A stretch of 62,209 bases of DNA, filler included, from Kipferlia bialata (Eukaryota): assembly GCA_003568945.1 (NCBI GenBank). It is 4 parts of 4 records of this genome, joined end to end, with 100 filler letters (N's around TTAATTAATTAA, not from the genome) between each part and the next. Parts side by side here need not be neighbours in the genome. Positions count along the whole stretch, not along the records: positions 48,727 to 62,209 come from BDIP01000516.1; 3 more parts are not named here. One strand, 5' to 3'. The notes under the pieces were generated by a model. It saw nothing but the letters and a program-made list of their open reading frames with translations. It was not told the origin of the DNA and did no database searches. The position numbers were made by a program, and so were the translations under genes. Shown here piece after piece: positions 1 to 62,209 of this stretch (position 1 is the stretch's first letter; each line of letters starts with the position of its first letter).

Positions 1-34
1 GACAAGGGGCTTTGCATCTCACAACATCCTGCCT

Positions 35-451
35 ATGGGTGATGGTGCCCCCTACGTAGTAGAGGAACCAGCAAGGTTCCTAGAGAATGACTACACAACT
101 GAGAGTGTGGCTACAATGCACACAAACGCCAACTATGGGAACAAGGTGACGCTGGTGGTCCCAGGCCATGACGGCGAGTGGACGCTAACAGCGACAGAGA
201 GGATGTTTGTCAAGGTGACTGGGGATAAGGGCATCTTGCAGAACATGCTGCTAGGGTGCCTAGGCCGTGGTCAGTCGGGCACCATCAGAGTGACACGCAA
301 GGGTGATAGGATAGAGTTGAAGGGGCACAAGAACCCTAACACGAGGGAGATACACTGTGTGAGGGGGAGAGAGGCACGTGTTCAGTTCGATGTGCATGTT
401 GATGACCACAGGGGAAAGACTCTCACTCTGGCACCTGTGGAGACTGTGTAA
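35..451 (+). CDS. Intronless ORF, hypothetical protein (may extend 5' beyond the window)
   Basis: 138-codon ORF with ordinary composition and no microsatellite. The frame is open back to the window start. No family recognised. Confidence 0.5.
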   Translation: MGDGAPYVVEEPARFLENDYTTESVATMHTNANYGNKVTLVVPGHDGEWTLTATERMFVKVTGDKGILQNMLLGCLGRGQSGTIRVTRKGDRIELKGHKNPNTREIHCVRGREARVQFDVHVDDHRGKTLTLAPVETV

Positions 452-816
452 TGGGATTCTCTCCTTAATGGCTGTGTAACACAGTCACTTTGATTAATTG
501 ATTGATTGATTGATTGGAATAATAGAAACCAAACATGGCAATTGACCGTTGTTAGTATGCACTTCTGACTTTGTGACATCTTGATCTATCCAACTCTCTG
601 TCAGACTGATATTACGTCCTTCTCCTATTATAAATATATATGTATACATATCACACTGATATGAAGTCCACCTCCTGGTGCACCCCAAACATGGCGAGTG
701 ACAAAGCATGGCAAGTGACAAAGCCTGACAAATGCATATACATTCCTAACTCTAGGACAAGTCATTGAAGCTCTATCCAACAAAACCATGCTGAAATGAG
801 GTCATTCCTCTATGCA

Positions 817-3420
817 TTAGACAGATATGAAGTCCACGTCCTGGTGCACCCCAAACATGGCAAGGTCCACACGCACACTGTTCTTCTTCCTCTCTCCCTC
901 CCCCTCTCCCTCCCTACCTCCCTTGGCACCCTTGGATAGCATACTCTCTAGCCCCTCTAGTCCCTCAAGTCCCTCTATACCAGATGCTCCTCCCTTATCT
1001 GTAACCTCCCCCTTCTTCCCCATCTCGGCATCAAGAAGGGCGCCCATGTCATACCTGTAATGTATGGCAAGAGAAGAATAGTATAAATTCCATGTATGTG
1101 TATGTAGTTAGACAGAGGTAAAATTATTATAGAGATGCCTCAGGGAAAGAGAGCAACATTAGACTGTGACTTACCCTAGCGCCGCAAGAGGATTGTTAGA
1201 TGCACTGATCACACTCTCTTTCGGTGGCTTGCTTGTCACTCTCCGAGCAGGTATCTCTAGGTCAGTCATCCCAAGCTGTCTAGCAGCCATAGGTGTCACA
1301 CCTGGTCTCTCTCTCTCCCTCTCTGGGGCTACACTCTCCTTGGCCTCCCCCAAGACACCCTCGGCCAAATCGAGAAGCTTCTCATAGACCTTGTTGTAAT
1401 CAGTGGTCTTACTGTTGTATGCCTGTTCCAGCACCAGACAGCAGTCCTTGATGAGCCCTGTTCCCTGAGTACAGAGGGTGGAGTAGTCTCTTACTTTGTC
1501 ATCTCCCTCTGGTACCAGTCTCATCTTTGCAGCTATCACTGCCTCTCTCTCTACCCCTCTCTCCCAAGGTAGGCAGCCTAGAGCGTCACAGATGGTGAAC
1601 AACAGGGACTCAAGATCATCCAGCTGAGATTAGACACGAGTCTGACTGCAATTGAAGTATTAGGCGATACTAGAGGTAACTACTATACATAAGTACTCGT
1701 ACCTCTGTCCTTGGGTGGTTCAGGTGTGCTGCTATGGGTGCGTGTCGTCTAGTGCCACAGAAGGCATGGTTGGTACCATCTGCTGTATCACGCCTCTGGG
1801 ACTGGGTCGTAGTGGCTAGACCAAAGTCAACTGGAGGGTGAGAAGTGGGCCAAAGAGGAGACCAAAACATCTCCCAGTTGCAAATGACCAGCAAAAGATA
1901 CCTAGTGTGACGGATGAGGTGGACCACTTGCTGTAGAGTATGTTGCGGGGGTTGATATCTCGGTGGAGGAACCCCAGGGAGTGGATGTGGCTCAGGGCCC
2001 TGAGAGTCAGAGTATAAGTATATAAATAGTATATGAATATACCTATATGTATATACATATAGAGTAGGAGTACTACTATATATGTATTTAGTAATGAAAT
2101 TACCATCAGGGAGTGGATGTGTCTGAGGGTCCTTGGGGTTAGTGTCTGATTTTACTATCAACCAAAAGACCAAAGACCAAAAGATTATACTGTATTGTGC
2201 ACCTTGTGACGTCTGCACAGCTAATCACTATATATATAGTATATATAGTATCAGTATCAGTCTCATGATGGTATATATATATATATACCATACCTTGTGA
2301 CGTCTCTCAGCACCACAGCTGCCGTCTTAGTGCTGATGGTACAGTCCACTCTCCTACAGTAAGGAGAATTCATATATATAAGAACACATGATGTAGTGTA
2401 GTGTATAATGGAGATGGGTAAACGTACATATGTATCTATATACTCTTTGAGTGAGTACACCAACAAATGTATCATAGATAACACAAATACATATACGATA
2501 GAGAAATAGTGGAGATACCCACATGTGTAGGAGTATAATAATGGACACACACATACACCAGAGAGAGAGAGAGAGAGAGAGACATACCTCGTGTCAAATA
2601 TGGGGTCTCCACAGAGTGGGAGCACAACATAGCCCCAGTCCTGGGGGTCAGACATAATATGAACAAAGATGCATAGAGTTATGTTGATTAACATATGTGT
2701 ATAAATACCACATAGCCCCAGTCGTGGGGGTGATGGTATATATATGGAGAGAAAATGTGAGAGGGCGGAAAGATATCTGTCCCTGAGGCACGACCCTACA
2801 TATTTGACATTGAATACATATACATGTATAGTATATAGAATAGAGTACTTGCAGTATATTTATGGATACTATACATACCTGTCTGTCCCTCAGACATGAC
2901 CCGAGCACCCTAGGTATGTGTGTGCACCCATCCCCTAGTGCCTCAAGGGTCAGAAGGACACCAACCTCAGTCCTGAGAGCTTTCAAACCTAGTAGTCAGA
3001 TAATTACGCATACGTACGTAGAAACACAAATACTGAGGGCTTTCAGACCTAGGGAGAAGTGAGCAGTATATGTATATATATAGTACTCATACTTTCTAAA
3101 TACATATTGATATTTATATACCTGTCCCCTCCACCACCTTGAGTGCCACTCTGTGCCCTTCCTCTCTCTCTCTCTCTGCATCAGAGGCGAGGAACACAGT
3201 GCCAAAGCCACCTAGGGGTGAGAGGACATATATAGTACATGTAGAATAGTGGTGAGAAGTGGGTAAATATAGAATGTACAATTATATAGGTATCCGCACT
3301 CAGAAACATGAAGTAACGGGGGGAGAAAATATATTATATTAAAGATAAGTGGAAGAGAGAGATATGCCAATGCTAAGTGGATCAGTGCTGAGGAAATAAT
3401 ACTCATTAGGAAGAGGTGAA

Positions 3421-3461
<41 letters not shown>

Positions 3462-3858
3462 GGGGGGGGGAGGGGGTGATGGGAAAGAAACCGTGCCAGG
3501 GAAACCACACATAGATTTCGATACATACCTTGAGTACGAGGATGGCGACAAGGGCACCTATGAGAAGGAGAACCCTGAGTGTGAGAAGTATAGTATGAGG
3601 GAGGGAGAGAGAATGAGAGAGAGAGAGATTAATTAATAGAGGGGAGAGAGATGGAGATGAGGGAGGATGTATTTCGTGTGAGATGAGAGGGAAAGACATG
3701 AAATGGAATTGAATGACTGCTTAGGGGAGAGAGAGAGAAGGAGGGAGAGGAAGAGAGGAAGAGAATAGAGAGGGAGAGAGAATATGGGGGAAGGGGGAGA
3801 GAGAGAGATGCGTACCATGTGCAGCAGCAACAGCAGGAGCATGTCTTGCACTTGACAT
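817..3858 (-). CDS. Ser/Thr protein kinase, casein kinase 1 / tau-tubulin kinase-like, multi-exon
   Basis: Spliced exons give GGFGTVF..VALKV (3123-3212), LRTEVGVL, HRDINPRN, LVDFGLA (intron splits V|DFG), FCGTRRHAPIAAH and LDDLESLLF..LPW. The GT..A...H and DDLES..LPW pattern without APE is typical of the CK1 group. Stop at 817. The 5' exons and start (3529-3858) are uncertain. Confidence 0.88.
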
Positions 3859-4504
3859 AGCTCTTGATGGACTTGGACTCCCTGGGGTTAAGTCAGAGTG
3901 GCGAAAAGGAAACACTACTAATTCTACATCTTCTCATATATTCCGTGTCATCTTCTATACCTGTTGTGCAGGGGACTCTCCGTGATCAGACTCACGGCCT
4001 GGTCGTCGGATACCATACCTGGACTGATTCAGAGAGAGGTAGCACTGCAGGGGTCACTGGTCAGAATCAGACAGTGTATGCTTTTGGCCGTTCGCCGTTT
4101 GGTGGAATCGCACCGCCGAGGCGCGAATGTCGCTCCGGTTGTTGCTTTCCTGCAATATCTCGCCTATATTGGTACTTGTGTATCACTGGAATACATCAAT
4201 TACTCTAATGACTTGGTACCGCCAAATGGCCGGGGAGCAAGAGTATATATCACAAGAAATGATGCTAACCAATAGGCTGACAGAATTTCAGGTCCTAGAT
4301 AACGACAGTCATTCAACTGATGAATCCTATTCATTTACATCTTCTCTATTAAATATTACACCGGTATGGCAATCCAGTGCCTTACACGCTGAGGGTTTCG
4401 ACCTCATCAAACCCATCTCTCTCTCTCTCTCTCTCTCTCTTATCAGTGTATTTACACACTAAGTGTCTCGACCTCGTCATCTGCGAATGCCAGCCTCTTG
4501 TACT

Positions 4505-4542
<38 letters not shown>

Positions 4543-7500
4543 TTACACACTGAGGGTCTCGACCTCGTCATCTGCGAATGCCAACTTCTTGTACTGCTGC
4601 TTGTAGGTATCCCCTCTGAGGTACAGATAGCCAATGACACCTAGGACAGCAAGAACAAGCACTGCTGTCGCGTAGTAGAACCAGGGTATCGTGTAGGCTG
4701 AGGTTAGGGAGGAATATACAACACTGCAAAGAGAAGTGTCAGTCTATTAATGCCTGGCATGTATGTGCCAATATCCACTTGAGTGCAGCAGATGCATGCA
4801 AAATATAACTATGTTTGTACCAATACAATATATATACATATCCATACCTATCTCCACAGACAGTGTTGTCTCTGGAGTGGTGGGGGACACCACAGATACA
4901 AACATAAGTATATATATAATCATATAGGTATAGACATATATATAGTTACATATATACATACTCATACCTATCTCCACTGTGAGTGTGGTCTCTGGAGTGG
5001 TGGGGGACACCACAGACACAACAAGGTCCCTGTCCCTGTGGGTGAGACGATATACAGAACTGATAGATATAGCACTCATTCCTTACAATACTAAACTATA
5101 TATTCTATCTTTGTGAGTGGGGGACACCACAGATACAATCAGATCCCTATCACTGACGTTAGTGTACATACATAACAGATAGTTATATGCATTGTTATAG
5201 AACTGGGGAGTTACCACAAACACAGTCATTCTGTCTGTGGGGTGAGAAAACACATACACATAACATATAGTGATGTCTCTCTCTACGAAAGACTAATACA
5301 TGATTTGTACATAAATAATTATTTATGACAGAGGCTTATGATAGTTCACGCACAGTATCCCCATGTGGTTCCCCACACTGACTGTGTACACTGGCTGGCA
5401 GGAGGCATCATCAGTATCATCGGGACAGGGGACCAGCTCGGCAAGATATCTGGTTGTCAGGGTACATAATCGGATTACTGATACATGTATATCCTTGTAT
5501 CTGACAAGAAAATAGATAGTATTGATTTATAGAAGTACTGATATACATATACATATGTATCTATATACCTAGCATCTGGCTGGTCTGCAAAGTGTACAGT
5601 TAGGGTGGCGGTGTCAGAGACCATGACAATGCCAAACTGGGGGTGAGTATAGCCAGCGATCTACACAGACCTTCAGGAGAGATGCTACACAGAGAAAAGG
5701 AATGCTAAAGCAGCGGATGAAAAACACATACAGGTACCCACTGTAAAGAACCATTCTATATGACGACGAGGTATAGCTGTTGGTACTGTGCACCTCATTT
5801 GTTGGTGGAAATGTGGAGGATGATTCCCCCAACACTTCTATATACATCTGTTTGTATGTATATATATATATATATATATAAATTACCATATCTATACCTG
5901 ATTGGTGGGTGTGAATGTGAAGCTGGCATCCCCCGACCCAGCCCTGACAGAGGTGGGGGCCATGTCTATAGACACAAGGGTGCCTAGAGAGATGTCTGGG
6001 ATAAGTATACATAATTGGTTACATACATATACATATATATGCCCTGACAGAGGTGGGGGACATGGATGTAGATGTCAATGTACCCAAGGATATGTCTGGT
6101 ATCCGAGTATATGGATATATTTATATATCTATATATATATACATATATACCCACATAGTGACATGGTGACTGAGAACATAGAACCTGCATATACACACAT
6201 ATCTAGACACAATTACATACCCACTGTTGCCATGACTGGGGACGGGTGTAGTTTCCGGATAGAGACTCGAGGCTGGGCCTACCGGTTAGTGATGACCGGT
6301 GGGGATACAATATATTGTATATCATAGTCATAAACACGCATGATGGTATTATAGGTTCTGTATCTACTGCATTCCTCTAGAACTGCCACCTCACACATAG
6401 AGACTGGCCCCATAAGTATTAAATACTACTGAGTATATATAGAAATACTTTTTTTAGAAATACTATTTATAGAAATACTATAAACATAAGGTACCTCTAG
6501 AACTGCAACCCCAGAACCCACTGTGGGATCCACATAGAGACATTGCCATATATGTACTATATACCATATATACTATATACAATGTGTACCTCTAAAACTG
6601 CCACCCCAGAAGCCAAGGTAGGGTCCACATAGAGACTGACTGCATATGTGGATGTCTCACCACTGAATGTGGCCGGGGTAGTAATGGCATCAGCCAGACC
6701 CCACCATCCGACAGTCACACGCATGTCCTGAAAGATTAGACGGTTCTAAAATGTATGTACATACTATCATCAAAGCAGCCACCCCTGTCACCATATACAT
6801 ATACATATACCACTAAATATAGCCATTTCCTGAGGATCAGTGTATTGCTCTGATTCACTCTCTGTCTCTCTCACACACAATTTACAGCAGTATCTTACTT
6901 ATATGTAGCTATAGGACATCAATACCTGAGGGATCAGTGTCTTGCACTTGTCGTATAGTCCCAGTGTCAGAGATGGCGTGTCTCCCACTGTGACTGCTCC
7001 ACTGTCCGATGTCTGTGACATGTAGACTGCATCGCTGAAGTACGTCACATCGAAGGTAAATACAGAGTCAGGATCGCTGAAGGTAAGCATTAAGAGCATT
7101 ATTGAGGCTTCACGTTGCACAGATAGTATACAATTACGATACGTACAAAGCGAATACAGAGTGTGGATCACTGTAAAAATTGCTTAGAAGAACTGCTACA
7201 GTGAAAACAGGATCTATACCCTGTCAGCTGGCACTGGACCATCATCATCTCTCTCTCCATGCATAACACAGCATATATGTATACCTCTCTACCGTTGCCT
7301 CCACCGTCAACTGGTACTGGGCCAGACTGCAGGAGTAGAGGTTGCCTGGAGGTGATTATCAGACCTAGACGTATTAACACACGTTATGGATAGAATTTAC
7401 ACACACATGATTATACACTAATTGAGAATATTGACCACAGCACATACCCACTGAGTACAGGAATACCGACCCATCATACTCTAAAAGTAATCGTGGTATA

Positions 7501-10500
7501 TATGAATATCCATACTATATGTCTAACACATACCCACTGAATATAGGAATGCCGATCCATCATAGTATATATACAATGGTATATATAGTGGTATATATTT
7601 TCATATTCATCAAGATATATACACCAGTAGTATAATATTCACATGCATATGTTTATGTACTAGGGTATATTGTGCATCACACATACCCACTGAGTACAGG
7701 AATGCCGACCCATCATAGTTTGTCTTGAGTGGGTATGTCTTGGAGGGATCAGACAGGTCACAGAGAGTGACAGTCCTGGGGTGAGAGATAGAACACCACA
7801 ATGTACTATAACAATAGTGATGTGGTGTATATGGGTCTTGGAAGGATCAGACATGTCAACCAGGGTGACAGTCCTAAGGTCAGAACCGATAGGTGTGTAT
7901 GTATATATATATATACGAACATACACACACCTATCGTCTGATATACTGGCCCCAAGGGTGTCGTACACCCCAAACTTGAGTGTGACGGCACTTCCATCTG
8001 CAAAGTAGGAGTCCCCGCCTAGTAGGACAGCCGAGTCAACAGCAGAATAGGCGAAAGGGATTGGCACAGATGCGCTGTATGTCAGAGACTGAACACGAAG
8101 TAATCATATGCAACAGAACAATTCGAACTCATAGAATGTATCTTGACACGATAGAATAGACGTACCCGCACGCCAAGAGGGAGCATATCCGAATGAGTTA
8201 GAATATAGTAGTTACAAATATGTGTATATACGCACCCCGACTCTGACAGGTAGAATGGGTCCACTGCCTCTGTCTTGGTGTAGACAGACAGGGTAGAGGA
8301 CATGGCCTGGCATGTGAGTATTATGGGTACAATGCCTATGTATACATATCACATGTTTAACTACACAGTAGACATAGAGGGTGGAGGTCATGACCAAGGG
8401 TAAGGAGACTCTATAATGTACAGTACATACAATGTAATGTAATATCAATATACTATCACTACACTTTCACTATATACCTCATCAGCTGCGTTCCCCATGT
8501 GTGTGAATGTAACCACATACACATCCCCCTCACTGTAGACGATGGAGTCAGGGGTGTAGACGTGCTTGCCAATGGCCCACTCGAAGATCAAGTTGGAGTC
8601 AACCTCCTAGGAGTAAGTACTACACGATTTACAATTCGCGTAACTCAACTATACATACCGTGAATATCAAGTTGGAGTCAACCTCCTGAGGGTAAGTCGA
8701 GACTACTATATATATATATATATATATGTAGAAAGAGACTATACATACCGTGACTATGGTGTTTCCGTCCTCATCCGTGTGGAGACTGACACTGAATGAC
8801 ACATATATAACATTGAGTCTCTGTACTGCTCTATACTACTATTTACTAGTAAGTAACACTCTTACCGTAGCAATTGTGTTTCCGTCCTCATCCGTGAAAC
8901 TGACACTGAATGTCACAGTGTCATCCTTACAATGGGCAGTGGGGGGATCGACAGACATCGAATGAACGACTAGAAGTGAGAAGTAGATAATGTAACTCAA
9001 TGGTTATACTAAAAATATTGTTGCAGTGTGTAGTGGGGGGATCGACATACATGGAGTGGACCACTGGGATTAGACTTGCAACAAAGAAGAAGCATTGAGT
9101 GGATAACTGATGTGAGTAAGAGATAAGCTTAGAACATGTATTATAGTACAAATTGGTAGTATGGATACACTATACTATTGTGCCAAGTGCACGACTGCTC
9201 GAATTAGATATACGTACAAAACTGAACTATACTGATCTGGTGTGGCTGGTCCCTAGTACACTGTGATGACTCATAAGACACAGATAATTCATACTATATA
9301 CTAATATTCATATATACTACACTAACTAACCTGGTGTGGCTGGTCCCGAGTAGACTGTGATGACTCCGTTGGGGGGAGAGGTCATGTCCTCATCCAGAGC
9401 ACCTGAGGTATGTATATGGACATTGCTTTATATATATACTATTGTCCTATGATATACACGCAGTGATGAATCCGTTGGGGGGAGAGGTCATATCCTCATC
9501 CAGAGGACCTGAGTATCAATACATACATAGATGTATATATATGAATACATATATACATATGTTCATATATAGATAAATACTATCTATGTATATAAATCCA
9601 TAGAGTACATGTCCTCATCCACAGCACCTGGGCATTAACATGAATGTATGGTATATATTTGACTATGTGAATCTATATATATATAAGAATACATATACAA
9701 ATATCATACTTTAACACTGTCCATGTCCTCATCCACAGCACCTGGGGTATGAGAAGATATATACATATATATGTGGGTGTATATAGTGAATAACGATTCG
9801 TTGATATACACATAGTACCAACCTATCATTTGCACCATCTCCCCTGTAAAGGCCGGAATACATCATGTAGTAATGAAGAACTATAATACAGTAGTACAAA
9901 CGATGACAGTAACGACCATATTGGACATATCTATATATATATCATATATATATATATCTACATATATATATATATATTGCTATATATTACTAATATTACC
10001 TATCATGTGCACCATCTCGCCTGTAAAGGCCACAGCCCCAGACAGCATGGCGTACTTGGAGTCCACTAGAGATTAGAAAGACATAGAGTCAATGAATGAA
10101 CATCTATATACTAATACATACATATATATACATAGAGAGATAGAGGCACTGCACCAGACAGCATGGCATACTTGGAGTCCACTGGATATTAGACAGCTAT
10201 ATGGTTATATACATACACCCTCACACATAGTCTAGTTCACGCGGTCTATATACCATACAAAATATTACTTCATATACCTTGGTATGTGGCTGATCTGACC
10301 AGGTCCAGAGATGACTCGGCAGGGTTCACAAGGTAAACATAGAGCTGTGGTTTAGATTTCTGACAAAGGTTATGGTAACAACACATGCATACCCATACAT
10401 ACTGACACTAGGTTAAGGTAGACATATATACATATTCATAGGAAGAATGAGAACCCACCTTGTTGTGCCCCATATCTGTAAATGTGAACACTCCATCCTT

Positions 10501-13500
10501 GACTGGGTAGACAGACCCCAGATAGGTGTCCTTATCCCCTACCCACTTGGTGACAAGGGTGTATGACGTATCGGACGTTCCTGACGCTCCAGACGTGTCT
10601 GAGTAAACGTACAGTGGCACTGAGCGTGATGTGGCGTCAATGGCTTCGTCCTTGATGATCAAGGTGGAGCCATCGATTGATACGTAGTCGCCAAACTCGG
10701 AGTAGCCTGTAGAGGGGGAGGAAATCTGATGGTGAGTCCACCACAAAGGATCGGAGAGGTGACTAAAAGAACGAGACTACATTCATTTGAGTAGAAAACA
10801 TGAGTGTTCTATAGATAACATACTGTCTCCACCAGCACCCACTGGCCATCGGTCTATAGTATAGTACAGTATACACAATAGCATATTAGTAATATAGTAT
10901 GGTATACACGGCATGTACAGATAACACACCGTCTGCACCGGCACCCACTGGTCATCGGTCTATGGTATAGTGTAGTATATGGTAGAACATATACTATATA
11001 GTATGTGGGATAGTATAGTATCTATATATCTAAATATATCAAGACTCACCGTCTGCACCAGCACCCACTGGCCATCGATCTATAGTATAGTGTAGTACAT
11101 GGTAGAACATACATTATAGTATGTAGTATCTATAGTATAGTATCTATATATCTAAATATATCAAGACCCACCGTCTGCACCAGCACCCACTGGCCATCGG
11201 TCTATGCCATAGTGAAGTAAATGGTAGAACAATATCTAACAGTATCTATCTAACTATCTATATCAAAAGCATTGACATACCGTCTGCACCAGCACCCACT
11301 GGCCATCGGTGTCACGCCTGTAGAGCTGCACCTGGGGTGTGAAGAACAATAGATACATGAGTACTTAGTATATATACAAACATACACATTCCATACCTCT
11401 GCGTCTGCCAGTGTGACTGAAAGTTCACATAGTGTTCACACATGAATCAATCTGTATAATATATATATATACCTCTGCGTCATTAATAACCCCAGCTGCG
11501 AGGGTCACTCCATCATAGGCCACTGCGGCAGATGAAATAACTTACCTAATATACCCTTACATATACATACATATATGTATATATATACATATATATCCAT
11601 ATGTACTACTAACCTCTGCGTCATTAATAACTCCAGCTGCCAGTGTGACTCCATCATAGGCCACTGCGGCAGAGGAGTAGTAGGGGCCCCATTCCACTGG
11701 TATGGTGTCAGTCTCCTAGGTATTAGCATATATACATGTATATGCACTCAAAGTGTAGTGTAGCACATGCCACAGCGGCAGAGGAATAGTAGGGACCCCA
11801 ATCTATAGGGATGGTGTCAGTCTCCTTCATGTGAGTACATGTATATATTGCTATCATATGCATATAGTAGATAGGCTGGGATGGGGTCTGTGTCCTGCAT
11901 GAGTATATAGAATCACTACTCTTCTCTTATTGCTTTTGTGGATATATATGTGTTCCGTTACCACAAAGACCTAAATGGTATATATATATATATATCTATG
12001 TATAGTGTTTACCTGCCACTGCCCGTTGTCTGTCGAGAACACCCTGACGCCTGACTTGGCAGCAATGACTAGGGTGCCTGGGGGGTAGAGTAATATGTAT
12101 ATGTATATTATTATATGTATATTATATACACTATANNNNNNAGAGTAATATGTATATGTATATTATTATATGTATATTATATACACTATATATATACATC
12201 ACCCTGACGCCTGACTTGGCAGCAATGACTAGGGTGCCTATGGGGTAAAGCAACATGTATATATGATTACAATACTAATAGTACTTCTTGACTTGGCAGC
12301 AATGACTAGGGTGCCTATGGGGTTAACTAGTAAATACATCCTATTACATTCAATACACTTCTTACTGGCAAGTGATTCCTGTGACCTATGCCTAAATATT
12401 GATAATTCCACAGAATAGACGAATAGTGCTGTATTTACATATGTAATGACAATACACTGTATACATACCTTGTGCTATCGACATGTCCGAGAGAGACTCT
12501 GTGGTACCCACTGTGGGGGCAAGGGACCCAATGGGGGACATAACTCCTGGACATCAGTAGATGTACTATCATACATATTATGTATACACATATACACTAT
12601 GTATACTATATATATCCACTGTGGGGGCAAGGGACCCAATGGGGGACATAGTTCCTGAGATTAAGACAAAGAGTATGTGAGATTGAATATAAATATTTGT
12701 GAAATACCAATATTCCATGTAAATTACTCTCAACACCACTCTAGGAGGAAGTACCACACCTTCCATATCATCCAACATACGCATCATGACCATGTAGTCG
12801 CAATAGTATATGACGATATATATATCTACACACACACATATATATGTATATATATGTACTCTCTATAGATGTTTATATATAATCCACACCTTCCTCATCG
12901 TCCACCACGAGCATCATGACCATGCAGTCGGCATCCATATATTTACATCCATATATATATCTACATATATGTATATACACTATATGTATCTTTACCTTCT
13001 ATATCATCCACCATCAACATCATGACCATGCAGTCGGCATATATATATATTTATATATATATATGTATCTTTACCTTCTATATCGTCCATGAGCATCATG
13101 ACCATGCAGTCGGCATCTATATATATACATCCATATACACATATGTGTATATATATACATATATATATGTACATATATATATACCTTCTATATCATCCAC
13201 CATGAGCATCATGACCATGCAGTCGGCATCTATATATATACATCCATATATACATATGTATATATATATACATGTACATATGCATATACCTTCCTTGTCA
13301 TCCACCATCAGCATCATGACCAGGCAGTCGCATTTATTGTATGGCTATATGTATATATATACACACACTATATCTATATATCTATATCTATATATATATA
13401 TGTATCTCCTACCTTCTATATCGTCCACCATGAGCATCATGACCATGCAGTCGGCATCCCCTGAGCCAATCCTAGGGTAAGATATGTATGTAGTATATAT

Positions 13501-15668
13501 AGACAGACAGAAGGTTATTGAATATATAATAGTAATATAATTATTTACTTATGTTAGATGCAATACTATACATATACATCCCCAGAGCCAATCCTGAGTA
13601 AGGAAAGTATATACACAAGTTCATACAATACAAAATGTATTTACATAGATCTATGTCCACAAGCAGTCGGTATCCCCAGAGCCAATCCTGGAAATTAGAT
13701 GCCATGTAATACGAATATACTACCACATACACGCACATGATACACGTATATATGTGTCAATGTCTGAATGTAACAAGACTCTGCACTGTTATATATTATA
13801 TATATATTGTACTATATATATAATATATATTGTATTATATATATTATATATATAAAATACAATATATATTATATCTACTTATATCTCCATGACGTGTCTG
13901 TCAATTTCCCACACCGTACATCCAATACACAAAAAATACATATTGCTGACCTTAGAATGGCTAAATATCCCGACTGATGGTCGTACTCCATGACGTGTCT
14001 GTCAAATAGCCAAATACTATACATACAGTATATATACTTCTTACATATATGTATTGCTAATATACCTCAATATAGCTAGATATCCACTGTCATGATCATA
14101 TTCCATGACGTGTCTGTCAAAGTCCGAGTAGAGACTGGCATTGTACCACAGGGACTGGGTGTCCAACAGGGTGTAGGTGGCAGAACTAGAGGAACTGGAG
14201 AAACTAGAGGAACTAGAGGAACTAGAGGAACTAGAGGGACTATCACTATCAGTGGTGTCGATAGTTACGCGGTAGAGCCTCACACTAGCATGCTTGGGGT
14301 CCAGGGTGAATAGGAGGTCACCCCATGCAGCAAGTGGACCAAGGAAGGGGGACTGCTCGAAGTCATCAGTGCCTCAATTTAGATCATAGACAATTTATGT
14401 ATATACATACTATATATAATGGATGATAGACTACTAGTATGGAATACATATATGTCACTGGACCAAGGAAGGGGACTGCTCAAAGTCGTCAGTGCCTTTG
14501 ATTAGACAATATGAACACACACACACATATATGTATATATACTATATATTTTGAATGATAGACTATTAGTATGAGCACACATATTATATTGGGCCCAGGA
14601 AGGGGGACTCCTCGAAGTTGTAAGTGCCTATTTGATTAGAATTACATATTGACATATTAATACACACACAGAATTCATCAGGGCCTAAGGTGAGATGTAC
14701 ATACCGAAATCTCTATATATATGTAAAGTATTGCCTATGGCTGTATTGATATTGTACCTGCTGGCAGTGTGCTCCTGCACACTTGAATATAGTGCAAATA
14801 TAATATGAACATATACTATTAGTAGAGAAGGTGTATACATATATAGTTGTGCACTGTACCTGCTGGCAGTGTGCTGACTCCCTCCAGTGGCTCATGCACA
14901 TGGACCTGGGGGTCAGTGTATACATCACGTATATCTAGAGGTATCCTGGTGGAGAATGAAACTATATATATATACAGTGGCCTTTGTGCAGTGGCTCATG
15001 CACATTGACATGGAGATCAACGTCTATATACGATATAGAGAGAGAGATAGGGAGAGAAAGGTATATCATTTCACCTGCTGGGACTGTAGTAAGCCATATG
15101 GCAAATGACGTATGCTTAAAAATACTACAGATCATAGATCTAGTACAGTATATAGAATAATTCTCATGATTTCACCTGTTGGTACTGGATAGATCCATAT
15201 GGCCCATCCACCTCCACATACACCCAGTCCTGGTAGTCGAGATCGGTGTCAGAGTCTGGTGGTAAGGTATTGGAGGTACAGCGTATTCCTTGCATTCCTA
15301 CAGGAACCATCTCCTGGAAGTCCAGAAATAATACAATCAGAACATAATAATATAATGGATTATAATCAGAATATACACAACACATAATCCGATGTATATA
15401 GTATATATAATAGCTAATGCTACGCAACCGCGTCGTGGTCTGGTACGAGCACTCCCACATATGAGAGTGTACATATACTATATCATAGTATACATGTCTA
15501 TAATATAATATATCTATAATAATATATATCTATAATATAATGAATATATAATATAATACAATCATACATGCATATATGTATTATACCTGAGTCGTGGTCT
15601 GGTAGGAGCACTCCCACATATGAGAGTGTGCAATAGAGTATATCATTGTATATATACATATATACACG

Positions 15669-15719
<51 letters not shown>

Positions 15720-17712
15720 TATACCTGAGTCGTGGTCTGGTACGAGCACTCCCACATAGGACAGGGTCTCCAGTTCCCAGACCTGGAATCAAATATTGAA
15801 TGCATGTATGCATACTAATAATATATTATATTATAACATAGCGAATATATATCTCTCGTATCTACTATCATATCACACATAGGACAGTCTCGAGGTCCCA
15901 GACCTGGAGTCATGGGTGAATGTAAACAGGGACATTGGTATCAATTACTACCAGAGAGGTGTGCGCTGTGAGTCGTCTGTGGTACATATACACACATAAA
16001 TATGTATACTATTATAGTATATATACTACTACATATACTATAATAGTACTTATACAATTACCCATACCAGTGGGGTGCGCTGTGAGTCGTCTGTGGTGCT
16101 CCACCCAATGCTGGTACCGGCTCCCTTTTCTACGCCTCCCACTAGCTTGCCTGAGAAGTGAGGAGATACAATACTATATGACATGACTTATATACAATAG
16201 AAGCATAACAATAGGTGAGAAATTGCAGACTCTAGGGAGTCGTAAGAATACTACTAAATACAATGCTACGTACCTACTGCGTCTGTGAACTGCACTGTGA
16301 ACGGGATAATGGATCTTCATATGTAAGGCTATATATATAGACACTATTACATACACATCTACTGCATCAGTGAACTGCACGTGGAATGTGGTTGGCTATA
16401 TCTCTCTCTCTCTCTCTCTCGCTCGCTCACTCTCTCTCAACACACACATATATATATATATGATATATATTCACATATACCTTCTGCATCAGTGAACTGC
16501 ACGTGGAACGTGGTTGGCATATATATACATACATATATATAACTCTATTATGTACCTACAGCGTCTGTGAACTGCACGTGGAATGTGGTTGGCATATATA
16601 TATCGATAAATATATATGTATTCACTGATATATACTACACACACCTACAGCGTCTGTGAACTGCACGTGGAATGTTGGCATTATATATATGTAACTCTAT
16701 TATGTACCTACTGCATCTGTGAACTGTACGTGGAATGTGGTTGGCATGTATATATGTATATATATATAACTATAATATATACCTACTGCATCTGTGAACT
16801 GTACGTGGAATGTGGTTGGCATGTATATACACATCTATATATATAACTATACTATATACCTACTGCATACCTACTGAATCAGTGAACTGCACGTGGAATG
16901 TGGTTGGCATGTATATATTGATACATATATATGTATATATATATGGTGTATATATCTATGTATACCTACAGCGTCTGTGAACTGTACGTGGAATGTGGTT
17001 GGCATGTGCAGTTGGACGGAGGAAGGGGAGATGGAGGCAAAGGTGATGTCGTCACTGAAGTAGAGGATCTGACTTGTCGTGTAGTGTGTGCCGCTGTGGT
17101 ATGCTGTCAGGTACAGAGTGTCAATGTCAGCGTCACTCCCGGTTAGCAGGCTGAGATGAGGCGACCGAGGAAAGTAATCCACAGTATCATACATAAATAC
17201 ACACAGATGTATATATATCTACATACATACATTTACCTCAGTGTGTAAGTAGCACTATCTGCATGGTATGCCATGGGTGACTGGTCAGCCTCAGAGGTGC
17301 CTAGGTGCACCTCTCTTGGATAAGATATATGATATATGAATATATATGAATATATATGTATATACATATACTGTCAGTCTCAGAGGTGCCGAGGTGCCGA
17401 GCTGCACCTCCCTGGGGTGAGCCATACATATATGTACGGACACACTGGATACTTCCTATACACGTTACTTTATCAATATCGGGTTAATGGATTATAGCAC
17501 ACGCAACTCCCGTCTACTACTATATACTTTATACATATATGCTAATGTATATACATGGATAGGCACCTCCCGTCAGCTATCACTGCCCCATACTCATTGA
17601 CCACCTGTACAGTGAATATATACACATATATACGTATGTATATATATACTACTATATACTTATATTATTAAGTACCTCCCGTCAGCTATCACTGCCCCAT
17701 ACTCATTGACCA
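4543..17712 (-). CDS. Large type-I membrane surface protein with FG-GAP/beta-propeller-like and Ig-like segments; roughly 30 short exons; 5'-truncated by the scaffold end
   Basis: Exons include SEFGDYVSIDGSTLII, AVAYDGVTLAAG, VQLYRRDTDGQWVLVQT, FGVYDTLG and LGLYDKCKTLIP. The last exon encodes a TM helix (WFYYATAVLVLAVLGVIGYLYL) and a short tail ending ETLSV-TAA at 4543. Same style as the protein at 38023-47749. Confidence 0.8.
10822..11312 (-). repeat. Intronic tandem copies (four plus the exon) of an exon 3' end and donor site, ~120-bp period
   Basis: CCGTCTGCACCAGCACCCACTGGCCATCGGT recurs at about 10823, 10929, 11049, 11172 and 11281 (the real exon). Confidence 0.9.
12757..13692 (-). repeat. 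Array of partial copies of the exon encoding IGSGDADCMVMMLMVDDIE
   Basis: Six downstream copies of the 3' part plus GT (about 12757, 12887, 12993, 13072, 13182, 13287). Two upstream copies of AG plus the 5' part (about 13580, 13662). The full exon is at about 13412-13471. Confidence 0.9.
14183..14237 (-). repeat. Coding 9-bp repeat (GGAACTAGA)n encoding a poly-Ser linker
   Basis: Seen directly, in frame within the exon at 14066-14372. Confidence 0.8.
16271..17005 (-). repeat. Array of eight intronic copies plus the exon end encoding MPTTFHVQFTDAV with donor
   Basis: TACCTAC(T/A)GC(G/A)TC(T/A)GTGAACTG(C/T)ACGTGGAATGTGGTTGGCAT repeated, separated by different TA-rich spacers. Confidence 0.92.
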
Positions 17713-17740
17713 GTATACATAGGTACTACTGTATGAAGTA

Positions 17741-17798
<58 letters not shown>

Positions 17799-17898
17799 NN
17801 NNNNNNNNNNNNNNNNNNNNNNNNNNNNNNNNNNNNNNNNNNTTAATTAATTAANNNNNNNNNNNNNNNNNNNNNNNNNNNNNNNNNNNNNNNNNNNN
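17799..17898. other. Artificial scaffold linker (N44-TTAATTAATTAA-N44)
   Basis: Six-frame stop linker inside Ns, identical to those at 35695 and 48627. Confidence 0.97.
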
Positions 17899-17943
<45 letters not shown>

Positions 17944-17990
17944 TTCTCTCTCTATCCCTCTCTCTCCCTCCCTCTCTCTCTTACCCCTAG

Positions 17991-19236
17991 GTTGAGTGGG
18001 ATGGCATCTTCCACCCCATGGGCAAGCTGAGGCGCTATCTGTTTGTGGTGTCCATCGACTCATCCCTGTACCTGGCTATCGGGTATGTCTCTTCACACTC
18101 TGGTTTCCCCAAGCCTCTCTCACATGCACTCTCTCCAACATCGATCACCCTATATACCCTCTCTCTCCCTCTCTGGCTTCTGTCTCCCTTCGCATATCAT
18201 ATATATATATATATACATATATATCCATTGACATTAGGTTCTGGTTCCTCCGGGCCACCCACACCTACCAATCTCTCTCTCTCTCTCTCGCTCTATATAT
18301 ATGTACATATATTTATATATATCTATCTGTCTAACCCCTAGCTTCTGGTTCCTCCAGGCCACCCACACCTACCCCTGTGACACAGCCATGGACATACCCA
18401 AGGGACTGGCGCTGTGGAACAAGTGGCACAACATAGGTATATTGTATAGTGTATAGTGTACAGTGTACTGTACTATACTCTATATGGGGACTGTGGAACG
18501 AGTGGAACAAGTTGCACAACATATGTACACAGATTAGTCCACTATGTGTATGATAGTATTACGTTAATATACTCCTTCCTCTCACCCCCAGCTGTGTGTG
18601 GGTCCCACATCCTTTTGGGCAGTGGTTATTCTAGTATACATGTATATATATACTATATATACATTCTATCCGTCTCACCCCCCAGCTGTGCGTGGGTCCC
18701 ACATCCTGTGGCTCCTCTTGGACGTGTGTGTGTTTGACACTAGGCTATACCGGTATGTTTCGTAGTCTCACTATATAGTATATATCCACGTGAAATGTCC
18801 CGCATACTTATGTATACCTCTGTATATATTCCGGCAGTCCCCCCCCCCCTCACCCCCAGCGTGTTCACCAGGAACACTGCCTTTGCCCCCCTGGTCTGCT
18901 CTCTCTTCTACTTCACAGGCATCCTGGGCAAGGGTACGTGATACTATATATGGGGATATATACTGTATATTCACTCCCCCAGGTGTCATGACGTCTCTAT
19001 ATATATGTGTGCTTCAGACGCATACATATATACATTCGTAGTTTTATAAGTACACTGTGCATATACTAATCCCCAGGTGTCATGACGTCTGTGTACCCGT
19101 ATGAGTTCTACCAGCCCAGCAATGCGGGCAGATACAACCTGGTATGTATTCAGAGTAAGCAGTATCATGTACTCACTCCATCTCTCCTTGTTGTTCGGGA
19201 CAGTACCACCTTGTCCATTTCCCTGCCGTACCCCCC

Positions 19237-19271
<35 letters not shown>

Positions 19272-20227
19272 TCTTCTTACCCCCCAGATGATTGGCACTG
19301 TTATACTCTCTGTCGTGTGCCATCTGTCCCTGGTCAAGGTATGGGGAGTACTGTATGTCCAGCGTTCTTTGTGATATGTTTCGATACTGATACTGATACT
19401 GATACTGATACTGATACTGCGTCTCTATATACATATCTCACACTCAGATCTTTGGCTTCGTCAAGAAGTGGACTGGTGTTGTTGACACTGAGGCCCAGAA
19501 CCTGTTGGATGGGATAGACATGGAGGAGGAGGAGGAGGAGGAGGAGGGAGAGATGCTGAGCACATCCTCCATGGGTTCCAAGACACCCTTGACCAGCCCA
19601 CTCATTGTGACACCCAGGTATGCATGGTGATCTCTGTCTCCGTCTCTCTCCCTTTATATCTACGTATATGTACCCCTCTGACCCTTAGGATGTCCCGGTC
19701 CAGAACCCAGATGTCGGCCAAGAACAGAATCAGGTGGGTTTACTCATATACATTGATATATATATTTACATGTATGTATATATATTGGCAATTAATGACA
19801 GAATCAAGTGGTTATACATGTGTTTGCCGTTGTTTCCTACCATTCGTGACATAATGTCTTCTCCTCTAACCCCCTAACCCCCAGGGAATATGGCGCCCCA
19901 TCCCCCGACACGCCCAGATGGACACCCAGGTATGGATAGGATGGATATACTACCTAGATATACCCCTATTCATATATGCCTCCTTAACCCCAGGTCCCGC
20001 ACCCCTGTGATGAGTGCAGATGGGGAGAGCCCATGGCTGGGGTATAACAACCTCAGGTACAGGGGTGGATTGTGATAGAGATACACTTTCAATATGGGTG
20101 AGTACAGTTTGTGAATATGCCTTTTCTCACCCTCAGTGTTGTGCTACAGAACTCCCCTGTTCCCACCAGGCGTCTAGGCACACCCCGTACCCCACGTACA
20201 CCACGTACACCACTCTCTCCCAAGTAG
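17991..20227 (+). CDS. Multipass membrane protein (tentatively FAR-17a/AIG1-like), 5'-truncated, with a TP-rich C-terminal tail
   Basis: Exons give YLFVVSIDSSLYLAIG, GSHILWLLLDVCVF, FAPLVCSLFYFTGILG, SVYPYEFY and IGTVILSVVCHLSLVK, then an acidic run and TPRTPRTPLSPK-TAG. The family guess rests only on the H...LLD and YP motifs. Confidence 0.6.
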
Positions 20228-20511
20228 AGGGGTAGAGGGAGTAGTGTGTTGTTTAGAGTATGTGCGGTATATAAGAGTAGGGCCGGTGTGTCAATGTGTT
20301 AAGCGTTTGTTAGTAGTTCATTAGTCGTTCGTAAGAAGTGTGTAAGAATGTAGGAATTGAGTAGGTGTAAGAGGGATATGTTGAATAGACACCTAGAGGA
20401 GATCTCCCATGTTCTATTGACTGTTGTTGTGTCTAATGAAGGAATAGTACAATACTTGGAACAACACAATATATAGAAATACATGATTTTCACAGTCATA
20501 GCATAGGTGTC

Positions 20512-23500
20512 CTAGGTTGATCCCTCCCCATACTCCATGGCCATGTCTGTCACACCCTCCAGCCCATCCACCCCCCCTGCCTGTCTGGCCTCTACTCTCT
20601 GGGGTACCTCGACCAGGATGCGGCTCTGGGGTGGGAGAGAGTACACAAGTATAGTAAAAAATCATACTCACAGTAGGATACTGGTGACACCAATGACTAT
20701 TAAATCATATTCAGCTCTATATATATATTCACTGTACATCTACCATACCATAGCTGCCATGAATCTCCTCCTGTACAGGGCCGGCCTTACTATGGTGGGC
20801 ACCTTGCCACCCACCCTCTTGACAAGGGACTCAACCCTGGGGGGTGAGGGTGGTGAATTATATATAGATAGAGTATAGTATATAGTGTAGACAGTGCATA
20901 ACAAGCACATTGTACCTGCATGCCAAGGACCATGCCCTAAGATAGTCGATGACACCCACAACCAGTCTGGGGTCACTGTTGGTAGTGTCCACACTCCCTG
21001 TATGTGGTATAGGGTGTGTATGCCCTGTAGTATGTGATGTGTCTGTCTCCACCTTCTGCACACCTAGCAGGGCAGAGTAGTCCACAACCTGAGGTCAGTA
21101 CTATTCTATACATAGTGATTGAACCTGATGTCAGTGTTCTATATACTCTGATACTATACTATACTATATGAAGTGGTTACATCCTAGTAAGGCAGAGTAG
21201 TCGACAACCTGATATGAGTCCTCTATAATACAGCTATACTATACCATACTACATATAGTGATTACATACTCGCAAGGCAGAACAATCGACAACCTGAGGG
21301 GGAAGTGGTACAACAATGCGACGGAGACACAATGAATAGCCACAGCTACTATATACTAGATTCCTATCTGTGTGACTATACTTCCATGCTATATATACTA
21401 TTCTCTGCATAGTCACTACCTGCCACAGGTGCAACAGGGCACTGTCATTGTGCACACTCCTCAGGACCCTGGCCTTGTCACAGCCTGGGGTATGGATGGG
21501 TGTATATATATAATGATTATATATCTGGGATATGGATGGGTGGATGTATGTACAGTAGATCTATAGATGTGTGTTACTACCTGGGGTAAGCAAGACTTGA
21601 CAGAATACACATATATACATATGAGTATGAGATTATCTACATACAGGGAGATATGTAGACCTTCTCACAGATAGGGAATGGATTAAGAATGAGAGACTAC
21701 ATTCAGATACTATTGTACATATGAAATAGCTATAAAGACATACATCCACCCACCTGTGAGTACAAAGGGTGTCATGGCACTGCCCCTGACCACATTCTCA
21801 TCCTTGTACACAATGTCGGGCTGGAGGTTAGTGTATGAACCGTGTAGTAGTGGTATATGTATATATAGATATAGATTGAAATTACTCTGGGGGAAGAAGA
21901 TACCCACATATATAGAAACGATGTCTACTATAAACACTCACAGAACGTAGACTGCACAAGTATACCTGCACTGCTGTCTTTGCCACTGTGTGTGTGCACT
22001 AATGTATACACTACATACTAATATGTATACATGCATATGTATGTATATATGCACATGAGTATACCTGCACTGCTGTCTTTGCCACTGTCTGTGTGTCTGG
22101 GGTGGGTGACCCCGACACATGCCTGTTCCTCATGGAGCCTGGGGGTGGGGGAGATCATCATCCATACACACACATGCATACATATATATGGGACTTGGGT
22201 GGGGAGAGAGAGAGATGTATATATACATATATATATATATATTCAACTGTTCCACTGAAAGGAAGCCTCATGGAGCCTGGGGTGGGAGAGAGAGGGAGAG
22301 ATACAAAAGAAGAGAGAGAGAGAGATGCCCCCACCCTTGATGTCGCAGAGTGTCTGGAATGTGTGTGAGTGCCTAATGTTGCTCTGGCATGTCAGGATGT
22401 GCCGACTTGTCTCTCTCTTGTGGGGGGTACAGACACCACAGGATATCAGAGAGGTGAGCCAGTCCCTGGGGGTCAGAGGGAGAGTAGGATATCATAATGG
22501 TAACATAGTGCATGGTACTACATGAGGTATAAGACTTCATTGTGTCCACCCCCACCCACGAGAGCCATCATATCATAGTACATGTATACATATAATGTAT
22601 GTATATACAATACCTATGTCCCCCCCCACCCATGGCCTCCTGGGCACTATCTACAGTGACAGTAAGGGTGGGCAGGGATACCCCACCCTCAGCCTCTGTC
22701 TCTACAGGTGTATCCCTCTCCATCTGTCCCCACTCTGCACCCTCTATGGTACAGGCCTCCAGGGGGGTGGTGTGCACGATATAGGCACCTGGGGTCAGTG
22801 CGACCGCGTAGAAAACTTAAACCCAACGCAATGTACTGTTCTGATCATCGCGTAGATAATAAGAGTAGTATAGAGTATCAACATCCACCCTACCCAGGAT
22901 AGCGGACAGTGCCGATGGCAGGGGCCTGTCTGCCTGGAGTGCCCTGTACAGATACGCACAGAAGGAGGGAAACACAGACTCCAGGAAGAGGATCTCCTGA
23001 GGGTCAGTCTAGGCACACAATTATAACATAGTGACTACATAAAATTCCAGAATACACAAATGATCTGTATAGAGTATCTCGCTGACATGGTACCTGAGGG
23101 GTGGTGCTCTTCATCACAAACCGGCCTCCCTCTCCCTCCTCACTACTACCCTCCCCCACACTCCTGTAGAAGGCACTGCCGCTCTTACCCCCTGGAGTCA
23201 GTCAGAGGCACTATACTAGCTGTACTCCGAAGAGAGTATCAGTGGTCACACGGACTCTTTCGTGGTGAGCTACATACTATACTATCATCCCAAAACCTCG
23301 ACACATTGGGGCTAGTGGAGTCCAACAGATGACCAGACAATAGCTGCTGTTATATCACAATACTATAAATATATACATGCACATACCAGCGGGTGCCCAC
23401 CCCTCTGCCCGTGTCCAGTTCTGACAGTACACACCCTCAGCAGAGGCAGAAGGGGAGGCGTCATCTGATACAGACCCTGTGGTGAGTGTGTCTCTGTGTA

Positions 23501-26500
23501 ACAGTGACTCAATGATCCTGACTTATCTGATGTGTTTGTATGGATGTATCACGTGTTGTAAATGAATCCCACCGATGTATGCGTGTCTGAGTGCTCTGAA
23601 GTGCATTGGGTACAGCACAGACACAGACACGGCCACAGCAGTGCCACTCCTCTCCAAGGCCAGATAGTGGTGGGTCAGATGCCTAGGATCAGAAGTACTA
23701 CTATACATATGTAGAGAGAGAGAGAGAGAGAGAGAGATGCCTGGGGAGTGGTGGGGGAGAGTCCATATTCAGATACATACCTCATGCATGGGTGTTGTGG
23801 GTGTGACAGCAGCAGTACAGACAGAGGGGTGGGGGCGGACAGGGACTGGTACTCCCCATCTCCCTCTCCCTCCCATTCTAGACAGAGATCTGCCTCTCTG
23901 AGTGGTGGTAGGGGATCCCCCTCCCCATCCACAAGGCATAGCACGTCAGGTGCCCTCTGCCGCTGGTAGTCAATGTGATCGGTGTCAAGGGGCTAGGGTT
24001 AGTGATGTATATATATACGTAGTGAGAGAGTGAGAGAGAGGACAGAGAGAGAGAGAGAATCGGTCAATGTGATCGGTGTCAAGGGGCTGGGGCGAGGGAG
24101 AGAGAGAGAGAGGGAGCAGGGGATAGTATACACTTAGTACGTGTATAACTTATACATATGCACAATACCTGCTCTGCCTGTACTATGTCTGTGCCAAAGG
24201 TGGGTGCCTGGGACAGTGCACCAGGCAGCAGGGACGCATGCCATGATAGGACATGGGACAGAGGGGGGTATGCATAGGCATCATCATGGGTGGAGGGGTC
24301 AGTATCTCCCATGTCATCCTCAGCCTCGGAATCTAGTGTAGAGGACACCTCGCCTACACCTACACCTACACCCGTGAGGTCTCTACCTAACAGTCTCTCC
24401 CAGTCGTAGCACAGGATATCACCCTCATCCCACTCACCCCCACTGCTCTCTCCCTCACTCTCTCTCTCTCCCTCTTCTCTCTCCGACCTCTCTAACCCCT
24501 TCCTCTGTTCTTGGTAGAGTATAGACAGGTGGTGTCTCACAGGGAGAGAGAGAGTGTGTAGCGCACTACCCATACCCACAGACCTCAGTGCATGAGATAT
24601 CAGGCAGGGTGGGTCAGCATACAGCAGTGGAGTGGGGGTGGAGAGGGGTAAGGTATCTGGGGCCACAGGCAGTATGTGGGTAGGGGTCTCTGGGCTGTGT
24701 GCCACTCTGGACAGAAGGGTCGAGACAGACGGTACGGGGCAGGGGGGGAGAGACGGGGTACCGGCTTGGGTGTCGAGGGAGAGAGAGACACCCAGGGACT
24801 GGACGACATCCTTAGAGTTAGAAGGGAAAGAGCAAAATGTATAGGTCGAAACTACCACGTATATAGATGCCTCTGATACATACCTGAACCACTGCGAGTG
24901 TGGTATCCACCCTGTCTAGGGTATCAATGGTATCTCGCGTATCAAGTGCGTCACTAGATAGAGACACCCCAAGGTCCTCAGCAGACAGAACATCAGAGAC
25001 TGGGAGAGAGAGAGAGGACAGACCAGGAAGAGGTGTGTGCACGGCACCTGCCCGGCCTCTCTCCATCCCTTCCTCTCCATCTCTCTCCATCCCTCCCTGC
25101 GCTTCTTCCTCCCTCTCTGTCACATAGTCTACAGCTAGATGATCACCACACTGCATATCTGCCTCCCCTCCCGGCATATATGACCCTGCTACCCTATCTG
25201 GGTGTGTGTGCATGGCGTCGTGATCCCCGTGTAGCCTCACCCTGATGTTAGATAGATGGATAGCAGATGTTTAGGACTGATGGAAAGACATAAAAGAGAA
25301 ATACTGTATTTCTCTTTTTTGTATTTCAAATATATGAGTATAATGTATACCTTAGGTTTGATATGGCCTGTGCCTTGGCCTGTCTGAGACACCTCATGAC
25401 TGCTAGTATATATAGTATAGACACAGTATATATACTCATATACAGAACATATATATATATACTCATACACACCTGAGGTTTGATATGGCCTGTGCCTTTG
25501 CCTGCCTTAGACACCTCATGGCAGTGCCCGCCTCGGTGTCTCCCTCTCTCTCTCCCTCCGCCCCATCCTCCCCCCTCACATACCCCTCCACTCTCTCTAA
25601 CACACCCTCTGCCATAGTCAATAGAGGACACAACAGAGGCTGGAGGGGGTCAGAGGATAGTGAAGGAGGTGGGGTATGCTCTCTGCCCATCCTAGTCTCT
25701 CGCCCTTGCGTGTGCACCCGCTGTGATAGCAGGTGCGGCACTAGGAGGTGTAGGGGTGTGGATGTGATCTGGACTGTGCGTGGAGTGGGGACCAGTTTAG
25801 CACTGGATGCCTTGGCACTCACACCACCCTGTGCCTCAGACACTGTCCACACATAGGCATACACACTATGCCCACATGCTAGGGGTGGGGAGGGGGAGTG
25901 CAGCAAGAGAGACAGACCAGCCCACATGGGTACACCCCACAGCGCAGAGACAGCGGAGGGGGGGAGGGTCACCTTACGCCTACACTGTCTACACACACCA
26001 TTTACAGAGAGAGGCATAGGCGTGGAGGGAGAGGGGGAGAGGGGAGGTGTGGTGCTACCCTTGGTGGGTGGTGCCCTCTCTCCCTGCACTGCTATCCTCA
26101 GCCTCCTATCTCCGTGTAACAGTGCATCCACCACTCTCTCTCCGTGCATATAGGTGTGTATGGCACTGCCTAGGGTGGGGGTGGTACCCACGCATGACAG
26201 GTAGAGGTGTCTGGTGGGTAGGATGGTGTCCTCCCCTACCCTTCTCGTCCTGTGTACCAATAGAGGGTCCAAGAACGGGAGAGAGAGAGGAGGGGAGAGA
26301 GAGAGGCGGTGGAGGAACGTGTCCAGCATGGAGCGTGGTCCCTCCTCTCTCTCTCTCTCTGCCTCTGTCTCTAGTAACGTATGTCCCTCCATAGTCTGAG
26401 GGAAATGTGCACCTGGTACCACAGATAGCAGGTATGGGGCTGATGCACTGTCAGTGTACAGTGTGTCCATACTGGATATGCCCTCCATCCCATGCACCCA

Positions 26501-29500
26501 GGGGGAGGGCAGGCCAACTAGGCCATGGCCTGGGGGGTGAGACGGTACATAGAGGAGACCAAGTGACTAAAGGCAGACTCGGAAGTCGTTGTAGATCTAG
26601 TACGCCGTACCTGTCTGTGCGGCTGCGGCACTGAATGCATCCTCGGTACCCTGGGGGTGAGGGATATGCGTACTTACACACACTGCACAAAATAGATTTC
26701 ATAGTGTAGCATTGGCTTGAATACTACGTCAATAAGAATAAGGCCAGTACCTGCATGAGGGTCTCGTCCAGGTTGAGCGTCTCTGCCAGTGACCTTGTCA
26801 ATGACTCTCCCCTCTTGAGACTGAGGGTCAGGTACCCACCCAGGGAGTGCATGGATAGGTGGGAGAGGGAGTCAGACCTGTCCCTCCCACCCCTCCCTCT
26901 CTCCCTCTCTCTAGGCTCTGTATCACTAGGGCAGGACCCATCTGCTAGGGATGTGTGCAGAGGGGTACCATGAGAGACAGAGCCGTGTCTGGGCCTATCC
27001 ACCATGTGACTCAGGACCTCGAAGAGGGAGCCTGAGGGGTTGAGAGATAGTCAATACCAGAATATACTACAATACATATACACATATCCCATACCTGCAG
27101 CTCTCCCCAGTGCCAGTGCGTGTACATATACATTCCCACATATATATACATTCTATATGTACACTATCTATCCATTCCATACCTGCTGCCCTCCCCAGTG
27201 CCAGTGCGTGTATGGCCACTGTCATGGAGGCATATATACACATAGATACTATATATATCACCATATATATATACTATACATATGGAATCTATACCTGCCG
27301 CTCTCCCCAGTGCCAGTGCGTGTCTGGCCACTGTCATGGACGCATGGACAACACCAGAGGCAGAGAGGTTGGTACTAGTATGCACCCCCCTCTGTCTACC
27401 CAGACACACCAGACTCCAGTGTACAGAGGGTGTACTATCCTTGTACATATGCTCAGAGGATGTACTCTCACTACACTGTGCCGGGAGGGTTGGGATGGAC
27501 AGACACAGAATGTGGTGTCTAACCACCATACAAGACCTTCCATCCATACACAGCTCAGTGTCTATATGACCATGGCCCTGAGCATGGGTATCCATGCCTA
27601 TTGACGCAGAGGCGTCTGGGTAGACAGGGATCAGGTCAACCTGGTATCAGATACAGAGACAACTCTTCACGTACTGATCGAGAGACAGTGTCTCACCTTC
27701 CTCCCTACCCCCAGCACGGCTGATGGCCCCCCTCCCCCCTGCACTCTGTGTCTCTCAGTCCCATGCCTCTGCCCTATCAGCACCATACTGAGACACGACT
27801 CCACCACTACACCCCTGGATGCACATGCTATGGAGTGTAAGGTATCCACACCCACCCTGGGTACACACAGCACACCGTGCCCCTCTAACCTATCAGCAAC
27901 CCCTTGATGCACTGTACCACTACATAGCAGTATACAGGGGGGACCTAGGGATAGTATGGATTGCACCACCGTGTCACACGCCCTGGCCTCTGCACCAGAC
28001 TCCTTAGCATGTATCACATCAGACAGAGAGAGAGAGAGAGACGGGTACAGGCACAGGGGGGTCACATCCCCATCGACTAGTAGAATACAAGGGGCAGAGG
28101 GGTGGGGATCGGCATTGGCAGGGCCAGACGAGCCTCTCGTAGGGGTACGTGGCATACTACTTGGGGAGTGTGGGTATAGGGGACATGACACTGAGTTGGC
28201 AGGGTGGCACTCCAGTGCTATACCCTGCACTACGCGAGATAGAGGGTGGGGGGAGAGAGGACAAGGTGTGTCTGTTCCCTCCAACGTCTCAGCTTCTCTC
28301 TCCTCTGTATCCCCACAGTAGTACCCACCCAGTACGTGTATTCCGCTATCTGGGTTGGTATCAGCACCACTCCCTGCAGATAGTGGTAGTGCCACACACA
28401 CTGCCTCGACATACGCACTGATGAGTCTGGACCAGCCGTCTAGGGCAGAGTTCTCTCTCTCTCCTAGGAGAACCTCTCTCTCCCCCTCCATGCCTCTCAG
28501 AGCAAAGTGCATGTTCTGTAGGATGGTACAGGCAACCATCTGCCTGGCCTGGTGGGTAAGACTACATATATAGTACCAACACCACAGACTACCTGCAACA
28601 CACACTGGCAGTACTACATACCTGTCCTGGAAGTATACACATATTCATATTCATATACCACATGCTATAACTGGCATACCTGTCTGGCCAGTGGGTGGTC
28701 TGAGAGGATGGACGCATGGGCAGAGGGCTCTGCCATCCCCACACCACTAGTCTTCCCAGTAACACCCTTATCAGAGTAAGGGTCTGCCAAACTACGCTTG
28801 CTACCACTGCTCCTCCGTAAGGTAACTGACGGTGAATACACTGTAAAGGACAGGGTATCATCCATGGCATTCTCTCCCTCTTCTGTCTCTGAGCCACGAC
28901 CCTTCCTCCTGCCCCTCTTGTCTCTCTCCCTCTTAACCCTCTTGCTTCGGGTAAGGGCCGCCTCCAACCTCGACCAGTCCGCCTCCTCCTCCCTCTCCCT
29001 CTCTCCCTCTACACCCCTTCTCTCCCCCTCTATCCCCCTCATCATGGCCTCCAGAGAGGCAGGGGGTAAGTCTGAGCAGTACAGTGTCTGGGCAGCATGT
29101 GTAGGGATAGGGGGGAGGGGGCGTCGGTGGGCCTGCATACCCCTCTCCCTCTCCCTCTCTCTCTCACCATGTGGTGTCCCTCCCTCATACTCTATGGACA
29201 CAGACCCCTGGCCCCTCTCCACACGCACCCTCAGAGCTCTCTCTCCCCCTCTCCCCCTCTCTGCCACCTCCTGACCCAGCATGCAGGCAGAGACTATGCC
29301 CTGACTGCAGGTGGGACACGCAGTGAGGGTGACAGTGGAAGGTGGGGTGTCCGAGGGAGAGGGAGAGGTAGAGGGAGAGAGGAGGGTGCTGAGAGGGGCA
29401 CTCACTGTGAATGAGCAGGCCATGCACACAGGGCACCCGCAGACCTGAGAATCAATCATTAACTATCAAAGAGACATTGTAATATATATGTCACGTCATA

Positions 29501-29876
29501 TATGATACCTCACACACACGAGAGCGCTGTGACTGTGGGAGAGAGCGGCCCTTGCGCCTCTGGGCCCTGGGGTCAGTACATCAAAATCATGCAGAGGCAG
29601 ACAAGTCAATACAGACGGAGAGAGGTAACACATCACAATATATAACTAATGACAACAGAAACATAGAGTCAGACGATGAGTAAAGAGTAGGACTCCTACT
29701 AGGAGAATTCACCTTCAGAGCTAATGAAACGAAGACAGGTATGAGAGCGGTGGAGAGAGAGAGAGCATGCCATATAATACCTTGAAAGCTTTGCTGGTGT
29801 GCTGATGTCCCCAGCGCATAGAGAACACCTCTGGAGTGAGGAAGGGGGGGGGGGGGTACACACTGATGTCGCTCAT
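20512..29876 (-). CDS. FAB1: Phosphatidylinositol-3-phosphate 5-kinase Fab1/PIKfyve
   Basis: Domain order: FYVE-like (CEVCGCPVCMACS..CPTC), TCP-1/chaperonin-like (RVVQGIAL..CILLV..GVLCVPRV), Cys/His conserved region (YMHGERVV, CRQC, CGHS), then PIP-kinase motifs YPMHFRALR, GGKSGSAF, DIKGSMRNR, KDEN, VVDYSALLG, GVIDY and PTIVRPALYRRRFMAAM. Start uncertain (29876, or further upstream near 30217). Confidence 0.93.
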
Positions 29877-30635
29877 GACTCAAATACGCATCCGCTGCAA
29901 CCAGTGGCTACAAATACTGTGGGCAGTGAGAGTTGGTGTGCATTGGATACCTCACTGTCAGAAATGTCCTCCCCTCTGACCAGAGGGAGGTACGGCACCA
30001 CACCCGATATACGTGGCCCAGGTGGATGTGTCCGTGCCTCTATGACTGCGTCACTCTGGATGAGGGTGACACCCGCTGTGTCTGTGCTCACATGCAGAGG
30101 GGGGAGACTGCCCCCATTGCCCATTAACCCGGCATTTACGGCATTTGAGGAAGGGCTGGACGGACTGGCCAGATGTCCATATGTGTCAGCCAGGCATCGG
30201 TATCCCCCATGGGACATTCAACACCTTGGTCCTGTCTCCACTGTGGAGTCCACAACACCCACGTCCTATAAAGCAGAGTCATAGATGCGGCATCGTTCTA
30301 TGAACGGTCTCACAATACTCATGATGTCTATAAATAGTACCACTTGTTCACATACGAGAGGAACGGAAGAGTCTTGGAGTCCTTTGCTACTGTTTTGAGT
30401 TGCGTCTTGACATCATACATCAACTGAGCGGTGTTAGCTATGACGTCGGCAGCACTGCTCCATCCAGTGACAAGTCTCGACAAGTAAGAAATACTAGACC
30501 CCTATCTATTCCGACCAATGTGCTTCCGAATCAGCGATCCGCTTCAACGCCAGACAGCGACTACTGAAGAGCCTGTTACAGTACAGCCTCATTTGTACCC
30601 TTCTTGTTGGCTTTTGTAGCTAGGAGTGGCGAAAG

Positions 30636-31460
30636 ATGGGTTTTTGCTGCTCGGATGAGGCCACGAAGCAGGCCAAGAAGAGAAACTCGAAGGTCGAGAA
30701 GACTCTGAGGGCCAAGAATGCCTCTTTCGAGGAGGAGATCAGGATTCTCCTACTAGGTGAGGCCTATATGTTCCATTTTGTTGCCTAGTGCAGTTGCAGG
30801 GAGTATGTGCGTCTTGCCGAATCCGACCTTCTTCGTCTCTCACCCCTCAGGTGCCGGTGGCAGTGGCAAGTCCACCATCTTCAGGCAGATGAAGATCCTC
30901 CACAACAACGGCTTCTCCCACGAGGAGCGTCTGCGCTTCAGGCCCATCCTGAGGCAGAATGTGATGTCGTCCATCCTGGCTCTGATTGGGGCCTGTGCCC
31001 GGTTCAAGATCCACCTCGAGTCCCTGGAGCACAAGAAGCTGGCCGACAGGCTGCTGTCCATGTCCGCCACAGCCCCATACAGCCCACAGCTCGGCAAGGA
31101 GATCGCCACACTCTGGCAGGTAATGTCTAGTGGATGTGTCAGTGTGGGTTGCTAACGGTCAACTTCGTCTGTCGTGCTTATTCTCTCTCTCCCCATTGGT
31201 ATGGATGTCTATATGGTATATGTGTATACCACCCTACTCAAGTACAGCAGTGAGCTGTCTTGTTCTCCACATTCATTCAGGCCAATACCACTTTCTGCAC
31301 TCATATTCAGGTCTCACCTCTTTTGTATATGTGTCTATATTAGCCTCCATCAGTATCTGTTTCTCTGTATATATGTCCCTGACACTATCTATTCTTCTAT
31401 ATATGTCCCAGGACCCCCAGGACCAGGGCATCAAGGTCGTAATACATAACTTACTATTTA

Positions 31461-31509
<49 letters not shown>

Positions 31510-31840
31510 GCCCCTGATACCCAGGACCAGGGCATCAAGCGTGCCTTTGAGCACAGGCACAGGTTCCAGCTGCTGGAGTCTGCAAAGTACGTCATGTATA
31601 TGTACCCATATTTATACATTGCGTGTAGACGTCAGTCTGGCATGAAGATCATCCCTTGGTCCCTCTCTCCGTATATCTAGACTTTATGAGACTGCGTCCA
31701 TTTCTATGTTGCCCCTTGACCTCTCTCTCTCCCCCTCTCTCTTAATATATGTGTCTCCCTCTGACCCCCAGGTATGCCCTTGACCGTGCTGAGATGTTCG
31801 GCCAGCCTGACTTTGTGCCAGACGCCTCAGACGTCCTCAG
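30636..31840 (+). CDS. Heterotrimeric G-protein alpha subunit, N-terminal half (exons 30636-30756, 30851-31119, 31525-31586, 31772-31840); the rest is lost at a gap
   Basis: MGFCCS lipidation-type N-terminus, IRILLLGAGGSGKSTIFRQMKILH, LWQDQGIK..FQLLESAKY and FVPDASDVL. Confidence 0.95.
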
Positions 31841-31874
31841 GTATCTATATATGTGTGTGTGAGAGAATCTCTTC

Positions 31875-31915
<41 letters not shown>

Positions 31916-31921
31916 CCCCCC

Positions 31922-32181
31922 NNNNNNNNNNNNNNNNNNNNNNNNNNNNNNNNNNNNNNNNNNNNNNNNNNNNNNNNNNNNNNNNNNNNNNNNNNNNNNN
32001 NNNNNNNNNNNNNNNNNNNNNNNNNNNNNNNNNNNNNNNNNNNNNNNNNNNNNNNNNNNNNNNNNNNNNNNNNNNNNNNNNNNNNNNNNNNNNNNNNNNN
32101 NNNNNNNNNNNNNNNNNNNNNNNNNNNNNNNNNNNNNNNNNNNNNNNNNNNNNNNNNNNNNNNNNNNNNNNNNNNNNNNNN
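31922..32181. other. Assembly gap (260 N) flanked by poly-C/poly-G
   Basis: Seen directly. Confidence 0.97.
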
Positions 32182-32277
32182 TTTATTAAAGGGGGGGGGG
32201 GGGGCCCCCCCCCCCCCCCCACCCCATCCAAACCCTGTTCCCTTCCTCTCTCTCCCTTCCGCACCCACCCCAGAGCC

Positions 32278-34393
32278 ATGTCCCGTCGTGAGCTGGGTCT
32301 GTTCCACCTCACCAACACAGACTTCAACGAGGACGCATTCAGGTATCGGTCAAGTATGTAGTGGACATGTACATAGATATAGTTCACCCTCCTGAGTGCA
32401 TCGTGTATCCTAGCCCACTTCTGTCTGACCCCAGGGGTGCCCCCAGCCTGGAGTCCAAGGCACGGACACAGCGGATGCTGGATGAGCAGAGGCAGAGGGA
32501 GAGAGAGGACATGGAGAGACTAGCCAGCAGGGACCACGTCAGAATGCAGGTGTGTGTGGGGTGTATCATTGTACCTACCATCTCCCTACCCGTGTCTGTC
32601 TGACCCCTAGAGACAGAGACAGCGGGGCCTGGCAGACGGGTCCATGGTGGTGCCCCCCTCTGAGAGTGTGCAGGCCACCAAGGCCAGGCTCATGGAGGCA
32701 CAGGTAGATACACTGATGCATATACTATATATTGTATATATTGAGACATACCACCAAGGCCAGGCTCATGGAGGCACAGGTATCAGTATCAGTATGATAC
32801 TTATACTGTGTATACTATATACTCTGAGACACTCCACCAACTGCTGCACTCATGGAGTCTCTCTGTTTCTCTCTATCTCACCCTGCCCCTTCGCTCACCC
32901 TGCAGCGTCTGAGCCACGACCCCTCCCAGTCCCATGGGCCACACGTCACAAGGGGTATGGAAGTCTTGTAAAGTAGTGATTTCTTGTTATACTCTGTATA
33001 TACTTACCTTACCCCAGCTGCCCCTCAGTCTGACCTCACCTCCTTCCTCCCTAGCTCTGTGGCACCCGAGGGACCCCCCAGCGACCTGTCCCAAGGGTTT
33101 AGCAGTGCCAGTGAGCCCCAGGCCAAGAGGAGAGCAGAGGCTGCCCCAGCCGACCTCATGTCACAGGTCGAGACAATGCTCAGGTGTGTAGTGGTGGTAT
33201 GTAATTGTATATACATGTGTATCACTGCATTACTGCTAGTCTCTCTGACCAAGCAGGACCAGGTCCCAGCAGGGTGACGTTGCGTCTGTGGCGTCTGAGC
33301 TTCGGTTGGCCTCCAGCCACAGTGCAGTCAGGAGGAGACCGGTGGGGGGATCGGGTCCAAAGGGGGCCAGCAAGACACGGGTAGGGCGGTACTGGTACAC
33401 TAGGGTGTATATAGTATGTATATATGTCAGAGTCTCACCCCCAGGCCCCTGGCGGTGCCGCTAGACCCAAGGTGCGTGGCAGCATCAGCCTGAGTGCCAG
33501 GAGGGGCAGAGGGGGGAGGGGCAGGGGGAGGCCCAGGTCCCAGCACTCATCCCACGCAGGTATATGTATGTGTGTGTGTATATATGTATCTTCATGGCAG
33601 AGTCATGGTTTGTTAGAGTATCTGTGAAACTCTCTCCCTCATATGTCTCCCTCCCTGACCCTAGGAGAGGGCACCGATGGTGGCAGGGGCGTGGGACTTG
33701 GCCTGGGGGCAGCTAGGGATGCAAGGTGGTATGCACTGTATATAATAGTATGTATATAGTGGTATCAGTCACGCTACACTGAGAGTCATTGTTACCCCTA
33801 GACTCTTTGCATTGGCGCCCCTCCCCCATCACACTCACTGTCAGTGAGGATGAGTCCAGTGAGAGTGAGTCTGGTAGTGGCGGGGACAGTGACTCGGGCA
33901 GTGAGGTGGACCTCTCAGCCTCTGACTCCGACGAGGACTACAAGTCTCTCATCTTCAAGGGTAGGGCGCCATGGCAGATAGTGTGGCATGTACATTTGTA
34001 TTGCTGCATAGTATATATATACTAACCTCTAGGCAGTGGCCAGGAGGAGCTGAAGCGCATCTTTGAGATGCCCAGTCTGGTCCTGGCCAGAGTGCCAGAC
34101 CTCAACAAGAGCATAGTGTACAAGTCCCGGTTCAGGCGATACGACATCAAGGACATCTCATACGGGTATATCAGGTGCAGACCTTGGGTAGTACTAGTAC
34201 TCTCAACTTGGAAGCATATGTATAGCTACCTTGTACTACGCGTATCAGTCTGACGTGCAGGATCAGTGGCCAGGAGGACTTCTTCCGGGGTGCTGGCATC
34301 ACCATAGACCACGAGGCCATGCACCGACAAGAGAGGGAGAGGGAGAGACACGCCCTGGGGCATGGGCATGGGATTGATAGCGATGAGGAATAG
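32278..34393 (+). CDS. Multi-exon hypothetical protein, low complexity (Arg/Gly-rich and acidic Ser-rich segments)
   Basis: GT-AG exons join from MSRRELGLFHLTNTDFNEDAF to GIDSDEE-TAG. No family recognised. It may have further 5' exons inside the gap. Confidence 0.65.
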
Positions 34394-34685
34394 ATCCCAT
34401 TCATCTGACTCAATCTACCTAACTACATTGGGTACATACACAGACAAGTATATTTAATGTTCTGTAAGTGAGGAGCTATTGCCCTGAAAGTAGTATATTA
34501 GTAGCAGAAGTGTGTCATCTGGTCATTTAAGTGGTTACAAGGCCCAGTAAGGATAGTTACTCACTCAATTGTGATTGTCGGAGAATGCCGAAGGTCAAGT
34601 CGGAGGTCGACTCACTACAGCAAAGGGCAACCAAATAGGCTTTTTACCCATACCTGCCCACCCAAGAGACCTGAAAGTGAGCAAT

Positions 34686-35552
34686 ATGGACGCTACCGAG
34701 GCGCCTGAGGCTCTGGCTGAGCTCCGTCGCCTGGCCCACTCCTGTAGCCTTACCGAGGGGTGCCTTGATGCCGCTCTGCCCCTTATCGAGACCCAGTGGT
34801 ACGAGCTGACGGATCTGATAGAGTCCCTGGAGGGATGCGTGGCTGGGTGTGATGCTGGGGTGGTTCTGAGGCTCCACCGCGTGCTGTCCCGGCTGTACTT
34901 CTACCTAGATGACATGCCCATGGCCTCAGCCCATGCCCTGAGGGGGCAGTACAGCTATGAGGTAAGGGAGGGGTAGGGGGAGTGCTCAGTGATAGTCTGT
35001 GGTGCTGTGTGGGCAGGTTGTTGGGTGTATATGCTGCCATGGTGTCGGTTGGGATGACCCGTATATGTGTGGTCTGTATGTGTGTAGTGTACAGTGATTC
35101 CCACGCATCCATTACTGGTGTATATACTGATATATACTCTTCTGCTGTGAATAATGCGTGATATTCTTCATATGGGATACATGTTGTGGCGTCATGTTAC
35201 CCTAACGTGTCATATCATGGACTTGCGTGATCTGCCTCTTTGATGGCTTTACCCACTCTCTCCTGTAGTCTGAAGCCCTTGGTTACCCCTACAGTACCCA
35301 ACCACGATATATTCTGTCTCTAACCGCAGGCCCAGACACAGTATGCCCACCACGTGACTGAGTACATTCTGAGTCAGTACTCTGGCATCAAGAGGCGGAT
35401 AGAGGCCAAGGCAGAGACAGAGGCAGAGGCAGAGACAGAGACAGAGGGTGAGGAGGCTGACTCCCCGGCCCCCACAGACACCAAGGCAGAGGCCAAGACT
35501 GAGCACCCCCTACTTGGACTGATGCCCCAGATGGAGCTGGTCGTGGCAGCAG
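34686..35552 (+). CDS. RPN2: 26S proteasome regulatory subunit Rpn2/PSMD1, N-terminal two exons (34686-34961, 35330-35552), 3'-truncated
   Basis: QWYELTDLIESLE, LSRLYFYLDDMPMASAHALRG and TQYAHHVTEYILSQY follow the Rpn2 N-terminal pattern W.EI...IE / SKV.Y.L......YAL.A / EY......ID.Y. Confidence 0.75.
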
Positions 35553-35643
35553 GTACTCACAGAGTGCTAGTGGATATGTACATTACATTCAGAGTGGTCG
35601 TATTCAATTAGCATTCCCCTGACAAGTCGCCTACTTGATGACT

Positions 35644-35694
<51 letters not shown>

Positions 35695-35794
35695 NNNNNN
35701 NNNNNNNNNNNNNNNNNNNNNNNNNNNNNNNNNNNNNNTTAATTAATTAANNNNNNNNNNNNNNNNNNNNNNNNNNNNNNNNNNNNNNNNNNNN
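35695..35794. other. Artificial scaffold linker
   Basis: N44-TTAATTAATTAA-N44. Confidence 0.97.
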
Positions 35795-35800
35795 GGGAGA

Positions 35801-35836
<36 letters not shown>

Positions 35837-36678
35837 AGGGGGTATATACCACAAGGGAAACACATGCCCGGAGACCCCACTAAATTCCCATTAGTCATCC
35901 GTATCATGGTTACATACATGATATGTATGAATACGAAGGGAAGGGTAGAATGCGGCATAACGGCTTGGCCACACGTACACCAATAGAACACATGTCAATA
36001 CTGGTTAAAGGCATATATATTCACACAATACGCTACTTCTATAGCAACCCGTCTGTATAAGAGGCAACTACTGCATGAACACAACATGTATATATACACT
36101 CAGACACAGGTACAGTAAGGTTTCGTACAACTTACAAGGACCCTAAAAACCAATATATATATATGAATTATTATGCTACCACACTCTAAGCAGTGAATAC
36201 ACCGCCAACTTAGACACTAAGGTTGTATTACTGACCTTCAGCATATTAATACTGATATCCGTGTATACACACTCTCCTACACACAATATACACATCCATA
36301 GCTGCAATATGATATATATATGCCTACTATGAGTACCAATATATGGTATGTGTGTGGTTATGCAAATACTCTATGTACTGACCTTCAGCACAGCCATGGT
36401 CGGTGTTACTCTCCTAACGCCTTAGCGAAGGGTCCTAACTGCAACTATGCAGGGTGAACACGCGAGTGACTCAACGATACTGCGACCAGGTACTTCCAGT
36501 GTCCTCGCAGCTGCTAGAGTATCCAGTTGAGGGGAGAGCAGTGAGCAAGCACCATGTCCGAGAACAAAAAACACCAAAGGGTGCAGGTTCTTTTTGAAGT
36601 GCTTTGTAGTAAGGGTGTAGACGACTGTCTCTGGATTTTAGAGTCTTGTCTCCTTCACACACCCCAGTTGCCAAGCAC

Positions 36679-37831
36679 TATGGCATCCAAGGGTGGCTTC
36701 GCAGGCCTCTTCCTGCGCTGCAGTGCATCTGCATTCTATGTCGTGGGTGACACCATCTCTAGGTAGGGAGTAACGAATATATAGTCAATACTAATACTGT
36801 GCTAGAGCTGAAGGTTGAGATGTATAGCTGTATCCATGAGCTCAGAGGGGTGTATACCTGATGGTATCTGATATGGCATGGTGTGAATGTGGAGGGAGTC
36901 ATAGTATACATGCCGTGCATATTGTACAGAGGCACCATATATGCTTGCTGGTGTATCCACATGTAGTCCTCTTTTTTTGCCACATATGTCTCGATTCACT
37001 TACTAACACGTTAGGTACCATCGCACTATGGATGCCGTATGTATATGTGTGTGTCATTCCTGGTCTGTAATCTATATATATATGTACTATAGCTCATGGG
37101 CCCCATGCGTACATCCACTCCCCCATACCTGCCATTCTCTTTTCCACCCACTAACTGAACATGTTTCACTTGTATTATTTGAATGTATTGAATATACTAG
37201 GGACATTCATGGAACCCCCCCCCCCCCCATAACTACAGAGTTGTACATATTTCCCCTCTAGCATGCATGTCTCTCTCCCTCTCTCCCTCTCTCTTAGTAT
37301 ATATTTGTGGGTAGCACCCCAGTGTCTCCCCCCTCCTCTCTCTAACCTACATATGTGAGCAGTACCTGGGCATATCCTCCCCCCTCCAGCTGTCTCTCTC
37401 TCTCTCTCCCCCCATTCCCCTCTCTAACCCTGAGATGTCATCAGCACCTAGGCATATCATCCCCCTTTGCACATGTCTCCATCTCTCTCTCTCTCTCTCT
37501 ATATATATGAGTGTATATGTTTATCTAATCTTCAGGTGTGAGCTGCACCTAGTATATCCTACCCCCTTACCCTTACTATGTATATACAAATGAGTACATA
37601 TATATACATATACCTTACAAGTAGGTGTGAGCAGCACCTAGGCATATCCTCCCCCCTGCACCTGGCTGTCACTCTCTCTCTCTCTCTCTCGCTCTCTCTC
37701 TTCTTACAAATAGATGTGAGCAGCACCTAGGGATATCCTCCCCCCTCCATCTGGCTGTCAACCTGGGTGCAGAGCCACAGGCACCGTCGGACCCACACAT
37801 CTACAACTACTCGCTGACCAAGGACTATCCG
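36679..37831 (+). CDS. Two 5' exons (36679-36762, 37714-37831) of an incomplete gene, possibly the N-terminus of a dual-specificity-phosphatase-like protein
   Basis: A phase-compatible join gives MASKGGFAGLFLRCSASAF..EQHLGISSPLHLAVNLGAEPQAPSDPHIYNYSLTKDYP, loosely like GLFLG..LGI..V.N...E....Y....D.P. No catalytic motif is visible. Confidence 0.4.
37352..37760 (+). repeat. Four upstream copies of the 5' part of the exon at 37714, most with an AG acceptor
   Basis: TGTGAGCAGCACCTAGG(C/G)ATATCCTCCCCC variants at about 37353, 37434, 37536, 37625 and 37714. Confidence 0.88.
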
Positions 37832-37911
37832 GTAAGAATATGTACATATATATGTATATATATGGCCGGGGGGGGGGGGGGGGGGGGGCGGGGTTTGTGG
37901 TTTTTTTTTTT

Positions 37912-37949
<38 letters not shown>

Positions 37950-38022
37950 TTCTACTAGTACATTCTTATCTTAATGCGTATGTATATATATATATATGAA
38001 TGTATGTATGTATTCACCCCAG

Positions 38023-41000
38023 GGAGACCCTCATGGCCCAGTGGCGCCAGGTGGACACGGCCTCTCTCTCTCTCTCTGCCGATGCCCCTGCCTTGTTCGG
38101 CACCTCCCTCGGTCTCACCAAGACTGGCACTGGTGTCGCCCTGGCAGTCACTGCCCCTGGTGTGTTGGAGGCAGACGGAGGGGCAGAGGCAGGGGGTGCC
38201 GTGTATGTCTATGACGTCCAGGACACAGACTCCGCCGCACTCCCCTCTCTCTCCCTCGCAGCCACCATCCCCTGCCCCCTCACACCCCCTGTCAGGATGA
38301 ACGAGTCAGACAGAGAGACAGGCCGCTCCTACACGAAGCCCCTGCCCCTGGTATGTGTCGTCTCTCTCTCTCTCTCTACATATTCAGGGAATATAGTATA
38401 TCCTGGCTCCCTCTTACCTCTCCCATATACTCTGCTGCTGGTGCCACCGCACCTCTCGTTATCTCTCTCTCTCCCCCCCCCTCTCTCCTTGCCTCTCCCG
38501 TCTCCTGTGACCCCTAGGCTGTCCGTCCCTCCCTCATTGCCATTGCCGACCACCAGTGCCAGACCACTAGAGGACTAGGTACAAAGAGTACCCATCTATA
38601 TCGATGACATTTGTAGATGAATCTATATATGTATATATATATGTATATATATATAGACACCGCTGACCCCCAGGTATTCAAACGAAAGATCTATATATCA
38701 ATCTATGTGTATGCACTGAGGATACTGACCCCCAGGTATATATATATATATATGTATGTATGTATTATTTATATACGCATATATACACATAGAACCCGCT
38801 GACCCCCAGGTGCCGTGCAGGTGATGCACCTGTCCGAGGGCGTCTGGGCCCACAATGCCACCCTCTTCCCCAGGAAGCAGAGCCAGGACCTGGTCTTTGC
38901 CACTGATGTGGCCATCGACTACTCCTCCACCCACATCGCTGCCAGCACCCGCCTCATCAACTCCAACCTCTACAGGGACCCCACCGTGGTCCAGGCCGCC
39001 TATGTGTACACCGTATCTACCGATGGAGTGTGCGTGGAGGAGAGCTCCCACCGCTTCCCCGAGCAGGACGAGTACCCACTCGACTCATTCACATCGTGTA
39101 GGTACTCGGTGGCCCTGTCCGACACCTTACTCATCATTGGCAGCCCTGACATGATGAAATGGGATTCCAACTACGGCAAGGTGGCAGTGTATGGGAGGCA
39201 GAGCCCCTCTGACGAGTGGGTCCTCCTAGGGATGCCCGGCGTGGAGTCGAAGAGCCCCGACGGTGCGTTTGACGTTGCCATCACCCGTGTAGACAACGCC
39301 CTGTCCCAGTGGGATGGGTTGGATATTGTCGTGGCAAGCAGCCCCCATGCTGCCAATGAGGACAATGCACCAAACATCTGTGTCTGGTCGGAAGTGGCGA
39401 CATGGTGAGTGTATTAATTGACTATCTTACCCACATACCCGCCCTCACTTCCAGGTTTGGTGATGCATACTTTGATGCTGACCAGTGGTTCAAGGCGGAC
39501 GGGCCCAGTGTGGCCTTTGACGGAGTGACTATTGTGACGGGTGGATATGAGGCCTCAGGGTCTATCACCTCCATTGAGTCAGGTAGCCTCTATCTCTTTC
39601 TGTCCTCGCTCTCCCTCAGTCCATATATATCTCTAAAGAGACCCTCTCCCCCCAGGCCCCAGCTACCTCCGGGTGTCGAGTGCCACCGTGACCGTCACCA
39701 ACGATGTCTCCAACACCCTGTCCTGCACCATCGAGATGGACCCCGCCCTGGGCTCAGCGACATACGTAGAGAACACTATACAGGCTATATGGTCTGTGTC
39801 CACAGGCGAGGTCTCTGCTGTGTCCTCCCTGTACGGCTCCATATACTTTGACGACTCCCGTGACTACGGCCTCTACAGTCTCAGTATCTCTGGCGAGGCA
39901 GACGTCAGGCTGCAGCCTGGCGAGTCCTTTGGGATGGTTGTGAAGGTGAGTGTCTCTCTCTCTCTCTCTCTCTATATATATGTATATATATGTATATATA
40001 CATGTATGTATATATGTATGTATATATATCAATATGGGTAGTCAGTGAGGGTATGCAGCTGACATGCAGGTCTTCCAGGAGACACTGTACCAGGACTGGG
40101 GCCACAGGGATGGCACAGGGTGGTACCCGGACTCTACTCACCTTAAGTACTATGGGGGCGATGCATATGATAGGGTAGTTGTTCCCATCACAGTTGTGGC
40201 TCCTAGCAAGGTATTCTTGCATTCCTTGCTCCTTGCAGTTGTCCTCGTGTTTCGATACTTGCAAACGCCTCTCCTTTTCTATACTGACCCTCAGGCTCCC
40301 ACCACCGCCTCTGTCTCCCCCTACCTGCTCAGCCCCACCACTGACACTGTATACGTTGCCGTCATGAATGGCTCCAACATCGGCATCATCCCCACCTCTG
40401 AGGCTCCTCTCTCCGTCACGGTCACAGGGGTCGACGGCGAGGCAGTCTCTCTGCCCTGCACCTGGGACGCCTCCACTGTCACATCCACCTTCGCCGCATC
40501 CTCCCTTCCGGCCTCTGCCCTCACCGTCGGTGACCACTCCCTCTCCGTGACAGCTACATACGACGAGACGGACACCGACTTCGACCTGACCCTCACTGTC
40601 TTCACGGATGCCACCCCTACCGGCCTCATCGTCAGCCAAATGGTGGCAGAGACTTGGACCGACATCGCCCTGACTGTGTCCACCTCGGGCAACTGGGCCG
40701 CCGCTCTGGTGTCCGACATGCTCCGCTACAACAGCGCGCTCCACATGTACTACAGGAGGTCGCAGTACGAGCCATTCGAGTACCAGTACATGCTTATCGA
40801 CGACGACTCTGACATCTTCGAGGACCCCTTCATGCCCCCTACAGTCGAGATGGACGGGGAGTGGATGGTGCGCTCCTCCTTCAACGACATCGTGGAGACC
40901 GACGCCGGACACACCTTCACCGCGTCCATGGTCTTCTACCACCTCGATGTATCCACACAGATGTGGTCGGAGACCCAGAGTATACCGGTCACTGCGGCTG

Positions 41001-44000
41001 GCACCCTGGCCTTCGATTGGGAGACCTGGGATGCTGCTGGGGTGAGTCCTATTGCATATTATTCTCTCTCTCTCTCTCTATTCCTCTAACCCCAGGTCCA
41101 GTTCTATTACGGCAAGCCTGGCTTCCTGCCGGTCAGGTTGATGGGGGGAACCGCTGTCGTCACCACCTTCGCTACCGCTGACGGCAAGGGCTCTGCCCAT
41201 GTCTTCACCCTCGACAGAGAGACAGACACATGGGCATACACACAGACACTCGTGCCGGACGTACTGGTCGAGGGCGAGGTCTTTGGGATTGTGCCCAGCA
41301 TAGACGTGTCGGAGGACAGGATCGCTGTCTCCACCTTCACTGCGAACACTGGGGTGCAGCCCGACACCGTCAATGCCGCATATGAGTTCGAGAGAGACCC
41401 TGACACTGGAGAGTGGCTGCAGGAGAGTATAGTGCCTGGGGTGACTAGTGGGTGGACTGACGACCACGGATATCTCTTCTTTGTGGCCATTGGCGGAGAC
41501 ACTGTTGTCATATCCTCTCAGAACGAGTATGTGAGGACTATCAGCGGAGTAGAGGAGCCCGAGTGTGACGGTTGTTGGGCGGAGCCCTTCGATGATGAGA
41601 TTTACGGTAGGACCCGCATCTACAGCCGTGTCCCTGGCACTGGATCCTCTAAGTACTCCTACAGCCTGGAGGTGGTCATTGAAGGTGAGGTTCCCAATCA
41701 TGTTTGTATCCCTATATACCTGGTTAGTACGCATCTTCACTCTATATCGTTGAGTTGTTCATCTCTTGACAAGTCTGTTGTGTAATTCTCACGTCCAGGA
41801 CATAACAATGGGGGAGACTCGTCTGGGCAGCAGAACATTGTGACTCAGGACTACGTTGCCGTCATGGACTCCGGCTACACCCGCGACCCCAAGTGGGGCG
41901 AGGACTCTGTTGAGAACAGTGGCCAGATTGAGGTGTATCGCCATGACTCTTCTGGGTCTGGGTGGACGCTAGATGCGACACTAGTACCAACTGCCGACGC
42001 AGACTTGTTGGGGTGGGGGCAGAGCTTTGCTGTCAATGGTGTGACAGGAGACTACGAGCTCACCACACTAGACTTCTACTTTGGAGAAGAAGGCTACCCG
42101 ATGATAAGCATGATCACCATCCTGCCGGTCCCTGCCCCTCTCCAGATGGTGTCCTGCCCCACGTCCATCGCAGAGGGCTCCAATGACATCACCGTGTCTG
42201 TCGTGGATGCCGATGGGTCCCCCCTCTCTGACCTGGCCGTCACTCTACTTGTCACAGAGACAGAGGCAGGCGTCGAGACCGCCACGACCCACACCCTCAC
42301 TGCCACCGAGACTGCCGGTACCTACTCCGTGCAGGGCGTCACGGTCAGAGACGTGGACACGTCAGCCTCTATCACTGCGTCTCTGGGTGGCACTGTCGCG
42401 GCCACTGTGTCACACTTCACAGTGAGCAGCGACGACCCTGTAACCGCCACTAGGATACTCGGTGTCACCTTTGCCTCTACCACCATCACCAGTGCTACCA
42501 TTGACCCCATCCTCCTTGCTGCAGGCACCGTCCACTTCGACGTCCTTAATGGTAGAGACGCCAGCATGCCCGGCCTTACGGGTGTCTCCATTACTCTCCC
42601 TGGGGGCACTGCTGCCGATGCTGTATGGGACGAGGATGCAGAATACTACACAGCCACTCTCGTGGGGAGCATTGCCCTTGGGGATCACACGGCCTCCATC
42701 ACCGTGGCCGACCCTGACTTTGCCTCTGCCTCCTTCACTGCCCCCTGCCACGTGTATGGCACTCTCGCATCTGTTGCCGTGTCTCCCACAACCGGAGGCA
42801 CTCTGGCCGCCGGAGCAGGTATCGATATCTCGATCTCTCTCCTCGATCCCAGTGGAGCCACTCTCCCTTCGATGGAAGACTACACCTGTTACGTCTCAGC
42901 CATAGCCGATGCTGGCGTTGACCACATCAACAGTGGGTACGGCACCCCGGTGTTTGCAGAGTGGGACGTGACTGACAGCGTGTACACTGTGACCTCCACG
43001 CCTGTCTCTATCGATGGTGAAGCTGTGGATGTTCTGGCCCAGTGTCTTGTCGTAGGCAGTGAGACCCTCGACTCTGCCTCTGCCTCTATCCCTGTTACTG
43101 TGACTCCCGAGGTCATCAGTGCACAGGACTGTGTTGTGTCCCTTACCACCAATGACTCGGCTGTTGAATGGTCAGAGGAGTCTGTGGCTGCCGGCGATGG
43201 CTTTGTCGTGAGTGTGGCCCTACACGATACCTACATGAACGACCTTTCCTCTGGAGAGGTCTCGGTTAGTATCACTCTCGGGGATACCACGGTGCTTCCT
43301 CTGCCGGTCACCTTCAACAGTGACCTTACGGTCTTTGAGGCTTCCTCTCTGTCTTCCTTTGACACACTGGCCCAGGCAGTCTCTGTGTCAGTGACCGCAG
43401 ATACACTCGACCTTGGCACCTACTCGTTCGGCATCACTGCGAACCCTACCCCTGACGCCTCACAGTCCATCCAGACAATACCTACCGAGGCAGCCGCAGG
43501 GGCCGACATCAGTGTGAGCTGGGTGCCCAAGGACCAGTTCGGTAACCTCATTACCCAGTACGAGTCTGTGACCTGTGCCTTTGTGAGAGAGTCGGCCACC
43601 CGTGGCACTCTCGATCTCTCCACCAGCTCTGACCCTGACGAGTACATCGGCAGTGCCATCCCTGCCACCACTGTTGCTGGGGCATCAATCCCAGTGTTCT
43701 TGGTGGGTCGCATTGGCACCTCCCTGTACTCAGAGGAGCACTCAATCACAATCACAGCTGGTGCCGCCGACACGTGGTCTGTGGGCGAGTCCGCAGTGCT
43801 CAAGGTCGGTGTCGAGGCAGCAGTCACTGCCTCTGTCACCGACCAGTACGGCAATCTGCTGACAGATACCTCCAACCCGCTCAAGGTCAACCTAAGCGAC
43901 AGTGAGGGGTCGGCCACCACATGCACATACCCAGTCGACCACTGGGTGTGTGCCGTTACGTACAGTGAGAGCGACCCTCAGGCTGTGGCCACCCTCTACG

Positions 44001-47000
44001 GCTGGCAGAACTCCCAAGCTATCGGCAGCTACACGGTGCGTGTGGTTGGGGACGCCCCCGACGCGTCAGCTTCCACTGTAACCCCCGACTCCGCAGTTAT
44101 GGGTGCCACAGTATTGGCCTCTGTGCAGCTTGAGGCGGCGAGTGGCATGCTGGTTGTGTACGAGCCAGACCACCCGACGGTAACCCTAGCCTGGGAGGGC
44201 GACACTGCGTCTGTGGAGGGTGTTTACTCTTCCACCTCCAAGATGTGGCTAGCCAGCCTCACCGCCCCTACTGACGCCGCATCGTCACAGAACCTTGAGG
44301 TCAGCGTCAACGGCGCTCTCTTCAAGAGCCACCCAGTCACTATGGAGGATCGTACTCCATCTGCTGCAGAGTCGGTGGTCTCTCCTGCACTCTGTGTTGT
44401 GTCAGAGAGCCAGGGCTTCAGCATCAACCTCTCCAACGCAGGTGGCGTCACAATCATTGATACTGCCCTCACAGTCACTCTCAAGTGGAGTGACAGTGAC
44501 GCTGTGTACACTGCCGGTCTCAGCACTGACTCCGGCGCCTATTCGTCTATCATACTGGCGTCAGACGTCGAGGGCGCACGTGAGCTAGAGGTGTACGTCG
44601 ACGGCACCCTCTTCCTCACTCACACTGTGACCCAGTACCAACCCCCTGAGGCTGCCGTAGGAGAGGCCGTAGAGGTGTCTGGGAAGGACGCCGACAGTGG
44701 GTATGGAGACGTGGTGGTCATGGGGGACGGATGGACAATCATCTCTGCCCCACTCAATGGGGAAGACGACACTGGTACTGTCTACATCATGAAGAAGGCC
44801 GGTGGCTCCTGGAGTGAGTTTGCGGCGCTTGAGCCCCAGACCACTGCCACTGACGGCCACTACGGCCATGCCATGTGCCTATCCTCTGAGGATGGTGGCG
44901 ACACCATTCTCTATGTCGGGCAGCCTGGCCGAGAAGCTGTGGATGTGTGGCAGTTCAACCCATCTGTGTACCAGTGGGAGGCTAAGGGTAGCCTGCAGGC
45001 GACTAACGGCTACTTCGGTGACGGCTTTGGGTCCATCCTGGCCTGTAACTCAGACAGAGTGCTTGTGGGTGCTCCATACTCGTACAATCTCCTTGTGCCC
45101 AACACCGGCAGTGCCTACGTGTTTGCCAAGGACAGCGGTACCGGCGCATACACCCAGGAGGCTAGGTTTGAGTCTGCCACGCCCGAGGAGAACGCCATGT
45201 TCGGGTCTGGACTTGGCTTGGCCGGAGACATGGCCGCAGCCACCACCGGTGGAGACGCCACTGTCGCTGGAGTGACTGTCGTGCTACAGTACGACGCCGG
45301 CCTCGCCAGGTGGGAGACTGCCTCCGAGATCCCCTACGGTGGGGGGGACATTGTGCTCGACACTGAGCTCCTCGGTGTCGCTGACCCAGACCTGGACGGA
45401 GGGTTTGGCATCTATACCGCCGCTACAGGCTGGGGCGCCCTCTCTTCCCCTCCCGCCACGTCCTCCGGGAAGATGATGGGGGTCAAGGAGTCTGAGACTG
45501 ACGCAGTGTCTCTAGCTCTGGGTGGTGGTACCCTAGTAGTGGCCAAGACCAACAACAGCGAGGGAACCGGTACCCTCACAGTCTTCACAAAGAACGCGGA
45601 CACTGGCGGCTTCGTTGAGGGTGCTCCCATTGAGGTGGCTGGCACCCCCGAGACGGTGGCTGTCGACGAGAGCGGCAACCTGCTGGTGGGCAAGAGTGGC
45701 AGCGATAGCGCTGGCACCGAGGTCACAGCCTTCAACCTCGCCTCCCCCACTGCCCTTGTGCTCGTGGACTCCCCAGACACCTATGAGCAGGGTACCGCAG
45801 GTGTAGCTGTGAAGTACTACTTCCTCGACGCCCAGTCTGCCTCCATCGCCATCAGTGAGGGAGACTGGGTGACAATGTCTGTGGCAGACGGCGCTGCGGT
45901 GACAGGTGCAGTCAGTGCCGCAAAGGAGTACTACACGTCCCTCATCGACATCCCGGAGAGCGTAGGCCGTACTGCTCTGGAGGTAGACACTGGTAACGGT
46001 GTCCTGCCTGGTGCCATCTTGGTCGCCGCTGGGCCTCCAGATGCCACAGAGTCGACTCTCACAGCTGGGTCCGCAGTTGCTGGTGTGTCTGCGGACTTCT
46101 CCGTCACACTTAAGTCCTCGTATGGCGATGTTGTGTATGCTGCACATGACGTCACTGTGACCTGGACCTATGACACCCCTGCTGGTACCCGTACATCTGT
46201 GTCGGGTACTGGCACTATCAACGACACCACAGGGGTATATACAGTCAGCCTCACAGCTGGTCCGGTTGCCAAGGCCACTAGTGTAGAGGTCTTTGTGGAC
46301 ACTGTGTCTCTCTTTACAGACACAACTGTTTCCATTGTACACGCCGCCCCAGACGCTAGTGAGTCCTCTATCAGTGTCGCTGACTCTGCCACCCTAAAGG
46401 TCGGTGACACTGCAGCTGTCACGGCGTCACTCCTCGATGAGTTCACCAACGTGTGCGACACGGCGGACACCGTCACCATCAAGTTCGACGGCATCGACTA
46501 CCCCGCTGTATGGCAGCCCTCCTCCCAGACATACACAGCCTCCTGCCTAGTACTGCGTGCTGGATCCCAGACTGTGTCTGTGTACACTGGCACTACCTTG
46601 GTCAAGTCTACCTCTGTGACACCTGCTGCTGTTATGGTGCCTGACGCCTCGACATCTGAGATCACCGTTGCTGGAACTGTGGTTGCTGACAACACGGCTT
46701 CTTTCTCCGTGGTTCTCAAGGAGTCCGGGGGCACTACCATCCTTGATGAGCACACTGTGACACTCAAGTGGACGTACGCACTCAACCATGGGGATCCGGC
46801 TACAACTATAGTCACTAGTCCCACTATCTTTAACAGCTCTACCGGTGTGTACACTTGCTCTCTGCAGGCCGGTTTTGTCGCAGGGTCTTACACTCTTGAG
46901 GCCGTTGTGGACTCTGTTTCTCTGGTCTCTAGGTCTGTGACCATCGTGGCCGACTCCCCTATGCCCGATATGTGCACACTTGCTGTGGCGGGCAGTGACT

Positions 47001-47749
47001 CCCTGATGGTGGGTGACACTGCTGTCGTCTCTGCCTCCCTGCAGGATATCTACGGCAACACATGTGATAACGCAAACGCGGTATCTGTCACCTTCGATGG
47101 AACAGTCTACCCAGCAGAGTGGGAGAGTGCCTCACAGACCTACACTGCATCCTGCACTCTAGTGTCTGAGGGTACCAAGACTGTCTCTGTGTCTTCTGGT
47201 GGCTCTGAGATCAAGTCAATCTCTGTTAGGGTGGCTGTCGCACCTACGGTTCCCGTGGACCCCGAGGCTCCCAACGACTTCCCCTGGCCCCTTGTGATAG
47301 GTGTGACCTGTCTGGCTGTGGTGGGTGTGGTTGGCATCTGCTGGTGTGTGAGAGGCAAGGCTGAGACTGTGTCGGAGACTCAGGCTGTGAGTCTGAAGGA
47401 GAAGGACTTCCCGCCTCTATTCTTCCCAACTGAGACTGAGGGGGCAGCACCTACGCCCTCAAATGCCGACGATGGCTTGCCTGAGTACTCGAGTCAGTGT
47501 GACGATGGTGAGGATAAGCCCCTGGCCGTGAGGGTGCAGGAGGACTGGCATGTAGTGGTTCCGGTGCCGGTGATTGTGATGCCAGTTGCAGATGCAGAGC
47601 TGCAGCCAGAGCCAACAGAGGGTGGAAACGGGGAGGGTGAGCAGGAGGGTGGCGATGCTTGTGGTGAGGGTGTTGGTGAGGAGCCTGCCCCCTGTACCCT
47701 TCTCAGTGCTAACCACCCCGTGTCTGTGGCTGTGCCTGATCTCTCTTAG
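38023..47749 (+). CDS. Giant type-I membrane adhesin-like protein: FG-GAP/integrin-alpha-like propeller repeats, many Ig-like (filamin/invasin-type) repeats, C-terminal TM and acidic tail
   Basis: FG-GAP-type motifs (FGTSLGL..TAPG..GAVYVY; FGSILAC..VLVGAPY..GSAYVF), repeated PDAS.S starts and D.YGN motifs, and TM WPLVIGVTCLAVVGVVGICWCV. About eight short exons are followed by a single exon at 41799-47749. The N-terminus is missing. Confidence 0.9.
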
Positions 47750-47757
47750 ATGGACAT

Positions 47758-47801
<44 letters not shown>

Positions 47802-48115
47802 GAGAGAGAGAGAGAGAGGGGCCTTCGCTTGGCTTCCAAGACCCAATCCCACAATGTCGCTCTCAGGCATTCTGTAGCAAGGTGTGGGATTGCATTGTGT
47901 GTTGTGTTTGGTAGATGGCGCATACTAGTACCCCAGACAGGTATATAGTTACATATATGTGTGACCTGGGAGGTAGAGTGTGGAAATATATTGTGTCAGT
48001 GAGAATTCATGATCTGGTCTAATGCGGTACTATATAGTTGATAGATATATTCAGAGTATTTGATTCTTATAGACTTCATTCCATAAAGAGGTTGGGGTTG
48101 CACGACAAGGACAAC

Positions 48116-48165
<50 letters not shown>

Positions 48166-48435
48166 TGTGATACACAGTGTCGACCCGCAATCTTTCCAAA
48201 ACGACTGCCATAAACCGTATGGTATTACCACACCGATATTGCAAGTGAACCGTTCGGTTGACATATGGTGACTTCTCCACCGACGGTATGCGAGGTATAT
48301 CTTCATATCGGCTCTAGTTGGGTGTAAGCCTAGTCTCCACGATATGGGTGTAAGTAATAGTAATTTCTGCTTGTGAGTGGCGTAACACATAATCCTATAC
48401 TCAGATACAGAAGTAATCACTCTCACTCTCCAGGA

Positions 48436-48514
48436 ATGACCCTCTCCCTCCTCCCCCTCCTGGCATGCATAGTGTGTACATCATGCTACACAGTCATGCA
48501 CGCAGACCCCAGTG
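48436..48514 (+). CDS. Probable first coding exon (signal peptide) of a secreted protein cut by the scaffold end
   Basis: MTLSLLPLLACIVCTSCYTVMHADPS followed by a GTGAGT donor. Confidence 0.4.
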
Positions 48515-48578
48515 GTGAGTGGCAATATCAGGGTCGCCAGGCTCCTCCGGCATAGAGTCAATTATCTCTCTCATTCTC

Positions 48579-48620
<42 letters not shown>

Positions 48621-48626
48621 TCCCCC

Positions 48627-48726
48627 NNNNNNNNNNNNNNNNNNNNNNNNNNNNNNNNNNNNNNNNNNNNTTAATTAATTAANNNNNNNNNNNNNNNNNN
48701 NNNNNNNNNNNNNNNNNNNNNNNNNN
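48627..48726. other. Artificial scaffold linker
   Basis: N44-TTAATTAATTAA-N44. Confidence 0.97.
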
Positions 48727-48779
<53 letters not shown>

Positions 48780-48790
48780 ACCCCCCCTAC

Positions 48791-50638
48791 CTCCTCCTGA
48801 TCCAGGACTGCACGTATGCACTCCAGCCGACATCAGTCTGGTTGATGAACAGAATACCTGGGTGAGATCAAACACACTGGAAAGACAGTTAGATATTGTG
48901 CAGCACATTAATTACCCATATATTCCGACATGTACTTCTATTATTACTATATATAACACTATATATATGTATGCATACCTGCTCTGGACACTGTGGCTGG
49001 GGAGGCATGGGTCAGCTGGCCAACCTCAAACAGAAGCCTGGGGTAAGACACACATATGTATATGAGGACATATCTAGATAGACATCAGGTAGAGAGACAG
49101 ATTGAAGTATTCGAAGAGTTAGATAGAGAGAGAGAGAGAGAGAGAGACTACCTCATGTGGGGGTGCAGAGGCACACGCTCGTTAGAGGCCAGGGTGAGCA
49201 TCTTGTTATCGTCCATAACAGTGTTGAGGGACTCAATCCAGATGGTGTCGACATCTCCGTCAAGCACAATCCACCTGGGGTGAGACAAAGTGGGACAATG
49301 AAGATAAGCACACATATATATCATATTTAGGCATCTCGTCCCACCCACACATATGAATATATGTCCACATATATGTCCATATATATATATAAATATATAT
49401 ACACATAAAAATACTCACTTTGGCTCCGTGTTGGCTATGTTGGACAGGGTACGCATGGTGTTGGAGAAGAGACCATCCTTCCACTCACCTAGAGGTGAGA
49501 GGAGAGAGAGAGATAGAGAGAGAGTATGAATGCGAGTGGTGATGAACGTGTTTCAAACACCAGATCAGGCAACGATGCGAGACCAGAAAGTATGATAAGA
49601 CAGTACTGGGTGGCAGATTGACGTACGTGTGGCGGGCATGATGTATCCATAGAGCTCCTTGGTAGTCACAGCCTGGGGTAAGGAGGGTACACCGGGTGAC
49701 TGCTATACATAGAGAGGAGTATGCGTAAGTGCACCGGAATAAATGTGAGAATACTAATAGTGTCATACCACAGCGATGACGACTGGAGGTGCATACATAT
49801 TTGACTACATATTGATACATAAATATACATACATACCTTGGGGTTGATGACTGGGTGCAGGATCTTCCTGCCCATGTCCTGGTAGGTCTTGGCAAGCATC
49901 TTCCAGCACTGATGTTAGACACATAGACATAAGAGAAAGAGAGAGAGTGACTACGCCACTCACTATAAATGCACACACCTGTGTCTTTCCGACTCCTGCG
50001 TCTCCGAGGATGAACACAGAGTGCCTGACCTCCAGCAGCTCCTCCAGCTGCACAACCTTCAGGATGAAGGAGTCCTCAGCCTGATAGTCAGAGGAATGTA
50101 CATTTATATCTACAGAGACTACAACCTTCAGGATGAACGAGTCCTCGGCCTGGGTGAGATAGAGATACAGAGAGAGAGAGAGAGAATAGAGGATGAGGGA
50201 TGAACGAGNNNNNNNNNNNATACAGAGAGAGAGAGAGAGAATAGAGGATGAGGGATGAACGAGTCCTCGGCCTGGGTGAGATAGAGATACAGAGAGAGAG
50301 AGTGTGTGTGTGTGTGAGAGAGTACCCACCTGCAGCCCCGACTCCACGGTCACCCTCTTGATCGTGGCCTCCAGGTCCTCGTTGACCAGACGTGGCACAT
50401 CCACACCTGGGAACAGATCACCAATCAGACCGAGGAAAATCTCCAAATCATCGAGCACAATCTGAGGGGTTAGAAGGGTATCCCAGACGGCAATTGAGTG
50501 CATGAACAGAACAGAATGACTGTCGGGACTGTGGGTTGCTGGGGTTACCTTGGGGATGTTGAAATCTCGGAGGGCGCGACACAGCACCTCCTCCTCCTTC
50601 TTCTTGATATCCTCAAGCTCGGCGGCGGTAAACGACAT
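48791..50638 (-). CDS. Axonemal outer-arm (beta-type, DNAH9/11/17-like) dynein heavy chain piece starting just before AAA2; 3'-truncated by the scaffold end
   Basis: [110 protein letters not shown] and [20 protein letters not shown]. Confidence 0.95.
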
Positions 50639-50964
50639 ACTGGGTGTAAGGAGGGGATTAGAGTAACATACAAGCCTAACAATGCCTGATAATGACCACA
50701 CGAGCCTAAAAACACTGCTATACAGATAGAAACACTAATACGAAAAGGTATACTCGTATTTCAACAAAACTACCCCAAAGAAGCCATAATACGATCTTCC
50801 AAACTCAACTACACCAAATACCACGCACTTTGTCGCCTATTCCGCAGACTTTGGCTGAATAGTTGGCAGGTTGGTTGTGGTCGATTTTTGAGTCTGCTAA
50901 ACCCTTTCATATTGCAACAACACCCTTTTTCGCAAAAAGAGAGAGTGCCGAGTTGTCTGTCAAC

Positions 50965-53900
50965 ATGCCAAGAGCTTTTCTAATCAGTGTCGGGTCTCAG
51001 GGAGACTGCACCTCTAGAGCCAGGCTCATACACGTGGAGTCTGGACCTAGGACGAGGTGCCATGGGATGGTGGTCCCCCCTGTGTTCAGTCCCCGGACAC
51101 AGGTAGCTCTGTCAGTGTATATGTATATCACTGAGCTGTCTCTCTCTTGCTTGTGCATTTGCTAGTCCCTCACCCTCACTGTCAGGCCAGTCTAAATGGC
51201 GTGTCTGCCATCCTAGCAGGGGCACATGCCAAACAGAGGGAGAAGGAGAGGGAGAGAGAGAGGCTGAAGGAGCAGGTATTGTATATATATAGAGTGTCTT
51301 GCAATAATGACTCTCTGCCTCTCTCTCCTTTGTGTTGTGGCAGTGCACCGTATCTATAACTCCCCAAGGACCAGACAGACGTCATCATATGTATCAATAC
51401 CACTAATTCTCTCCTGTGAATGTGTCAATCTGATCATGGCTCTCATCTCTGTCTGTTTACTCTCTCTCCACTCTCTTTATGTCCCATCTCACTCCCTTTG
51501 ATGCCATATATACTGTGTTTACGAAATGCACTCGGGTCCAATACACTCAGGCTCTGTATTTCACATTAGTTTGTCGTACTCTCATTGTCTATCTAGTCAT
51601 ATGTCATACTATCTGTATAGATCTCTGAACAGACTTGGAGTTTGCTGGACTTGTCTTACATAGTGTATGTGTGTTGTGTATATCTCTCGATATACATCTG
51701 ATGCCAGGCCAGACGGAGTGATGAGGTGGAGAGTAGTATTCTTTGATGCTCATACATATTGTGACCATAATGCATATACATGATGTATGTCTGTTACTGA
51801 CTGTGCAGGCCAGACTGAGAGTGATGAGACGGAGGACAAGGGAGAGGGAGGCGGAGAGAGAGAGAGAGAGACGGACCCCAGCTGTGGAGGATGTGGCCAT
51901 GGTTGCATTTGAGAGGTCAATCAAGGTACCATGCAGTGTGTATATATATATATATGTATATATATATGAATATATATACATATTAATACATATATAAACA
52001 TATATGTGGCCATGGATGCATTTGAGAGGTCAATCAAGGTACCATGCAGTATATATTTATTTAGTGTATAAATGCTATATCTACACACAATATTATACCC
52101 ATCATGTCGGAGTCTTTATCATCCAATTGGTGTATCTATGTATAAGTCTCTCACAATAGGCAGCAATGGAGGCTGTCAGACTGAGTATGGCCAGAGGAGG
52201 GGAGGGAGAGGCTGAGGGACCAGATACTCAGCTAGAGATGGAGGGAGAGGTGAGAGAAAGAGAGAGAGATAGAAAGAGGGAGAGAGCCAAGGAGGTGGAT
52301 GCTATCCTGTCCTGGGGCGCCAAGGACTCTCTCTCTCTCCCCATCCCTCAACAGAGATCAGTACATATGGATGAGAGGGAGAGGAGAGAGAAGCCATCGA
52401 GGAACACTAGACCGAGGTATATAGTGGATATGTCTCTGTAAACGTGGTCGAAGCATCACTGTGGGTATTCTGTAAATATTGATATTTGGTCATTATTGAT
52501 AGATTACTGTCAGGTATTTGTGGCCCTTTAATCTGAGGCTGGACTACATTCCTCTCTTACATTAGGATATTGACCCCGGGGGAGAGACAGATGGAGAGAG
52601 AGATACAGGACAAGAGAGACACTATAGCAGAGAAGTGCTACAGGTATTGTTTCAGTCACACTCTGGGTATTGTAGTATAGTGGTAAATTATGCATATCTC
52701 TCTGTATACCCTTAGCAGAGAAGTGCCACAGGTAATATTCGCAATCTGTATATATCCCCCCAGTCTCTCTACCCATGTTTCCCCTTTCTGATTCTCTCTC
52801 CCTCTCTCCCCCTAGACCCTTTACGCCAGGATAGTTGAAGAGATGAGTGGCACAGATGTCTCTATCTCTCTCTCTCTCTCCCTAGACCCTTTACCCCAGG
52901 ATAGTTGAGGAGATGATTGAGACAGAGGCCAACTACAACAGGACACTGGGCAGATTGATCAGTCACATGTCAAGTAGTGAGGGGGAGGGGGAGGGGAGAG
53001 AGCAGGGTGCTACTACTGAGGGAAGGGAGAGAGAGAGTGCTAACCTCCTGGATGTTGTCACACCACTCAAGGTATATGTACCTCTCTCTCTCTCTCGCGC
53101 GCGCGCTCTCTCCCTCTCTCTCTCTAGACCCTTACTGTCAGATTCAGTCAGACCTATTCCTTGAGTCCATGCCTGCCTGTGTCAGAGACCTCTCCACCCC
53201 TGACCTGGGCACATGCATAGGGGGGGTGTTGATAGGTATGGTGTTGTATATAGCATTTCTGTTTATGTATAATGATATATGGGGTCCATCTATCTCTTTA
53301 TCAATACGTGCAATGATACATTCGTATAATGTTATACTGTCCACCCCTGACCTGGGCACATGCATAGGGGGGGTCTTGATAGGTGTGGTGGTCTTTTAGT
53401 GCTCTTTGTCCTATCTAGTTGTTACCAATTTCACCACTCTCGCTCATCTCCTCCTCACTCTGGTTAGCCTTAATATATAAATATCAGGTTTCTCTCCATA
53501 TGTATTCTCGTTGTGTATTCTTCTATTCGTGTCTCACTCTCCAGGCCAGCGTGGTCCCCTTGTCAGTGCATACACTGCATACACTGTGTCATACTCAGAC
53601 ATCAAGGCATACTTAGAGAGGAGGTATGATGATAGTTCTATATCAATATATATATATATATATATACTATTGCTCTGTCATATGCAGACATCAAGGCTTA
53701 CCTGCAGAGGAGGTGGGTAGATCAATTTGTGTATGTAAATATCTCAACCCTGCTCAACTCATCACAGATCCCACACCTCACACTTATCCACAGTATAGCT
53801 AAGCCTGCCTCTCTGTATCTCCACTCCATCCTTTCTCATCCTCAGGGTCACTCAGCGTGTGGACTCCATCCTGATAGCACCCATACAGGTATATTGTATA

Positions 53901-54187
53901 TACATTACATTATTATAAGGAATACAGTATAGTATGTCAGGATATGACCAGTCAGGTGAGAACTCACTGTGCTTCACACCATACCAGTAGTTTCCAGTAT
54001 ATGTAGTATTTATTAGTGTACATGAGTGACTGGTATCACTATTCAGTGAGAGGCCTACAATAGCAGCATTTGAGCGATAATGGGGTAAGTTCAGGAGTAT
54101 TATATATTCAGTTTCTTTGTGAGAGCATGGGTATATCATATGTTTGTACTCACCCAAGTGCAGTCACACGCAGAGCTAGGTAACATA

Positions 54188-54223
<36 letters not shown>

Positions 54224-57174
54224 CTATACATATGTTTCTATGGGTATATGTTTGTACTCACCCTTAGCGACTGCCAAGGGTGAGACTACTACTGAGAGAA
54301 CTGGCCAGAGAGAGGGACAAGGATATTACCCTGGCAGAGAGTATCAGTAAGGGTGCAGTACCACGAGAGGGAGGGAGAGAGAGAGATAAGGACATTGCAC
54401 TGGCAGAGAGTACCACTAGTATCGATAAGGGTGCAGTGTCTGTCGGCAGTCAAGAGAGAGAGTTAGAGAGAGAGAGAGACCTTCTGTCCCGTGCCATGCA
54501 GTGTGTGGATGGGGTGGTGCATGCCATGGACAAGACACAGCGGATACAGGTACATGCATATATATATGTATTTAAGTATAGTATACTATTAGGTGTGTAT
54601 ATATATCTGAGGATACAGGTGTATAGTATATGTATATTATACACTAAGATGTGTTTCTCTTTCCCATTAGGTGTATATACATTGATACCATATACGTTGT
54701 ATTTCAGTTCCCGCCTGTCCGAACCTGACCCAAAGTATTGTATTTACTGTTGTTTTTTACTAACTTCTAGGACAACTCTCTCCGCCTGTCCCACCTTGTC
54801 TCTGTCCTATCTGGCGAGGGGGATGGACACTCTCTCTCCCCCTCTGCACCCTTAATCACCAACATGAGGAGACAGCTGTATTTGACAGAGATTGCGTCTT
54901 GCGAGGTATGTATATTATGTCCATTCACCCTGGAATACACTATACACTCATTTTCCCGCCATTCTCAGCCCCAGGTGTCCCATGTCGAGATGCATACGTC
55001 AACACATATATGTGTATATCCATTATATTAATCTACAGATACATACTTTCCCAGATACATCAGCCTCTATTTATATGTGCCTATACTTACCTATAGCTAT
55101 ATTCTCACTCCCCAGGTGTCCCATGTCGAGATGTACCTGTCTAGCGGCATGTCCTATGTCACAGAGGCAGAGGAGGAGAGAGAGAATAGGGGTGCAGAGG
55201 GGGAGAGAGAGCCTCTGGAAAGTGAGAATGAGTCCCAGCTCTATTTGGTCAAGGTGTGTGTCTCTCTCTTGTAAATATTCTCTCTCTCTCTCTCTCTACC
55301 CTCCCGCCTCTCACTCCAGAACAAACACGACAGGGTTGTTCCACCAGTGTACAAGACAAGGTATAGGGATATGTGTGTATATATTATGGGATGGGACTGA
55401 TGGTATATGTGTATGTATATATATATATATGTATGACAGGGTTGTTCCACCAGTGTACAAGGCCAGGTACAGGGATATATGTATATATATATTAAGATGG
55501 GATGGGACTGATGGTATATGTATGTATATATATATGTATATGTATGACAGGGTTGTTCCAGTGTACAAAGCAAGGTACAGGGATATATATACATTGAGAC
55601 ATAGTGATGTGTGCATGATTCTTCACCTATATTATAATTGTATGAGAGTGTATGTATGAGTGTACATATATGATGATGAGCCGTATGCTTCTGTTCTATG
55701 AATGACACATATGTAAATACACACACATATATATCTATACATACAAATATGTATATATCGTTACCTTGTGCCCTGACGCCTTGTGCTCTGATATGTCAGT
55801 GTGTATACTATACTCTATGACTATAATGCTCTTTCCTCACTCTTTAGGCGCCTTGTCCTGCTGTCCTTACAGTAATATATAGTTTTATACACGCGTATAT
55901 TTATCGTATCTTTATCCTCACTCTTTAGGCGCCTTGTCCTGCTGTCCGAGTCTGTGCTAGTAGTCAAGGATGACACAGAGGGGATGAGACTCAAGGTATA
56001 GACTATATCTATCTATCTATATATATTTACATATGATTGTATCCTTCCCTGTTCATCCCAGGCCGTGTATCCACTCAAGGGCATGACGCTGGTCACATCT
56101 AACACACTCCAGAGAGAGAGAGAAGGAGAGGGAGAGAGAGAGGGAGAGACAGAAGAGGGGGCTGACGATGGCTGTCGCGTGCAGTTCCTCTTGCCCCTTA
56201 CCCCATCCTCTAATCCAATGACACCAATGTCTAATCCAATGACACCTGACGGACGTGATGCTATCAGTGGAGTGAAGGGGGAGAGAGTGGGGAGTGGCTT
56301 GAAGAGAGAGTCTTCTGTAAAGGGGCTGAGGGAGAGGTGGAGAGACTCTAGGGGGAGAGAGAGAGGGTCTATGGCCTGGAGTGCAGGGGACAGAGAGGGG
56401 GAGATGCTAGTGACAATGAAGTTTAGCACAAAGGTATGCTGATGGACCTCGCTCTCTCTCTCTCTCTCTCTCCGTCTACCCCCTCATTCTCAGGATGTTT
56501 GTGCTGATTGGACCAACCAGGTCAGACAGGCCAAGATCACTGCGAATAGAAGGTACTTACAGTATCACACTGTATATATATATACCCATATATACTTGTG
56601 TGTATAGGTGGGTATGTTCAATATGTGTAATATGAGTACTGAGTTTGCCTCCTCTAGTTCAAGCCCCACTCCCCCTCTCTCTCCCCTATTTCTCTGGCCT
56701 CTGTCTGACTATATAGATAATACAGTATCTCGATATCTACCATACCTTCATGTCCCCTTGGTCCCAGCATGGACATACTATTAGTATTCATACAGAGTAT
56801 ATATATATGCCTTACCCCTACTATTTATACTATGGGTGTGTCATACCTTCATGTCCCCTTGGTCCCAGCATGGACATACTATTCGTATAGTATATATATA
56901 TACATATCCCCTACTCTATGTTCAATACATGTGTGTACAATATGTATTTACCTTACCCCAGGTCCCAGCGTCAGTCCAGGGACAGCATGCAATATATATA
57001 CTGTATTTACTATGGATTACATACATCCAGTGTCTATGCCATATGCACTGGTTTGTACCTAACTATCCAATTCCTAACCCCAGGTCCCAGCGTCAGTCCA
57101 GGGGCAGCATGCGCCTTAGACCGCTGGTGCTCCCAGACTCACCCATAGGGGGCACAAGTCAATACCTCCTGTGA
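50965..57174 (+). CDS. Dbl-family RhoGEF (DH-PH), multi-exon
   Basis: DH CR1 IVEEMIETEANYNRTL, AYTAY, CR3 SILIAPIQ|RLPRVRLLLREL, then PH-like RRLVLLSESVLVVK and DWTNQVRQA. Stop at 57174. Confidence 0.85.
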
Positions 57175-57658
57175 CAAGGACAGGTAGAGGGCGTGACAAG
57201 CAAAGAGAGTGAAGCCTAATCGTATCAGGGCTTCACAAGAGTGTGGCATGCAACTAGATGTTGTGTGACATACAAATAATGACTGTATGTGGAACCACTG
57301 CTAATTGTTTGAGTCAAGAGGTGTAGTGTAGTATATGTGTATAATAGAGTGTCTCGTGTGTGCACTTGTGTGTTGGTACTGGATTGTCCAGACTGATGTG
57401 AGTTTATATGTTTGGCTAAATGGAGGACCATCACTGATACAATCACTAGTGAATAACACATAACACGAAAGCTCAATCTATTGCCAGCAGGCAATCTGAT
57501 CCTGGACACAGAAAGACAAGAAACACGTTACTGAACACAAATACAACGACAAAGATCATGTTTCATACGGCCACATAGAAAACGGAACATCGGCTCAAAA
57601 GCCATGGAATAGTCTCTCTCTCTCCCTCTCTCTCTCTCTCTCTTTCTCTCTCAATCGG

Positions 57659-58787
57659 TCAATCCAGACTGGAATCCAGCATCAGTTCGTCAAATGCCTC
57701 CCAGACCTCGTCTTGGAAGGTGCGGTAGACCTGGAGGTGAGGAGGTTGGAAGTGATACAGTCATAGAGAGACAGAGTCATACCAGACACAGGAGGTCGCA
57801 GTTACCCATATATCCTAGTAATATATATGTATATATATATGACATCCCATAACAGAGCTTCGGGGAGTAGAGATAATGAGCGTGGGTGTTGTACACAGAT
57901 AGCTAAAATGTGTTATACAAGGTAAGGATAGAGACGTACATATTCTGGTGTAGAGCCTTTCTAAGAGAGGTATGATATCCATACCTTTGTCCAGTACCAT
58001 CCCCTGCCCTCATAGTCGTCGGGGCAAGTGCCGTACTTCTCTATGGCAGCATTGTATCTATGTATGAAATCCTATTGTGGGTAGGGTATGCAGATAGTGA
58101 ATACGATATGGAGGAAAGAAACCATGCGAGTAAGTCTCATGGCATTCACCACCACGTACCCTACCAACTAGTCACAGCTGCACAACTGAAAGAGTAGACA
58201 CAAGAGCTACACAATAGCTCATCTTCAATTGATGTTATAATGATACTCACTCCTACGTACCCCACCAACTAGGCCCAGCTGCACAACTCTGTCCTTCACT
58301 AGCTCCACCTCGTCAGAGCTAGAGTCAGGAAGGGAATAGTGATCGGAAGAGGGAAGCAGGGATAGACTGATTGGGTTATACACGGGCTGATGTAAATGCC
58401 TAACCTAATTCTCTCTAGCAATGCCTCCCCAGCTCGGAAGTGTTTGTATACCCACTTCCGCTGCTTCTCTGTCACATCCCAGGAACGGGCCAAGACCACA
58501 ATCCTACGATAAGCGGCAAGAGACTATAATTGCTTGGGGAGACTCAAGTGTGCTTAGATGATACAGATAACATACCCTTGGGCAACCATCATCAGGAAGT
58601 ATGTGAGTGCGTCAGCATCAGTAATTGGAAGTGTGTAGTGCACATCACACACTGGGTCATAGTCATCAGTCTCCTGGGTCAGCATGCCAAGGTGATACGC
58701 CGTTGTCACACAACTGGGATAGAGAACCACACAGTTGGGTAACCCTTTCTTTCCGGTTTTTGACACTGTAAAGAAAGGGTTTACCAT
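57659..58787 (-). CDS. Multi-exon hypothetical protein (~190 aa)
   Basis: Five exons from MVNPFFTVSK to FDELMLDSSLD-TGA. No family recognised. Confidence 0.6.
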
Positions 58788-59702
58788 ATCGTATACAGCT
58801 GGTTCTGAATGCCTTTAGTGATAGTAAGCCATAAACGGTTATGTAGGTGCCTTTGTGCCAAATCTAAGAGTGGAGAGAGTGAGGGAGAAAGAGAGAATAC
58901 AAATGATAGAGTGCAAGAGATAGCGAGACAGGTAGGTAGAGGAGCAGATACTGTCCACTATATATAGTTATATATATATAGTTATATATATATAGTTATA
59001 CATTTATAAATATATAGAGATAAGCTATTCGCTAAACTTGAAGTTAAAACTTTCCACAGTCGGTTGGCTCTAGCCTTTTGATTCGGGGTTGACATCATAA
59101 TAGACGAAAATCATCGACCGAGATATATATACATATATTATATATGATATATATATATATAGAAAAGAGAGAGAGACATCCAGAGAGGAACCTGCATGAG
59201 TATTCGAAGGAGAGCTGGGACCACTGATATACCATATATGCATAGAGTGATATTGTATATAAATATATACACACAGAGAGCGAGGGAGGATCAACGGTGG
59301 CACAACTGGTGTGTGACAGAGTGAATAGCAGTCACTAGGGCTAGAATGACCCACACAATGGAGAGATGAGTAGAATATAGTATCATGCCATGATTCGGTG
59401 GCGTCATTACTGTGGAAAGACTGAATGGGAGGAAGTGAGAGGAAATGACATTGTCTCTGGCAGAGACAATGAACCAGGTCAATGATGCGAGAGTGGATAC
59501 ATGATACACCACGGGGACGGAGGGGGGGGGTGACTGTTCTGTTAAGACGTAGTATAGTTCGCAATATCTCAAACACAAAGGGTCACTGATGCGTGACACG
59601 ACCCACGGACTCAGCAAACAACAGACACTTAACCAATCTATTCGAACACGCAGCTCAGCTCTCAACCCCCCTTTCCCAACCTCTCCTGTTGAGAGACTCA
59701 CC

Positions 59703-59999
59703 TCACTCACTCGCTTCTCCACCAGCCTCATCCGCGACGATACTGTCGTATATCTTGGTCTTGATAATGTCCATAGACACCTTGATGTCTGCGCATTGCT
59801 GTTGTACACACCGCATATTGTCAGTGATCGAGGCAATGCTATCCGACATCGCCCTGACCTCGGTTGTCAAGGTCGGCATACTCGGCTCCATGGTGTCCAA
59901 GTCCCTCTTAATCTCCTCACTCAGGGAATACAGGGCCTGCAATTCCTTGAGGATGCTCTCCTGGACTGCGTGGTTGTTTGTGGGAACTGTCTCTGACAT
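59703..59999 (-). CDS. Small coiled-coil orphan protein, paralog A
   Basis: MSETVPTNNHAVQESILKEL..., heptad-like. Preceded by a 5'-UTR intron. Confidence 0.55.
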   Translation of the reverse strand: MSETVPTNNHAVQESILKELQALYSLSEEIKRDLDTMEPSMPTLTTEVRAMSDSIASITDNMRCVQQQCADIKVSMDIIKTKIYDSIVADEAGGEASE

Positions 60000-60899
60000 G
60001 TGGCTTGAATGAGTTATATGCATGTATATATATATATATAGATAGACAGAGAGAATTACGTACCTGAGGCTGGTTAACTGACAACGTTGGAGAATAGTAG
60101 TAGAGAGACACATACCCCATCCAACCCTTTCTACAAATTGAACAAAAACCGGATTGTCGGAGAAGGTGAAAAGGGTCTATCCGATAGACCGTCGGAGAGG
60201 GAGAGACATCCGCACCAAGGGTCGCAGCAGAGACCTGGAATCAAAAATATATGTATGTGTCAATTGATATATACATAGAGAGGGAGAGTGATCATCTCTG
60301 CTCCAGAGACTCGGCACCAGGGTATAAGACACTGAGGGTGGTGAGATAGAGGGAGACACTGCAACCTGTGAAGAGAGTCTGAACCCATAAATAGCAACAG
60401 GATGAGTGTATGGGAGCTCTCCTTGGCTAAAGAAACGACGCTTATCTGAGATGAGAGACTAAAAGGGTGAAAAGGAAGAGGGAGAGAGAGTGAGAGAGGC
60501 AGGGATGACAGTGTCATCCTTGGGAGGCTGGGCGGGACACAAAGAGAGGGGGGAATTCTAGTTACACGAGTGTTACGCCACTATTACCGGTGGCGTCATA
60601 GACCAGGTTCGGAGGGAAAGAGAGGGAGAGGGAGGGAGAGAAAATATGGACTCCCTCAATGATGAAGCAGAATTATCAGAGGCACATCGGGGTGCATCAC
60701 TATGTATTAGACCAAGCAATAAGAACCTCTCTCATAACACGACCCACTGACTCATTACACAACACGCACTTAAGCAATCTATTCGAAGACATGACTCAGC
60801 CCTCAACCCCCCCCCCTTACCAACCTCTCCTGAGCAGAGTATCCTCCACCACACTCACTCTCTTATCCATACCCCTCACCCTCGATGCCAGTATCGAGC

Positions 60900-61175
60900 T
60901 CAGGCTTTCTTAGCCAGGAGCTCTTGGATCGTGTCCATCCTGGACTCCAGAGCGGCTATGATCTCTGCAGGGGTGCTAGTCTTCCCAACAAGCCCCAGGA
61001 CAGTGTCGTTGGATGGTATCCGTGCTGAGGTGCCTGCCTCCAGTGTGTCCGCCCTTATACTCAATGACTCTTTCTTGGCTGAAATGAGGGCCGTCAAGGC
61101 ATGTAGGTGAAGGTCGATGTCCCTCAAGATTCTCTCCATGACAGCCCGGTTGTCTGTAGATACTGTCTCTGCCAT
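60900..61175 (-). CDS. Small coiled-coil orphan protein, paralog B
   Basis: MAETVSTDNRAVMERILRDI... has an N-terminus similar to paralog A, and the flanking DNA is homologous. Confidence 0.55.
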   Translation of the reverse strand: MAETVSTDNRAVMERILRDIDLHLHALTALISAKKESLSIRADTLEAGTSARIPSNDTVLGLVGKTSTPAEIIAALESRMDTIQELLAKKA

Positions 61176-61530
61176 GTGTCTTGAATGAGATGTATGGTTT
61201 ACATTGTAAACATTCATATATATGCATACATATATGGAGGTCTGCCCGCTCCTCGCTTGCTGCCTCTGCCGTGTGCCTTGAAATTCAAGGCTTGAATGTA
61301 TATATAGATAGATGTGCTCATACATATAGATGGGAAGATGTCTACCTGAGGTGGATAGCTGTTAACGTGGAGAGGTTCAACACAGAGACACCACTCAACC
61401 CTTTCTACAAGTAGAACAAAAACCGGATTTCTGTCGGAGAAGGTGAAAAGGGTCTATCGAGGGAGAGATAGAGGTTGTCCTCAAAAATGGTTGTGCCGCC
61501 TTCCACTCTAAGGCTTAACAATCGTGGTTA

Positions 61531-62007
61531 ATGAAAGACGGTGGATATTTCAGGGTGAACGGAGGTAACCAGCGCCGCCGCCTAGACCTGAATGAGTTCT
61601 TTGACAACCCAACGTACGGGGAGAGGCACTGCAAGTACTGCCGGTACATCTGTGAATTTGAGGGTATGTTTTGTGTATTCTCTCTCTTCCCCCCTCTCTC
61701 TTTCACTGCCTGTCGCGATATATCCTCACTTTAGAGTTCACAAGGCAGAAGGTGCACATCCTGGAACGCCACAGTCACAAGTGCACCCGTGAACAGGTGG
61801 ATAGCCTCTGTCTCTGCCTCTTGTCGCAGCAAGCCTGTATACGATACTCTTCTGTTATGATACTCCACTACTATCTAGTTACTGTATTATTTAATTACTC
61901 GCCCAAACTGATCATAGATAAGATACTTGCGTGCCGAGTGTAAGGAGTTCTTCGAGGGGAGGGAGAAGTGGCAGCGGAAGAGAGATGCCGAAGAGGAGCG
62001 AGAGATG
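61531..62007 (+). CDS. Zinc-finger (BED/C2H2-like) protein, first three exons, 3'-truncated
   Basis: Spliced HCKYCRYICEFEEFTRQKVHILERHSHKC (exons 61531-61663, 61735-61796, 61918-62007). Confidence 0.55.
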
Positions 62008-62156
62008 GTAATGTGGGGTGAGGACTGAGTACTATGATAGTAACTGTATGCATGCGCAGTGTCCAATCCTGGACCAGCTGGAGAATAGGAGTTGCAAGTT
62101 GCAATTTGCAACAGTTCTCTATTCTATGTTTAGTTGTAAGGGGCAGAGAGGAGGAT

Positions 62157-62196
<40 letters not shown>

Positions 62197-62209
62197 ACCC
62201 CCCCCACCC

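What the first reader, a model, noticed from the sequence alone, without database searches (positions are those of the whole stretch)
50540..50965. Outer-arm dynein heavy chain that starts in mid-motor: candidate split or trans-spliced gene
Seen: dynein homology begins at [16 protein letters not shown], preceded by a non-homologous [14 protein letters not shown] with ATG at 50638, 1 nt after a CTAAT..CCCAG acceptor. A RhoGEF starts on the other strand 326 bp upstream, and I find no dynein exon in the remaining 11.5 kb. Established: this motif normally lies about 2000 residues into the chain, after the tail, linker and AAA1 core. In Giardia the outer-arm beta chain gene is fragmented, trans-spliced and predicted to be made as two polypeptides. 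Inference: this is a separately translated C-terminal half (with a 5'-UTR intron) or a trans-splice acceptor. If the breakpoint matches Giardia's, the fission predates diplomonad genome reduction.
Basis: partly seen in the sequence, partly recalled or inferred. Interest (0 to 1): 0.85.

Follow-up and report, generated by a model that had tools for sequence, protein, structure and literature searches.

The report
Split flagellar dynein older than Giardia
In Kipferlia, a free-living relative of Giardia, the gene for the rear half of a flagellar motor protein begins at the same mid-motor point, with the same new starting peptide, as in Giardia and Hexamita, so the motor was likely already built from two separate chains before that lineage shrank its genomes.

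Summary
Confirmed and extended. Nine GT-AG exons (50638-48791, minus strand) give an open 253-residue frame identical to a Kipferlia bialata dynein record. It starts inside AAA1, with no front-half exon in the window. One DNA contig spans the start without differences. The 318 other stored dyneins score at most 4 against it, hexamitids 36-44. With that peptide excluded, the window is sister to diplomonads (95/82). Barthelona, from the sister group of fornicates, has an unbroken chain of this class. Best reading: the separately translated rear chain of outer-arm dynein beta, cut in a loop of the AAA1 small subdomain, behind a likely 5'-UTR intron. The fission would predate the Kipferlia-diplomonad divergence. 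Not shown: the front-half gene, the mRNA 5' end, and the rest of the rear chain, which is lost at a contig end. The split is known in Giardia and Spironucleus; I found no report of it in Kipferlia.

The parts
50640..50828 (-). Likely 5'-UTR intron, 189 nt, GTGCGT donor at 50828 to the acceptor at 50640; removes two short out-of-frame ATG frames (50787, 50669)
   Evidence: Donor is the one used by the annotated model P0256; length within 70-249 nt of the eight internal introns; no RNA shown; nine other donor-like sites lie in 50640-51100
50640..50650 (-). Branch site and acceptor CTTAC-ACC-CAG, one base before the ATG
   Evidence: Motif in 8 of 8 internal acceptors, 2.9% of AGs; only match upstream on this strand
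50597..50638 (-). Start codon and new 14-residue N-terminal extension [14 protein letters not shown], shared with diplomonad rear chains
   Evidence: 7-8 of 14 identities to hexamitid N-termini; at most score 4 in 318 other chains; predicted to run on as one helix into the ancestral helix, low pLDDT
50549..50638 (-). Coding exon 1 (residues 1-30): extension plus the AAA1 small-subdomain helix [16 protein letters not shown]
   Evidence: Pfam AAA_6 match starts at profile position 230 of 327
50330..50461 (-). Exon 2 (rest of AAA1 small subdomain)
49979..50080 (-). Exon 3, with the AAA2 P-loop GDAGVGKT (residues 100-107)
49837..49908 (-). Exon 4 (AAA2)
49627..49672 (-). Exon 5 (AAA2)
49419..49488 (-). 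Exon 6 (AAA2)
49152..49274 (-). Exon 7 (AAA2, WIVLDGD motif)
48979..49037 (-). Exon 8, with TVSRAG (residues 227-232); its arginine is, by recall, the AAA2 arginine finger for the AAA1 site
   Evidence: that AAA2L supplies the finger: PMC4879348
48791..48857 (-). Exon 9, last dynein exon held; ends in a GT donor, the intron runs into a TC repeat and the contig end
48627..48726 (.). 100-base spacer (44 N, TTAATTAATTAA, 44 N) joining separate contigs; the gene is cut here by the assembly
   Evidence: same spacer at 17799 and 35695
50829..50964 (.). Likely shared divergent promoter and untranslated leader between dynein and RhoGEF
   Evidence: inference from head-to-head layout; inside one DNA contig 50330-51929 with no differences
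50965..54360 (+). Divergent RhoGEF (DH-domain) gene, spliced in run X2; bounds the dynein gene upstream (3' end not mapped)
   Evidence: RNA contigs with GT..AG joints from 50991 on; open DH-like frame; weak Pfam hit

Best explanation
This is the first nine exons of a gene for the rear part of the outer-arm dynein beta (DHC4) heavy chain of Kipferlia bialata, starting inside AAA1 at the same site as in Giardia and Hexamita, and it is likely translated from its own ATG as a separate chain that would assemble with a front chain from another, not yet found, gene. Shown: exon structure, open frame, start position, homologous new N-terminus, tree position, intact chain in Barthelona. Inferred mechanism: a short promoter shared with the RhoGEF gene drives a transcript whose leader holds a 189-nt intron; after splicing, ATG 50638 would be the first AUG if transcription starts below 50910. 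The cut lies in the five-residue loop between two helices of the AAA1 small subdomain. The front chain would keep tail, linker, AAA1 Walker A/B, sensor I and the sensor-II helix; the rear chain brings the last AAA1S helices, AAA2 with the arginine finger, and (by the 2536-2565-residue diplomonad orthologues) AAA3-6, stalk and C-terminal domain. The two chains would re-form the AAA1S helical bundle, the new N-terminal residues lengthening the first helix and probably adding contact surface, so the main ATPase site is built across two polypeptides. One fission, in a free-living intron-rich fornicate ancestor, explains all five lineages; Giardia's trans-spliced breaks in the rear part came later.
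For: Clean 9-exon model, all GT-AG, 253 residues, 66-68% identical to Hexamita and Giardia rear chains, which rank first among stored proteins for Giardia. Identical to residues 10-262 of the Kipferlia record P0256. Initiator-position Met in register: P0257 same position, Hexamita one before, Giardia and G. muris two after. Extension scores 36-44 against 7 hexamitid rows, 11-15 against 7 Giardia rows, at most 4 against 318 others. Clade with diplomonads with the extension left out: 95/82, 99. One 1641-nt DNA contig covers 50330-51929 without differences. No front-half exon in the window, positive control passed. Break in loop 213-217 of a modelled intact chain, local pLDDT 70-88. Giardia front and rear parts are translated independently and Spironucleus has the rear part as one exon (PMC5100056). 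Barthelona P0380 runs unbroken through the site.
Against: The front-half gene was not found: of 150 representatives, 135 carry the sensor-II motif, 134 run on through the loop and one (P0453) is nearest SAR-type chains; no fornicate front half was among them. A consensus acceptor one base before the ATG is also what a trans-splice site would look like. The annotated model puts nine more residues in front (MSLALEATN), through a first intron whose acceptor misses the consensus and an exon antisense to the RhoGEF's first exon. The DNA run may be the source of the assembly, so it is not independent. The helix prediction for the extension is low-confidence (pLDDT 34-61). Barthelona's chain does not group with the split clade (backbone unresolved), so it is the same class but not shown to be the same paralogue. 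The first tree warns of long branches.
Confidence: 0.86

Rival explanations
1. The acceptor at 50640 is a trans-splice site: a front-half pre-mRNA from another locus is joined here in phase 2, giving one full-length chain with a 14-residue insert in the AAA1S loop.
For: Consensus acceptor one base before the coding start; Giardia trans-splices two other breaks of this same gene; no RNA seen for the 5' end.
Against: The Met is kept in register in hexamitids and Giardia, which have almost no introns; Giardia's front part is reported as translated apart; a fitting cis donor lies 189 nt upstream and the annotated model uses it; a transcriptome screen found no trans-splicing in Spironucleus.
Confidence: 0.07
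2. A duplicated or decaying fragment: an intact full-length DHC4 exists elsewhere in Kipferlia and this copy is unused or a dominant short isoform.
For: No whole genome was held, so an intact copy was not excluded; only 253 residues are seen.
Against: Open frame over nine exons with canonical splice sites; short end branch (0.21-0.24) sister to diplomonads; the start matches the known functional diplomonad chain; the N-terminal profile search returned only this Kipferlia record among its best 120.
Confidence: 0.04
3. Assembly artefact or very long cis intron: the front exons lie beyond the contig and were cut off or misjoined.
For: Draft assembly with 11,564 scaffolds and many genes broken at scaffold edges (PMC5874029); the same gene is cut at its other end.
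Against: One contig spans the start and the RhoGEF's first exons with no differences; an expressed gene fills the upstream region on the other strand; introns here are 70-249 nt; an artefact would not create a diplomonad-type N-terminus.
Confidence: 0.02
4. Independent fissions at the same loop in Kipferlia and diplomonads.
For: The loop is a natural cut point; Wallemia DHC1 is split within AAA1 independently.
Against: 7-8 of 14 identical residues in a peptide absent from 318 other chains point to one origin.
Confidence: 0.01

Closest known systems
Giardia outer-arm dynein beta (GilDHC4; rear polypeptide BAJ33527.1, 2565 aa, P0252; G. muris P0003)
   Same: Same class, 68% identity over 246-248 residues, start two residues apart, related new N-terminus; front part translated apart in Giardia.
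   Different: Giardia's rear part is itself three trans-spliced genes; here it is an ordinary cis-spliced gene with eight introns in the first 253 codons, in a free-living, intron-rich, earlier-branching fornicate. Whether Kipferlia also has the later breaks cannot be seen (contig end).
Hexamita inflata outer-arm dynein beta (CAL6039825.1, 2536 aa, P0125) and Spironucleus SsaDHC4_2
   Same: Rear chain as one open frame from the same site to the C-terminal domain; N-terminus 7 of 14 identical; an unnamed hexamitid-like ENA protein (P0257) starts in the same register with 8 of 14.
   Different: No introns expected there; Spironucleus has a duplicated front gene. The Spironucleus sequence itself was not retrieved.
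Split cytoplasmic dyneins of basidiomycetes (Ustilago in AAA4, Agaricomycetes before the motor, Wallemia within AAA1)
   Same: Heavy chain made as two polypeptides from two genes (PMC5100056).
   Different: Class DHC1, independent events; exact Wallemia break not compared.
Intact DHC4 / DNAH9-11-17 chains, including Barthelona sp. PAP020 (P0380)
   Same: Same motor sequence and fold from EEEVL on.
   Different: Continuous through HYDWGLR..AG..RR-loop-EE; no Met and no extension at this site.

Membership tests
Outer-arm dynein heavy chain, class DHC4 (beta type; DNAH9/11/17) | Motor sequence closest to DHC4 chains | tested here: met
   Best solved-chain hits DNAH17 and DNAH9; inside the DHC4 group against other classes as outgroup
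Outer-arm dynein heavy chain, class DHC4 (beta type; DNAH9/11/17) | Complete motor AAA2-AAA6, stalk, C-terminal domain | not testable with these tools
   Gene cut by contig end after residue 253; no genome held
Diplomonad two-chain outer-arm dynein beta (rear chain) | Starts at a Met just before the [10 protein letters not shown] helix of AAA1S | tested here: met
Diplomonad two-chain outer-arm dynein beta (rear chain) | New N-terminal extension homologous to diplomonads' | tested here: met
   scores 36-44 and 11-15 against at most 4 in 318 others
Diplomonad two-chain outer-arm dynein beta (rear chain) | Orthology to the diplomonad chains on the motor sequence alone | tested here: met
   95/82 careful tree; 99 in two quick trees
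Diplomonad two-chain outer-arm dynein beta (rear chain) | No front-half exons in cis upstream | tested here: met
   HMM and tblastn negative over the window with positive control; about 4.2 kb of the contig lie beyond the window if it is the 17,693-base contig of P0256
Diplomonad two-chain outer-arm dynein beta (rear chain) | Separate front-half gene that ends in a stop after the sensor-II helix | tested here: inconclusive
   Not among 150 representatives; list crowded by intact chains
Diplomonad two-chain outer-arm dynein beta (rear chain) | Own mRNA 5' end and own N-terminal peptide | tested here: inconclusive
   No contig of this transcript was laid; contigs cannot show a start
Giardia-type trans-spliced (split) intron at this site | Acceptor half with no cis donor | tested here: not met
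   Ten donor-like sites within 460 nt upstream; GTGCGT at 50828 used by the annotated model
Giardia-type trans-spliced (split) intron at this site | Base-pairing to a donor half at the front-half locus, and junction-spanning reads | not testable with these tools
   Front-half locus unknown; no raw RNA reads offered

The most novel reading that the evidence does not exclude
Kipferlia still joins the two halves at the RNA level at this acceptor, always or as an alternative to starting at the ATG. It would then be a living intermediate between a broken intron and a two-protein dynein, and the first trans-spliced intron seen in a fornicate outside Giardia.
Probability: 0.07. Interest if true: 0.85.

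Novelty: new member of a known kind. Interest (0 to 1): 0.55.

Why it matters
It dates a striking gene fission. The two-chain outer-arm dynein was described from genome-reduced diplomonads; finding the same cut and the same new N-terminus in an intron-rich free-living fornicate means it likely arose before genome reduction, intron loss and Giardia's trans-splicing, and likely after the split from barthelonids. It is a rare shared character that can be scored across Carpediemonas-like organisms. For motor biology it marks an exact, long-tolerated cut site inside the main ATPase unit, where linker and Walker motifs sit on one chain and the arginine finger, ring and stalk on another, and it names a conserved short helix as the candidate joint.

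Tried and rejected
RNA support: run X2 (RNA by guess) holds the spliced RhoGEF, but no contig of this dynein's transcript was laid in two tries; a filter can drop records, so this is no evidence either way. X2 held 0.22 of the sampled words of 48730-51500, near the 0.23 expected from dynein plus RhoGEF exons and above the 0.05 from RhoGEF exons 1-2 alone; a hint only, not counted. The one record laid (7687 nt, 90-95% alike) is a paralogue. Front-half search with a bird DNAH17 fragment over 1.84 billion representatives: none from a fornicate. VLC in place of VLM as a fornicate marker: rejected; the metagenome scan gave 4 loci (L001-L004), all with the front-side motif upstream and none with the new N-terminus. 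No Carpediemonas, Aduncisulcus, Trepomonas, Spironucleus, Trichomonas or Monocercomonoides DHC4 was named in any best-120 list, so the split is not placed within early fornicates. The annotated extra N-terminus MSLALEATN: judged a gene-model artefact. Fission at an ancestral intron position: not supported; an intron-like boundary before RGD in 12 stored fragments lies about seven codons from the Kipferlia acceptor. The protein atlas did not answer. No complex was predicted, as no fornicate front chain was in hand. Earlier scan notes: nothing on this genome or these words; one intact Naegleria dynein by sequence, not used.
Full report
Observation. On the minus strand the frame from ATG 50638 reads [30 protein letters not shown], one base after an AG at 50640. 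From EEEVL on it matches outer-arm heavy chains about 2050 residues in (DNAH17, DNAH9 best). Nine exons (50638-50549, 50461-50330, 50080-49979, 49908-49837, 49672-49627, 49488-49419, 49274-49152, 49037-48979, 48857-48791), all joined by GT-AG introns of 70-249 nt, give an open frame of 253 residues: the end of AAA1 and most of AAA2. Exon 9 ends in a donor and the intron runs into a 100-base spacer of N and TTAATTAATTAA that also stands at 17799 and 35695, so the window is joined from separate contigs and the gene is cut by the assembly. No whole genome was held.

Is the start real? In DNA run X1 one 1641-nt contig covers 50330-51929 with no other letters or gaps; X1 may be the source of the assembly. 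An HMM from the 727 residues before the break in 60 intact chains finds nothing better than E 0.52 in six frames of the window; the matching rear-side HMM finds all seven dynein pieces. Upstream lies a spliced, opposite-strand DH-domain gene. The acceptor fits a motif found in 8 of 8 internal acceptors and 257 of 8784 AGs, and is the only match on that strand in 50640-51100.

Organism. A profile of the N-terminal 75 residues returned, third of 1591 hits, a 263-residue Kipferlia bialata 'dynein heavy chain' (GIQ81853.1, contig 17,693 bases). Its residues 10-262 equal my model; its first nine come from two small upstream exons, the first antisense to the RhoGEF's RNA-covered first exon and followed by an intron without a consensus acceptor, the second ending at a GTGCGT donor 189 nt before the acceptor. 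I read the second intron as a likely real 5'-UTR intron and the extra residues as a gene-model artefact; this is inference. Kipferlia is a free-living, early-branching fornicate with 124,912 introns; the genome paper's main text does not mention dynein (PMC5874029, passages).

Same break as diplomonads. Giardia muris (P0003) begins [23 protein letters not shown], Giardia intestinalis (P0005, and the 2565-residue chain P0252) [23 protein letters not shown], Hexamita inflata (P0125, 2536 residues, AAA1 end to C-terminal domain) MTNLTSAQLEEIKKEEERVICRALRD, and an unnamed ENA protein (P0257) MNLTSAQLEEIKKEEEKVICRALRD. Scored without gaps against the window's first 14 residues, of 333 stored proteins with the motif, 7 hexamitid-type rows score 36-44 (7-8 identities), 7 Giardia rows 11-15, one is the Kipferlia record, and the other 318 score at most 4. 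With the extension removed, the window is sister to the four diplomonad rows at 95/82 in a careful tree of 43 rows (long-branch warning given) and at 99 in two quick trees (50 rows; 30 rows and 1126 columns, window 21% filled). Rows were my picks from the hits, not all hits.

What is known. Kollmar 2016 (PMC5100056; passages; supplement passages) states that Giardia DHC4 is in four genes, the three rear ones trans-spliced and the front part translated independently (citing Roy et al. 2012), that Spironucleus has the rear part as one exon and a duplicated front gene, and that basidiomycete DHC1 was split several times, in Wallemia within AAA1. That paper labels DHC4 'OAD alpha'; the records say 'beta'. 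I could not read Roy 2012 or the Kamikawa 2011 commentary, so whether they discuss the N-terminus is unknown to me. Passages also read: PMC10711314, PMC6679479, PMC3916229, PMC7641422, PMC5224939, bioRxiv 2021.03.14.435266 (72), PMC6759080, PMC3510501. Searches showed no report of the split in Kipferlia; of the six papers holding both Kipferlia and dynein I opened four. Subscription papers and unread supplements could hold it.

How old. Among 150 representatives found with a front-side query, one is Barthelona sp. PAP020 (P0380, 3616 residues), unbroken at the site. Barthelona forms the sister lineage to Fornicata with Skoliomonas (PMC13087550, start of abstract only). Its chain falls in the DHC4 group but not beside the split clade; the backbone is unresolved. 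So the fission is older than the Kipferlia-diplomonad divergence (well supported) and probably younger than the barthelonid divergence (weaker). No other fornicate was sampled.

Mechanism. In a model of an intact chain (P0022) the sensor-II-bearing stretch LRAIKSVLVVAGSLRRG is helix 196-212, DRDRP a loop, and EDQVL..TPK helix 218-233, at local pLDDT 70-88; the rear chain starts at this loop. [quoted passage not shown] Assigning sensor II to the GLR arginine and the finger to TVSRAG is recalled family knowledge. The front chain would thus hold linker, Walker motifs and both sensors, the rear chain the finger, ring and stalk, joined through the AAA1S bundle. In the model of P0256 the extension continues into the ancestral helix as one helix (14-34), but at pLDDT 34-61, as expected without its partner; the fold search returns axonemal dynein motors. 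That the extension is a docking helix is a guess resting on its conservation.

Against and open. The front gene was not found: 135 of 150 representatives carry the sensor-II motif, 134 run on past the loop, and P0453, which diverges there, is nearest SAR-type chains. No transcript of this gene was laid. The acceptor next to the ATG leaves trans-splicing open at about 7%; the conserved Met in nearly intron-free relatives and a usable cis donor argue against it.

Verdict. Real; the Kipferlia orthologue of the diplomonad rear chain, most likely a separately translated polypeptide. New member of a known kind, with a new date and a conserved new N-terminus. Interest 0.55.

Noticed in passing
window 17799-17898, 35695-35794, 48627-48726: Identical 100-base spacers (44 N, TTAATTAATTAA, 44 N): the window is four joined contigs, so neighbours across them mean nothing.
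   Followed up: yes
window 41786-47749 +: Uninterrupted 1987-residue frame in an intron-rich genome, with FG-GAP and Ig-like repeats and a C-terminal hydrophobic stretch; the gene seems to extend upstream to about 37900. A large surface protein, possibly of bacterial-adhesin style.
   Followed up: partly
window 30757-31152 +: G-protein alpha subunit exon (Pfam E 1.7e-20).
   Followed up: partly
window 27670-28644 - and nearby long frames 24079-29462: Long, intron-poor minus-strand frames; weak TCP-1/cpn60 match (E 0.003), perhaps a Fab1/PIKfyve-like or BBS chaperonin-like gene (recalled, untested).
   Followed up: no
window 50088-50280: The dynein's second intron holds two or three partial copies of the start of exon 3 (..GAGGACTCGTTCATCC..) around an 11-N gap; decoy acceptors or a local assembly repeat.
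   Followed up: no
run X2, record laid at window 49190-49240 and 49836-49853: A 7687-nt contig of a paralogous dynein heavy chain, 90-95% alike over short stretches; it begins about 200 nt before the equivalent of this ATG, probably a contig break at a conserved motif rather than a second split.
   Followed up: no
stored proteins P0267, P0276, P0311, P0314, P0315, P0332, P0335 and others: 12 fragments begin to match at RGD in the same loop after unrelated sequence, often Q-R-G-D, suggesting an intron at this loop in other (probably animal) genes, about seven codons from the Kipferlia acceptor.
   Followed up: partly
L001 1880-1918, L004 1154-1192: Intact outer-arm dyneins with in-frame TAA/TAG at glutamine positions (ciliate-type code) from metagenomes.
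   Followed up: partly
window 59706-60176 - and 60903-61361 -: Two similar coiled-coil-like frames beginning ..SHMSETVPTNN.. and ..RHMAETVSTDN.., a tandem pair of unknown family.
   Followed up: no
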